Source: Nemertoderma westbladi (Eukaryota; Animalia; Xenacoelomorpha). Taken from it: 64,000 nucleotides of DNA. The stretch is taken from NCBI GenBank assembly GCA_032718475.1, contig JAUCBJ010001674.1:21368-85367 (forward strand). Direction: 5' to 3'. Position numbers and translations under genes: made by a program. Shown in pieces: positions 1 to 64,000 of this stretch. The notes under the pieces were generated by a model that worked only from the letters and a program-made list of their open reading frames with translations, was not told the DNA's origin and searched no databases. Position 1 is the first letter of the stretch; every line of letters begins with the position of its first letter.

Positions 1-3000
1 TGTTGATAGGCTAAATGTTAATGTTGATAGGCTAAATGTTAATGTTGATAGGCTAAATGTTAATGTTGATAGGCTAAATGTAAATGTTGATAGGCTCAAT
101 GTTAATGTTGATAGGCTAAATGTTAATGTTGATAGGCTAAATGTAAATGTTGATAGGCTAAATGTAAATGTTGATAGGCTAAATGTTAATGTTGATAGGC
201 TAAATGTTAATGTTGATAGGCTAAATGTAAATGTTGATGTTATGTTGATAGGCTAAATGTTAATGTTGATAGGCTAAATGTTAATGTTGATAGGCTAAAT
301 GTAAATGTTGATAGGCTAAATGTAAATGTTGATAGGCTAAATGTAAATGTTGATAGGCTAAATGTTAATGTTGATGTTATGTTGATAGGCTAAATGTTAA
401 TGTTGATAGGCTAAATGTAAATGTTGATAGGCTAAATGTTAATGTTGATAGGCTAAATGTTAATGTTGATAGGCTAAATGTTAATGTTGATAGGCTAAAT
501 GTTAATGTTGATAGGCTAAATGTTAATGTTGATAGGCTAAATGTAAATGTTGATAGGCTAAATGTTAATGTTGATAGGCTAAATGTAAATGTTGATAGGC
601 TAAATGTAAATGTTGATAGGCTAAATGTTAATGTTGATAGGCTAAATGTAAATGTTGATAGGCTAAATGTAAATGTTGATAGGCTAAATGTTAATGTTGA
701 TGTTATGTTGATAGGCTAAATGTTAATGTTGATAGGCTAAATGTAAATGTTGATAGGCTAAATGTTAATGTTGATAGGCTAAATGTTAATGTTGATAGGC
801 TAAATGTTAATGTTGATAGGCTAAATGTTAATGTTGATAGGCTAAATGTTAATGTTGATAGGCTAAATGTAAATGTTGATAGGCTAAATGTTAATGTTGA
901 TAGGCTAAATGTTAATGTTGATAGGCTAAATGTAAATGTTGATAGGCTAAATGTTAATGTTGATAGGCTAAATGTAAATGTTGATAGGCTAAATGTTAAT
1001 GTTGATAGGCTAAATGTTAATGTTGATGTTATGTTGATAGGCTAAATGTTAATGTTGATAGGCTAAATGTAAATGTTGATAGGCTAAATGTTAATGTTGA
1101 TAGGCTAAATGTAAATGTTGATAGGCTAAATGTTAATGTTGATAGGCTAAATGTTAATGTTGATAGGCTAAATGTAAATGTTGATAGGCTAAATGTTAAT
1201 GTTGATAGGCTAAATGTTAATGTTGATAGGCTAAATGTTAATGTTGATAGGCTAAATGTTAATGTTGATAGGCTAAATGTTAATGTTGATAGGCTAAATG
1301 TAAATGTTGATAGGCTCAATGTTAATGTTGATAGGCTAAATGTTAATGTTGATAGGCTAAATGTAAATGTTGATAGGCTAAATGTAAATGTTGATAGGCT
1401 AAATGTTAATGTTGATAGGCTAAATGTTAATGTTGATAGGCTAAATGTAAATGTTGATGTTATGTTGATAGGCTAAATGTTAATGTTGATAGGCTAAATG
1501 TTAATGTTGATAGGCTAAATGTAAATGTTGATAGGCTAAATGTAAATGTTGATAGGCTAAATGTAAATGTTGATAGGCTAAATGTTAATGTTGATGTTAT
1601 GTTGATAGGCTAAATGTTAATGTTGATAGGCTAAATGTTAATGTTGATAGGCTAAATGTTAATGTTGATAGGCTAAATGTTAATGTTGATAGGCTAAATG
1701 TTAATGTTGATAGGCTAAATGTAAATGTTGATAGGCTAAATGTAAATGTTGATAGGCTAAATGTTAATGTTGATGTTATGTTGATAGGCTAAATGTTAAT
1801 GTTGATAGGCTAAATGTTAATGTTGATAGGCTAAATGTAAATGTTGATAGGCTAAATGTTAATGTTGATAGGCTAAATGTTAATGTTGATAGGCTAAATG
1901 TTAATGTTGATAGGCTAAATGTAAATGTTGATAGGCTAAATGTTAATGTTGATAGGCTAAATGTTAATGTTGATAGGCTAAATGTAAATGTTGATAGGCT
2001 AAATGTTAATGTTGATAGGCTAAATGTTAATGTTGATAGGCTAAATGTAATGTTGATAGGCTAAATGTTAATGTTGATAGGCTAAATGTTAATGTTGATA
2101 GGCTAAATGTTAATGTTGATAGGCTAAATGTTAATGTTGATAGGCTAAATGTTAATGTTGATAGGCTAAATGTAAATGTTGATAGGCCAATGTTAATGTT
2201 GATAGGCTAAATGTTAATGTTGATAGGCTAAATGTAAATGTTGATAGGCTAAATGTAAATGTTGATAGGCTAAATGTTAATATTGATAGGCTAAATGTTA
2301 ATGTTGATAGGCTAAATGTAAATGTTGATAGGCTAAATGTTAATGTTGATAGGCTAAATGTTAATGTTGATAGGCTAAATGTTAATGTTGATAGGCTAAA
2401 TGTTAATGTTGATAGGCTAAATGTAAATGTTGATAGGCTAAATGTTAATGTTGATAGGCTAAATGTTAATGTTGATAGGCTAAATGTAAATGTTGATAGG
2501 CTAAATGTAAATGTTGATAGGCTAAATGTTAATGTTGATAGGCTAAATGTTAATGTTGATAGGCTAAATGTAAATGTTGATAGGCTAAATGTTAATGTTG
2601 ATAGGCTAAATGTTAATGTTGATAGGCTAAATGTAAATGTTGATAGGCTAAATGTTAATGTTGATAGGCTAAATGTTAATGTTGATAGGCTAAATGTTAA
2701 TGTTGATAGGCTAAATGTTAATGTTGATAGGCTAAATGTTAATGTTGATAGGCTAAATGTAAATGTTGATAGGCTAAATGTTAATGTTGATAGGCTAAAT
2801 GTTAATGTTGATAGGCTAAATGTAAATGTTGATAGGCTAAATGTAAATGTTGATAGGCTAAATGTTAATGTTGATAGGCTAAATGTTAATGTTGATAGGC
2901 TAAATGTAAATGTTGATGTTATGTTGATAGGCTAAATGTTAATGTTGATAGGCTAAATGTTAATGTTGATAGGCTAAATGTAAATGTTGATAGGCTAAAT

Positions 3001-6000
3001 GTAAATGTTGATAGGCTAAATGTAAATGTTGATAGGCTAAATGTTAATGTTGATGTTATGTTGATAGGCTAAATGTTAATGTTGATAGGCTAAATGTAAA
3101 TGTTGATAGGCTAAATGTTAATGTTGATAGGCTAAATGTTAATGTTGATAGGCTAAATGTTAATGTTGATAGGCTAAATGTTAATGTTGATAGGCTAAAT
3201 GTTAATGTTGATAGGCTAAATGTAAATGTTGATAGGCTAAATGTTAATGTTGATAGGCTAAATGTTAATGTTGATAGGCTAAATGTAAATGTTGATAGGC
3301 TAAATGTTAATGTTGATAGGCTAAATGTAAATGTTGATAGGCTAAATGTAAATGTTGATAGGCTAAATGTTAATGTTGATGTTATGTTGATAGGCTAAAT
3401 GTTAATGTTGATAGGCTAAATGTAAATGTTGATAGGCTAAATGTTAATGTTGATAGGCTAAATGTTAATGTTGATAGGCTAAATGTTAATGTTGATAGGC
3501 TAAATGTTAATGTTGATAGGCTAAATGTTAATGTTGATAGGCTAAATGTAAATGTTGATAGGCTAAATGTTAATGTTGATAGGCTAAATGTTAATGTTGA
3601 TAGGCTAAATGTAAATGTTGATAGGCTAAATGTTAATGTTGATAGGCTAAATGTTAATGTTGATAGGCTAAATGTTAATGTTGATAGGCTAAATGTTAAT
3701 GTTGATGTTATGTTGATAGGCTAAATGTTAATGTTGATAGGCTAAATGTAAATGTTGATAGGCTAAATGTTAATGTTGATAGGCTAAATGTAAATGTTGA
3801 TAGGCTAAATGTTAATGTTGATAGGCTAAATGTTAATGTTGATAGGCTAAATGTAAATGTTGATAGGCTAAATGTTAATGTTGATAGGCTAAATGTTAAT
3901 GTTGATAGGCTAAATGTTAATGTTGATAGGCTAAATGTTAATGTTGATAGGCTAAATGTTAATGTTGATAGGCTAAATGTAAATGTTGATAGGCTAAATG
4001 TTAATGTTGATAGGCTAAATGTTAATGTTGATAGGCTAAATGTAAATGTTGATAGGCTAAATGTAAATGTTGATAGGCTAAATGTTAATGTTGATAGGCT
4101 AAATGTTAATGTTGATAGGCTAAATGTAATGTTGATGTTATGTTGATAGGCTAAATGTTAATGTTGATAGGCTAAATGTTAATGTTGATAGGCTAAATGT
4201 AAATGTTGATAGGCTAAATGTAAATGTTGATAGGCTAAATGTAAATGTTGATAGGCTAAATGTTAATGTTGATGTTATGTTGATAGGCTAAATGTTAATG
4301 TTGATAGGCTAAATGTTAATGTTGATAGGCTAAATGTTAATGTTGATAGGCTAAATGTTAATGTTGATAGGCTAAATGTAAATGTTGATAGGCTAAATGT
4401 AAATGTTGATAGGCTAAATGTTAATGTTGATGTTATGTTGATAGGCTAAATGTTAATGTTGATAGGCTAAATGTTAATGTTGATAGGCTAAATGTAAATG
4501 TTGATAGGCTAAATGTTAATGTTGATAGGCTAAATGTTAATGTTGATAGGCTAAATGTTAATGTTGATAGGCTAAATGTAAATGTTGATAGGCTAAATGT
4601 TAATGTTGATAGGCTAAATGTTAATGTTGATAGGCTAAATGTAAATGTTGATAGGCTAAATGTAAATGTTGATAGGCTAAATGTTAATGTTGATAGGCTA
4701 AATGTTAATGTTGATAGGCTAAATGTAATGTTGATAGGCTAAATGTTAATGTTGATAGGCTAAATGTTAATGTTGATAGGCTAAATGTTAATGTTGATAG
4801 GCTAAATGTTAATGTTGATAGGCTAAATGTTAATGTTGATAGGCTAAATGTAAATGTTGATAGGCTAAATGTTAATGTTGATAGGCTAAATGTTAATGTT
4901 GATAGGCTAAATGTAAATGTTGATAGGCTAAATGTAAATGTTGATAGGCTAAATGTTAATGTTGATAGGCTAAATGTTAATGTTGATAGGCTAAATGTAA
5001 ATGTTGATAGGCTAAATGTTAATGTTGATAGGCTAAATGTTAATGTTGATAGGCTAAATGTTAATGTTGATAGGCTAAATGTTAATGTTGATAGGCTAAA
5101 TGTTAATGTTGATAGGCTAAATGTTAATGTTGATAGGCTAAATGTTAATGTTGATAGGCTAAATGTTAATGTTGATAGGCTAAATGTAAATGTTGATAGG
5201 CTAAATGTTAATGTTGATAGGCTAAATGTTAATGTTGATAGGCTAAATGTTAATGTTGATAGGCTAAATGTAAATGTTGATAGGCTAAATGTTAATGTTG
5301 ATAGGCTAAATGTAAATGTTGATAGGCTAAATGTTAATGTTGATGTTATGTTGATAGGCTAAATGTTAATGTTGATAGGCTAAATGTTAATGTTGATAGG
5401 CTAAATGTTAATGTTGATAGGCTAAATGTTAATGTTGATAGGCTAAATGTAAATGTTGATAGGCTAAATGTAAATGTTGATAGGCTAAATGTTAATGTTG
5501 ATGTTATGTTGATAGGCTAAATGTAAATGTTGATAGGCTAAATGTTAATGTTGATAGGCTAAATGTAAATGTTGATAGGCTAAATGTTAATGTTGATAGG
5601 CTAAATGTTAATGTTGATAGGCTAAATGTTAATGTTGATAGGCTAAATGTAAATGTTGATAGGCCAATGTTAATGTTGATAGGCTAAATGTTAATGTTGA
5701 TAGGCTAAATGTAAATGTTGATAGGCTAAATGTAAATGTTGATAGGCTAAATGTTAATATTGATAGGCTAAATGTTAATGTTGATAGGCTAAATGTAATG
5801 TTGATAGGCTAAATGTTAATGTTGATAGGCTAAATGTTAATGTTGATAGGCTAAATGTTAATGTTGATAGGCTAAATGTTAATGTTGATAGGCTAAATGT
5901 TAATGTTGATAGGCTAAATGTAAATGTTGATAGGCTAATGTTAATGTTGATAGGCTAAATGTTAATGTTGATAGGCTAAATGTAAATGTTGATAGGCTAA

Positions 6001-9000
6001 ATGTAAATGTTGATAGGCTAAATGTTAATGTTGATAGGCTAAATGTTAATGTTGATAGGCTAAATGTAAATGTTGATAGGCTAAATGTTAATGTTGATAG
6101 GCTAAATGTTAATGTTGATAGGCTAAATGTAAATGTTGATAGGCTAAATGTTAATGTTGATAGGCTAAATGTTAATGTTGATAGGCTAAATGTTAATGTT
6201 GATAGGCTAAATGTTAATGTTGATAGGCTAAATGTTAATGTTGATAGGCTAAATGTAAATGTTGATAGGCCAATGTTAATGTTGATAGGCTAAATGTTAA
6301 TGTTGATAGGCTAAATGTAAATGTTGATAGGCTAAATGTAAATGTTGATAGGCTAAATGTTAATGTTGATAGGCTAAATGTTAATGTTGATAGGCTAAAT
6401 GTAAATGTTGATGTTATGTTGATAGGCTAAATGTTAATGTTGATAGGCTAAATGTTAATGTTGATAGGCTAAATGTAAATGTTGATAGGCTAAATGTAAA
6501 TGTTGATAGGCTAAATGTAAATGTTGATAGGCTAAATGTTAATGTTGATGTTATGTTGATAGGCTAAATGTTAATGTTGATGTTATGTTGATAGGCTAAA
6601 TGTTAATGTTGATAGGCTAAATGTAAATGTTGATAGGCTAAATGTTAATGTTGATAGGCTAAATGTTAATGTTGATAGGCTAAATGTTAATGTTGATAGG
6701 CTAAATGTTAATGTTGATAGGCTAAATGTTAATGTTGATAGGCTAAATGTAAATGTTGATAGGCTAAATGTTAATGTTGATAGGCTAAATGTAAATGTTG
6801 ATAGGCTAAATGTAAATGTTGATAGGCTAAATGTTAATGTTGATAGGCTAAATGTAAATGTTGATAGGCTAAATGTAAATGTTGATAGGCTAAATGTTAA
6901 TGTTGATGTTATGTTGATAGGCTAAATGTTAATGTTGATAGGCTAAATGTAAATGTTGATAGGCTAAATGTTAATGTTGATAGGCTAAATGTTAATGTTG
7001 ATAGGCTAAATGTTAATGTTGATAGGCTAAATGTTAATGTTGATAGGCTAAATGTTAATGTTGATAGGCTAAATGTAAATGTTGATAGGCTAAATGTTAA
7101 TGTTGATAGGCTAAATGTTAATGTTGATAGGCTAAATGTAAATGTTGATAGGCTAAATGTTAATGTTGATAGGCTAAATGTAAATGTTGATAGGCTAAAT
7201 GTTAATGTTGATAGGCTAAATGTTAATGTTGATGTTATGTTGATAGGCTAAATGTTAATGTTGATAGGCTAAATGTAAATGTTGATAGGCTAAATGTTAA
7301 TGTTGATAGGCTAAATGTAAATGTTGATAGGCTAAATGTTAATGTTGATAGGCTAAATGTTAATGTTGATAGGCTAAATGTAAATGTTGATAGGCTAAAT
7401 GTTAATGTTGATAGGCTAAATGTTAATGTTGATAGGCTAAATGTTAATGTTGATAGGCTAAATGTTAATGTTGATAGGCTAAATGTTAATGTTGATAGGC
7501 TAAATGTAAATGTTGATAGGCTCAATGTTAATGTTGATAGGCTAAATGTTAATGTTGATAGGCTAAATGTTAATGTTGATAGGCTAAATGTAAATGTTGA
7601 TAGGCTAAATGTTAATGTTGATAGGCTAAATGTTAATGTTGATAGGCTAAATGTAAATGTTGATGTTATGTTGATAGGCTAAATGTTAATGTTGATAGGC
7701 TAAATGTTAATGTTGATAGGCTAAATGTAAATGTTGATAGGCTAAATGTAAATGTTGATAGGCTAAATGTAAATGTTGATAGGCTAAATGTTAATGTTGA
7801 TGTTATGTTGATAGGCTAAATGTTAATGTTGATAGGCTAAATGTTAATGTTGATAGGCTAAATGTTAATGTTGATAGGCTAAATGTTAATGTTGATAGGC
7901 TAAATGTAAATGTTGATAGGCTAAATGTAAATGTTGATAGGCTAAATGTTAATGTTGATAGGCTAAATGTAAATGTTGATAGGCTAAATGTTAATGTTGA
8001 TAGGCTAAATGTAAATGTTGATAGGCTAAATGTTAATGTTGATAGGCTAAATGTTAATGTTGATAGGCTAAATGTTAATGTTGATAGGCTAAATGTAAAT
8101 GTTGATAGGCCAATGTTAATGTTGATAGGCTAAATGTTAATGTTGATAGGCTAAATGTAAATGTTGATAGGCTAAATGTAAATGTTGATAGGCTAAATGT
8201 TAATATTGATAGGCTAAATGTTAATGTTGATAGGCTAAATGTAAATGTTGATAGGCTAAATGTTAATGTTGATAGGCTAAATGTTAATGTTGATAGGCTA
8301 AATGTTAATGTTGATAGGCTAAATGTTAATGTTGATAGGCTAAATGTTAATGTTGATAGGCTAAATGTAAATGTTGATAGGCCAATGTTAATGTTGATAG
8401 GCTAAATGTTAATGTTGATAGGCTAAATGTAAATGTTGATAGGCTAAATGTAAATGTTGATAGGCTAAATGTTAATATTGATAGGCTAAATGTTAATGTT
8501 GATAGGCTAAATGTAAATGTTGATGTTATGTTGATAGGCTAAATGTTAATGTTGATAGGCTAAATGTTAATGTTGATAGGCTAAATGTAAATGTTGATAG
8601 GCTAAATGTAAATGTTGATAGGCTAAATGTAAATGTTGATAGGCTAAATGTTAATGTTGATGTTATGTTGATAGGCTAAATGTTAATGTTGATAGGCTAA
8701 ATGTAAATGTTGATAGGCTAAATGTTAATGTTGATAGGCTAAATGTTAATGTTGATAGGCTAAATGTTAATGTTGATAGGCTAAATGTTAATGTTGATAG
8801 GCTAAATGTTAATGTTGATAGGCTAAATGTAAATGTTGATAGGCTAAATGTTAATGTTGATAGGCTAAATGTAAATGTTGATAGGCTAAATGTAAATGTT
8901 GATAGGCTAAATGTTAATGTTGATAGGCTAAATGTTAATGTTGATAGGCTAAATGTTAATGTTGATAGGCTAAATGTTAATGTTGATAGGCTAAATGTAA

Positions 9001-12000
9001 ATGTTGATGTTATGTTGATAGGCTAAATGTTAATGTTGATGTTATGTTGATAGGCTAAATGTAAATGTTGATAGGCTAAATGTAAATGTTGATAGGCTAA
9101 ATGTTAATGTTGATAGGCTAAATGTTAATGTTGATAGGCTAAATGTTAATGTTGATAGGCTAAATGTAAATGTTGATAGGCTAAATGTAAATGTTGATAG
9201 GCTAAATGTTAATGTTGATAGGCTAAATGTTAATGTTGATAGGCTAAATGTTAATGTTGATAGGCTAAATGTTAATGTTGATGTTATGTTGATAGGCTAA
9301 ATGTAATGTTGATAGGCTAAATGTTAATGTTGATGTTATGTTGATAGGCTAAATGTAAATGTTGATAGGCTAAATGTTAATGTTGATAGGCTAAATGTTA
9401 ATGTTGATGTTATGTTGATAGGCTAAATGTTAATGTTGATAGGCTAAATGTTAATGTTGATAGGCTAAATGTAAATGTTGATAGGCTAAATGTAAATGTT
9501 GATAGACTAAATGTTAATGTTGATGTTATGTTGATAGGCTAAATGTTAATGTTGATAGGCTAAATGTTAATGTTGATAGGCTAAATGTTAATGTTGATAG
9601 GCTAAATGTTAATGTTGATAGGCTAAATGTTAATGTTGATAGGCTAAATGTAAATGTTGATAGGCCAATGTTAATGTTGATAGGCTAAATGTTAATGTTG
9701 ATAGGCTAAATGTTAATGTTGATAGGCTAAATGTAAATGTTGATAGGCTAAATGTTAATATTGATAGGCTAAATGTTAATGTTGATAGGCTAAATGTAAA
9801 TGTTGATGTTATGTTGATAGGCTAAATGTTAATGTTGATAGGCTAAATGTTAATGTTGATAGGCTAAATGTAAATGTTGATAGGCTAAATGTAAATGTTG
9901 ATAGGCTAAATGTAAATGTTGATAGGCTAAATGTTAATGTTGATGTTATGTTGATAGGCTAAATGTTAATGTTGATAGGCTAAATGTTAATGTTGATAGG
10001 CTAAATGTTAATGTTGATAGGCTATATGTTAATATTGATAGGCTAAATGTAAATGTTGATAGGCTAAATGTAAATGTTGATAGACTAAATGTTAATGTTG
10101 ATGTTATGTTGATAGGCTAAATGTAAATGTTGATAGGCTAAATGTTAATGTTGATAGGCTAAATGTAAATGTTGATAGGCTAAATGTTAATGTTGATAGG
10201 CTAAATGTTAATGTTGATAGGCTAAATGTTAATGTTGATAGGCTAAATGTAAATGTTGATAGGCCAATGTTAATGTTGATAGGCTAAATGTTAATGTTGA
10301 TAGGCTAAATGTAAATGTTGATAGGCTAAATGTAAATGTTGATAGGCTAAATGTTAATATTGATAGGCTAAATGTTAATGTTGATAGGCTAAATGTAAAT
10401 GTTGATAGGCTAAATGTTAATGTTGATAGGCTAAATGTTAATGTTGATAGGCTAAATGTTAATGTTGATAGGCTAAATGTTAATGTTGATAGGCTAAATG
10501 TTAATGTTGATAGGCTAAATGTAAATGTTGATAGGCCAATGTTAATGTTGATAGGCTAAATGTTAATGTTGATAGGCTAAATGTAAATGTTGATAGGCTA
10601 AATGTAAATGTTGATAGGCTAAATGTTAATATTGATAGGCTAAATGTTAATGTAGATAGGCTAAATGTAAATGTTGATGTTATGTTGATAGGCTAAATGT
10701 TAATGTTGATAGGCTAAATGTTAATGTTGATAGGCTAAATGTAAATGTTGATAGGCTAAATGTAAATGTTGATAGGCTAAATGTAAATGTTGATAGGCTA
10801 AATGTTAATGTTGATGTTATGTTGATAGGCTAAATGTTAATGTTGATAGGCTAAATGTAAATGTTGATAGGCTAAATGTTAATGTTGATAGGCTAAATGT
10901 TAATGTTGATAGGCTAAATGTTAATGTTGATAGGCTAAATGTTAATGTTGATAGGCTAAATGTTAATGTTGATAGGCTAAATGTAAATGTTGATAGGCTA
11001 AATGTTAATGTTGATAGGCTAAATGTAAATGTTGATAGGCTAAATGTAAATGATGATAGGCTAAATGTTAATATTGATAGGCTAAATGTTAATGTTGATA
11101 GGCTAAATGTTAATGTTGATAGGCTAAATGTTAATGTTGATAGGCTAAATGTAAATGTTGATGTTATGTTGATAGGCTAAATGTTAATGTTGATGTTATG
11201 TTGATAGGCTAAATGTAAATGTTGATAGGCTAAATGTAAATGTTGATAGGCTAAATGTTAATGTTGATAGGCTAAATGTTAATGTTGATAGGCTAAATGT
11301 TAATGTTGATAGGCTAAATGTAAATGTTGATAGGCTAAATGTAAATGTTGATAGGCTAAATGTTAATATTGATAGGCTAAATGTTAATGTTGATAGGCTA
11401 AATGTTAATGTTGATAGGCTAAATGTTAATGTTGATGTTATGTTGATAGGCTAAATGTAATTGTTGATAGGCTAAATGTTAATGTTGATGTTATGTTGAT
11501 AGGCTAAATGTAAATGTTGATAGGCTAAATGTTAATGTTGATAGGCTAAATGTTAATGTTGATGTTATGTTGATAGGCTAAATGTTAATGTTGATAGGCT
11601 ATATGTTAATATTGATAGGCTAAATGTAAATGTTGATAGGCTAAATGTAAATGTTGATAGACTAAATGTTAATGTTGATGTTATGTTGATAGGCTAAATG
11701 TTAATGTTGATAGGCTAAATGTAAATGTTGATAGGCTAAATGTAAATGTTGATAGACTAAATGTTAATGTTGATGTTATGTTGATAGGCTAAATGTTAAT
11801 ATTGATAGGCTAAATGTTAATGTTGATAGGCTAAATGTTAATGTTGATAGGCTAAATTTTAATGTTGATGTTATGTTGATAGGCTAAATGTTAATGTTGA
11901 TGTTATGTTGATAGGCTAAATGTTAATGTTGATAGGCTATATGTTAATATTGATAGGCTAAATGTAAATGTTGATAGGCTAAATGTAAATGTTGATAGAC

Positions 12001-15000
12001 TAAATGTTAATGTTGATGTTATGTTGATAGGCTAAATGTTAATGTTGATAGGCTAAATGTAAATGTTGATAGGCTAAATGTAAATGTTGATAGACTAAAT
12101 GTTAATGTTGATGTTATGTTGATAGGCTAAATGTTAATATTGATAGGCTAAATGTTAATGTTGATAGGCTAAATGTTAATGTTGATAGGCTAAATTTTAA
12201 TGTTGATGTTATGTTGATAGGCTAAATGTAAATGTTGATAGGCTAAATGTTAATGTTGATGTTATGTTGATAGGCTAAATGTAAATGTTGATAGGCTGAA
12301 GGTTTATGTTGATAGGCTAAATGTTAATGTTGATGTTATGTTGATAGGCTAAATGTTAATGTTGATAGGCTATATGTTAATATTGATAGGCTAAATGTAA
12401 ATGTTGATAGGCTAAATGTAAATGTTGATAGGCTAAATGTAAATGTTGATAGGCTAAATGTAAATGTTGATAGGCTAAATGTAAATGTTGATAGACTAAA
12501 TGTTAATGTTGATGTTATGTTGATAGGCTAAATGTTAATGTTGATAGGCTAAATGTAAATGTTGATAGGATAAATGTTAATGTTGATAGGCTAAATTTTA
12601 ATGTTGATAGGCTAAATGTTAATGTTGATAGGCTAAATGTTAATGTTGAATGTTGATGTTATGTTGATAGGCTAAATGTTAATGTTGATAGGCTAAATGT
12701 AAATGTTGATAGGCTAAATGTTAATGTTGATAGGCTAAATGTAAATGTTGATAGGCTAAATGTTAATGTTGATAGGCTAAATGTTAATGTTGATAGGCTA
12801 AATGAAATGTTGAAAGGATAAATGTTAATGTTGATAGGCTAAATGTAAATGTTGATGTTATGTTGATAGGCTAAATGTAAATGTTGATAGGCTAAATGTT
12901 AATGTTGATAGGCTAAATGTTAATGTTGATGTTATGTTGATAGGCTAAATGTTAATGTTGATAGGCTAAATGTAAATGTTGATAGGCTAAATGTTAATGT
13001 TGATAGGCTAAATGTTAATGTTGATAGGCTAAATGTTAATGTTGATAGGCTAAATGTTAATGTTGATAGGATAAATGTTAATTTTGATAGGCTAAATGTA
13101 AATGTTGATAGGCTAAATGTTAATGTTGATAGGCTAAATGTTAATGTTGATAGGCTAAATGTTAATGTTGATAGGCTAAATGTTAATGTTGATAGGCTAA
13201 ATGTAAATGTTGAATGTTGATGTTATGGTGATAGGCTAAATGTTAATGTTGATAGGCTAAATGTAAATGTTGATAGGCTAAATGTTAATGTTGATAGGCT
13301 AAATGTAAATGTTGATAGGCTAAATGTTAATGTTGATAGGCTAAATGTTAATGTTGATAGGCTAAATGTAAATGTTGATAGGCTAAATGTTAATGTTGAT
13401 AGGCTAAACGTAAATGTTGATGTTATGTTGATAGGCTAAATGTAAATGTTGATAGGCTAAATGTTAATGTTGATAGGCTAAATTTTAATGTTGATGTTAT
13501 GTTGATAGGCTAAATGTTAATGTTGATGTTATGTTGATAGGCTAAATGTTAATGTTGATAGGCTATATGTTAATATTGATAGGCTAAATGTAAATGTTGA
13601 TAGGCTAAATGTAAATGTTGATAGACTAAATGTTAATGTTGATGTTATGTTGATAGGCTAAATGTTAATGTTGATAGGCTAAATGTAAATGTTGATAGGC
13701 TAAATGTAAATGTTGATAGGCTAAATGTTAATGTTGATGTTATGTTGATAGGCTAAATGTTAATATTGATAGGCTAAATGTTAATGTTGATAGGCTAAAT
13801 GTTAATGTTGATAGGCTAAATTTTAATGTTGATGTTATGTTGATAGGCTAAATGTAAATGTTGATAGGCTAAATGTTAATGTTGATGTTATGTTGATAGG
13901 CTAAATGTAAATGTTGATAGGCTAAATGTTTATGTTGATAGGCTAAATGTTAATGTTGATGTTATGTTGATAGGCTAAATGTTAATGTTGATAGGCTATA
14001 TGTTAATATTGATAGGCTAAATGTAAATGTTGATAGGCTAAATGTAAATGTTGATAGGCTAAATGTAAATGTTGATAGGCTAAATGTAAATGTTGATAGG
14101 CTAAATGTTAATGTTGATAGGCTAAATGTTAATGTTGATAGGCTAAATGTAAATGTTGATGTTATGTTGATAGGCTAAATGTTAATGTTGATAGGCTAAA
14201 TGTTAATGTTGATAGGCTAAATGTAAATGTTGATAGGCTAAATGTAAATGTTGATAGGCTAAATGTAAATGTTGATAGGCTAAATGTTAATGTTGATGTT
14301 ATGTTGATAGGCTAAATGTTAATGTTGATAGGCTAAATGTAAATGTTGATAGGCTAAATGTTAATGTTGATAGGCTAAATGTTAATGTTGATAGGCTAAA
14401 TGTTAATGTTGATAGGCTAAATGTTAATGTTGATAGGCTAAATGTTAATGTTGATGTTATGTTGATAGGCTAAATGTTAATGTTGATAGGCTAAATGTTA
14501 ATGTTGATAGGCTAAATGTTAATGTTGATAGGCTAAATGTTAATGTTGATAGGCTAAATGTTAATGTTGATAGGCTAAATGTTAATGTTGATATGTTGAA
14601 TGTTAATGTTGATAGGCTAAATGTTAATGTTGATAGGCTAAATGTAAATGTTGATAGGCTAAATGTTAATGTTGATAGGCTAAATGTAAATGTTGATAGG
14701 CTAAATGTTAATGTTGATAGGCTAAATGTTAATGTTGATAGGCTAAATGTAAATGTTGATAGGCTAAATGTTAATGTTGATAGGCTAAATGTAAATGTTG
14801 ATGTTATGTTGATAGGCTAAATGTAAATGTTGATAGGCTAAATGTTAATGTTGATGTTATGTTGATAGGCTAAATGTTAATGTTGATAGGCTAAATGTTA
14901 ATGTTGATAGGCTAAATGTTAATGTTGATAGGCTAAATGTTAATGTTGATAGGCTAAATGTTAATGTTGATAGGATAAATGTTAATGTTGATAGGCTAAA

Positions 15001-18000
15001 TGTAAATGTTGATAGGCTAAATGTTAATGTTGATAGGCTAAATGTTAATGTTGATAGGCTAAATGTTAATGTTGATAGGCTAAATGTTAATGTTGATAGG
15101 CTAAATGTTAATGTTGATAGGCTAAATGTTAATGTTGATAGGCTAAATGTTAATGTTGATGTTATGTTGATAGGCTAAATGTTAATGTTGATAGGCTAAA
15201 TGTAAATGTTGATAGGCTAAATGTTAATGTTGATAGGCTAAATGTTAATGTTGATAGGCTAAATGTAATGTTGATAGGCTAAATGTTAATGTTGATAGGC
15301 TAAATGTAAATGTTGATAGGCTAAATGTTAATGTTGATAGGCTAAATGTAAATGTTGATGTTATGTTGATAGGCTAAATGTAAATGTTGATAGGCTAAAT
15401 GTTAATGTTGATAGGCTAAATGTTAATGTTGATGTTATGTTGATAGGCTAAATGTTAATGTTGATAGGCTATATGTTAATATTGATAGGCTAAATGTAAA
15501 TGTTGATAGGCTAAATGTAAATGTTGATAGACTAAATGTTAATGTTGATGTTATGTTGATAGGCTAAATGTTAATGTTGATAGGCTAAATGTAAATGTTG
15601 ATAGGCTAAATGTTAATGTTGATAGGCTAAATGTTAATGTTGATGTTATGTTGATAGGCTAAATGTTAATGTTGATAGGCTAAATGTAAATGTTGATAGG
15701 CTAAATGTTAATGTTGATAGGCTAAATGTTAATGTTGATAGGCTAAATGTAAATGTTGATAGGCTAAATGTTAATGTTGATAGGCTAAATGTAAATGTTG
15801 ATGTTATGTTGATAGGCTAAATGTAAATGTTGATAGGCTAAATGTTAATGTTGATAGGCTAAATGTTAATGTTGATGTTATGTTGATAGGCTAAATGTTA
15901 ATGTTGATAGGCTAAATGTAAATGTTGATAGGCTAAATGTTAATGTTGATAGGCTAAATGTTAATGTTGATAGGCTAAATGTTAATGTTGATAGGCTAAA
16001 TGTTAATGTTGATAGGCTAAATGTAAATGTTGATAGGCTAAATGTTAATGTTGATAGGCTAAATGTAAATGTTGATAGGCTAAATGTTAATGTTGATAGG
16101 CTAAATGTTAATGTTGATAGGCTAAATGTTAATGTTGATAGGCTAAATGTAAATGTTGCTAGGCTAATGTTAATGTTGATAGGCTAAATGTTAATGTTGA
16201 TAGGCTAAATGTAAATGTTGATAGGCTAAATGTAAATGATGATAGGCTAAATGTTAATATTGATAGGCTAAATGTTAATGTTGATAGGCTAAATGTTAAT
16301 ATTGATAGGCTAAATGTTAATATTGATAGACTAAATGTTAATGTTGATAGGCTAAATGTAAATGTTGATAGGCTAAATGTAAATGTTGATAGGCTAAATG
16401 TAAATGTAGATAGGCTAAATGTTAATATTGATAGGCTAAATGTTAATGTTGATAGGCTAAATGTTAATGTTGATAGGCTAAATGTTAATGTTGATAGGCT
16501 AAATGTAAATGTTGATGTTATGTTGATAGGCTAAATGTAAATGTTGATAGGCTAAATGTAAATGTTGATAGGCTAAATGTAAATGTTGATAGGCTAAATG
16601 TAAATGTTGATAGGCTAAATGTAAATGTTGATAGGCTAAATGTAAATGTTGATAGGCTAAATGTAAATGTTGATAGGCTAAATGTAAATGTTGATAGGCT
16701 AAATGTAAATGTTGATAGGCTAAATGTAAATGTTGATAGGCTAAATGTAAATGTTGATAGGCTAAATGTTAATGTTGATAGGCTAAATGTAAATGTTGAT
16801 AGGCTAAATGTAAATGTTGATAGGCTAAATGTAAATGTAGATAGGCTAAATGTTAATATTGATAGGCTAAATGTTAATGTTGATAGGCTAAATGTTAATG
16901 TTGATAGGCTAAATGTTAATGTTGATAGGCTAAATGTAAATGTTGATGTTATGTTGATAGGATAAATGTAAATGTTGATAGGCTAAATGTAAATGTTGAT
17001 AGGCTAAATGTAAATGTTGATAGGCTAAATGTAAATGTTGATAGGCTAAATGTAAATGTTGATAGGCTAAATGTAAATGTTGATAGGCTAAATGTAAATG
17101 TTGATAGGCTAAATGTAAATGTTGATAGGCTAAATGTAAATGTTGATAGGCTAAATGTAAATGTTGATAGGCAAATGTAAATGTTGATAGGCTAAATGTA
17201 AATGTTGATAGGCTAAATGTTAATGTTGATAGGCTAAATGTTAATGTTGATAGGCTAAATGTTAATGTTGATAGGCTAAATGTTAATGTTGATAGGCTAA
17301 ATGTTAATGTTGATAGGCTAAATGTAAATGTTGATGTTATGTTGATAGGCTAAATGTTAATGTTGATGTTATGTTGATAGGCTAAATGTAAATGTTGATA
17401 GGCTAAATGTAAATGTTGATAGGCTAAATGTTAATGTTGATAGGCTAAATGTTAATGTTGATAGGCTAAATGTTAATGTTGATAGGCTAAATGTTAATGT
17501 TGATAGGCTAAATGTAAATGTTGATAGGCTAAATGTAAATGTTGATAGGCTAAATGTAAATGTTGATAGGCTAAATGTAAATGTTGATAGGCTAAATGTA
17601 AATGTTGATAGGCTAAATGTTAATGTTGATAGGCTAAATGTAAATGTTGATGTTATGTTGATAGGCTAAATGTTAATGTTGATAGGCTAAATGTAAATGT
17701 TGATAGGCTAAATGTTAATGTTGATAGGCTAAATGTTAATGTTGATAGGCTAAATGTAAATGTTGATAGGCTAAATGTAAATGTTGATAGGCTAAATGTT
17801 AATGTTGATAGGCTAAATGTAAATGTTGATAGGCTAAATGTTAATGTTGATAGGCTAAATGTAAATGTTGATAGGCTAAATGTTAATGTTGATAGGCTAA
17901 ATGTAAATGTTGATGTTATGTTGATAGGCTAAATGTAAATGTTGATAGGCTAAATGTAAATGTTGATAGGCTAAATGTAAATGTTGATAGGCTAAATGTA

Positions 18001-18603
18001 AATGTTGATAGGCTAAATGTTAATGTTGATAGGCTAAATGTTAATGTTGATAGGCTAAATGTTAATGTTGATAGGCTAAATGTTAATGTTGATAGGCTAA
18101 ATGTTAATGTTGATAGGCTAAATGTTAATGTTGATAGGCTAAATGTTAATGTTGATAGGCTAAATGTAAATGTTGATGTTATGTTGATAGGCTAAATGTT
18201 AATGTTGATGTTATGTTGATAGGCTAAATGTAAATGTTGATAGGCTAAATGTAAATGTTGATAGGCTAAATGTTAATGTTGATAGGCTAAATGTTAATTT
18301 TGATAGGCTAAATGTTAATGTTGATAGGCTAAATGTTAATGTTGATAGGCTAAATGTAAATGTTGATAGGCTAAATGTAAATGTTGATAGGCTAAATGTT
18401 AATGTTGATAGGCTAAATGTAAATGTTGATAGGCTAAATGCAAATGTTGATAGGCTAAATGTAAATGTTGATAGGCTAAATGTTAATGTTGATAGGCTAA
18501 ATGTTAATGTTGATAGGCTAAATGTAAATGTTGATAGGCTAAATATAAATGTTGATAGGCTAAATGTTAATGTTGATGTTATGTTGATAGACTAAATGTT
18601 AAT
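1..18603. repeat. 21-bp satellite array, unit TGTTGATAGGCTAAATGT(T/A)AA, with a recurrent 31-bp variant (extra GTTATGTTGA); runs off the left edge
   Basis: Continuous head-to-tail repetition seen directly; ends abruptly at about 18603 before unique sequence. Rare variants (ggctcaat, ggccaat, tagact, aatatt) recur in blocks. Confidence 0.98.
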
Positions 18604-19072
18604 AATGTTGCTTTGTAAATATTGTGTGATTGTCATTTTGTGGGCCACCGTAAAGATTTACTTTGCTAATCAACACAAACGAAAGTAAGTTCTAAACAAA
18701 GTACTTACGGTTTATAGAGAAGATAATTAATAATTAAAGGAAACATAATATTTGTCACTATATATATTACAGTGTATCATCTTCGCTGAAATTTACACAG
18801 AATATATTGTATCTACATCGTCAACTATTGTAATTCATTTACTTAAATATAAAAATAATTCCATGAGTTTATAAATAACTATTTCAAAAACGTATTGTAT
18901 CATTTACTATCCGCATATGCATTGGGCCCCAGGGAGACTAAACTGTTTGTATATTTCAGTTAATACAATGGCTGAGATAACCGCATTAAAACAAATCACT
19001 CAAAATACTACCAAACAATCAATGCACCACTACTAAAAATTAGTGAACTAAGTGAAGTTGTCGCTAGTGACG

Positions 19073-19207
19073 TCACAGATCCATTAGCAATATGGTTGGG
19101 TCTTCCACTGCAGACTTGATCTTCTTTAGGAAGGTAACTGCCTCGCGGCCATCTATTAGTCTGTGGTCGTAGGTCAATGCGAGATACATCATTGGGCGAA
19201 TAACAAC
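19073..19207 (-). CDS. DLST: DLST (dihydrolipoamide S-succinyltransferase) terminal coding exon: [44 protein letters not shown]
   Basis: Manual translation of the minus strand. It contains the catalytic DHRLIDG motif and the typical E2o C-terminus. Acceptor ...ttctattag at 19208-19209 and TGA at 19073-19075; 135 nt, phase 0. Confidence 0.95.
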
Positions 19208-19237
19208 CTAATAGAAACAGCTAGCTGTTAGCGCTGA

Positions 19238-22200
19238 TACATAACAGAGGCGCGTATAGATAACAGAGTCGCGTATAGATAACAGAGGCCGTATAGATAA
19301 CAGAGGCGCGTATAGATAACAGAGGCGGGTATAGATAACAGAGTCGCGTATAGATAACAGAGGCCGTATAGATAACAGAGGCGCGTATAGATAACAGAGG
19401 CGGGTATAGATAACAGAGGCGCGTATAGATAACAGAGGGGCGTATAGATAACAGAGGCGGGTATAGATAACAGAGGCGGGTATAGATAACAGAGGGGCGT
19501 ATAGATAACAGAGGCGGGTATAGATAACAGAGGCGGGTATAGATAACAGAGGCGGGTATAGATAACAGAGGCGGGTATAGATAACAGAGTCGGGTATAGA
19601 TAACAGAGGCCGTATAGATAACAGAGGCGGGTATAGATAACAGAGGCGCGTATAGATAACAGAGGCGGGTATAGATAACAGAGGCGGGTATAGATAACAG
19701 AGGCCGTATAGATAACAGAGGCGGGTATAGATAACAGAGGCGGGTATAGATAACAGAGGCGGGTATAGATAACAGAGGCGCGTATAGATAACAGAGGCGG
19801 GTATAGATAACAGAGGCGGGTATAGATAACAGAGGCGGGTATAGATAACAGAGCGGTATAGATAACAGAGGCGTATAGATAACAGAGGCGGCGTATAGAT
19901 AACAGAGGCGGGTATAGATAACAGAGGCGGGTATAGATAACAGAGGGGCGTATAGATAACAGAGGCGGGTATAGATAACAGAGGCGGGTATAGATAACAG
20001 AGGCGGCGTATAGATAACAGAGGCGGGTATAGATAACAGAGGCGGGTATAGATAACAGAGGCGGGTATAGATAACAGAGGCGGGTATAGATAACAGAGGC
20101 GGGTATAGATAACAGAGGCGCGTATAGATAACAGAGGCGGGTATAGATAACAGAGGCGCGTATAGATAACAGAGGCGCGTATAGATAACAGAGGCGGGTA
20201 TAGATAACAGAGGCGGGTATAGATAACAGAGGCGCGTATAGATAACAGAGGCGGGTATAGATAACAGAGGCGGGTATAGATAACAGAGGCGGGTATAGAT
20301 AACAGAGGCGGGTATAGATAACAGAGGCGGGTATAGATAACAGAGGCGGGTATAGATAACAGAGGCGGGTATAGATAACAGAGGCGGGTATAGATAACAG
20401 AGGCGGCGTATAGATAACAGAGGCGGGTATAGATAACAGAGGCGGGTATAGATAACAGAGGCGGCGTATAGATAACAGAGGCGGGTATAGATAACAGAGG
20501 CGGGTATAGATAACAGAGGCGGGTATAGATAACAGAGGCGGGTATAGATAACAGAGGCGCGTATAGATAACAGAGGCGCGTATAGATAACAGAGGCGCGT
20601 ATAGATAACAGAGGCGGGTATAGATAACAGAGGCGGGTATAGATAACAGAGGCGGGTATAGATAACAGAGGCGGGTATAGATAACAGAGGCGGGTATAGA
20701 TAACAGAGGCGGGTATAGATAACAGAGGCCGTATAGATAACAGAGGCGGGTATAGATAACAGAGGCGCGTATAGATAACAGAGGCGGGTATAGATAACAG
20801 AGGCGGGTATAGATAACAGAGGCGGCGTATAGATAACAGAGGCGGGTATAGATAACAGAGGCGGGTATAGATAACAGAGGCGGGTATAGATAACAGAGGC
20901 GGGTATAGATAACAGAGGCGCGTATAGATAACAGAGGCGGGTATAGATAACAGAGGCGGGTATAGATAACAGAGGCGGGTATAGATAACAGAGGCGGGTA
21001 TAGATAACAGAGGCGGGTATAGATAACAGAGGCGGGTATAGATAACAGAGGCGGGTATAGATAACAGAGGCGGGTATAGATAACAGAGGCGGCGTATAGA
21101 TAACAGAGGCGGGTATAGATAACAGAGGCGCGTATAGATAACAGAGGCGGGTATAGATAACAGAGGCGGGTATAGATAACAGAGGCGCGTATAGATAACA
21201 GAGGCGGGTATAGATAACAGAGGCGGGTATAGATAACAGAGGCGGGTATAGATAACAGAGGCGGGTATAGATAACAGAGGCGCGTATAGATAACAGAGGG
21301 GCGTATAGATAACAGAGGCGGGTATAGATAACAGAGGCGGGTATAGATAACAGAGGCGGGTATAGATAACAGAGGCGGGTATAGATAACAGAGGCGGGTA
21401 TAGATAACAGAGGGGCGTATAGATAACAGAGGCGGGTATAGATAACAGAGGCGCGTATAGATAACAGAGGGGCGTATAGATAACAGAGGCGGGTATAGAT
21501 AACATAGGCGGGTATAGATAACAGAGGCGGGTATAGATAACAGAGGCGGGTATAGATAACAGAGGCGGGTATAGATAACAGAGGCGGGTATAGATAACAG
21601 AGGCGGGTATAGATAACAGAGGGGCGTATAGATAACAGAGGCGGGTATAGATAACAGAGGCGCGTATAGATAACAGAGGGGCGTATAGATAACAGAGGCG
21701 GGTATAGATAACAGAGGCGGGTATAGATAACAGAGGCGGGTATAGATAACAGAGGCGGGTATAGATAACAGAGGGGCGTATAGATAACAGAGGCGCGTAT
21801 AGATAACAGAGGCGGGTATAGATAACAGAGGCGGGTATAGATAACAGAGGCGGGTATAGATAACAGAGGCACGTATAGATAACAGAGGCGGGTATAGATA
21901 ACAGAGGCGGGTATAGATAACAGAGGCGCGTATAGATAACAGAGGCGGGTATAGATAACAGAGGCGCGTATAGATAACAGAGGCGCGTATAGATAACAGA
22001 TGGGCGTATAGATAACAGAGGCGCGTATAGATAACAGAGGCGCGTATGGATAACAGAGGGGCGTATAGATAACAGAGGGGCGTATAGATAACAGAGGCGG
22101 GTATAGATAACAGAGGCGGGTATAGATAACAGAGGCGGGTATAGATAACAGAGGCGGGTATAGATAACAGAGGGGCGTATAGATAACAGAGGCGGGTATA

Positions 22201-23845
22201 GATAACAGAGGCGGGTATAGATAACAGAGGCGGGTATAGATAACAGAGGCGGGTATAGATAACAGAGGGGCGTATAGATAACAGAGGCGGGTATAGATAA
22301 CAGAGGCGGGTATAGATAACAGAGGCGGGTATAGATAACAGAGGCGGGTATAGATAACAGAGGCGGGTATAGATAACAGAGGCGGGTATAGATAACAGAG
22401 GGGCGTATAGATAACAGAGGCGGGTATAGATAACAGAGGCGGGTATAGATAACAGAGGCGGGTATAGATAACAGATGGGCGTATAGATAACAGAGGCGCG
22501 TATAGATAACAGAGGCGCGTATAGATAACAGAGGCGGGTATAGATAACAGAGGCGCGTATAGATAACAGAGGCGCGTATAGATAACAGATGGGCGTATAG
22601 ATAACAGAGGCGGGTATAGATAACAGAGGCGCGTATAGATAACAGAGGGGCGTATAGATAACAGAGGCGGGTATAGATAACAGAGGCGGGTATAGATAAC
22701 AGAGGCGGGTATAGATAACAGAGGCGGGTATAGATAACAGAGGCGCGTATAGATAACAGAGGGGCGTATAGATAACAGAGGCGGGTATAGATAACAGAGG
22801 CGGGTATAGATAACAGAGGCGGGTATAGATAACAGAGGCGGGTATAGATAACAGAGGCGGGTATAGATAACTGAGGCGGGTATAGATAACAGAGGCGGGT
22901 ATAGATAACAGAGGCGCGTATAGATAACAGAGGCGCGTATAGATAACAGAGGCGCGTATAGATAACAGAGGCGCGTATAGATAACAGAGGCGGGTATAGA
23001 TAACAGAGGCGCGTATAACAGAGGCGCGTATAACAGAGGCGCGTATAGATAACAGAGGCGGGTATAGATAACAGAGGCGGGTATAGATAACAGAGGCGGG
23101 TATAGATAACAGAGGCGGGTATAGATAACAGAGGCGGGTATAGATAACAGAGGCGGGTATAGATAACAGAGGCGCGTATAGATAACAGAGGCGCGTATAG
23201 ATAACAGAGGCGCGTATAGATAACAGAGGCGCGTATAGATAACAGAGGCGGGTATAGATAACAGAGGCGCGTATAACAGAGGCGCGTATAACAGAGGCGC
23301 GTATAGATAACAGAGGCGGGTATAGATAACAGAGGCGGGTATAGATAACAGAGGGGCGTATAGATAACAGAGGCGGGTATAGATAACAGAGGCGGGTGTA
23401 GATAACAGAGGCGGGTATAACAGAGGCGCGTATAGATAACAGAGGCGCGTATAGATAACAGAGGGGCGTATAGATAACAGAGGCGGGTATAGATAACAGA
23501 TGGGCGTATAGATAACAGAGGCGCGTATAGATAACAGAGGGGCGTATAGATAACAGAGGCGGGTATAGATAACAGAGGCGGGTGTAGATAACAGAGGCGC
23601 GTATAACAGAGGCGCGTATAGATAACAGAGGCGCGTATAGATAACAGAGGCGCGTATAGATAACAGAGGCGCGTATAGATAACAGAGGCGCGTATAGATA
23701 ACAGAGGCGGGTATAGATAACAGAGGCGCGTATAACAGAGGCGCGTATAACAGAGGCGCGTATAGATAACAGAGGCGGGTATAGATAACAGAGGCGGGTG
23801 TAGATAACAGAGGCGGGTATAACAGAGGGGCGTATAGATAACAGA
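19238..23845. repeat. 19-bp intronic minisatellite, unit TATAGATAACAGAGGCG(G/C)G, about 240 copies, filling most of the last DLST intron (19208-23994)
   Basis: Period 19 seen directly; the spurious ORFs repeat every 19 aa (three units). The array starts about 30 nt from the acceptor. Confidence 0.97.
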
Positions 23846-23994
23846 AGCCACCGTTATAGAACCAGAGATAAAAGATATATCTGAAAATACTATCCTGTAT
23901 ATCTGCAATTTACATTCCCTTCACTCGCCACCAATCTATCGTAGATTTATACCATGACCAACAACTGTATATATTAGGTTATGTTTATACTTAC

Positions 23995-24162
23995 ATTCCC
24001 TTCTCTCGCTACCGGTCTATCCTGCACTGCATGCATCCCCAGGATGGCGCTCTGAGGTAGGTTTATTATCGGAGTACCGAACATTGACCCAAACACTCCG
24101 CCATTACTGATTGTGAAAGTGCCTCCCTCCATATCGTCCACCTCCAATGTGTTGGTTCGCGC
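23995..24162 (-). CDS. DLST: DLST internal exon: [56 protein letters not shown]
   Basis: Contains the [29 protein letters not shown] acyltransferase signature. Acceptor tttttag at 24163-24164 and donor gtaagt at 23989-23994; 168 nt, phase 0/0, joins the terminal exon in frame. Confidence 0.95.
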
Positions 24163-24229
24163 CTAAAAACAATCGGCATATAAAATTCGTATTGACAATG
24201 ATACAGGAATAGGAAACCAAACAAAAGCG

Positions 24230-24476
24230 ATTAGTGGGCGAGTCACGAAGTGAGCGAAGCCTTAGTATATGGGTGCCATTAACGAGTTGTCTGTCGTCGT
24301 CGCCGTAAATTTTTGATCGCTAATAACTCGGTCATTTCTAGATGAAAATAAACGAAACTTGGTACGTTTGTAGTCCGGCAAAAGTATAGAAAGAATCGGA
24401 AGTTTGGTAAAAACGAACGAACGACGAACGAACGAACGCAACGAGTTCACAGTGGATACGAGTATCCATCTGCCAT
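24230..24476 (+). mobile_element. Probable short non-autonomous Helentron/DINE-like element in a DLST intron
   Basis: GAGCGAAGC motif near the 5' end, (GTC)n/CTGTC microsatellite, (ACGA)n tract and a terminal hairpin TGGATAC-GA-GTATCCA. Family assigned by architecture only; boundaries approximate. Confidence 0.4.
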
Positions 24477-25305
24477 AAATCAGCAGCTACTCTCACAGTT
24501 TCGAGACTTTGCACAGTTATAAAGGTCGTTAGTCTCCGTTTAGGGAAATTATTTTAAGACAAAACAGGACGAGCGCAACGAGGCTAATGAAGGAGAAGAG
24601 TATTATAAAACTAAAAATGTCATACTTAACTTAAATAGCTCTATTTAGAAGGTTTACAAATGACAGTTAAAGTGTGTAAGGGCGGGCAAACTGATATGGA
24701 TCTTTATTTTTACAACTAGTTTATCACAAACTGATAGCATCGCCTTCACTCATATATATTTTGCGATTGACGGCTTTCGTATATCTAATAGGGATGAGTA
24801 TAATATACTTTCTAATATAGGCTCCAGTGCTGCACGAAGGCCTCACGAACGTGTTCTAACAGACAAGAAGTCAAAAACCTTAAAATATTGTCCCAACATA
24901 TAAATAACAATTCAATGAGACCCATAAAGTGCATGCAACAAAAGTTGCCAGTTAAAGACATTCACATGATCGGCAGGTTTCGAAGCAGCTGTGGGTTACA
25001 TGCTATATGGCACCAGTAGGGAATATATAAGCTCTAAAGGGAGAAGAAACATGTACCAAGAAAAGAAAGTTAGAAGCATAAGTAACTAACCACTGCACTG
25101 GGAAGCAAGACAACATACTTAGTACTTATTACTTTAATTTAAAATGATAGCAATTATTTAACTCATACCAGAGTGTGTTTGACGAACAACTTATTCAGTT
25201 GCGGCTGCGAACCTTACTACTCACTGGTGTATCATCATACTCAGTGTTAAAGGATATTAATTGATTGATCCATGTAGGTACCATGGCAACAATAAGGCAA
25301 CTAAC

Positions 25306-25463
25306 CTTGGCAACCAGGTCAGCGATAGCCTTCTCTATATTCACGTAGTTCATATTCTCAACATTTCTTACGACCGGAACCACAAGTCCTTTAGGGGCAG
25401 CAACAGCCACAGATATATCGATGTAATCCCGGTACACAATCTCATTGGAATCGTGGTCAATCA
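25306..25463 (-). CDS. DLST: DLST internal exon: (V)[52 protein letters not shown]
   Basis: Contains the [19 protein letters not shown] motif of E2o. Acceptor ttttttttctatag at 25464-25465 with a phase-1 start (TG ATT GAC); donor AAG|gttagt; 158 nt, joins the next exon in frame. Confidence 0.94.
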
Positions 25464-25482
25464 CTATAGAAAAAAAACGAAT

Positions 25483-28400
25483 ATTATTGGTTAATATCCC
25501 CTTTGATACTAACCTGCATTTACTATTGGTTAATCTTCCCTTTGATACTAATCTGCGTTTACTATTGGTTAATCTTTCCTGTGATACTAACCTGCGTTTA
25601 CTATTGGTTAATCTTCCCTTTGATACTAATCTGCGTTTACTATTGGTTAATCTTTCCTGTGATACTAACCTGCGTTTACTATTGGTTAATCTTCCCTTTG
25701 ATACTAATCTGCGTTTACTATTGGTTAATCTTTCCTGTGATACTAACCTGCGTTTACTATTGGTTAATCTTCCCTTTGATACTAACCTGCGTTTACTATT
25801 GGTTAATATTTCCTTTGATACTAACCTGCGTTTACTATTGGTTAATCTTTCCTTTGATACTAACCTGCGTTTACTATTGGTTAATCTCCCCTTTGATACT
25901 AACCTGCGTTTACTATTGGTTAATCTTCCCTTTGATACTAATCTGCGTTTACTATTGGTTAATCTTTCCTGTGATACTAACCTGCGTTTACTATTAGTTA
26001 ATCTTCCCTTTGATACTAATCTGCGTTTACTATTGGTTAATCTTTCCTGTGATACTAACCTGCGTTTACTATTGGTTAATCTTCCCTTTGATACTAATCT
26101 GCGTTTACTATTGGTTAATCTTCCCTTTGATACTAACCTGCGTTTACTATTGGTTAATCTTCCCTTTGATACTAATCTGCGTTTACTATTGGTTAATCTT
26201 TCCTGTGATACTAACCTGCGTTTACTATTGGTTAATCTTCCCTTTGATACTAATCTGCGTTTACTATTGGTTAATCTTCCCTTTGATACTAACCTGCGTT
26301 TACTATTGGTAAATCTTTCCTTTGATACTAACCTGCGTTTACTATTGGATAATCTTCCCTTTGATACTAATCGGCGTTTACTATTGGTTAATCGTTCCTT
26401 TGATACTAACCTGCATTTACTATTGGCTAATCTTCCCTTTGATACTAACCTGCGTTTACTATTAGTTAATCTTCCCATTGATACTAACCTGCGTTTACTA
26501 TTGGTTAATCGTTCCTTTGATACTAATCTGCGTTTACTATTGGTTAATCTTCCCTTTGACACTAACCTGCGTTTGCTATTGGTTAATCGTTCCTTTGATA
26601 CTAACCTGCGTTTACTATTGGATAATCTTCCCTTTGATACTAATCGGCGTTTACTATTGGTTAATCGTTCCTTTGATACTAACCTGCATTTACTATTGGC
26701 TAATCTTCCCTAAGATACTAACCTGCGTTTACTATTAGTTAATCTTCCCATTGATACTAACCTGCGTTTACTATTGGTTAATCGTTCCTTTGATACTAAC
26801 CTGCGTTTACTATTAGTTAATCTTTCCTTTGATACTAACCTGCGTTTAATATTGGTTAATCGTTCATTTGATACTAACCTGCGTTTACTATTGGTTAATC
26901 TTTCCTTTGATACTAACCTGCGTTTACTATTGGTTAATCTTCCCTTTGATACTAACCTGCGTTTACTATTGGTTAATCTTCCCTTTGATACTAACCTGCG
27001 TTTACTATTGGTTAATCTTCCCTTTGATACTAACCTGCGTTTACTATTGGTTAATCTTCCCTTTGATACTAACCTACGTTTACTATTGGCTATTCTTCCC
27101 TTTGATACTAACCTGCGTTTACTATTGGTTAATCTTCCCTTTGATACTAACCTGCGTTTACTATTGGTTAATCTTCCCTTTGATACTAACCTGCGTTTAC
27201 TATTGGTTAATCTTCCCTTTGATACTAACCTGCGTTTACTATTGGCTATTCTTCCCTTTGATACTAACCTGCGTTTACTATTGGCTATTCTTCCCTTTGA
27301 TACTAACCTGCGTTTACTATTGGTTAATCTTCCCTTTGATACTAACCTGCGTTTACTATTGGCTATTCTTCCCTTTGATACTAACCTGCGTTTACTATTG
27401 GTTAATCGTCCCTTTGATACTAACCTGCGTTTACTATTGGTTAATCTTTCCTGTGATACTAACCTGCGTTTACTATTGGTTAATCTTCCCTTTGATACTA
27501 ACCTGCGTTTACTATTGGCTAATCTTCCCTTTGATACTAACCTGCGTTTACTATTGGTTAATCTTCCCTTTGATACTAACCTGCGTTTACTATTGGTTAA
27601 TCGTTCCTTTGATACTAACCTGCGTTTACTATTGGTTAATCTTCCCTTTGATACTAACCTGCGTTTACTATTGGCTAATCTTCCCTTTGATACTAACCTG
27701 AGTTTACTATTGGTTAATCTTCCCCTTGATACTAACCTGCGTTTACTATTGGTTAATCTTTCCTTTGATACTAACCTGCGTTTACTATTGGTTAATCTTC
27801 CCTTTGATACTAACCTGCGTTTACTATTGGCTAATCTTCCCTTTGATACTAACCTGCGTTTATTATTGGTTAATCTTCCCTTTGATACTAACCTGCGTTT
27901 ACTATTGGTTAATCTTCCCTTTGATACTAACCTGCGTTTACTATTGGTTAATCGTTCCTTTGATACTAACCTGCGTTTACTATTGGTTAATCTCCCCTTT
28001 GATACTAACCTGTGTTTACTATTGGTTAATCTTCCTTTTGATACTAACCTGCGTTTACTATTGGTTAATCTTCCCTTTGATACTAACCTGCGTTTACTAT
28101 TGGTTAATCTTCCCTTTGATACTAACCTGCGTTTACTATTGGTTAATCGTTCCTTTGATACTAACCTGCATTTACTATTGGCTAATCTTCCCTTTGATAC
28201 TAACCTGCGTTTACTATTAGTTAATCTTCCCTTTGATTCTAACCTGCGTTTACTATTGGTTAATCTTCCCTTTGATACTAACCTGCGTTTACTATTGGTT
28301 AATCTTCCCTTTGATACTAACCTGCGTTTACTATTGGTTAATCTTTCCTTTGATACTAACCTGCGTTTACTATTGGTTAATCTTCCCTTTGATACTAATC

Positions 28401-29197
28401 TGCGTTTACTATTGGTTAATCGTTCCTTTGATACTAACCGGCGTTTACTATTGGTTAATCTTCCCTTTGATACTAACCTGCGTTTACTATTGGTTAATCT
28501 TCCCTTTGATACTAACCTGCGTTTACTATTGGTTAATCTTCCCTTTGATACTAACCTGCGTTTACTATTGGTTAATCGTTCATTTGATACTAACCTGCGT
28601 TTACTATTGGTTAATCTTTCCTTTGATACAAACCTGCGTTTACTAATGGTTAATCTTCCCTTTGATACTAACCTGCGTTTACTATTGGTTAATCTTCCCT
28701 TTGATACTAATCTGCGTTTACTATTGGTTAATCTTTCCTTTGATACTAACCTGCGTTTACTATTAGTTAATCTTTCCTTTGATACTAACCTGCGTTTACT
28801 AATGGTTAATCTTCCCTTTGATACTAACCTGCGTTTACTATTAGTTAATCTTTCCTTTGATACTAACCTGCGTTTACTATTGGTTAATCTTCCCTTTGAT
28901 ACTAACCTGCGTTTACTATTGGTTAATCTTCCCTTTGATTCTAACCTGCGTTTACTATTGGTTAATCTTCCCTTTGATACTAACCTGCGTTTACTATTGG
29001 TTAATCTTCCCTTTGATACTAACCTGCGTTTACTATTGGTTAATCTTCCCTTTGATACTAACCTGCGTTTACTATTGGCTATTCTTCCCTTTGATACTAA
29101 CCTGCGTTTACTATTGGTTAATATTCCCTTTGATACTAACCTGCGTTTACTATTGGTTAATCTTCCCTTTGATACTAACCTGCGTTTACTATTAGTT
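25483..29197 (-). repeat. 39-bp intronic minisatellite (about 95 copies); sense-strand unit CCAATAGTAAACGCAG|GTTAGTATCAAAGGGAAGATTAA = end of the preceding DLST exon plus start of its intron
   Basis: Period 39 seen directly. The unit encodes P-I-V-N-A + G followed by the donor GTTAGT, which splices in frame to TG ATT GAC of the 25463 exon to give PIVNAVID, the conserved DLST QPVVNAVID segment. Confidence 0.95.
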
Positions 29198-29234
29198 AAT
29201 AATAATAATAATAATAATACACAATTTCTTATTA

Positions 29235-29264
29235 TGCGCCTTTTTCGCAAGGTTCAAAGGCGCA
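29235..29264 (-). other. L2 3'-end stem-loop (TGCGCCTTT...AAAGGCGCA) next to the (ATT)n tail
   Basis: Perfect 9-bp stem seen in the sequence; L2 elements are known to carry a 3' stem-loop and a microsatellite tail recognised by the RT. Confidence 0.75.
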
Positions 29265-29285
29265 GTAGTAAAAACAGTTAGAAAG

Positions 29286-31484
29286 TCAGTTGAAGGCCCT
29301 ATTATATAAACATGTTTTGAGTTGAGATTTGAATGATTCTAAATTTGTGCAAGTTCTTAAGCTAAGGGGGAGACTGTTGAAAATAACTGGGGCAGCATGT
29401 TTAAATGCACGGGAACCGACCGTCTTTAAGTTGTATCTTGGGACCGATAAAGTCCACAGTTGTTGGGTTCTAGTTGGGTTGTAGTTTGGAGTCAACAGTT
29501 CTAAAATGTAAGACGGGGCGAGACCATTAAGCGCCTTCCACGTCATGAGTGCAATCTTGTACTCGATACGGAAGGTGACCGGCAACCAGTGAAGAGTTCG
29601 TAATGTAGGAGTGATGTGAGACCGAACAGGTTGACCGGAAATAAGGCGGGCGCAGCTATTAAGTGCGAGTTGTAGTCTGTTGAGGGACACAGTTGGTAGA
29701 TTATACAGAAGACTGTTGTTTTGATCGATACGTGATATTATTAGAGCATTGACAAGCTTCTTCAGATTATCAGAAGACAAGTGTTCTTTTATTCGACGTA
29801 TGTTCCTGAGGTGAAAGTTAATAGATGCTGTGAGAGTTTTAATGTGATCATGCATATTTAGCTGACTATCGAAGCGAACTCCAAGGGTTGTTACGGTGGA
29901 TAGGGATTGAATTATCTTGCCGCCTAGAGAGACTGAGAATTCTGATGCAAAGCTCAAGAAATCATTGCCGCGTCCAAGTAGTAGGATGTCTGTCTTGTCA
30001 TCATTCAAGAACAGGTGAAGTTCATCGAGTTGCACTTTGATGGCTTGGATGCAATTTGCTATCGAAGCTTTTAGTGCCAATGAGTCAAGGCAGTCGAAAA
30101 TTATGAAGATCTGGTTGTCGTCAGCGTAGATGTGGTAGCCGACTTCAAGATGATCGCATGCTGTAGCAATGGGCAGACAGTATAGATAAGGTACAGGATT
30201 GCTCCAAGGACTGAGCCCTGGGGAACTCCACTCAAAAGGTTTACAACACGAGAAAGTTTCCCATTTATTGAAACTACGAATGATCTATCTGATAGGTATG
30301 ACTTAAACCACTGATAGACAGTCCCGTCAATGCCGATATTACGAAGTGTGTCTAGTAATATGTTGTAATCGACAAGGTCGAAAGCAGCCGATTGATCTAA
30401 GAGAATGAGAGCTGCGAATTTACCACTATCAATAGTTTCGAGTAAGTCACTTTGTAATCTGCACAATAGTGTTTCAACAGAGTGATATTTACGATAACCG
30501 GAGACAAACTTTGGAATAATATTATTCTTATCTAGGTAGTCAATCAGTTGGAGAGCAGCGTGTTTTTCAATGATCTTAGAAAGGAAAGATAAGTTTGAAA
30601 CTGGTCTGTAGTTTTTCTTGTTTTGATGGTCGAGTTTAGCTTTCTTTAGTAGTGGACGGAGAATCGCTTGTTTACCATTGGATGGGAATTCACCGCGTTC
30701 AAGAGAAGTTGATGTTATTTTATGAACAATCGGAATCCATTGCTCTGGGACCTTTTTTAGGATTTCAGTTGGGATAGGATCGGAGGAACACGTTGTAGGT
30801 TTCATGTTACTAATAATCTGTTTGGTCTCCTGTGCCGTCGGGATAGTGAATTTTTCCCACTTCGAGTTAAAATCACTAGACGGATGATCTGGTACGGTGG
30901 GTGTTGCAGGTGCTGAGTCACGGAATTTATTTACCTTTTCCTCAAAGAAATCGGCAAATTCATTGGCTAACATAGAATCATCCTCTGAATCTGGGAGACG
31001 CGGGGAGTTGGTTGAGAGAGATTTGACAAAGCTGAACAGTTCACTAGTGGAGTTCGTTGACAATTTCGAAGAGTAGAATTCTGAAGATATCTCTCCACAT
31101 CTGGTATAATATTCTTTGCAACTATTTCTGTATACAGTTCGGTTCTCGCTGGTGCGATGTTTCCTGAAACGCCGCTCAAGTTTGCGCTTTTTATTCCGGA
31201 GTAGTTTCAACTCAGCAGTAAACCAAGGGGTAGAGGGTCTAGGTTTGAAAACGGTAGATTTTTCAGGAGAAATAATAGAGGCGATATTAGTTAGATGATC
31301 ATTGTATTCACTACAAAGTTCAGTGACAGTTAAACTGGGATCAAATGTAACATCCAGCATATCACGTAGAAGATCTAAGTTACATTTCTTCCAGGATCGA
31401 TGCAACACTTTCGTTGACGGCTTTGTAGTATGGGACACCGGGCGCCGTAGGATATTCAAAGTGAAAGAGACAGGGTAATGGTCT
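29286..31484 (-). pseudogene. LINE ORF2, 3' part (end of endonuclease, RT, C-terminal domain) with one frameshift near 30177
   Basis: NYRPVSNLSFLSKIIEK, LLDQSAAFDLVD and GVPQGSVLG motifs. After the frameshift the alternative frame reads LPIATACDHLEVGYHIYADDNQIF (YADD) and continues into the 29286..30080 ORF. Confidence 0.92.
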
Positions 31485-32676
31485 TGTTCGCGCTTTCAGA
31501 CCTTTGGCAGTTTAACCCGCCAAATTAGAATGTCTTCTAGATAATAAATCGCTTTTTAGCCTATGACAAGTATTTGATTCACTACACTAGTCGAAACCAA
31601 TCTGTGCGCGATCATTCACCCGCTGGATATTCCCGGGAGATTGGGTTCGACGGTTTAATTTTATTGCTATGTAAGCCTAATGTATTATTCGACTGACAGT
31701 ATTATATAATCTCTGACAATATTATTCACCTTCGGTAATATTAACAGTTCCTTTAGGACGTGGCGCTTTATCTATATAAACAGAGTTATGACTTAAACTA
31801 CTCACAACGATATGGCTTAATTATAATTCACATATATGGCGCATTCTTTAGGAATGCTTCTTTAACAGACTCACTCATACACAATGCTGCACAATACTGC
31901 ACACTAATCTGCCGATCTTCACTGATTTTAGTCACATATAAAAGGAACACAGACTGACTCATGTAGGGTCTATCAAATAACATTAGATTCACTTCAAACC
32001 ACTTTAACATAAGTCACAATCGTTTATCTGTAACCTTTCTCTCTTACCTTCGGTATATCAAGAATATTGGGTGTCGGGGTTATTTCTCGTTATTCCAATA
32101 TAATAATTCATCAACAAATATAATGAATAACCGACAACAAATAGCAGTATGCAGTATTCACAAAGCCAGTTATTAAAGGCCGTGACTACGGTGTGTCAAA
32201 TGCGAGTTAAATGCGAGGTGCAGTTAAAGGATATATGTCCTTATAATTAAACCTACTAGTGTTGCGCTAAAAAGCAGAAAACATAAAACACTAAAAAGCC
32301 GTTCTTTCGTGGCTTTGAAAAACTCGTGACTACTGCTCTATACGAGGATACCAACTCCCTTATTCCACGAAGCTCCCGTTCAACACAGAGAAAGAGCAGT
32401 GAGATAGGAAATTTTCAGTTCAGCAGCTCTGTGATAGGTCAAAATCAAGGCTAACTCAAATTCTATTGGGAGATACAAAAACAAGGCTATGACGCAACCT
32501 CCCTAGGCTTGTTGGCCGATTAAACAGAGCCCAGATGCCTGCGTACAGCAAATCAGCCAATAAGCTGGTAACTTGCACTATTTTTAACTATAGATCACTT
32601 TGAGAGTATTCTTAGCGACTGGGGGGGAACTGGCCAACAAGGCAAACGAATCAGTTATCCCACAAAAGCTTTTACA
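31485..32676 (-). repeat. 3' LTR (1192 bp)
   Basis: TGTTCGCG...TTTTACA on the plus strand; direct repeat of 44087-45278. I saw a single mismatch by eye (31651 C vs 44253 T). Confidence 0.96.
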
Positions 32677-32685
32677 CCGCTCCCA
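32677..32685 (-). promoter_or_regulatory. Putative polypurine tract (TGGGAGCGG) abutting the 3' LTR
   Basis: Short G-rich tract directly upstream of the 3' LTR on the element strand. Confidence 0.55.
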
Positions 32686-34108
32686 GAAAATGGGATTTAA
32701 GTCTATAAAATATAACAAATCACAGTTTCTAAAATATAAAAATACTCTAAACAGTTAGTCTTTCTTGCGCGGACGGCGTTTACGCAGTTTCTTGAGGCTA
32801 GCAAGAGTCCTTTTCTCTTTGGGGGGAAGCCACTTTACTAGGAGGGCCATAACTCCTGGGTGAAGGGTGCAATATGATTGCATCAGAAGGTGTAGGATTA
32901 TGGTCGAGGTATCTGCCGTTTCGATATGCTTCTCCTCGAGCTGATTTTCCTCCGCTCGTAGCTGGATACGTTCATCCAAAAACTCTCGCAGAGAATAGGA
33001 TCGTCCAAGTTCGATAACTTCTTAGAGATTCTGGATTTCCCAATCGAATTGAGATAAGGCCAATTCGTTTATCGATTGGACTTACTGTTATAACTTACGT
33101 TTATATGAACAAACGCAGGTTTCTTTTTTGATCTTTATAGAATAGCGTTTAACTCGTTTCGTACAACGCTCTCCTTCACCTTGATGAGGGGTTGTATCGC
33201 GTTAAACGGGAACGACCATACGGTTGGATAGTGATATTAGGTGTCCGCGTCACAATCCGGCTAGGTAAGATGGGCGGCTAGCTAGAAATCACTGTCGGAG
33301 TGTTACCGATTAATTGTTAGGGTAGCACTAGATCTTTGAACAGTGAATACAGTCCGCGAGGTTCCGCGACACCACCAGGATCGCAGGTCTGAGGTCCAAC
33401 TAAGGAATGAGGAGGTTTGACCGAGTATTCCGGGACTCTGATCGTAGGTTTACTCCAGGATCGTTCGAGCCGAGTGAGCATAGGTGATACGTCAACAAGT
33501 TTCGGTTTACGTGGATGTTTATGTCTTTCCGTTTATTAGTTGAGTCTAGGGCATTTATCGTAATAATACCAAAGACGCACGTCTGGTAGGGTAAACGCGG
33601 GTGATATTTATTTGTTGTTACAATGCTTCTATCAAGAATTCCAAATATACGTTGGAGTTACCGCGTCCATTTGTTTCTTTAGTGTCTTTTCTTTCGAGTC
33701 AATTTCGAATATAATTTTCGCATTCGAATTTCAGTTTATGGTTCCGACTCCGCTGGGCAGGATATATAGTCGACATAGTCTGTATTGTGTAAATCGATAG
33801 GATGACCAGTAGTTAAGAAGCCCATATACGTACCATTACGCCGCGTATATCGAGCAGCGAATTTTCTATAGTCCAACTCGCGCGAGCTGCTCTTGGGACA
33901 TTGGCGGTTCGATATAACGACCATCGTCCTCCGCAGCAGTTGGACTAACGTCGCCGCGTATTAAGCTATCAACAAACGCTTGTAAAAGTAGAGTATATCG
34001 CTCCCCGATACCAAGACCATCTTCTATCAACTCCGTCATATCTGCTATATATGAGTTTATCCATATTATAATGAGTCCACATTTAGGCGAGCGGGCGTCG
34101 CTGCCTAC

Positions 34109-35448
34109 TAGTGTTGAGAACTGAATCAATTTTGACTAATTTCAGTTACAGTTACAGTTTCAGTATTCAAAGTTTTGCATTTCAGTTACAGTTTCAGTAT
34201 TCAAAGTTTTGCATTTCAGTTACAGTTACAGTTTCAGTATTACAATGTGTAACATTTCAGTTACAGTTACAGTTTCAGTATTACAAAATTGAGCATTTCA
34301 GTTTCAGTTACAGTTTCAGTTATAGATTCAATATATATGATCTCACGTAGTAAGCAGTCATCTGAAACTAAAAATGAGGCACTTTAATATATTACTGTTA
34401 TATACGCTAATAATAATGTTCATTACGAAACGTCCTCTTTGTAGAGCTAATAGGTAGTTGTTGTAGGAAAGTTGGACCCACTCTATGGTAATATTTTGTA
34501 ACTAATATACTGATAGTATGTAATGAAAGTGGCACGTCACAAGACCACACTAAAGGCACCCACATTTTACTGTACATCTTGTTTCAGTGCTTGTACACTT
34601 ATTGTTATCATTTATTGTTTTGGTTATAAAGCCATGCTTCTGAATCCTGCTCATTTTCCTTAATTCGTAATTTGTTTTAGTAATCATATATTTATTGTTT
34701 TGGTTAGACCCACCTCGATAAGCTGCTCCTTTCACTTTTAAGTTTAATTTTGTAATTTATAATGGTAAACTTGATCAAAATTTAATTTCCAGTGTGCCTC
34801 TAGTGTGATTGTGATATTAATAGTACCGGGTAACATTAATAATTCATAATGTAAAATATATATCCGTTATTATCCCTCTACCATTAGGCCTAACTTTTCT
34901 TTGTTTATCTAAAACATTTACATTTAATATGAAGCAAAAGTGGTGATAAGGCTGATAATAGTCTAATAGTTGAGTCCGATGAACATAGACTATATGCTAG
35001 ATCTTCGTTCACTACTTGACTCTCCAAATAAATCACATTTGAGCTAAGTGGGCAATGGGTCTTTGATTTTATATTGTGTAATATTATGGTTTTGTTCAGA
35101 AGTGGGAAAAACGAGATTGTTTTTTCTTTATAACAATGTTTTAAAAATGATACCTATGGTAACCACTGTTATTCATTTATTAAACTATACTCTATACGTT
35201 ATTACAATGCTGTTTTAAATGCTTATTCATGTTAATTGTGTGATTGAGAACTGAATCGGATTTTGTTAATTTCAGTTTCAGTTTCAGTTACAGTATTCAA
35301 AATTCGTAATTACAGTTTCAGTTACAGTTACAGTATTCAAAGTTCGCAATTACAGTTACAGTTATAGTTACAGTATCAAAAAAATCATCAAAACCATTCA
35401 GTTACAGTTGCAGTTACAGTATAATTACAGTTACAGTTCTCAACACTA
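34109..35448. mobile_element. hAT-type non-autonomous DNA transposon (1340 bp) inside the LTR element; 8-bp TSD CTGCCTAC
   Basis: TIR TAGTGTTGAGAACTG...CAGTTCTCAACACTA; TSD at 34101-34108 and 35449-35456; subterminal CAGTTA/CAGTTT hexamer arrays at both ends. Confidence 0.92.
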
Positions 35449-37173
35449 CTGCCTACCCCAATCAACCCCCGGACAGTACGAGATCCTCAGCGCCGATGTG
35501 TCGTCGCCGCTGTACTTTCGCCAACGACGTAGCCGCACAACGACAACGACAACCGGCACAAGTCACTCAACTGTCCGTCCCAAAGGCTTAGATGTACTTC
35601 AGGTTTTCCTTGGAGAGTTAGGTTACTTTACGATTGCGACTGGCTACTGTAAACACACCTTAGTAGTAACATTCGCCTATAAACTCACAAGTACCACACA
35701 CACAACTTGTCACAAATTACACACACTCGGGTCACTTGTCCGTTAGTCAATGCCTTCCAGAATGTCACTGTATTATTATGTATCCTTGGATACTATCAGT
35801 GCACTATTTATTCCCTATGCTATTCGATGGGACAAGCTTTCTATTGTTCTTTTAACTCAATTCTAATTCTAGCGTGGTTGTTGCTATGGTGACATTATGT
35901 AAAGCTAGCGGTAGAATTAGGGTGATTCCAATGCATACAGATCTGGGATGTTATTTAATAGGAATTCTTTAATAGTCAATGTCCTGTTTATACATGACTT
36001 TACGAATTTTATCGGCTATTAACTATGTTTGGGAGACTTTCGTACACGCATACGCATAATAATATAAATCTCTGCTCCCTTGATCTATTAATTAATGGAA
36101 TTTTGGGAATGTTATAAATTGCGTAAAAATGGCAATTTATTAAATTCATTAAAAGGCATGAATTTAAATTTATTCCCTGAAATTTTATTATTTGATAATT
36201 AAATGGACATATTTTGATTCTAGAACATGTCTAGGGACACAAGATCCTTAATTCTATGACAATTGTCTTTTTTAAGAATATCGGTAAATGCTACGATATC
36301 TTAATTGACTAGAATTGTTGAAGGATCTGAATTTTACAGATTTTGATTTATTAGATTTGCAAATATTAAATAATTAATATTTGAGATGGGCACCAATTTA
36401 TTCCAGAACTTGTCTGGGGACGTTAACCACTGATTCTAGAATTTGTCTTTCAAGTATATCGGTGGGTGCCGCGATATCTTAATCGACTAGAATTACAGAT
36501 GGTCAAAGGGTTTAACAGATTTATTTTGCGTTATACGCTACTGTTAAAGGGACATCACGCTACTATATGTATTATTTAATATACGGTATGAGAGCAATAT
36601 CGCACGAAGCAATGTCAGTGTGAAGAGGCAAGTCGTTTCCAAGGTCTACCCAGAGCTTGGTTTAGCCGAGACACGAGGATCTGAACTTTGCATTCCTAAT
36701 ACTCTGCCTACCAATAATACTTAAATATAGTAGTGGCTTTATTGTACTTTAATAAGTACGGACATTTCATCTTACTGTAGTTACGTATTTATAATATAAT
36801 ACGGACAGTAAGGAAAGAGAAAAATAATTATTTCTCGCCGTTGCACTAAATATAATATAAGTAATTACGTACGTAATAAACACGAATATATATTGCACTA
36901 ATCTACTAAATAATCGCTAAATTAACATTCTACTAAATTAAATAAAACGATTATAATAAAATTACATAGTAATACATACATAAATATAAAAATAATAAAA
37001 TAATATAAAATAATAGAGTCACACACCCACTCCATATGTTATTACGTTATGGAGTCCCTAGATGTTTGAAGGATTAGGGAGGTGGTCGTGGGATGAGAAT
37101 CTTGCCTTCCACAGTTTCCGGAGAGTCCTCCATTCCCTTCCGGTAAACACAAACGACCGACTGGGTGATTGAG

Positions 37174-40100
37174 TCACTGCATCCTGAATACAATTCCAGG
37201 TTTCCTCTTCGTCCTGGAATAGTGACGATAGAAACATTGCTCAAAGTATATGACGGCGTCACAAAGCCGATTCCAGGAGCTATAGTGGTCCGTCGCTCTC
37301 TGCAGGAGAGGTGAGAGTCCCTGCGAGACGTCTGATGTTCCAGAGCTCCAATCGCTCTCTCTGATCTTCATGAAGGATCCACTCGCGGTGGGGAGGTCCA
37401 GATCCACGGCGTCGTCCCTGGCAATATGTACTACCGACAGATCTATCCCGGGTTCAAATAACTCCGCTCCACCCGTCCGGGTTTTAGGTTTAACTTTCTC
37501 CGCTCCCTTGGCTGGTCTAATCTCAGTCGGAGTAAGATGGGGAGGCCATTCATCCTCCTTACTCAGGAAGTCGGGTTCACCTAACCGGTCTGTAGTATCT
37601 GTCAGTTCTTGAGGAGTTGCTCCTCTGGAAGCGATGTCAGTTGTATTCATCGTCTTGGGGCAATATCTCCATTGATCTACATTGGAGTTAAGATTGTCAT
37701 TATCTGAGGAGTGTGGTGTTCCCTCAGTTGGGTCGTCTCCCTCACTATTATCATCTTCCCATTCACTTACCTGGCAGACGCGATCTTGAAGCAGTCTTTC
37801 CCTGAGCGTTCTACGGGAAGGTCCAGTAAGGTACCAACCTACTCTAGTTCTTACCGCATAGGTCTGTAGTGGCTGCGGTTGAGCAGGCCGTTTCTCTAAT
37901 GTCTCCAGCGCCTCATGCGCGTTTTGGCCGATGAGTATTTGCACTCCAGGATAATCAGTCTGGAATCGAGGTATGTTAAGATGTTGGATGCTCTCATCCT
38001 CGTCCCAATTATAAAGGTCTGCTTGTGTAGTAGCGAAGTTCTTTATAGCCACCATTTTCACTGACCTGATGCTATGTTCTCCTAGTTCGTCCTGGGGGGT
38101 GGACAACTCACCTATATAATAGTCGGCAGCTACAGTAGAATTCCAAACCTGCATGATCCCTGACATGTTTAGCTTGGTTCGGAACTTGGGTTGTCCAGCA
38201 AAGATGACTTCGGCTAGTTCTTTATCGATGAATGTTCCTGTGCTACCGGAGTCCAGGAGGGCGTTCACTATATAGCTCTTCTGAGGTCCGTGGACCCGTA
38301 ACTGGACTACAGGAAATTCTCGGATTCCTATATTGGAAGTTGGCGCTTTCCAAGATGGTTGTTGATCGGAAGTAGTTAAGGTAAGGTCGCTGTCTGTGTC
38401 TTTCTCATACACAAATGCTCGATACACTGCGGTGGTGTTTATTAGGTAACAGGATTCGTTTTGGTCGGAGAACTCGTCCGTATAGAATCCTTCCATCTCA
38501 GATTGATCAGTGTCGTTCACATCACTGAATTGGACATGTAGTTCGGACTCACTTACCTGACTCGGGCTGTTTCGTTCGAATTCCGTGTGCAACAAGATAT
38601 GATGTTTTGCGCCGCACTTTGCACACCTTGCGTCGGAGTTACAGGTTCGCCGTTGGTGTCCTCGTCTGAGGCAATTATAACACAACCGCTTATCCCACAT
38701 GACTTCACGTCTATCCTTTAGTGATTTCCTCAGGAATTTATCACACGCATTTAAACGGTGGGGCCCGTCGCACAGCACACATTTGGGCTTGATGTTACTT
38801 ACTTTAACATGTGCTGTGTGGTGCACACTTGTTCTTTCCTCGGGCTTTCTCACCTGAATTCTTTTAGGAGACGTAGGAGGGGTTTTTTGTACCGGTTCCC
38901 TTCTGTCATTGGGTCGAGACTTGGATTTACTTACCTGATCTTTAGGCATTTTATTGACATAAGATCTGTCAGTGTCTTTCCCGCTGTCCTCTCCTTGAGA
39001 AGTTTGGCTTTCACCGTCGTCGGTATAACATACTGGTGTTACCCTTCTCCTAGAAACGGGTTTCTCACTTACCTTACTTTCCGCTGTCTTCTCTCTGGAC
39101 TGCTTTATGAGCTGTAATTTCACCTCGCTATCCAGGAATGACATGAGATCAGCCATGGTAGGGTCTCGTTGTTGTTGTTCCATCATATATAACACCTTCT
39201 TGTCCCAGCGTGTACCTACTCCACCCTTGGGCAAAGTAGATGCTAAGGCTCCTACAACCATAGAATTCTGGTATTCATGAGACTTACCTAACCAATCTAG
39301 TTGTCTACAGATCTCCTGAATCTCATCGGAAAACTCTATAATCCCGCTGCTAAGAAACTTTCGGGGCGCCATTAATTTCGCATATAAATACCTAGCTATG
39401 TTAGTCCTATTACCATACCTGATGTTTAGTGTATCCCAAACTTGTCTTAATCCGTCTGGATGTCCAATAAACTTTAACGCCATTAACTTGGGAGATCCTT
39501 CCAAGCACTCGATGAGGTATCTAAGTTTTTCTCCATTAGATAGTACAGAGTTCTGTATGTTATCTTTGTAATATTCATTAAAAGGTAACCATTTCATCTC
39601 ATCTCCATTGAACTTGACGATCTCTCCAACCTTTACCGCTTGCCGGGCTTCGGTTCTAGCCATTTGACGCGTAAAACTTTCTTGGGCCATCGTGCTATTT
39701 AATATCGAGTTATCGGTATATAAATTTCTAGGATTATGATCCGGTCTATAGGGAATATCACTATCAACAGGTCTATAATTACCCTTAATAGGGTTCACTA
39801 TAGGAGTTTCTACTTCGCTAGCAGTATAGATGCGTGTAGGCTCCACACCTTGCGCATGAGATACTTCAGACCTAACGGGTTGACACATTGTTACAGAGGG
39901 TGGTGGTATACCTCTTTGAGTATTTACTAATTTATCGCGCTCTAGCGCGATACTTTGCTGCACTTCTTGCAACTCTAGTCTACTTTCCCTTACTGTGCCC
40001 TTGAATTGCTGGACAGTCTCCTGCATCTGCCCGAGCAGGATATCCATCCCCCGCCGTCTCTCGTCCACCCATTCGACCGCCGAAGCGGGAGTCGCCAACG

Positions 40101-41997
40101 TTGTAGCGGGCGGATGAGGGACAACGGGCGACAAATTATGAATATTTCGCTCGGGGTCCAGGACCTGAACTGTCTCTGGGGCAGTTCTACGGGGCACAGG
40201 TAGCTTAGTGCTATGCAGAGGGAATTTAGAAGTAGTTTCAGGGAGCACAAGTGTATCTATCACCGAAGGGGTGATTTCAAGAACAGGCCTAATTATTTCA
40301 GGCTCATCTACTATAGTAGGGAGTCTTTCTATTTTAATTATTTGGTCTGTGGGCTCTGTACTACCTAAGTTGGTGTTATTTAGTTGCCTTCTAACAGCTG
40401 GAGGCAAATCAGGCAATTTCTGACGGTGGAATGTTCTTTTACGTCTGCTTAGACGAGATCTATTTCCTTTGCCTTCAGTATCGGTGGTATCGCCTTCCTC
40501 AGATGATGTATATCCCTGTCTTTTGGGAGTAGATCGATTCATCATCTGCATATTGCTAGCCGTTAACTGTTTATTTATGCAGTCTTGATTCTCTTGAATG
40601 TTTTCCAATTCTAATTGGTTGGTTTCTTCGGCCGCTTTTGCCTCTGCCGCTGCCGCTTTTGCCTCTGCCGCTGCCTCTGCCGCTGCCGCCTTTCTTTCAG
40701 CTTCGGCCGCCTTTGCCTCTGCCGCTGCCGCTTTTGCCTCGGCCGCTGCCTCTGCCGCTGCCGCTTTTCTTTCAGCTTCGGCTACTTTCCTTTCCGCTTC
40801 GGCAGCTGCTACTGCTGCTTTCTTTCTGTCTTCTATACGTTTTTTCTTGACTTGTTCTTCTTGGACTCGTGTGATGCGGAGTTGTTCATCAAATTTAGCC
40901 TGGTTCGCAGCCCTCATTTCCACATCGATGGCATCCAACACAAGCTTGGTTCCTTCACTATTAGGGCTAAGTCCCTCTAACCTTCTCCTCAACTCGTCAT
41001 CACCTAAAAAACGTTGATAGTCTGACAGATAGATGTCAATGGCATCCCTCTTATGCGGTTTCTCTGCCGTCGCTTCACTTTCCACTTGGGAAAAAGTAGC
41101 GTCTGTTGATTCTCCATGGGTTGAGCGCTCCTCTAGCTGAGCTTTCCACTGAGCTGTTCCTTGAACCTGGAGACTCACCCTTTGAAACCAAGTCTTTACG
41201 GCAACTTGCAACGACGTGTCTTGCCTTCGTTTTGAAGCCTCCTCAAAGGCCGATAATATTAGCCTGATCCGCAAAACTCTTTCTCTAACTTGATAAAGCA
41301 GCGATCCCTGCTCTTGAGGTCCTTGAGGTTGTTGAAAAAGTTGCTTTTCTACTCGCTCCATAGAGCTGAAGAATCCCTGTGCGTATCCGGCTGCGGACCT
41401 CTTCCACACAGCTGGATCGATGGTTTCCTTGGCTACTCCCATCCGGTGTATGTCTTCCCAGGCAGCTTCTGATAAATCAAACGGGAGTCCGGGTCCGGGG
41501 AAGTTCCATTGCGACTCGACAATAGACTTCAGTTCTTCACTCGTGTATCCCGCGTAACTATCTCTAGTTGACCGTCGACTTCTCGCCCAATCGATCTGGT
41601 GTTCTTCCACCGCGATCAATAACCCAGCGAGCACGGCTGCAGGAAGGATGAGAAGGGGATCCGTATAAACCGCATCCGTCATCTCTGCTCCGCGCTCGGG
41701 TGTCAGCTCTACAGTATCCTCACTACTGGAGCTGCTGGGCCGCTGAGGAATAGGTTCTTGACTAGCGGGTTGTTGCTGTTCCGCTGCTTGTTGGTCCCGC
41801 TTGACCTGAGCTCGGGTGCCTATGATAGACCTACGATGTTGGACTAGCCTAGGTTCTGTTATTACTACTGGAGGGATGACCTTCCTCACAGTGGGAGGTG
41901 AACTGAACTTACGACCAGACGGTTGTACGTCTCGATCTGAGTTGCAGATGGTTACATCTAATAAACTGTCTGACAGGTTCTGCTTAGTATCAGACAT
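37174..41997 (-). CDS. BEL/Pao Gag-protease polyprotein (1607 aa) with RT, most of RNase H and integrase deleted
   Basis: DUF1759-like Gag core (KFNGDEMKWLPF..LSNGEKLRYLIECLEG); zinc knuckles (CVLCDGPH..C, CYNCLRRGH..C, CAKCGAKHHILLH); aspartic protease (ALLDSGS, ILIG, AVRTRVGWYLTGP). The protein then jumps to the RNase H tail (QWRYCP..N..DIASRG..EDEWP..YSSWNRL). Confidence 0.93.
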   Translation of the reverse strand: MSDTKQNLSDSLLDVTICNSDRDVQPSGRKFSSPPTVRKVIPPVVITEPRLVQHRRSIIGTRAQVKRDQQAAEQQQPASQEPIPQRPSSSSSEDTVELTPERGAEMTDAVYTDPLLILPAAVLAGLLIAVEEHQIDWARSRRSTRDSYAGYTSEELKSIVESQWNFPGPGLPFDLSEAAWEDIHRMGVAKETIDPAVWKRSAAGYAQGFFSSMERVEKQLFQQPQGPQEQGSLLYQVRERVLRIRLILSAFEEASKRRQDTSLQVAVKTWFQRVSLQVQGTAQWKAQLEERSTHGESTDATFSQVESEATAEKPHKRDAIDIYLSDYQRFLGDDELRRRLEGLSPNSEGTKLVLDAIDVEMRAANQAKFDEQLRITRVQEEQVKKKRIEDRKKAAVAAAEAERKVAEAERKAAAAEAAAEAKAAAAEAKAAEAERKAAAAEAAAEAKAAAAEAKAAEETNQLELENIQENQDCINKQLTASNMQMMNRSTPKRQGYTSSEEGDTTDTEGKGNRSRLSRRKRTFHRQKLPDLPPAVRRQLNNTNLGSTEPTDQIIKIERLPTIVDEPEIIRPVLEITPSVIDTLVLPETTSKFPLHSTKLPVPRRTAPETVQVLDPERNIHNLSPVVPHPPATTLATPASAVEWVDERRRGMDILLGQMQETVQQFKGTVRESRLELQEVQQSIALERDKLVNTQRGIPPPSVTMCQPVRSEVSHAQGVEPTRIYTASEVETPIVNPIKGNYRPVDSDIPYRPDHNPRNLYTDNSILNSTMAQESFTRQMARTEARQAVKVGEIVKFNGDEMKWLPFNEYYKDNIQNSVLSNGEKLRYLIECLEGSPKLMALKFIGHPDGLRQVWDTLNIRYGNRTNIARYLYAKLMAPRKFLSSGIIEFSDEIQEICRQLDWLGKSHEYQNSMVVGALASTLPKGGVGTRWDKKVLYMMEQQQRDPTMADLMSFLDSEVKLQLIKQSREKTAESKVSEKPVSRRRVTPVCYTDDGESQTSQGEDSGKDTDRSYVNKMPKDQVSKSKSRPNDRREPVQKTPPTSPKRIQVRKPEERTSVHHTAHVKVSNIKPKCVLCDGPHRLNACDKFLRKSLKDRREVMWDKRLCYNCLRRGHQRRTCNSDARCAKCGAKHHILLHTEFERNSPSQVSESELHVQFSDVNDTDQSEMEGFYTDEFSDQNESCYLINTTAVYRAFVYEKDTDSDLTLTTSDQQPSWKAPTSNIGIREFPVVQLRVHGPQKSYIVNALLDSGSTGTFIDKELAEVIFAGQPKFRTKLNMSGIMQVWNSTVAADYYIGELSTPQDELGEHSIRSVKMVAIKNFATTQADLYNWDEDESIQHLNIPRFQTDYPGVQILIGQNAHEALETLEKRPAQPQPLQTYAVRTRVGWYLTGPSRRTLRERLLQDRVCQVSEWEDDNSEGDDPTEGTPHSSDNDNLNSNVDQWRYCPKTMNTTDIASRGATPQELTDTTDRLGEPDFLSKEDEWPPHLTPTEIRPAKGAEKVKPKTRTGGAELFEPGIDLSVVHIARDDAVDLDLPTASGSFMKIRESDWSSGTSDVSQGLSPLLQRATDHYSSWNRLCDAVIYFEQCFYRHYSRTKRKPGIVFRMQ

Positions 41998-43250
41998 GAC
42001 TAGGTATGTACAGTTGAATGCCTACTGCTATATTACAGTCTAAGCAAGTCTAGTAACTCAGTATTAACTGCTAGCCTAGTAATTAATTACCGTTACTGCT
42101 ACTCAGTGTAGCGTGATATATAATATATTATAATAGAATACCGGTATGCTTATAGTATATATAAGTATTATTACAGACTAGGTTTATCTCAGAATACCGG
42201 TATAATTTTAGCACAAATATATATAAATATATAATAGGCCTATCGGGAATACCGGTATATCAATTATTTTAAAATAACTGAATTTCTGAATTTCAAGGGT
42301 TACTTGGTTACTTTACTTACTTTATTACCGTTATTTGAGCAGTAATCCAACTGATATTGAGACCTAATGGTTGTATGGTAGGCCTACGATTTATAAATCG
42401 TTAGATTTGATTTATAATATATATATACCCGTTTAATGGGTTTTGTCAATGTTGAAATAAATGTTATTATTTCTGGGGTAATCACTACACAAAGCGGTAC
42501 GCTTTCAGTGAAGTGTTACTTATAGGACACTAAAACAAATAATTCTAATTTACCTAAGTTACTTAATACTACAAATTACGTACAATTCGGGTGAGATTAC
42601 AATCTCTAAATAAACACAAAAATTTACAAAAACACAAAATACGAAATTTTTTAGGGTATTTTTACAAGAAGTCTACAAACCAGCCTAACAAAGGGTTAGA
42701 AAACCGGTTATTACAACGGACAGGGTACTACGGTATTTGAAATAATAAGTAGTAGTAAATACACTGCGTTGTCTAGATAGGAAAATACCACCGCCTGACG
42801 ACCTATAGCCGTATCGCTATAGGTTCTACGTTATGTATCACGGAGTGTTCCTACCTAGAAGTTAATAGAGCTAATCGAATGTGCCTATCAACCACTTTAC
42901 AACACAGATATAATGCCTACACTAATTACTTCGGAAAGCACTGTACACTAAACCCTAAATTAGGTACGAGTACTTGTATAACATATAATCTGTAGTTAAA
43001 TATACTTGAACAGCTAAAAGAACCACGGCATCTGCTGGAGTGACCGATGCACAAAATCACCAGTCTTTACCTACGCCGAGCAGCCCGTGTAGTACCGGGG
43101 TTAATTTAACTATAGCGGTATGTATAACAAACACAATTACTGTATGAACAAACTTGGGGAATGAATGTTGCGGATAATCGCATAAACTCTGAATAATAAA
43201 TATTACGCTACGCGTACAAACCACTCAAACAAAATACAGACCGAACACTG

Positions 43251-43730
43251 ACAGACTACTATCAAGCCTAAACAAACTACGGTATATGCAGACTCCGAAA
43301 TGATTAGGGAGTATGCGCTCTAACCCAGTAGTGCGACTTATTCTTTAGTTGGGGGTTTACCTTACAGCGTTCGCTGCCCCTACTGCCTAACCGTACTTAA
43401 TCGGACAGATGATCTACACACGCGGCAATCCGTTCAGACCTAATAACAGCCAGACAACTATCCAGCCTACAAATTATCTAAGTAAAATTATACGCTACCC
43501 GTACAGACTTACACAAACAAAGTACAGACTAAACGATGGCAGACTACTCTCAAGCCTAAATAAACCGCAGGACATGCAGACTCCGAAATGATTAGGGAGT
43601 ATGCGCTCTAACCCAGTAGTGCGACTTATTCTTTAGTTGGGGGTTTACCTTACAGCGTTCGCTGCCCCTACTTCCTAACCGTACTTAATCGGACAGGTGA
43701 TCTACACACACTGCAATTCGTTCGGACTTA
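43251..43730. repeat. Direct duplication (period 288 bp) in the 5' leader of the LTR element
   Basis: GACTCCGAAATGATTAGGGAGTATGCGCTC...ATCGGACAG occurs at 43291 and 43579 with high identity. Confidence 0.85.
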
Positions 43731-44074
43731 ACAGCAATCAGACAACAGCTCAGCCTACAAATCGTCTGTACAATCTGATCAGGCTTACACGCCTTCTGTT
43801 CAATACTGGCCTACAAATAAATAAAACTTGACAGAAATAAGTAAAAATCTCAATAAAAAACCAGGGCTGCAGTCCCTGATTAATTATTAAGACCTACCGG
43901 TATACAACTATCAAAATCGAATAATACTGCTGTACCTGTACTGCTGTAGGTACCGGTCCGGGTGGTTAGGTAGTCAGGCCTACTGGTACCGGTTCTGGCA
44001 GTTGGGCCTACTGACCTACAGATGTACCGGTTGACCAGTACTTTCAACTTTATTGCTTACTGCAATAAAGAAGC

Positions 44075-44086
44075 TATATCCTTTAA
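44075..44086 (-). promoter_or_regulatory. PBS-position sequence TTAAAGGATATA (not TGG-starting), complementary to LTR positions 44826-44837
   Basis: Directly abuts the 5' LTR and is a perfect 12-bp inverted repeat with a site inside the LTR. Confidence 0.6.
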
Positions 44087-45278
44087 TGTTCGCGCTTTCA
44101 GACCTTTGGCAGTTTAACCCGCCAAATTAGAATGTCTTCTAGATAATAAATCGCTTTTTAGCCTATGACAAGTATTTGATTCACTACACTAGTCGAAACC
44201 AATCTGTGCGCGATCATTCACCCGCTGGATATTCCCGGGAGATTGGGTTCGATGGTTTAATTTTATTGCTATGTAAGCCTAATGTATTATTCGACTGACA
44301 GTATTATATAATCTCTGACAATATTATTCACCTTCGGTAATATTAACAGTTCCTTTAGGACGTGGCGCTTTATCTATATAAACAGAGTTATGACTTAAAC
44401 TACTCACAACGATATGGCTTAATTATAATTCACATATATGGCGCATTCTTTAGGAATGCTTCTTTAACAGACTCACTCATACACAATGCTGCACAATACT
44501 GCACACTAATCTGCCGATCTTCACTGATTTTAGTCACATATAAAAGGAACACAGACTGACTCATGTAGGGTCTATCAAATAACATTAGATTCACTTCAAA
44601 CCACTTTAACATAAGTCACAATCGTTTATCTGTAACCTTTCTCTCTTACCTTCGGTATATCAAGAATATTGGGTGTCGGGGTTATTTCTCGTTATTCCAA
44701 TATAATAATTCATCAACAAATATAATGAATAACCGACAACAAATAGCAGTATGCAGTATTCACAAAGCCAGTTATTAAAGGCCGTGACTACGGTGTGTCA
44801 AATGCGAGTTAAATGCGAGGTGCAGTTAAAGGATATATGTCCTTATAATTAAACCTACTAGTGTTGCGCTAAAAAGCAGAAAACATAAAACACTAAAAAG
44901 CCGTTCTTTCGTGGCTTTGAAAAACTCGTGACTACTGCTCTATACGAGGATACCAACTCCCTTATTCCACGAAGCTCCCGTTCAACACAGAGAAAGAGCA
45001 GTGAGATAGGAAATTTTCAGTTCAGCAGCTCTGTGATAGGTCAAAATCAAGGCTAACTCAAATTCTATTGGGAGATACAAAAACAAGGCTATGACGCAAC
45101 CTCCCTAGGCTTGTTGGCCGATTAAACAGAGCCCAGATGCCTGCGTACAGCAAATCAGCCAATAAGCTGGTAACTTGCACTATTTTTAACTATAGATCAC
45201 TTTGAGAGTATTCTTAGCGACTGGGGGGGAACTGGCCAACAAGGCAAACGAATCAGTTATCCCACAAAAGCTTTTACA
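44087..45278 (-). repeat. 5' LTR (1192 bp)
   Basis: Direct repeat of 31485-32676; candidate polyadenylation signal AATAAA on the minus strand at 44262-44267. Confidence 0.96.
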
Positions 45279-45975
45279 GGTCTGGATATAACGGATTGTT
45301 ATCATCCACGTTTATAGACTCTATATCTATCATATCGATGGTACTGGTATGTGTAATAATAACATCGAGGAGATGGCCAGATCGGTGCGTGGGGGAGTTG
45401 ACCAATTGTTTCAGACAAAGGGATTCTAACAAATCTCTGAAGCGGTTGGTTGCATTCGAATTCTCATCGAGGTGAATATTTAGGTCGCCGACTACAATTG
45501 TATCTACAGTTGAATCGGTAAATAACGCAGAAAGAAAATAATTAAATTCATCTAGGAAGCAATTATATAGTTCGCCGCTGACTAGTGGAGAAGGACGATA
45601 TACTACAACAAATCTAATTGGACCGACTGTTGTTTTGATATTAATAGCAATGTTCTCGAACGACGTATAATTTTCATTAAAATTAAGAGAGGATAAACAG
45701 CCTTTTAGTTCCTTGCGGTGGAGTATCCCAACCCCACCTCCTCTAGTTAATCGTGGTTTATGGTCTAAGTTGTGAGTATTTGGGGTGAGCTGAGTAGTTA
45801 CACTGTTGCAAAAATCGTGTACAGTAAGCCAAGTTTCAGCAATTCCTAGAATATCAAAGTTATTATCCTCGACGAATAAACGAGTCTGAGATGTCTTGTT
45901 AACTATTGACCATGGATTAATATAGCATAACTTAAGAGAGTCACTACAGTTATCATTGGAAGCGTTACCCTCAAG
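45279..45975 (-). pseudogene. LINE ORF2, 5' part: APE-type endonuclease domain (open frame)
   Basis: Manual translation: LKLCYINPWSIVNK..DILGIAETWL..RGGGVGIL..VVVYRPS..IVVGDLNIH..PTHRSGHLLDVII..PD|HYPV. It continues in frame at 31479 once the LTR element and one TSD are removed. Confidence 0.92.
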
Positions 45976-46625
45976 TCACTCCGATCCAACAGGATGTGGA
46001 GGAGCTGCCGAGGAGTCGGCAGTAGCAGTGGGATCGCGGCGTGGTCGAAGGTTAAACTGAGAACGTTCGGTGTCTGAAAGGCGATAGTTCCGTATTAAAA
46101 CACCGTCTTCCCAGTTGCTTGGATCCATGAGCTGTGTACGGTTGTCCTGTGTACAGGTAAGATGAAAAAGCGCGTGTTAGGTCGCCGAATGCGTTTGGTT
46201 CGGAATTCTGTCGGTTCGAGATCGGAACAACGTCGATGAAGGGAAGATTGTCGTGTGACAGGTACCCTTTAACATCATCAGCTGTAACTGTTCCAGCAAA
46301 CCGGCCTATATAGATATGAGCCGTGTCGAAATTCCGCCGAGGAGCGACTGCGAGACGAGTTCCGTGCTTTATACCGAGAGTAGTTGTACCGCGGCGTCTC
46401 GGTTCGGTGTCTGTTACAGGAGGAGATCTGATGGATGCTAGGGGCATCGGAGTAGAGAGTGCGGGCGCTGCGGGGGTGCCTGCTACAGAGGCCCAGGACC
46501 TGGGATTCTGGGTAGGCCTACCGGTAGCAGGATCCAAGCCTGTTTGGAGGTTCGGGGGAGGTGCTGACTGGATGGTGTCTATTAACTTATCTTTGGCGAT
46601 TATTGATTCGCGTTGGGCGGCGAAT
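45976..46625 (-). pseudogene. LINE ORF1 C-terminal fragment with a +1 frameshift at the A5 run 46165-46169
   Basis: SWASVA..HIYIGRF..VTADDVKGYL, then in the shifted frame AFHLTC..LMDPSNWEDGVLIRNY, a typical CR1/L2 ORF1 ending; stop TGA at 45976-45978. Confidence 0.75.
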
Positions 46626-46784
46626 ATATAATCTAATCTAATAATAATAATCTAATCTGCTGTATGTCTAAATATTGTTATAAAGATAATAATTAATAGT
46701 TTTGATTTGAGTTGATTTGATTTGCTTTTCTACGTCTATCTGTTTGGTTTCCTTTACATCAGTTCGGCTTTGAATAGTTAAGTT

Positions 46785-47252
46785 TTATCGTTTCCCTGAG
46801 ACTTTTGAGTTCTTTGAACGGGTCCGTTTTCTTCCCCTAGACTTTGATTGCGCACACAGACAGTTACTTATTTCTACCTTGCTGGTCCCTGATAAAGTTT
46901 CCCTTATCCCGGCTTCCGGACTATCACTTTCACGCCGATACGCTTTGGGTGTGCAGTAACCTGTACTTAGTGCAACCATCCATTTGTAGACTTGATTGAA
47001 GTGCCTTTTCGAGAGATGCGGTCCGCAAACTCTATACATAAATCCCGCAAACTGTGTGTAATCCCCCTTGAGGTCCAAGTAGCGTTTTATGAGCTGATTC
47101 GTCTTTGTTATTCCCTTCCTTTCCATCCGCTGGCAGAAAATCGGACCAATACCAGGTACCTTGATGAGTTTGGTTTTGTAAATCTTTGACATCCCTGTTG
47201 CTCCATAATCCAACTCCTTTTTCGTGGATTTGGTTCGCTTTGTTCTACCCAT
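46785..47252 (-). CDS. Divergent BAF (barrier-to-autointegration factor)-like protein with basic N- and C-terminal tails, copy 1 (155 aa, intronless)
   Basis: KLIKVPGIGPIFCQRMERKGITKTNQLIKRYLDLKGDYTQFAGFMYRVCG aligns without gaps to BAF [51 protein letters not shown] (HhH GIG, KG, YL.LK.D..F..CG); ATG in an AAAATGG context. Confidence 0.75.
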   Translation of the reverse strand: MGRTKRTKSTKKELDYGATGMSKIYKTKLIKVPGIGPIFCQRMERKGITKTNQLIKRYLDLKGDYTQFAGFMYRVCGPHLSKRHFNQVYKWMVALSTGYCTPKAYRRESDSPEAGIRETLSGTSKVEISNCLCAQSKSRGRKRTRSKNSKVSGKR

Positions 47253-48478
47253 TTTGAATTGAAAGATTTGAGTTTATGAAATGAATTTGAACTGGTTATA
47301 TCCCATGAGATGCTACGATTTTGATGTTACTTACACTGCTAGACTAACTACAACCGCATAAGTGAACTAAATCTACCTACATTTTCCGTATATTCCAGAA
47401 TATTACAGCTAGAGCTACCACGGATACACTTTAAAATAAAAGTAAATATTCAAGATGAAAGCCAAAAAAACATTAGAATTATATATTGTTGAGGGTTTTC
47501 CTGAAAGTAACCAAATTCTACTCCGGACCGACTTTAAATGCAAATGCAATACGACTTTCGGTGCCACGATGTTGTGTTCCAGATGGTCGATTCTCGTAGA
47601 GAATTTTTCGGGCTATCTAGTGGTATATAACACTAATCTTCTATCGTTTTCCATTTTGGAATAATTTTACGAAAACTAAAGGGTAATCGCTCATAATTTG
47701 TTCAAAACGAGTTCAGAGTTCAAAACGACACCAGACATCCATTCATATTTCTGTCTCTCTGTCTGTCAAACATTAAGATAGAATACAGGCTAACTAAAAT
47801 TCTCGCTATAGAGGTTTTTTGTGTTCGTGATTTCAATTAAGATGTTAGTTTTAACAATTCATGGAATCTATACAGCCGGTCCGTCTGTCTATCTGTCCGT
47901 CTTTTTGTCAGACTGTCCGTCTAACATTAAGAAAACATACTATCTAACTAAAATTCTCGCTATGGGGGTTTCTCGGGTTTGTGATTTCATTTCTGATGTC
48001 AGTTTTCACATTTCACGAAATCTAGACTGTCTGTCCGCCTGTCTGACTGTCCGTCATTTTGCCAATCAGTCGGTCATTAGATATTTGCGAACAAAGGATT
48101 GCGTCTACGTGGTTTAAATTTTAATTTTCGGATTCCTCGTAAAAGTTTGAGTCAGAAATTGTCGAACTAGCCCATAGGGTGTTGCAAGAATAAAAATAAA
48201 CATATCATAAAACCTTAAATGCGTTTTTCTCTGGACGCCTTTTTTTGATACTATACGTTTCTACTTGACACGCCACATATTTTGGTTTCGGTGACTCGCA
48301 ACTAGAAGCACCGATTTTTCAACACCAAAACAAAGAAATGGTCCCCTAATCCAATCTTTACCGAAATAAAAAACAAACCCTCTAAAAATCAATTTCCCCA
48401 AATTAAATGCATATTCCCCCAAACTATATACACACTTAAAACCAAATATAACGTTAGAATTTATTAAATGGCATTTAA

Positions 48479-48509
<31 letters not shown>

Positions 48510-48977
48510 TACACCATTTTGGTCCAAAATATGTCGAAATTGTTTTAAGTTAAATTTGTTTAAAGTATCAGACAACTTTTCGAAATTATTTGTTAATAGA
48601 ATTTAATACTATTTATAAAAAACCTAAAAATTTGCATAAATTTGCAGCACCACCTAACGGTGCAGAATTATTTTAATAAAATTTTGCCTAATAGTTATGT
48701 TGCCCCATCTTTGATCTATCATATAAAAAACTTTCATGTGATTAGGTTCAAAACTGTAAAAGCCTTAGGGTTTTAAGCGCAACCAAGTTTTTTTTATTGT
48801 TAACTAGTATTAACTAATATTAAATAGCGAAAATTTTTTTTTCTGACCCTGTCATGTAGAATAGCATCTTAGGCACCTATATGCCAAATTTTAGCCAAAA
48901 CCAAACAATTTTGAAACGCTGAGAGTTCGATGAGTTTGTCCGAAAATGTTGTGCCCCCCCCCCCCCCCTTCCCCCCC
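48479..48977. mobile_element. Kolobok-like non-autonomous element (499 bp) with TTAA TSD and G-run/C-run termini
   Basis: TTAA at 48475-48478 and 48978-48981; imperfect TIR beyond the homopolymers (ACACCATTTT / ACAACATTTT); absent from the paralogous site at about 51180. Confidence 0.75.
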
Positions 48978-49494
48978 TTAAACAAAACGCAAATTCATCC
49001 GGCTCTGTGAAAAGACTGTGAACAACTTCAAGGCGTGGGATAAAGTGCCTCAATGAATTTTTAATGTAATACATAATCTAATCCACTCTGGTCTATAGTC
49101 ACTAGTCAGCCTTAGTAACCCGGCCCAACAACCAACTGCAATCAATAGGTTAACGTAATATGTTGGTCAATAGAAACCAGTGCATTGACTCTCTTTTTGA
49201 GACGCAAATTCAAATAATTCTAATGTTTTTCACTTAATTCTAGAATATTAATTACGCGTAGATTAATGAAGAAACAATATAAGAATTTTAAACGATCAGC
49301 TAAGTGTATTACTGAAGTGTAATACAGTAATGTATACAATTTGTCACTACATACATCTAATCTAATCTGCTGTATGTCTAAATATTGTTATAAAGATAAT
49401 AATTAATAGTTTTGATTTGAGTTGATTTGATTTGCTTTTCTACGTCTATCTGTTTGGTTTCCTTTACATCAGTTCGGCTTTGAATAGTTAAGTT

Positions 49495-49962
49495 TTATCG
49501 TTTCCCTGAGACTTTTGAGTTCTTTGAACGGGTCCGTTTTCTTCCCCTAGAGTTTGATTGCGCACACAGACAGTTACTTATTTCTACCTTGCTGGTCCCT
49601 GATAAAGTTTCCCTTATCCCGGCTTCCGGACTATCACTTTCACGCCGATACGCTTTGGGTGTGCAGTAACCTGTACTTAGTGCAACCATCCATTTGTAGA
49701 CTTGATTGAAGTGCCTTTTCGAGAGATGCGGTCCGCAAACTCTATACATAAATCCCGCAAACTGTGTGTAATCCCCCTTGAGGTCCAAGTAGCGTTTTAT
49801 GAGCTGATTCGTCTTTGTTATTCCCTTCCTTTCCATCCGCTGGCAGAAAATCGGACCAATACCAGGTACCTTGATGAGTTTGGTTTTGTAAATCTTTGAC
49901 ATCCCTGTTGCTCCATAATCCAACTCCTTTTTCGTGGATTTGGTTCGCTTTGTTCTACCCAT
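49495..49962 (-). CDS. BAF-like protein, copy 2 (155 aa; one K>N change vs copy 1)
   Basis: Same evidence as copy 1. Confidence 0.75.
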   Translation of the reverse strand: MGRTKRTKSTKKELDYGATGMSKIYKTKLIKVPGIGPIFCQRMERKGITKTNQLIKRYLDLKGDYTQFAGFMYRVCGPHLSKRHFNQVYKWMVALSTGYCTPKAYRRESDSPEAGIRETLSGTSKVEISNCLCAQSNSRGRKRTRSKNSKVSGKR

Positions 49963-51698
49963 TTTGAATTGAACGATTTGAGTTTATGAAATGAATTTGA
50001 ACTGGTTATATCCCATGAGATGCTACGATTTTGATGTTACTTACACTGCTAGACTAACTACAACCGCATAAGTGAACTAAATCTACCTACATTTTCCGTA
50101 TATTCCAGAATATTACAGCTAGAGCTACCACGGATACACTTTAAAATAAAATAAATATTCAAGATGAAAGCCAAAAAAACATTAGAATTATATATTGTTG
50201 AGGGTTTTCCTGAAAGTAACGAAATTCTACTCCGGACCGACTTTAAATGCAAATGCAATACGATTTTCGGTCCCACGAGGTTGTGTTCCAGATGGTCGAT
50301 TCTCGTAGAGAATTTTTCGGGCTATCTAGTGGTATATAACACTAATCTTCTATCGTTTTCCATTTTGGAATAATTTTACGAAAACTAAAGGGTAATCGCT
50401 CATAATTTGTTCAAAACGAGTTCAGAGTTCAAAACGACACCAGACATCCATTCATATTTCTGTCTCTCTGTCTGTCAAACATTAAGAAAGAATACAGGCT
50501 AACTAAAATTCTCGCTATAGAGGTTTTTTGTGTTCGTGATTTCAATTAAGATGTTAGTTTTAACAATTCATGGAATCTATACAGCCTGTCCGTCTGTCTA
50601 TCTGTCCGTCTTTTTGTCAGACTGTCCGTCTAACATTAAGAAAACATACTATCTAACTAAAATTCTCGCTTTGGGGGTTTCTCGGGTTTGTGATTTCATT
50701 TCTGATGTCAGTTTTCACATTTCACGAAATCTAGACTGTCTGTCCGCCTGTCTGACTGTCCGTCATTTTGCCAATCCGTCGGTCATTAGATATTTGCGAA
50801 CAAAGGATTGCGTCTACGTGGTTTAAATTTTAATTTTCGGATTCCTCGTAAAAGTTTGAGTCAGAAATTGTCGAACTAGCCCATAGGGTGTTGCAAGAAT
50901 AAAAATAAACATATCATAAAACCTTAAATGCGTTTTTCTCTGGACGCCTTTTTTTGATACTATACGTTTCTACTTGACACGCCACATATTTTGGTTTCGG
51001 TGACTCGCAACTAGAAGCTCCGATTTTTCAACACCAAAACACAGAAATGGTCCCCTAATCCAATCTTTACCGAAATAAAAAACAAACCCTCTAAAAATCA
51101 ATTTCCCCAAATTAAATGCATATTCCCCCAAACTATATACACACTTAAAACCAAATATAACGTTAGAATTTATTAAATGGTTTTTAAACAAAACGCAAAT
51201 TCATCCGGCTCTGTGAAAAGACTGTGAACAACTTCAAGGCGTGGGATAAAGTGCCTCAATGAATTTTTAATGTAATACATAATCTAATCCACTCTGGTCT
51301 ATAGTCACTAGTCAGCCTTAGTAACCCGGCCCAACAACCAACTGCAATCAATAGGTTAACGTAATATGTTGGTCAATAGAAACCAGTGCATTGACTCTCT
51401 TTTTGAGACGCAAATTCAAATAATTCTAATGTTTTTCACTTAATTCTAGAATATTAATTACGCGTAATAATGAAGAAACAATATAAGAATTTTAAACGAT
51501 CAGCTAAGTGTATTACTGAAGTGTAATACAGTAATGTATACAATTTGTCACTACATACATCTAATCTAATCTGCTGTATGTCTAAATATTGTTATAAAGA
51601 TAATTATTAATAGTTTTGATTTGAGTTGATTTGATTTGCTTTTCTACGTCTATCTGTTTGGTTTCCTTTACATCAGTTCGACTTTGAATAGTTAAGTT

Positions 51699-52166
51699 TT
51701 ATCGTTTCCCTGAGAATTTTGAGTTCTTTGAACGGGTCCGTTTTCTTCCCGTAGACTTTGATTGCGCACACAGACAGTTACTTATTTCTACCTTGCTGGT
51801 CCCTGATAAAGTTTCCCTTATCCCGGTTTCAGGACTATCACTTTCACGCCGATACGCTTTGGGTGTGCAGTAACCTGTACTTAGTGCAACCATCCATTTG
51901 TAGACTTGATTGAAGTGCCTTTTCGAGAGATGCGGTCCGCAAACTCTATACATAAATCCCGCAAACTGTGTGTAATCCCCCTTGAGGTCCAAGTAGCGTT
52001 TTATGAGCTGATTCGTCTTTGTTATTCCCTTCCTTTCCATCCGCTGGCAGAAAATCGGACCAACACCAGGTACCTTGATGAGTTTGGTTTTGTAAATCTT
52101 TGACATCCCTGTTGCTCCATAATCCAACTCCTTTTTCGTGGATTTGGTTCGCTTTGTTCTACCCAT
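51699..52166 (-). CDS. BAF-like protein, copy 3 (155 aa; I>V, A>T, R>T, V>F vs copy 1)
   Basis: Same evidence as copy 1. Confidence 0.75.
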   Translation of the reverse strand: MGRTKRTKSTKKELDYGATGMSKIYKTKLIKVPGVGPIFCQRMERKGITKTNQLIKRYLDLKGDYTQFAGFMYRVCGPHLSKRHFNQVYKWMVALSTGYCTPKAYRRESDSPETGIRETLSGTSKVEISNCLCAQSKSTGRKRTRSKNSKFSGKR

Positions 52167-52699
52167 TTTGAATTGAAAGATTTGAGTTTATGAAATGAAT
52201 TTGAACTGATTATATCCCATGAGATGCTACGATTTTGATGTTACTTACACTACTAGACTAACTACAACCGCATAAGTGAACTAAATCTACCTACATTTTC
52301 CGTATATTCCAGAATATTACAGCTAGAGCTACCACGGATACACTTTAAAATAAAAATAAATATTCAAGATGAAAGCCAAAAAAACATTAGAATTATATAT
52401 TGTTGAGGGTTTTCCTGAAAGTAACGAAATTCTACTCCGGATCGACTTTAAATGCAAATGCAATACGATTTTTGGTCCCACAAGGTTGTGTTCCAGAACT
52501 CAATATTATTTCAATGGGAGCAGCCCCGGTTTCAAGTATAAATGAAGTTTTGTACAGTTAAATTAATTTTAAAAATTTATATATATTTAATTAATTTCAC
52601 CAAATACTGTAGGTATTTGATACTTAATTGTTAAAAATGCAAAAGATTATATTATGACTTATTAAAATTGAGTTAAAGGTAAAAATAAAATAAAATCGT

Positions 52700-54830
52700 T
52701 GGATAGGTACGCGCCCATTCGCTGATAAATTTCGTATTTTGAACGCAGTCCGAATTGTGGTATAATGTTGGTTGCAAATTGGCGACAAAGCTGGCAGATG
52801 CAGTCTAGTTAGGGGCGTGGGAGGTAGATGATGTACAAATCTTATGATGGTAGCCATGCACTGAAAACCTAGTGAATATGTGTCTGTTTCGCTGGATTGG
52901 TTCAGTCCATTTCCGGTCCGTAAATGCAATAGAGTTCCAAAAAGCTGTTGGTATTTCCCGTTCTTTAGAATGTACTACTTCATTGTATTTCTGAAATTGC
53001 CGCGTTGCAGTGAGGTTGATTTGTCTGGCAATGTCTCGAATTAAGTAAGGTCTTCTCGCAAATAGCTAGAACCGTTTGATTTGAGTGCATTTGTGGACTC
53101 CAATGACCTTCTTTAGGAAGCTGGATTTGATTTTATCTATTGCAGGTTGTTTGCGGACAGGTGGGGCCAGGTCTCTCGCAGTCTGTATATTATAATTGGC
53201 TGTACTTTTAGACGAAATAACGCCATTGCGGTTCTTAAGGAAAACATTTGTGGTTTTTTGATACAATGAGCAGTAGGGCGGTACGTTTTTTACTTTTTTT
53301 CGATTTCATTGTTCTACCGGTGCACAAAAGTTGCCAAATGGTATAAAATTAAAACAAAAAAAAATTCTCTAAATTTCATCGATATCTTGACGGATCCCAA
53401 GGGGGTTGAAATTTTAAGCCTTCGCGATGCACCACAATGAAATTTATAACAATATAACACATTGATGAAAGATCAATAACGCAAGAAAGAACTTCCTTCA
53501 TGCATCAAATGTCATCAAATGGTTCCAAACTTAGTTAGATACCAAAATTTTAAATTTTGGATCAAGGGAACTAGTGCCACAGGCACATGGCCATAACCTA
53601 CCCTTTGGCACTAGTGACGATTATTCTCAATTTTTGCGATGGCCAACTTTTAGTACTCCTACTGCATTAGTATTATGCTCATTAGAACCACAATTTTTAG
53701 TGGGGGTAGACACCTTCAAAACAAACGTAGAGCGAATAGTTCTTGAGACGTCGCAGAAAATATGAAGTCCGGCACAAGTCTACATTACCGCCATGAAGCG
53801 ATACACTAACAATGATACTTTGAATTATCTTAAGGCATCAAAAATATACACATCACTGCAACAAATTGATTTAGTGTATACTGGCACCTTCAAAATGAAA
53901 GAGTAGTCATTAGTTCACTATAGGTTTTGTACGAAATGTGTGGAATGGGTCAACTCAATCTCAATATCAAGTATCAATAAATTGGTGGACATAGTCTTGA
54001 CATTTTGTAAAATAATTCAAGAACTAATGACTCTACTCTTATTTTGAAGGTGTCTACACCCACTACATCGATCATTTTCTGTGATGTGTCTATTCTTTAT
54101 TCCTTGAGATAATTCAAAATATCATTTTTAGTATATTTGTCCATATCGCATCAAGGCGGTAATGTAGACTTGTGCCGGACTCACATTTTCTGCGATATCT
54201 CAAGAACTATTCGCTCTAGGCTTGTTTTGATGGTCTCTACCCACACTAAATCGGTCATTGCGGTTCTAATGAGCATAATATTAAAGCAGTAGGAGAACTA
54301 AAAGTTGGCCATCGCGAAAATTGAGAATAATCGTCACTTGCGCCAAAGGGTAGGTTCTGGCCATGTGCCTGTGGCACTAGTTCCCTTGATCCAAAAATCA
54401 AAATTTTGGTTTCTAACTAAGTTTGGAACCATTTGATGCATGCAGGAAGTTATTTCTTGAGTCATTGATCTTTCATCAATGTGTTATATACTGTAGTTAT
54501 AAATTTCATTATGGTGCATCGCGATGGCTCAAAATTTCAACTCTCTTGGGATCCGTGAAAATATTGACAAAATTTATAGAAATTTTGTTGCCTTAATTTT
54601 TTACCACTTGCCAACTTTTGTGCACCGGTAGAACAATGAAATCGAAAAAAAAAGTAAAAAACGCACCGCCCTAATGAGCAGCCTTTAGCGCTTTGCAAGT
54701 GGTTTCAGTTAATATGCTTTATAAAGGTCATGGTCAGTGTTGTTTGGAACGTGACACCTAAATATTTACAAGAGTTAGTTATAGCTACTTCCTGACCATT
54801 GTAGACGAACTTATGCGAGAGACACGTAGT
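52700..54830 (-). pseudogene. Degenerate 3' fragment of a second non-LTR retrotransposon (RT thumb and Cys/His C-terminal motif), split by the MITE at 53274-54673
   Basis: Frames pieced across stops and shifts give KFVYNGQEVAITNSCKYLGVTF, AMALFRLKVQPIIIY..W, IDKIKSSFLKKVIGV and TRFSVHGYHHKIC..H.P..DCICQLC. Clade not assigned. Confidence 0.65.
53274..54673. mobile_element. Foldback MITE (1400 bp, about 640-bp inverted arms), hAT-like; 8-bp TSD ATGAGCAG
   Basis: Ends TAGGGCGG...CCGCCCTA; TSD at 53266-53273 and 54674-54681. The arms match as diverged inverted repeats to about 53917 and 54021. Confidence 0.9.
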
Positions 54831-55340
54831 CAGTGAGCCTTGGCATACGGTTCATATAGGGCAAATGGGGCATGTCCGTCTGTCTGTCCGTCTGTCTGGT
54901 AAATGTATGAACGCGAATTTCTCGGCATCGCTGATTCGAAATTGAACCAAACTTTGTAGGTAAGTAGTAGAGGGAAAGTTTAGAAAATTTCTAAAGTTTG
55001 GTGAAAAATCATGCAGTCTGACGTCAGCTACGACATATATGTGGTTTTTAGAAAATGTTAAATTTCTCGGGAACGCCTCATTTTCCAGAGCAGAAATTTT
55101 GGTTGCTTGTAGAGAATCATAAAGTCTATCTTTTACGAAATTAAAAAGTTAAGACATTTAATTGGGGATCGGCTAGAGACTCCAAAGTACAATCACTGAT
55201 TTAGCTGAAACGTACTTGTCAGATATGTGCTAGAACACGTCCGATGTGTTTGCCGGGCTAGGAATCAGTCCAACCAGTTCCACCTCGCCATCATTCCGGC
55301 AAGGTGTAATTCTATAGGACATGCAATAGTGCTAGGCCCT
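54830..55340 (+). mobile_element. Possible Helentron/DINE-like non-autonomous element
   Basis: GTCCGTCTGTCTGTCCGTCTGTCTG microsatellite followed by AACGCGAATTTCTC...GAACCAAACTTTG, an architecture typical of such elements; ends not resolved. Confidence 0.35.
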
Positions 55341-55500
55341 AGAGTAATAAGACAGCTTGCTTATTGTTTATCTCGCAAAATGATTGGCTGAGTATTTAAG
55401 GGAGATTCTTTAGAATAAATATAGCTAAATAATTTTGTTGTGACATTGACATGGTAAATTAAATTTTCAGTATCAATACTAAAACGGCATAAGGTAAGTT

Positions 55501-55866
55501 AGGCCCCCCTCACACGGAGCAACTTGTTTCTGCAACTTGTTTCTGAAACTTGTTGCTGGACCCCCTCACACACAGAAACATGTTGCTGCAACTTGTTTCC
55601 GAAACTTGTTGCTGGGCCCCCTCACACACAGAAATAAGTTGCGGAAACAAGTTGCAGAAACTTGTTGCTGGGCCCCCTCACACACAGAAACAAGTTTCGG
55701 AAACAAGTTGCAGCAACTTGTTTCTGTGTGTGAGGGGGCCCAGCAACAAGTTTCGGAAACAAGTTGCAGCAACTTGTTTCTGTGTGTGAGGGGGCCCAGC
55801 AACAAGTTTCGGAAACAAGTTGCAGCAACATGTTTCTGTGTGTGAGGGGGTCCAGCAACAAGTTTC
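55501..55866. mobile_element. Palindromic PIF/Harbinger-like MITE body built of 56-bp subunits; left TIR (A)GGCCCCCCTCACACGGAGCAACTTGTTTC
   Basis: Mirror symmetry about position 55706, including shared variants (GACCCC, AAACATG). GGCC...CACAC terminus preceded by TTA. The right TIR sequence is the unit of the adjacent array. Confidence 0.7.
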
Positions 55867-58800
55867 TCCGTGTGAGGAGAAACAAGTTGCTCCGTGTGAG
55901 GAGAAACAAGTTGCTCCGTGTGGGGAGAAACAAGTTGCTCCGTGTGAGGAGAAACAAGTTGCTCCGTGTGAGGAGAAACAAGTTGCTCCGTGTGAGGAGA
56001 AACAAGTTGCTCCGTGTGAGGGGAAACAAGTTGCTCCGTGTGAGGAGAAACAAGTTGCTCCGTGTGAGGAGAAACAAGTTGCTCCGTGTGAGGAGAAACA
56101 AGTTGCTCCGTGTGAGGAGAAACAAGTTGCTCCGTGTGAGGAGAAACAAGTGGCTCCGTGTGAGGAGAAACAAGTTGCTCCGTGTGAGGAGAAACAAGTT
56201 GCTCCGTGTGAGGAGAAACAAGTTGCTCCGTGTGAGGAGAAACAAGTTGCTCCGTGTGAGGAGAAACAAGTTGCTCCGTGTGAGGAGAAACAAGTTGCTC
56301 CGTGTGAGGGGAAACAAGTTGCTCCGTGTGAGGAGAAACAAGTTGCTCCGTGTGAGGAGAAACAAGTTGCTCCGTGTGAGGAGAAACAAGTTGCTCCGTG
56401 TGAGGAGAAACAAGTTGCTCCGTGTGAGGAGAAACAAGTTGCTCCGTGTGAGGAGAAACAAGTTGCTCCGTGTGAGGAGAAACAAGTTGCTCCGTGTGAG
56501 GAGAAACAAGTTGCTCCGTGTGAGGAGAAACAAGTTGCTCCGTGTGAGGAGAAACAAGTTGCTCCGTGTGAGGAGAAACAAGTTGCTCCGTGTGAGGAGA
56601 AACAAGTTGCTCCGTGTGAGGAGAAACAAGTTGCTCCGTGTGAGGAGAAACAAGTTGCTCCGTGTGAGGAGAAACAAGTTGCTCCGTGTGAGGAGAAACA
56701 AGTTGCTCCGTGTGAGGAGAAACAAGTTGCTCCGTGTGAGGAGAAACAAGTTGCTCCGTGTGAGGAGAAACAAGTTGCTCCGTGTGAGGAGAAACAAGTT
56801 GCTCCGTGTGAGGAGAAACAAGTTGCTCCGTGTGAGGAGAAACAAGTTGCTCCGTGTGAGGAGAAACAAGTTGCTCCGTGTGAGGAGAAACAAGTTGCTC
56901 CGTGTGAGGAGAAACAAGTTGCTCCGTGTGAGGAGAAACAAGTTGCTCCGTGTGAGGAGAAACAAGTTGCTCCGTGTGAGGAGAAACAAGTTGCTCCGTG
57001 TGAGGAGAAACAAGTTGCTCCGTGTGAGGAGAAACAAGTTGCTCCGTGTGAGGAGAAACAAGTTGCTCCGTGTGAGGAGAAACAAGTTGCTCCGTGTGAG
57101 GAGAAACAAGTTGCTCCGTGTGAGGAGAAACAAGTTGCTCCGTGTGAGGAGAAACAAGTTGCTCCGTGTGAGGGGGGCCTTTCAGAAACAAGTTGCTCCG
57201 TGTGAGGAGAAACAAGGGCTCCGTGTGAGGAGAAACAAGTTGCTCCGTGTGAGGAGAAACAAGTTGCTCCGTGTGAGGAGAAACAAGTTGCTCCGTGTGA
57301 GGAGAAACAAGTTGCTCCGTGTGAGGAGAAACAAGTTGCTCCGTGTGAGGAGAAACAAGTTGCTCCGTGTGAGGAGAAACAAGTTGCTCCGTGTGAGGAG
57401 AAACAAGTTGCTCCGTGTGAGGAGAAACAAGTTGCTCCGTGTGAGGGGAAACAAGTTGCTCCGTGTGAGGGGGGCCTTTCAGAAACAAGTTGCTCCGTGT
57501 GAGGAGAAACAAGGGCTCCGTGTGAGGAGAAACAAGTTGCTCCGTGTGAGGAGAAACAAGTTGCTCCGTGTGAGGAGAAACAAGTTGCTCCGTGTGAGGA
57601 GAAACAAGTTGCTCCGTGTGAGGAGAAACAAGTTGTTCCGTGTGAGGGGGGCCTTTCAGAAACAAGTTGCTCCGTGTGAGGATAAACAAGTTGCTCCGTG
57701 TGAGGAGAAACAAGTTGCTCCGTGTGAGGGGGGCCTTTCAGAAACAAGTTGCTCCGTGTGAGGATAAACAAGTTGCTCCGTGTGAGGAGAAACAAGTTGC
57801 TCCGTGTGAGGGGGGCCTTTCAGAAACAAGTTGCTCCGTGTGAGGAGAAACAAGTTGCTCCGTGTGAGGAGAAACAAGTTGCTCCGTGTGAGGAGAAACA
57901 AGTTGCTCCGTGTGAGGAGAAACAAGTTGTTCCGTGTGAGGGGGGCCTTTCAGAAACAAGTTGCTCCGTGTGAGGATAAACAAGTTGCTCCGTGTGAGGA
58001 GAAACAAGTTGCTCCGTGTGAGGAGAAACAAGTTGCTCCGTGTGAGGAGAAACAAGTTGCTCCGTGTGAGGAGAAACAAGTTGCTCCGTGTGAGGAGAAA
58101 CAAGTTGCTCCGTGTGAGGAGAAACAAGTTGCTCCGTGTGAGGAGAAACAAGTTGCTCTGTGTGAGGAGAAACAAGGGCTCCGTGTGAGGAGAAACAAGT
58201 TGCTCCGTGTGAGGGGGGCCTTTCAGAAACAAGTTGCTCCGTGTGAGGAGAAACAAGTTGCTCCGTGTGAGGAGAAACAAGTTGCTCCGTGTGAGGAGAA
58301 ACAAGTTGCTCCGTGTGAGGAGAAACAAGTTGCTCCGTGTGAGGAGAAACAAGTTGCTCCGTGTGAGGGGAAACAAGTTGCTCCGTGTGAGGAGAAACAA
58401 GTTGCTCCGTGTGAGGAGAAACAAGTTGCTCCGTGTGAGGGGAAACAAGTTGCTCCGTGTGAGGAGAAACAAGTTGCTCCGTGTGAGGAGAAACAAGTTG
58501 CTCCGTGTGAGGGGGGCCTTTCAGAAACAAGTTGCTCCGTGTGAGGAGAAACAAGTTGCTCCGTGTGAGGAGAAACAAGTTGCTCCGTGTGAGGAGAAAC
58601 AAGTTGCTCCGTGTGAGGAGAAACAAGTTGCTCCGTGTGAGGAGAAACAAGTTGCTCCGTGTGAGGAGAAACAAGTTGCTCCGTGTGAGGAGAAACAAGT
58701 TGCTCCGTGTGAGGGGGGCCTTTCAGAAACAAGTTGCTCCGTGTGAGGAGAAACAAGTTGCTCCGTGTGAGGAGAAACAAGTTGCTCCGTGTGAGGAGAA

Positions 58801-61800
58801 ACAAGTTGCTCCGTGTGAGGAGAAACAAGTTGCTCCGTGTGAGGGGGGCCTTTCAGAAACAAGTTGCTCCGTGTGAGGAGAAACAAGTTGCTCCGTGTGA
58901 GGAGAAACAAGTTGCTCCGTGTGAGGGGTGCCTTTCAGAAACAAGTTGCTCCGTGTGAGGAGAAACAAGTTGCTCCGTGTGAGGAGAAACAAGTTGCTCC
59001 GTGTGAGGAGAAACAAGTTGCTCCGTGTGAGGAGAAACAAGTGCTCCGTGTGAGGAGAAACAAGTTGCTCCGTGTGAGGAGAAACAAGTTGCTCCGTGTG
59101 AGGAGAAACAAGTTGCTCCGTGTGAGGAGAAACAAGTTGCTCCGTGTGAGGAGAAACAAGTTGCTCCGTGTGAGGGGAAACAAGTTGCTCCGTGTGAGGA
59201 GAAACAAGTTTCTCCGTGTGGGGAGAAACAAGTTGCTCCGTGTGAGGAGAAACAAGTTGCTCCGTGTGAGGAGAAACAAGTTGCTCCGTGTGAGGAGAAA
59301 CAAGTTGCTCCGTGTGAGGAGAAACAAGTTGCTCCGTGTGAGGAGAAACAAGTTGCTCCGTGTGAGGGGAAACAAGTTGCTCCGTGTGAGGAGAAACAAG
59401 TTGCTCCGTGTGAGGAGAAACAAGTTGCTCCGTGTGAGGAGAAACAAGTTGCTCCGTGTGAGGGGAAACAAGTTGCTCCGTGTGAGGGGAAACAAGTTGC
59501 TCCGTGTGAGGGGAAACAAGTTGCTCCGTGTGAGGAGAAACAAGTTGCTCCGTGTGAGGAGAAACAAGTTGCTCCGTGTGAGGAGAAACAAGTTGCTCCG
59601 TGTGAGGGGAAACAAGTTGCTCCGTGTGAGGGGAAACAAGTTGCTCCGTGTGAGGAGAAACAAGTTGCTCCGTGTGAGGAGAAACAAGTTGCTCCGTGTG
59701 AGGAGAAACAAGTTGCTCCGTGTGAGGAGAAACAAGTTGCTCCGTGTGAGGAGAAACAAGTTGCTCCGTGTGAGGAGAAACAAGTTGCTCCGTGTGAGGA
59801 GAAACAAGTTGCTCCGTGTGAGGAGAAACAAGTTGCTCCGTGTGAGGAGAAACAAGTTGCTCCGTGTGAGGAGAAACAAGTTGCTCCGTGTGAGGAGAAA
59901 CAAGTTGCTCCGTGTGAGGAGAAACAAGTTGCTCCGTGTGAGGAGAAACAAGTTGCTCCGTGTGAGGAGAAACAAGTTGCTCCGTGTGAGGAGAAACAAG
60001 TTGCTCCGTGTGAGGAGAAACAAGTTGCTCCGTGTGAGGAGAAACAAGTTGCTCCGTGTGAGGAGAAACAAGTTGCTCCGTGTGAGGAGAAACAAGTTGC
60101 TCCGTGTGAGGAGAAACAAGTTGCTCCGTGTGAGGAGAAACAAGTTGCTCCGTGTGAGGAGAAACAAGTTGCTCCGTGTGAGGAGAAACAAGTTGCTCCG
60201 TGTGAGGAGAAACAAGTTGCTCCGTGTGAGGAGAAACAAGTTGCTCCGTGTGAGGAGAAACAAGTTGCTCCGTGTGAGGAGAAACAAGTTGCTCCGTGTG
60301 AGGAGAAACAAGTTGCTCCGTGTGAGGAGAAACAAGTTGCTCCGTGTGAGGAGAAACAAGTTGCTCCGTGTGAGGAGAAACAAGTTGCTCCGTGTGAGGA
60401 GAAACAAGTTGCTCCGTGTGAGGAGAAACAAGTTGCTCCGTGTGAGGAGAAACAAGTTGCTCCGTGTGAGGAGAAACAAGTTGCTCCGTGTGAGGAGAAA
60501 CAAGTTGCTCCGTGTGAGGAGAAACAAGTTGCTCCGTGTGAGGAGAAACAAGTTGCTCCGTGTGAGGAGAAACAAGTTGCTCCGTGTGAGGAGAAACAAG
60601 TTGCTCCGTGTGAGGAGAAACAAGTTGCTCCGTGTGAGGAGAAACAAGTTGCTCCGTGTGAGGAGAAACAAGTTGCTCCGTGTGAGGAGAAACAAGTTGC
60701 TCCGTGTGAGGAGAAACAAGTTGCTCCGTGTGAGGAGAAACAAGTTGCTCCGTGTGAGGAGAAACAAGTTGCTCCGTGTGAGGAGAAACAAGTTGCTCCG
60801 TGTGAGGAGAAACAAGTTGCTCCGTGTGAGGGGAAACAAGTTGCTCCGTGTGAGGGGGCCTTCAGAAACAAGTTGCTCCGTGTGAGGAGAAACAAGTGGC
60901 TCCGTGTGAGGAGAAACAAGTTGCTCCGTGTGAGGAGAAACAAGTTGCTCCGTGTGAGGAGAAACAAGTTGCTCCGTGTGAGGAGAAACAAGTTGCTCCG
61001 TGTGAGGAGAAACAAGTTGCTCCGTGTGAGGAGAAACAAGTTGCTCCGTGTGAGGAGAAACAAGTTGCTCCGTGTGAGGAGAAACAAGTTGCTCCGTGTG
61101 AGGAGAAACAAGTTGCTCCGTGTGAGGAGAAACAAGTTGCTCCGTGTGAGGGGGCCTTTCAGAAACAAGTTGCTCCGTGTGAGGAGAAACAAGTGCTCCG
61201 TGTGAGGAGAAACAAGTTGCTCCGTGTGAGGAGAAACAAGTTGCTCCGTGTGAGGAGAAACAAGTTGCTCCGTGTGAGGAGAAACAAGTTGCTCCGTGTG
61301 AGGAGAAACAAGTTGCTCCGTGTGAGGAGAAACAAGTTGCTCCGTGTGAGGGGGGCCTTTCAGAAACAAGTTGCTCCGTGTGAGGAGAAACAAGTTGCTC
61401 CGTGTGAGGAGAAACAAGTTGCTCCGTGTGAGGGGGCCTTTCAGAAACAAGTTGCTCCGTGTGAGGAGAAACAAGTTGCTCCGTGTGAGGAGAAACAAGT
61501 TGCTCCGTGTGAGGAGAAACAAGTTGCTCCGTGTGAGGAGAAACAAGTTGCTCCGTGTGAGGGGGGCCTTTCAGAAACAAGTTGCTCCGTGTGAGGAGAA
61601 ACAAGTTGCTCCGTGTGAGGAGAAACAAGTTGCTCCGTGTGAGGAGAAACAAGTTGCTCCGTGTGAGGAGAAACAAGTTGCTCCGTGTGAGGAGAAACAA
61701 GTTGCTCCGTGTGAGGAGAAACAAGTTGCTCCGTGTGAGGAGAAACAAGTTGCTCCGTGTGAGGAGAAACAAGTTGCTCCGTGTGAGGAGAAACAAGTTG

Positions 61801-64000
61801 CTCCGTGTGAGGGGGGCCTTCAGAAACAAGTTGCTCCGTGTGAGGAGAAACAAGTTGCTCCGTGTGAGGAGAAACAAGTTGCTCCGTGTGAGGAGAAACA
61901 AGTTGCTCCGTGTGAGGAGAAACAAGTTGCTCCGTGTGAGGAGAAACAAGTTGCTCCGTGTGAGGAGAAACAAGTTGCTCCGTGTGAGGAGAAACAAGTT
62001 GCTCCGTGTGAGGAGAAACAAGTTGCTCCGTGTGAGGGGGGCCTTTCAGAAACAAGTTGCTCCGTGTGAGGAGAAACAAGTTGCTCCGTGTGAGGAGAAA
62101 CAAGTTGCTCCGTGTGAGGAGAAACAAGTTGCTCCGTGTGAGGAGAAACAAGTTGCTCCGTGTGAGGAGAAACAAGTTGCTCCGTGTGAGGAGAAACAAG
62201 TTGCTCCGTGTGAGGAGAAACAAGTTGCTCCGTGTGAGGAGAAACAAGTTGCTCCGTGTGAGGAGAAACAAGTGCTCCGTGTGAGGAGAAACAAGTTGCT
62301 CCGTGTGAGGGGGCCTTCAGAAACAAGTTGCTCCGTGTGAGGAGAAACAAGTTGCTCCGTGTGAGGAGAAACAAGTTGCTCCGTGTGAGGAGAAACAAGT
62401 TGCTCCGTGTGAGGAGAAACAAGTTGCTCCGTGTGAGGAGAAACAAGTTGCTCCGTGTGAGGAGAAACAAGTTGCTCCGTGTGAGGAGAAACAAGTTGCT
62501 CCGTGTGAGGAGAAACAAGTTGCTCCGTGTGAGGGGAAACAAGTTGCTCCGTGTGAGGAGAAACAAGTTGCTCCGTGTGAGGAGAAACAAGTTGCTCCGT
62601 GTGAGGGGGCCTTCAGAAACAAGTTGCTCCGTGTGAGGAGAAACAAGTTGCTCCGTGTGAGGAGAAACAAGTTGCTCCGTGTGAGGAGAAACAAGTTGCT
62701 CCGTGTGAGGAGAAACAAGTTGCTCCGTGTGAGGAGAAACAAGTTGCTCCGTGTGAGGAGAAACAAGTTGCTCCGTGTGAGGAGAAACAAGTTGCTCCGT
62801 GTGAGGAGAAACAAGTTGCTCCGTGTGAGGGGGCCTTTCAGAAACAAGTTGCTCCGTGTGAGGAGAAACAAGTTGCTCCGTGTGAGGAGAAACAAGTTGC
62901 TCCGTGTGAGGAGAAACAAGTTGCTCCGTGTGAGGAGAAACAAGTTGCTCCGTGTGAGGGGGCCTTCAGAAACAAGTTGCTCCGTGTGAGGAGAAACAAG
63001 TTGCTCCGTGTGAGGAGAAACAAGTTGCTCCGTGTGAGGGGGCCTTTCAGAAACAAGTTGCTCCGTGTGAGGAGAAACAAGTTGCTCCGTGTGAGGAGAA
63101 ACAAGTTGCTCCGTGTGAGGAGAAACAAGTTGCTCCGTGTGAGGAGAAACAAGTTGCTCCGTGTGAGGAGAAACAAGTTGCTCCGTGTGAGGAGAAACAA
63201 GTTGCTCCGTGTGAGGAGAAACAAGTTGCTCCGTGTGAGGAGAAACAAGTTGCTCCGTGTGAGGAGAAACAAGTTGCTCCGTGTGAGGGGAAACAAGTTG
63301 CTCCGTGTGAGGAGAAACAAGTTGCTCCGTGTGAGGAGAAACAAGTTGCTCCGTGTGAGGAGAAACAAGTTGCTCCGTGTGAGGAGAAACAAGTTGCTCC
63401 GTGTGAGGAGAAACAAGTTGCTCCGTGTGAGGAGAAACAAGTTGCTCCGTGTGAGGAGAAACAAGTTGCTCCGTGTGAGGAGAAACAAGTTGCTCCGTGT
63501 GAGGAGAAACAAGTTGCTCCGTGTGAGGAGAAACAAGTTGCTCCGTGTGAGGAGAAACAAGTTGCTCCGTGTGAGGAGAAACAAGTTGCTCCGTGTGAGG
63601 AGAAACAAGTTGCTCCGTGTGAGGAGAAACAAGTTGCTCCGTGTGAGGAGAAACAAGTTGCTCCGTGTGAGGAGAAACAAGTTGCTCCGTGTGAGGAGAA
63701 ACAAGTTGCTCCGTGTGAGGAGAAACAAGTTGCTCCGTGTGAGGAGAAACAAGTTGCTCCGTGTGAGGAGAAACAAGTTGCTCCGTGTGAGGAGAAACAA
63801 GTTGCTCCGTGTGAGGAGAAACAAGTTGCTCCGTGTGAGGAGAAACAAGTTGCTCCGTGTGAGGAGAAACAAGTTGCTCCGTGTGAGGAGAAACAAGTTG
63901 CTCCGTGTGAGGAGAAACAAGTTGCTCCGTGTGAGGAGAAACAAGTTGCTCCGTGTGAGGAGAAACAAGTTGCTCCGTGTGAGGAGAAACAAGTTGCTCC
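55867..64000. repeat. 24-bp satellite, unit GAAACAAGTTGCTCCGTGTGAGGA, with an interspersed about 34-bp variant ending GAGGGGGGCCTTTCA; runs off the right edge
   Basis: Period 24 seen directly; the unit is the reverse complement of the TIR at 55502-55530. Confidence 0.97.

What the first reader, a model, noticed from the sequence alone, without database searches (positions are those of the whole stretch)
25464..29197. A minisatellite made of an amplified exon/donor junction: about 95 back-to-back 39-nt mini-intron-like units in DLST
Seen: on the gene strand each unit reads CCA ATA GTA AAC GCA G|GTTAGTATCAAAGGGAAGATTAA. Splicing any unit's G| to the exon at 25463 (TG ATT GAC) gives PIVNAVID. 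Known: animal DLST has QPVVNAVID here, with a phase-1 intron after the Ala codon. Seen: the copy nearest the exon leaves only a 50-nt intron (25464-25513: GTTAGT...ATTAACCAATAATATTCGTTTTTTTTCTATAG), whose AACCAATA matches the exon end. Inference: an ancestral intron of about 50 nt expanded to at least 3.7 kb by microhomology-driven tandem duplication of its own donor junction. Re-phased, each unit is GTTAGT...TTAAC...CAG, a candidate 39-nt intron separated by zero-length exons (CAG|GT). That creates dozens of competing donors and possible recursive (ratchet) splicing, and it resembles the tandem-duplication model of intron gain caught in progress.
Basis: partly seen in the sequence, partly recalled or inferred. 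Interest (0 to 1): 0.85.

Follow-up and report, generated by a model that had tools for sequence, protein, structure and literature searches.

The report
Stranded splice-donor "mirage" repeat in DLST
In an animal's DLST gene, the last 24 bases of an exon plus its splice signal are repeated 95 times just in front of the next exon, cut off from the source exon by transposons, yet the one spliced transcript seen skips every copy, so this is likely a harmless, large example of a repeat type already known from lancelets and human genes.

Summary
The array is real: 95 head-to-tail 39-bp units (25491-29195, minus strand), 82 with an intact GT. One spliced contig from a public run shows that the DLST message ends its upstream exon in the unit's sequence (23 of 24 letters) and joins it straight to exon 25463. 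Each unit is therefore 24 nt of exon end plus 15 nt of intron start. This is a "mirage" or F7-type splice-donor minisatellite, a described class that this scan has also noted repeatedly in other genes of this genome.

The "ancestral 50-nt intron" is mostly a decayed repeat unit. None of 81 YAG|GT sites has the pyrimidine tract of a recursive site. Any retained unit puts a stop in the DLST frame. No intron is being gained.

Two local twists. The source exon is not in the window: a LINE tail and at least 34.8 kb of other DNA lie 5' of the array, so the decoy donors sit at the acceptor end. The only branch-point-like motif of the real acceptor lies in the decayed last unit. Recursive use is unlikely but cannot be excluded from mature mRNA.

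The parts
25491..29195 (-). 95 full 39-bp units; each is 24 nt copied from the end of the upstream DLST exon plus the first 15 nt of the intron (donor CAG|GTTAGT)
   Evidence: exon share from the spliced contig's loose end
25478..25498 (-). Decayed terminal unit (21 nt, 16 of 21 to the unit); holds the only yUnAy branch-point-like motif of the last 50 nt, predicted branch A at 25491 (-28)
   Evidence: use as branch point is inferred
25464..25477 (-). Non-repeat 3' end of the intron: T8 tract and acceptor AG
   Evidence: junction seen in the spliced contig
25306..25463 (-). DLST exon, 158 nt, begins in phase 1 (V-IDHDS...LVAK)
   Evidence: 0 differences to the X5 contig
23995..24162 (-). DLST exon, 168 nt
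   Evidence: 0 differences to the X5 contig, joint skips 1143 nt with GT..AG ends
23908..23940 (-). Single degenerate copy of the 168-nt exon's end and donor, 81 nt downstream (28 of 33; next best offset 15 of 33): a second, two-copy mirage in this gene
   Evidence: skipped by the X5 contig, whose other loose end reads into the last exon
19073..19207 (-). Last DLST coding exon, to the stop codon
29201..31479 (-). 3' part of a LINE (reverse transcriptase, split over two frames); its (TAT)n tail abuts the array's first partial unit at 29200
   Evidence: Pfam RVT_1 E 1.6e-15; junction; same-register unit-to-tail junction in run X2
31485..45278 (-). LTR element nested in the LINE: 1192-nt LTRs at 45278-44087 and 32676-31485 that differ at 1 position, 5-bp target duplication, gag-like ORF with DUF1759 (BEL/Pao type, label recalled)
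45284..46647 (-). 5' part of the LINE (endonuclease domain; the ORF before it has no Pfam match); its 5' flank is not array sequence
   Evidence: Pfam Exo_endo_phos E 1.3e-5; junction printed

Best explanation
The array is a tandem amplification of the DLST exon/intron boundary (24 nt of exon end plus 15 nt of intron start, a splice-donor "mirage") that likely arose by one short duplication at the exon edge, likely grew by slippage and unequal exchange, was likely separated from its source exon by later transposon insertions, and is likely removed as inert intron because the spliceosome would use only the first donor. Shown: the make-up of the unit, the mRNA junction without any unit (one sample), multi-unit duplications inside the array, and the LINE tail at its 5' end. 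Inferred: the order of events; that the true exon lies upstream of the window in the same gene copy (intron of at least 38.5 kb); that downstream donors stay silent because no good acceptor defines an exon in front of them and because using one would add an immediate stop codon; and that the real acceptor takes its branch point from the decayed last unit.
For: Spliced 1349-nt contig in run X5: 0 differences over 25305-25465 and 23993-24161, and a 188-nt loose end whose 30 printed letters read as ...ALKDQPIVNA and match the unit at 23 of 24 letters (compared by eye). The one differing letter is C in the contig and T in 95 of 95 units, and the C form is absent from the window, so the message comes from a real exon and from no unit in the window. 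Unit acceptor context is poor: 6-9 pyrimidines of 20 and longest run 2-3 in 94 of 94 units, against 12-15 of 20 and runs of 4-10 at the 3 true acceptors; 0 of 81 recursive-site motifs. In the DLST frame the commonest unit reads PIVNAG*YQRED*. Growth in blocks: lower mismatch at lags 2, 4 and 7 units (1.94-1.99 against 2.09-2.36 at the other 9 lags) and a 7-unit block repeated with 8 differences in 273 nt. No sign of selection on donors: 5 of 29 variant alleles fall in the 9 donor columns, 6.7 expected, p 0.27. Precedent: only the first donor is used in F7, LMNB2 and PDGF (PMC1557585); lancelet mirages do not disturb splicing (PMC3087553, PMC3902484).
Against: Only one RNA-like run, and only assembled contigs, which drop rare forms; X5 is listed as 'DNA?' with no library record, and I infer RNA from the spliced, exon-only contig. 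The exon-to-first-unit junction was not seen in either DNA run laid (14 and 70 contigs), and no upstream exon is in the window, so the gene's continuity is not shown. The LINE's 5' flank is not array sequence, which a simple insertion into the array would give. In 6-16 and CBS two downstream pseudo-donors are used (PMC1557585). In UBC a tandem AGGT site with a weak acceptor score (-0.21) is used (PMC10809524), so a poor pyrimidine tract does not rule out use. 1 of the 3 true acceptors also fails the strict motif.
Confidence: 0.72

Rival explanations
1. The CAG|GT sites act as dual-use or recursive sites: the large intron is removed in two or more steps, landing stochastically on units and leaving from the regenerated donor, with the same final mRNA.
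For: 81 YAGGT sites in the array; a TTAAC motif lies shortly before the CAG of most units; the intron would be at least 38.5 kb, and recursive use rises with intron length in human data (PMC10156609); weak dual sites are used in the UBC tandem array (PMC10809524); mature mRNA cannot tell the routes apart.
Against: 0 of 81 sites have the Y5+N0-4YAGGT motif; the longest pyrimidine run is at most 3 in 94 of 94 units; variants are not depleted in the donor columns; 13 units have lost the GT.
Confidence: 0.13
2. The DLST 3' half in this window is cut off from its 5' half: a LINE-mediated rearrangement, a duplicated 3' fragment or an assembly misjoin, so the array here is not inside a working intron.
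For: No upstream exon in 34.8 kb 5' of the array; the LINE's two flanks do not match (array on one side, a BAF-like segmental repeat on the other); consensus-word depth in X1 is 2.2-2.4 times what the window's 95 units predict, so more units may lie elsewhere.
Against: Two exons match the expressed contig with 0 differences; the unit-to-tail junction is present in a second sample, X2, in the same register (20 loose letters, one contig), which argues against a pure assembly error; the extra depth also fits units left beside the true exon, or a one-haplotype baseline.
Confidence: 0.11
3. One reading: a 50-nt ancestral intron with chance microhomology to the exon end expanded into stacked 39-nt mini-introns, an intron gain caught in progress.
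For: The last GT and the acceptor are 50 nt apart and a branch-like motif lies between them; intron creation from mirage or AGGT-containing repeats is a published model (PMC3087553 Fig. 7 legend; PMC2812944; PMC10809524).
Against: 36 of the 50 nt are array-derived; the mRNA contains no unit and a single junction; units carry two stops in the DLST frame, so none can become coding exon; the intron position is, from recall only, shared with human DLST.
Confidence: 0.04

Closest known systems
Lancelet 'mirage' minisatellites (Adh3, troponin C, globins BflGb6 and BflGb9, PGBD5); PMC3087553 (6 passages read) and PMC3902484 (1 passage)
   Same: Tandem repeat whose unit spans the host gene's exon-intron boundary; many but not all copies keep the splice signal; normal mRNA is made; edge units are more diverged.
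   Different: 95 copies here against 3-6 in BflGb6; here the array is cut off from its source exon by transposons and ends 14 nt before the next exon.
Human F7 intron 7 37-bp VNTR, with 6-16, CBS intron 13, LMNB2 and PDGF intron 4 minisatellites; PMC1557585 (abstract, introduction, discussion read)
   Same: Near-identical donor sites reiterated into the intron; similar unit size; the most upstream donor is used.
   Different: 5-25 copies there, directly behind the exon; the F7 unit holds only 4 exon bases, against 24 here. In 6-16 and CBS two extra donors are used; that could not be tested here.
Recursive splice sites / ratchet points (Drosophila, human); PMC8605326 (12 of 16 passages), PMC10156609 (7 passages)
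   Same: Juxtaposed AG|GT inside a long intron.
   Different: Known sites are ultraconserved (Drosophila) and were searched with an upstream pyrimidine tract (human); 0 of 81 sites here have that tract, and they come from copying an exon end.
UBC tandem dual-specific splice sites; PMC10809524 (abstract, section 7, discussion read)
   Same: AGGT once per repeat unit, unit length a multiple of three.
   Different: UBC units are 228-nt coding monomers that are variably kept in mRNA; these 39-nt units carry stops in the host frame and were not seen in the one mRNA contig.

Membership tests
Mirage / F7-type splice-donor minisatellite | Tandem unit spans an exon-intron boundary of the host gene | tested here: met
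   23 of 24 letters match the mRNA's exon end; donor follows in each unit
Mirage / F7-type splice-donor minisatellite | Many but not all copies keep the splice signal | tested here: met
   82 of 95 keep GT
Mirage / F7-type splice-donor minisatellite | Normal mRNA is made from the authentic site | tested here: met
   One spliced contig in one run, with the exon-specific letter that no unit has; minor isoforms not testable
Mirage / F7-type splice-donor minisatellite | First unit is contiguous with the true exon | tested here: inconclusive
   Exon not in the window; junction not among the 3 loose ends listed; no genome held
Mirage / F7-type splice-donor minisatellite | Copy-number polymorphism or instability | tested here: inconclusive
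   Word depth in X1 is 2.2-2.4 times the window's count, but contig depth is no copy number
Mirage / F7-type splice-donor minisatellite | Edge units escape homogenisation | tested here: met
   3' terminal partial unit 16 of 21, against a mean 3.3% divergence inside
Recursive splice site | Juxtaposed YAG|GT in a long intron | tested here: met
   81 sites; intron at least 38.5 kb if the gene is continuous
Recursive splice site | Pyrimidine tract before the AG (Y5+N0-4YAGGT, PMC10156609) | tested here: not met
   0 of 81
Recursive splice site | Splicing intermediates or lariats at the site | not testable with these tools
   Only assembled contigs were offered
Recursive splice site | Conservation of the site across species | not testable with these tools
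   No related eukaryote genome is searchable here
Intron gain by tandem duplication (Rogers model) | Duplicated exon sequence yields a new exon-exon junction at a formerly intron-free position | tested here: not met
   One junction and no unit in the mRNA contig; age of the intron position is recalled, not tested
UBC-type dual-specific splice-site array | Units are coding and variably kept in the mRNA | tested here: not met
   186 stops across the 95 units in the DLST frame; no unit in the contig

The most novel reading that the evidence does not exclude
This animal has a genome-wide process that preferentially amplifies exon edges, and the repeats have become working parts of splicing. In DLST the founding C-to-T change made a branch-point motif in every unit; the decayed last unit now serves the real acceptor, and the stranded array acts as a field of stochastic landing sites that lets a transposon-swollen intron of 38 kb or more be removed in steps.
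Probability: 0.1. Interest if true: 0.7.

Novelty: new member of a known kind. Interest (0 to 1): 0.3.

Why it matters
Alone it is an ordinary, if large, member of a described repeat class. It is a clean natural test of donor choice: 82 near-identical donors, the last only 50 nt from the acceptor, lose to a donor that is likely at least 38 kb away, which favours first-donor or exon-definition rules over proximity. The wider interest is the genome: 16 of its 19 earlier notes fit the words 'splice satellite' (unchecked AI notes). If a whole-genome count showed that repeats arise at exon edges more often than chance, it would point to a mutational link between splicing or transcription and repeat birth, which PMC3087553 calls unclear.

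Tried and rejected
No whole genome is held, so the upstream exon and a genome-wide search for the unit were out of reach. tblastn of 120 DLST homologues found only the three 3' exons plus weak PIVNA hits in the array. The run search listed no holder on record as RNA. X5 laid nothing on the last two units or on the array's 5' end; lack of contig cover is not evidence. The lay tool skipped the LINE-tail side of the second stretch as repeat, so no contig could be seen bridging that junction in place. A 27-nt unit pattern had 0 exact matches in metagenome and viral contigs: no foreign source and no extra locus. Selection against decoy donors: 11 of the 13 GT-less units lie in the last 30, but most alternate as a two-unit block, the last unit keeps GT and the allele count shows no excess; rejected. 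A coding role: one gene-strand frame and one plus-strand frame have a single stop each, as expected of any stop-free 13-codon repeat; not pursued. RNA structure masking the donors: three units fold at -15.7 kcal/mol, z -1.96, 7 of 200 shuffles as good, with a mostly open centroid; weak, not used. Intron-position conservation: the human c.1060-3 variant (PMC11148276, one table row) marks an acceptor that by my numbering (partly recalled) is the next intron, not this one; P0049 has intron-like residues right before VIDG, a weak hint only. Paper searches for a description of very large junction arrays returned only the lancelet and human cases and unrelated listings; the Drosophila intron-gigantism papers were seen as listings only. 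The original Adh3 mirage paper was not seen. No supplements were read; those of PMC3087553 (repeat alignments) and PMC10809524 (intron-repeat tables) may bear on how unusual 95 copies is.

Full report
Observation. The window is animal-type DNA; four large tandem arrays cover 35,046 of 64,000 bases. The finding's array is as described: period 39, 95.3 copies, 93% matches, no indels. The exon-like 16-mer occurs 95 times, all on the minus strand between 25514 and 29195, against 0.70 expected. There are 36 distinct units, the commonest in 28 copies, mean divergence 3.3%; 82 of 95 keep GT and 13 have AT.

Host gene. The exon at 25463-25306 matches DLST. tblastn of 120 homologues finds three exons on the minus strand: 25463-25306, 24162-23995 and 19207-19073. 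It finds no upstream DLST exon in the 34.8 kb between the array and the window's end. No whole genome is held.

What the unit is. Five runs from three studies hold the stretch or a part of it; four were laid. Run X5 holds a 1349-nt contig that covers only the exons, with 0 differences, and skips the 1143-nt intron at GT..AG ends. It is recorded as 'DNA?'; I infer RNA from that shape. Its loose end beyond the 158-nt exon reads as ...ALKDQPIVNA. Compared by eye, it matches the unit at 23 of the last 24 exon letters and diverges further upstream. So each unit is 24 nt of exon end plus 15 nt of intron start. The differing letter is T in 95 of 95 units and C in the contig, and the C form is nowhere in the window. 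The message therefore comes from a true exon outside the window and carries no unit. This is one contig in one sample.

The '50-nt intron'. From the last GT to the acceptor is 50 nt. The first 15 are the donor part of a unit, and the next 21 match the unit at 16 positions (p about 2e-6). Only the last 14, a T tract and the AG, are non-repeat. The stretch is thus mostly a decayed edge unit, and the ancestral intron length cannot be read from it. The only yUnAy motif in it (motif recalled), TTAAC with the A at -28, lies in that decayed unit and depends on the C-to-T change fixed in all units. The other two DLST acceptors have such motifs at -19 and -21. That the real acceptor uses this repeat-derived branch point is an inference.

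Are the units introns or ratchet points? Before each unit's CAG there are 6-9 pyrimidines in 20 and the longest run is 2-3, in 94 of 94 units. The three true acceptors have 12-15 and runs of 4-10. With the motif that PMC10156609 used to search for recursive sites, 0 of 81 YAGGT sites in the array qualify; 2 of 3 true acceptors meet its acceptor half and 1 does not. A retained unit would add a stop at once in the DLST frame. Donor columns are neither richer nor poorer in variants than the rest (5 of 29 alleles, 6.7 expected). Against this, PMC10809524 reports use of a weak acceptor in the UBC tandem array, and recursive removal would leave the same mRNA. I put it at about 0.13.

How it grew. 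Unit mismatches are lowest at lags 2, 4 and 7. A 7-unit block is repeated with 8 differences in 273 nt, and GT-less units alternate near the 3' end. This fits duplication in blocks by slippage or unequal exchange (established minisatellite behaviour; inference for this case). The next DLST intron holds a single degenerate copy of its own exon end and donor 81 nt downstream (28 of 33; next best offset 15 of 33), which looks like the two-copy starting stage.

The 5' end. The array stops at the (TAT)n tail of a LINE on the same strand (RVT_1 and endonuclease domains). An LTR element with 1192-nt LTRs differing at one position and a 5-bp target duplication sits inside that LINE, so it is recent. 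In run X2, from a different study than X1, one contig joins a unit to a TAT run in the same register, which supports the junction as real DNA. The LINE's other flank is a three-copy segment with a BAF-like ORF, not array. Either the intron is at least 38.5 kb with nested insertions, or this 3' half is detached. In X1 two consensus contigs have 72.8 and 84.6 times the depth of the flanking unique contig, where the window predicts 33.7 and 35.9. That may mean 110-130 further units beside the true exon, or only a one-haplotype baseline; the tool warns that depth is no copy number. Of 14 and 70 contigs laid in X1 and X2, the 3 loose ends listed lead only to the DLST acceptor or the TAT tail. The exon-side junction was not among them, so the test for a dispersed satellite has limited power.

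Known systems. Earlier notes of this scan gave me the term 'mirage' and the papers, which I then read. Tandem repeats across exon-intron boundaries are described in lancelet Adh3, troponin C, globins and PGBD5, where splicing stays normal and the mechanism of origin is called unclear (PMC3087553, PMC3902484). Human F7, 6-16, CBS, LMNB2 and PDGF have donor-reiterating minisatellites of 5-25 copies; the first donor dominates, and two more are used in 6-16 and CBS (PMC1557585). This array meets four of six features I listed for the class, with two inconclusive. It fails the pyrimidine-tract feature of recursive sites and the features of intron gain and of the UBC array. It is larger than the published cases I saw but smaller than several noted in this same genome (up to about 2,100 copies; unchecked AI notes). 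My paper searches found no description of such large arrays, but the library lacks most subscription papers and I read no supplements.

Verdict. Observation confirmed; first reading partly supported. New member of a known kind, interest 0.3. The local twists are the stranding of the decoy donors at the acceptor end and the likely repeat-derived branch point. The stronger lead is the genome-wide frequency of such arrays.

Noticed in passing
window 23908-23940 (-): Degenerate second copy of the 168-nt DLST exon's end and donor, 81 nt downstream (28 of 33); skipped by the X5 contig.
   Followed up: partly
window 46785-47273, 49495-49983, 51699-52187 (-): Three near-identical 162-codon stop-to-stop frames without introns in a segmental repeat (spacing 2710 and 2204); the first matches Pfam SAM_BAF, barrier-to-autointegration factor (E 1e-6, above cut-off). 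If the DLST intron is continuous they are nested in it, next to retroelements.
   Followed up: partly
window 19237-23845: 19-bp satellite, about 245 copies, fills the last DLST intron and ends about 30 nt before the acceptor; no clear exon origin by eye.
   Followed up: no
window 1-18577 and 55857-64000: A 21-bp satellite of at least 18.6 kb starts about 500 nt after the DLST stop codon; a 24-bp satellite of at least 8.1 kb runs off the other end.
   Followed up: no
window 31485-45278 (-): Very young LTR element (LTRs differ at 1 of 1192) nested in the LINE; its 1615-codon frame matched only DUF1759 in Pfam; it seems to carry further unrelated pieces, such as the 288-bp tandem pair at 43204-43762.
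   Followed up: partly
window 24236-24890: High-copy dispersed repeat in the 1143-nt DLST intron: hundreds of contigs per run lie on it.
   Followed up: no
window 53513-54438: 182-nt inverted repeat, 94% complementary, 562 nt apart; possibly a non-autonomous DNA transposon.
   Followed up: no
window 41003 (-): The only site in the 34.8 kb upstream of the array that meets the recursive-site motif lies inside the LTR element's long frame (1 of 45 YAGGT); likely chance.
   Followed up: no

What the first reader, a model, noticed from the sequence alone, without database searches (positions are those of the whole stretch)
44075..44837. BEL/Pao element whose PBS is complementary to its own LTR: candidate tRNA-independent self-priming
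Seen: the 12 nt immediately inside the 5' LTR (element strand TTAAAGGATATA) do not start with TGG, so they cannot pair with a tRNA 3'-CCA end. They are exactly complementary to TATATCCTTTAA within the LTR (44837-44826), and the pairing ends precisely at the LTR boundary, where a primer 3' end must sit. Known: fission yeast Tf1 and related chromoviruses prime reverse transcription with the first about 11 nt of their own RNA annealed to the PBS. Inference: this family may self-prime, predicting a transcription start at or near 44837 (U3 about 440 bp, long R to AATAAA at about 44265). I do not recall this being established for BEL/Pao. A chance 12-mer match in an AT-rich 1.2-kb LTR is unlikely but not impossible.
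Basis: partly seen in the sequence, partly recalled or inferred. Interest (0 to 1): 0.8.

Follow-up and report, generated by a model that had tools for sequence, protein, structure and literature searches.

The report
Self-primed BEL/Pao retrotransposon, splice-built primers
This recently inserted, defective jumping gene has no landing site for the usual tRNA primer; instead that site pairs exactly with 12 letters of its own terminal repeat, as it does in 28 other families of its superfamily (in most of them only across an intron), so these elements likely start copying themselves with their own RNA, which would often need host splicing first.

Summary
A young non-autonomous BEL/Pao element (45278-31485, minus strand; 1192-bp LTRs with 1 mismatch; 5-bp TSD) has a non-TGG primer site (44086-44075) that exactly complements 44837-44826 in its own LTR (12 of 20,000 shuffles). 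In BEL/Pao elements fetched from public contigs the same rule holds with other letters: 12 of 13 with repeat-defined LTR ends have a 10-15-nt own-LTR complement. The exception has an ordinary TGG site. In 10 of the 12 the complement exists only across a GT-AG intron in the LTR. A blind test found it in 10 of 36 further families, against 11 of 1260 cross pairs. A second helix upstream suggests that the primer lies inside the 5' leader, so it is probably not the first 11 nt as in Tf1, and a start at 44837 is doubtful. Not shown: the start site, splicing in RNA, the cut, host tRNAs, and kinship of this divergent element to the tested group. About 30% of host copies vary in the primer site, with compensation unseen. 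Nine library searches found no report; ICTV lists tRNA priming. This scan noted the same mechanism earlier in other genomes.

The parts
44087..45278 (-). 5' LTR, 1192 bp, TG...CA
   Evidence: 99.9% identical to the 3' LTR
31485..32676 (-). 3' LTR
44075..44086 (-). primer-binding site, non-TGG, starting at the first base after the LTR
44826..44837 (-). predicted self-primer (helix 1, 12 nt), contiguous, not intron-split; second copy at 32235-32224
44840..44846 (-). primer-side arm of a predicted second helix (7 bp, one G-U)
   Evidence: duplex fold; own partner ranks above 28 of 29 foreign partners
44065..44071 (-). leader-side arm of the predicted second helix
44105..44126 (-). predicted U5 hairpin near the LTR end
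   Evidence: local fold only
44262..44267 (-). AATAAA polyadenylation-signal match
44295..44649 (-). possible intron downstream of the primer (consensus donor at 44649, a candidate acceptor near 44295); untested and not part of the primer
   Evidence: motif scan; no RNA joint seen
37174..42021 (-). ORF of 1615 aa: long Gag (DUF1759, three-knuckle zinc-finger region), protease, then a remnant of the RNase H-integrase linker; no RT, RNase H or integrase core
32677..32684 (-). polypurine tract GGGAGCGG
45279..45283 (-). target-site duplication AGACC, 5' side
31480..31484 (-). target-site duplication AGACC, 3' side; an empty site is bridged by contigs of two DNA runs
45274..45975 (-). endonuclease part of the LINE into which the element inserted
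30101..31495 (-). RT part of the interrupted LINE

Best explanation
This is a recently inserted non-autonomous BEL/Pao LTR retrotransposon whose primer site pairs with 12 bases of its own LTR, and it likely primes reverse transcription with its own RNA instead of a tRNA. Shown: element anatomy, absence of a TGG site, exact 12-nt complement at the LTR boundary, and the same rule with different letters in 28 other BEL/Pao families, in 22 of which the complement spans a GT-AG intron in the LTR. Inferred: (1) transcription starts upstream of 44846; (2) the 5' leader folds back so that an 11-12-bp helix forms on the PBS, extended by a 4-7-bp helix beyond a small bulge or loop; (3) RNase H of RT, supplied in trans here, would cut the RNA just 3' of helix 1, as in Tf1, leaving the capped 5' piece as primer; (4) plus-strand synthesis would copy the primer back into the PBS, which would keep the match perfect and imprint the exon junction; (5) in most relatives host splicing of the 5'-LTR intron would build the primer, while progeny inherit the intron from the unspliced 3' LTR copy; when the 3' copy is also spliced the intron is lost, giving the contiguous form seen here.
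For: Chance for this element: 12 of 20,000 shuffles; 1 of about 11,400 positions. Repeat-defined set: 13 of 14 elements, this one included, have an own-LTR complement of 10 nt or more within 0-7 nt of the LTR end; in 10 of them it reaches 10-15 nt only after joining a GTRAG donor to a pyrimidine-rich AG acceptor (9 nt or less unspliced). The TGG-type element L091 reaches 5 nt. Nulls: 3 of 182 cross-family pairs (2 are the sister families L038/L061) and 2 of 420 shuffled primer sites. Blind test without using LTR ends: an 11-nt junction complement lies 0-7 nt after ACA in 10 of 36 further families against 11 of 1260 cross pairs. Among top hits of 11 nt or more, 11 of 13 follow ACA against a background of 0.153 (binomial 6e-8). 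Five more loci have contiguous 11-13-nt complements after ACA; L015 and L039 differ at two PBS positions and both keep a perfect match. There are 25 different 10-mers among 30 primers. Second helix: own mean -6.5 against cross mean -4.6 kcal/mol, permutation 2 of 20,000. Contiguous forms are scattered on the RT tree (6 changes for 7 rows), as repeated intron loss predicts. The element meets the published working criterion for a self-primer, 10 bp or more starting 0-5 bp from the LTR (PMC6317226 passage). Near-identical LTRs show that this primer site worked recently.
Against: No RNA evidence: start site, splicing and cut are unseen. A weak TATA-like word (44847-44842) overlaps the second-helix arm; if it is the real TATA box, the start would fall near 44820-44810, downstream of the 12-mer, and this family could not use it (read). 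Host DNA contigs show variants inside the PBS at 44086 and 44082 in roughly 25-45% of summed depth in three runs; compensating changes at 44826 and 44830 are not among the 40 of 74 rows shown. The element is not shown to belong to the tested group: it is a long branch outside it in a Gag-protease tree, scores alike with both profiles (181 against 173-190 bits), and has no relative above 37% identity. Its primer ends in A where 29 of 30 end in C or T, and lies 739 nt from the LTR end against 44-324 nt in the 17 others measured. No complement was found in about 20 of the 36 further families, many of them with short or incomplete flanks. Host tRNAs were not searched.
Confidence: 0.78

Rival explanations
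1. Tf1-type priming in the strict sense: the transcript starts at or next to 44837 and its first 11-12 nt are the primer.
For: The helix length of 11-12 nt matches Tf1 (PMC7175516 passage). The start site is unmapped.
Against: The second helix needs bases 5' of the 11-mer (permutation 2 of 20,000). In intron-split relatives only 3-9 primer bases lie in exon 1, so a strict Tf1 start would need a first exon of 3-9 nt.
Confidence: 0.08
2. The primer acts in trans: a short spliced and polyadenylated RNA made wholly inside an LTR (5', 3' or solo) anneals to the PBS of an unspliced genomic RNA. This would also explain how the intron is kept.
For: The intron persists in both LTR copies of young elements, and an AATAAA or ATTAAA follows the acceptor inside the LTR in most families.
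Against: No RNA data. If the template were never spliced, the scattered intron-less forms would need another cause. The sequences cannot tell cis from trans. This rival is a variant of the best explanation, not an alternative primer source.
Confidence: 0.2
3. In this family the match is a relic or chance, and priming uses an internal host tRNA fragment or another host RNA, as half-tRNAs do in some Ty1/copia lineages.
For: Half-tRNA priming exists (PMC6317226). This element is divergent and not placed in the tested group. PBS variants occur among host copies. A TATA-like word sits just 5' of the 12-mer. Host tRNAs are untested.
Against: The match is exact, begins at the LTR boundary and has a second helix. 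The rule holds in 28 other families with 25 different primer ends, which no small set of tRNAs would supply.
Confidence: 0.12
4. The LTR-PBS pairing is structural only (packaging, dimerisation, translation control) and the primer is something else.
For: The leader is structured (z = -3.3), and the whole-LTR fold pairs part of the 12-mer with an LTR segment rather than with the PBS.
Against: The pairing begins 0-6 nt from the LTR end in all 30 cases, where minus-strand synthesis must start, and none of those sites begins with TGG.
Confidence: 0.07

Closest known systems
Tf1/Tf2 and the Tf1/sushi group (Ty3/gypsy), self-primed
   Same: No tRNA site; an 11-nt own-RNA complement of the PBS next to the LTR end. 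In Tf1 RNase H cuts between bases 11 and 12 (PMC7175516, passages).
   Different: Different superfamily. The primer appears to be internal, with a second helix 5' of it. In most relatives it spans an LTR intron; I saw no such case described for Tf1/sushi in the passages read.
Tcn1 (Ty3/gypsy) and TAR (Ty1/copia) plant lineages, self-priming predicted from sequence
   Same: Same kind of evidence: 10 bp or more of LTR complement starting 0-5 bp after the LTR (PMC6317226, passages).
   Different: Plant lineages of other superfamilies; contiguous complements only, by the method described.
Belpaoviridae / BEL/Pao as defined by ICTV
   Same: LTRs of 1.2 kb, PPT, Gag and protease of BEL/Pao type; 5-bp TSD.
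   Different: ICTV gives an 18-nt PBS for tRNA-Arg or tRNA-Gly and priming by a host tRNA (PMC8742986, whole text). This element and the other 29 in the table lack it.
Penelope-like elements, which retain introns through retrotransposition
   Same: Same puzzle of an intron surviving an RNA intermediate; self-priming has been hypothesised (PMC3846280, passages).
   Different: Unrelated RT, no LTR-PBS system, and no evidence there that splicing makes the primer.

Membership tests
BEL/Pao (Belpaoviridae) | Two LTRs TG...CA with short TSD and a PPT | tested here: met
BEL/Pao (Belpaoviridae) | BEL/Pao-type Gag and protease | tested here: met
   DUF1759 E 5e-13; 24 homologues, all with the Pao-type PF05380 domain
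BEL/Pao (Belpaoviridae) | RT, RNase H and integrase in PR-RT-RH-IN order | tested here: not met
   absent from this copy; only a linker remnant. It is a deletion derivative
BEL/Pao (Belpaoviridae) | PBS complementary to the 3' end of tRNA-Arg or tRNA-Gly | tested here: not met
   no TGG at the site; definition
Self-pairing BEL/Pao group found here (L003-L093) | Own-LTR complement of 10 nt or more within 0-7 nt of the LTR end, plus second helix | tested here: met
Self-pairing BEL/Pao group found here (L003-L093) | Phylogenetic placement inside the group | tested here: inconclusive
   no RT; long branch; equal profile scores; 28 of 44 scorable top homologues side with the group by RT, 16 do not; PPT resembles the group's
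Self-pairing BEL/Pao group found here (L003-L093) | Primer split by an LTR intron | tested here: not met
   no GT/GC-AG junction gives 9 nt or more in this LTR; it is a contiguous form, like 7 of 29 others
Tf1/sushi self-primers | Ty3/gypsy chromovirus polyprotein | tested here: not met
Tf1/sushi self-primers | About 11 nt of own RNA complementary to the PBS at the LTR boundary | tested here: met
Tf1/sushi self-primers | Primer is the first 11 nt of the transcript | not testable with these tools
   no raw RNA reads; the second helix argues against it indirectly
Tf1/sushi self-primers | RNase H cuts the RNA duplex to free the primer | not testable with these tools
   needs biochemistry
Half-tRNA priming (Ty1/copia type) | PBS complementary to an internal tRNA segment | not testable with these tools
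   no host genome or tRNA set held

The most novel reading that the evidence does not exclude
A large branch of BEL/Pao retrotransposons has dropped tRNA priming and builds its primer by spliceosomal splicing: an intron inside the LTR is removed in the 5' copy to create the 11-nt primer, kept in the 3' copy so that progeny inherit it, and lost from time to time, giving contiguous primers like this element's. Reverse transcription would then be gated by host splicing.
Probability: 0.7. Interest if true: 0.9.

Novelty: new variant of a known kind. Interest (0 to 1): 0.8.

Why it matters
BEL/Pao elements are classed as tRNA-primed and their replication is described as poorly understood. Self-priming here would be a third superfamily with this strategy, after Ty3/gypsy and Ty1/copia. 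A primer made by splicing would tie the start of reverse transcription to host RNA processing and raise the question of how an LTR keeps an intron through an RNA intermediate. It would put these elements out of reach of tRNA-fragment silencing at the PBS (inference). It also gives annotators a rule for finding LTR ends where tRNA-based PBS searches fail. The predictions are exact to the base and cheap to test.

Tried and rejected
No whole genome is held, so host tRNAs and an autonomous partner could not be searched. The genome index did not complete, so no close relatives of this LTR were obtained. No RNA holder was listed; one run is only guessed to be RNA and is kept as contigs, so it says nothing on start site or expression; its one joint in the LTR (44471-44558) does not have intron ends. 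Viral contigs held no relatives. An intron-extended primer for this element was looked for and not found. Gag-protease tree and profile scores did not place the element. The careful RT tree did not finish; the quick tree was used. Clade names (Sinbad, Sparrow, Surcouf, Suzu) could not be assigned, because no named reference sequences were available. Choices made by eye: the L053 and L061 LTR ends were trimmed to the nearest CA, L035 ends in TATA in diverged LTRs, the L064 end comes from a contig overlap, and the L088 acceptor used was chosen by eye (the filter gave another acceptor with 10 nt). L092 (14-nt junction match, not after ACA) was left out of the 30-row table; L056 (match after TATA) was kept. 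Two contiguous hits after ACA (L021, L080, with the complement near the ORF end) and single hits in L008 and L094 were not counted.

Full report
Element. The finding lies in a 13.8-kb LTR element on the minus strand, 45278 to 31485. The LTRs are 1192 bp with one mismatch, end TG...CA and are flanked by a 5-bp TSD. It interrupts a LINE between its endonuclease and RT parts; contigs of two DNA runs bridge the empty site, and the family is very abundant in those runs. The single ORF (42021-37174, 1615 aa) holds a long Gag with DUF1759 and a protease, then jumps to a remnant of the RNase H-integrase linker; RT, RNase H and integrase cores are absent. All 24 homologues are BEL/Pao polyproteins at about 20-30% identity over the longer matches. 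It is a young, non-autonomous BEL/Pao element.

Observation. The 12 nt after the 5' LTR are the exact complement of 44837-44826. Twelve of 20,000 LTR shuffles match as well, and no other of about 11,400 internal positions has a 12-nt complement in the LTR. The site does not begin with TGG, so no mature tRNA 3' end can pair at the boundary (established knowledge).

Relatives with known LTR ends. An alignment of eight homologues fetched 80 metagenome loci (the best 80 of 509) and 16 loci from genome bins, in 68 clusters. Thirteen families had LTR ends defined by repeats. Twelve have non-TGG sites; L091, an insect-type element, has TGG. With this element the set is 14. Thirteen of 14 have an own-LTR complement of 10-15 nt starting 0-6 nt after the LTR; L091 reaches 5 nt. 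In three (this element, L035, L064) it is contiguous. In ten it is 9 nt or less in the DNA but 10-15 nt once a GTRAG donor is joined to a pyrimidine-rich AG acceptor 76-388 nt away, with 3-9 bases coming from exon 1. Cross-family pairs reach 10 nt in 3 of 182 cases, two being sister families; shuffled sites in 2 of 420.

Blind test. In 44 loci of 36 further families the LTR end was not used. An 11-nt complement of an own splice junction lies 0-7 nt after ACA in 10 of 36, against 11 of 1260 cross pairs, some of them sisters. Counting top hits of 11 nt or more, 11 of 13 follow ACA, against a background of 0.153. Five more loci have contiguous complements. About 20 of the 36 gave nothing; many have short or incomplete flanks, but true exceptions are not excluded. 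The sample is biased to the group used as query and has only one TGG control.

Shape of the duplex. The final table has 30 elements in 29 clusters: 22 intron-split and 8 contiguous, with 25 different 10-mers at the primer 3' end. The second-last base is A in 29 and the last is C or T in 29. A second helix forms 5' of the primer beyond a small bulge or loop (own mean -6.5, cross mean -4.6 kcal/mol; permutation 2 of 20,000), though it is absent in some (L075, L093). Here it joins 44846-44840 to 44071-44065. The RNA therefore likely starts upstream of the 12-mer, unlike Tf1, where the first 11 bases pair and RNase H cuts after base 11 (PMC7175516). On a quick RT tree the seven contiguous forms need six changes and are not clustered, which fits repeated intron loss.

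Mechanism (inferred). The leader folds back on the PBS; RNase H cuts 3' of helix 1; RT extends the capped 5' piece through U5 and the remaining R, then transfers to the 3' end. Everything upstream of the cut, including the intron, is copied from the 3' LTR, so the intron survives if that copy stays unspliced. Weaker splicing far from the cap, or decay of RNAs spliced downstream of the stop codon, could favour that; neither was tested. Plus-strand copying of the primer would rewrite the PBS each cycle, which explains perfect matches and the imprint of the junction. A trans-acting short LTR transcript is an open variant.

Against. Nothing was seen in RNA. This element is not placed in the tested group. 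Its primer ends in A and lies 739 nt from the LTR end, farther than in the 17 others measured. A TATA-like word at 44847-44842 could put the start downstream of the 12-mer. PBS variants at 44086 and 44082 reach roughly 25-45% of summed contig depth in three runs from two samples; mirrored changes are not among the 40 of 74 rows shown, and they would lie near alignment ends, because most copies diverge at 44765-44822 while the bin holding the 12-mer is widely shared. That test is inconclusive.

Literature. ICTV describes an 18-nt tRNA PBS and tRNA priming (PMC8742986, whole text). Self-priming is described for Tf1/sushi and predicted for Tcn1 and TAR (PMC6317226, passages; PMC7175516, passages; PMC3601003, passages; PMC6934838, passages). 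Term searches in three BEL/Pao papers found no mention of PBS, tRNA or priming (PMC554778, PMC6238403, PMC3118150); clade passages of PMC6238403 were read. PMC7472051, PMC2678813 and PMC3846280 were seen as passages. Library searches gave no listing that reports self-priming or splice-built primers in BEL/Pao; search 71 concerned Penelope. Most listed papers were seen as titles only. Subscription papers (for example the original Suzu description, recalled), GyDB and Repbase entries, and all supplements were not seen and could hold a prior note. By host range the tested group is probably on the Sailor/Suzu side of BEL/Pao; that is a guess.

Earlier scan notes. After my tests, one search returned four unchecked AI notes from other genomes with the same reading, two of them with the splice-junction primer. 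They agree but are not evidence.

Verdict. The match is real. Self-priming is the best explanation for this element (0.78), with an internal rather than 5'-terminal primer. The wider result, an intron-split primer complement in most related families, is strongly supported as a sequence pattern and untested as a mechanism. Novelty: new variant of a known kind. Interest 0.8.

Noticed in passing
window 46785-47273, 49495-49983, 51699-52187 (-): Three near-identical barrier-to-autointegration-factor (BAF) matches in 98-99% identical tandem duplications, next to the element; BAF is a host factor of retroviral integration (recalled).
   Followed up: no
window 34101-35448: About 1.35 kb with short repeats at both ends, skipped by some contigs: likely a nested insertion inside the element's long 3' non-coding region.
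   Followed up: partly
window 32500-34000: This segment before the 3' LTR is far deeper than the rest of the element in run X5, which may mean that it is shared with another abundant family.
   Followed up: no
window 44855-44830 with about 44440-44414: A long predicted stem inside the LTR sequesters part of the 12-mer; it could compete with PBS pairing and act as a switch.
   Followed up: no
window 43204-43762 and 40626-40782: A 288-bp tandem duplication in the 2-kb leader, and an alanine/lysine/glutamate-rich tandem repeat inside Gag.
   Followed up: no
window 1-18577, 19241-23845, 25485-29200, 55857-64000; 53271-54676: Satellite arrays of 21, 19, 39 and 24 bp, and a 1.4-kb imperfect palindrome.
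   Followed up: no
L081-L096: Sixteen BEL/Pao loci sit in bacterial genome bins and a Wolbachia assembly, most likely animal DNA carried into those assemblies.
   Followed up: no
30-element table: The spacer between LTR end and paired PBS varies from 0 to 6 nt (most often 3 or 0), which would set the overhang that integrase must trim.
   Followed up: no
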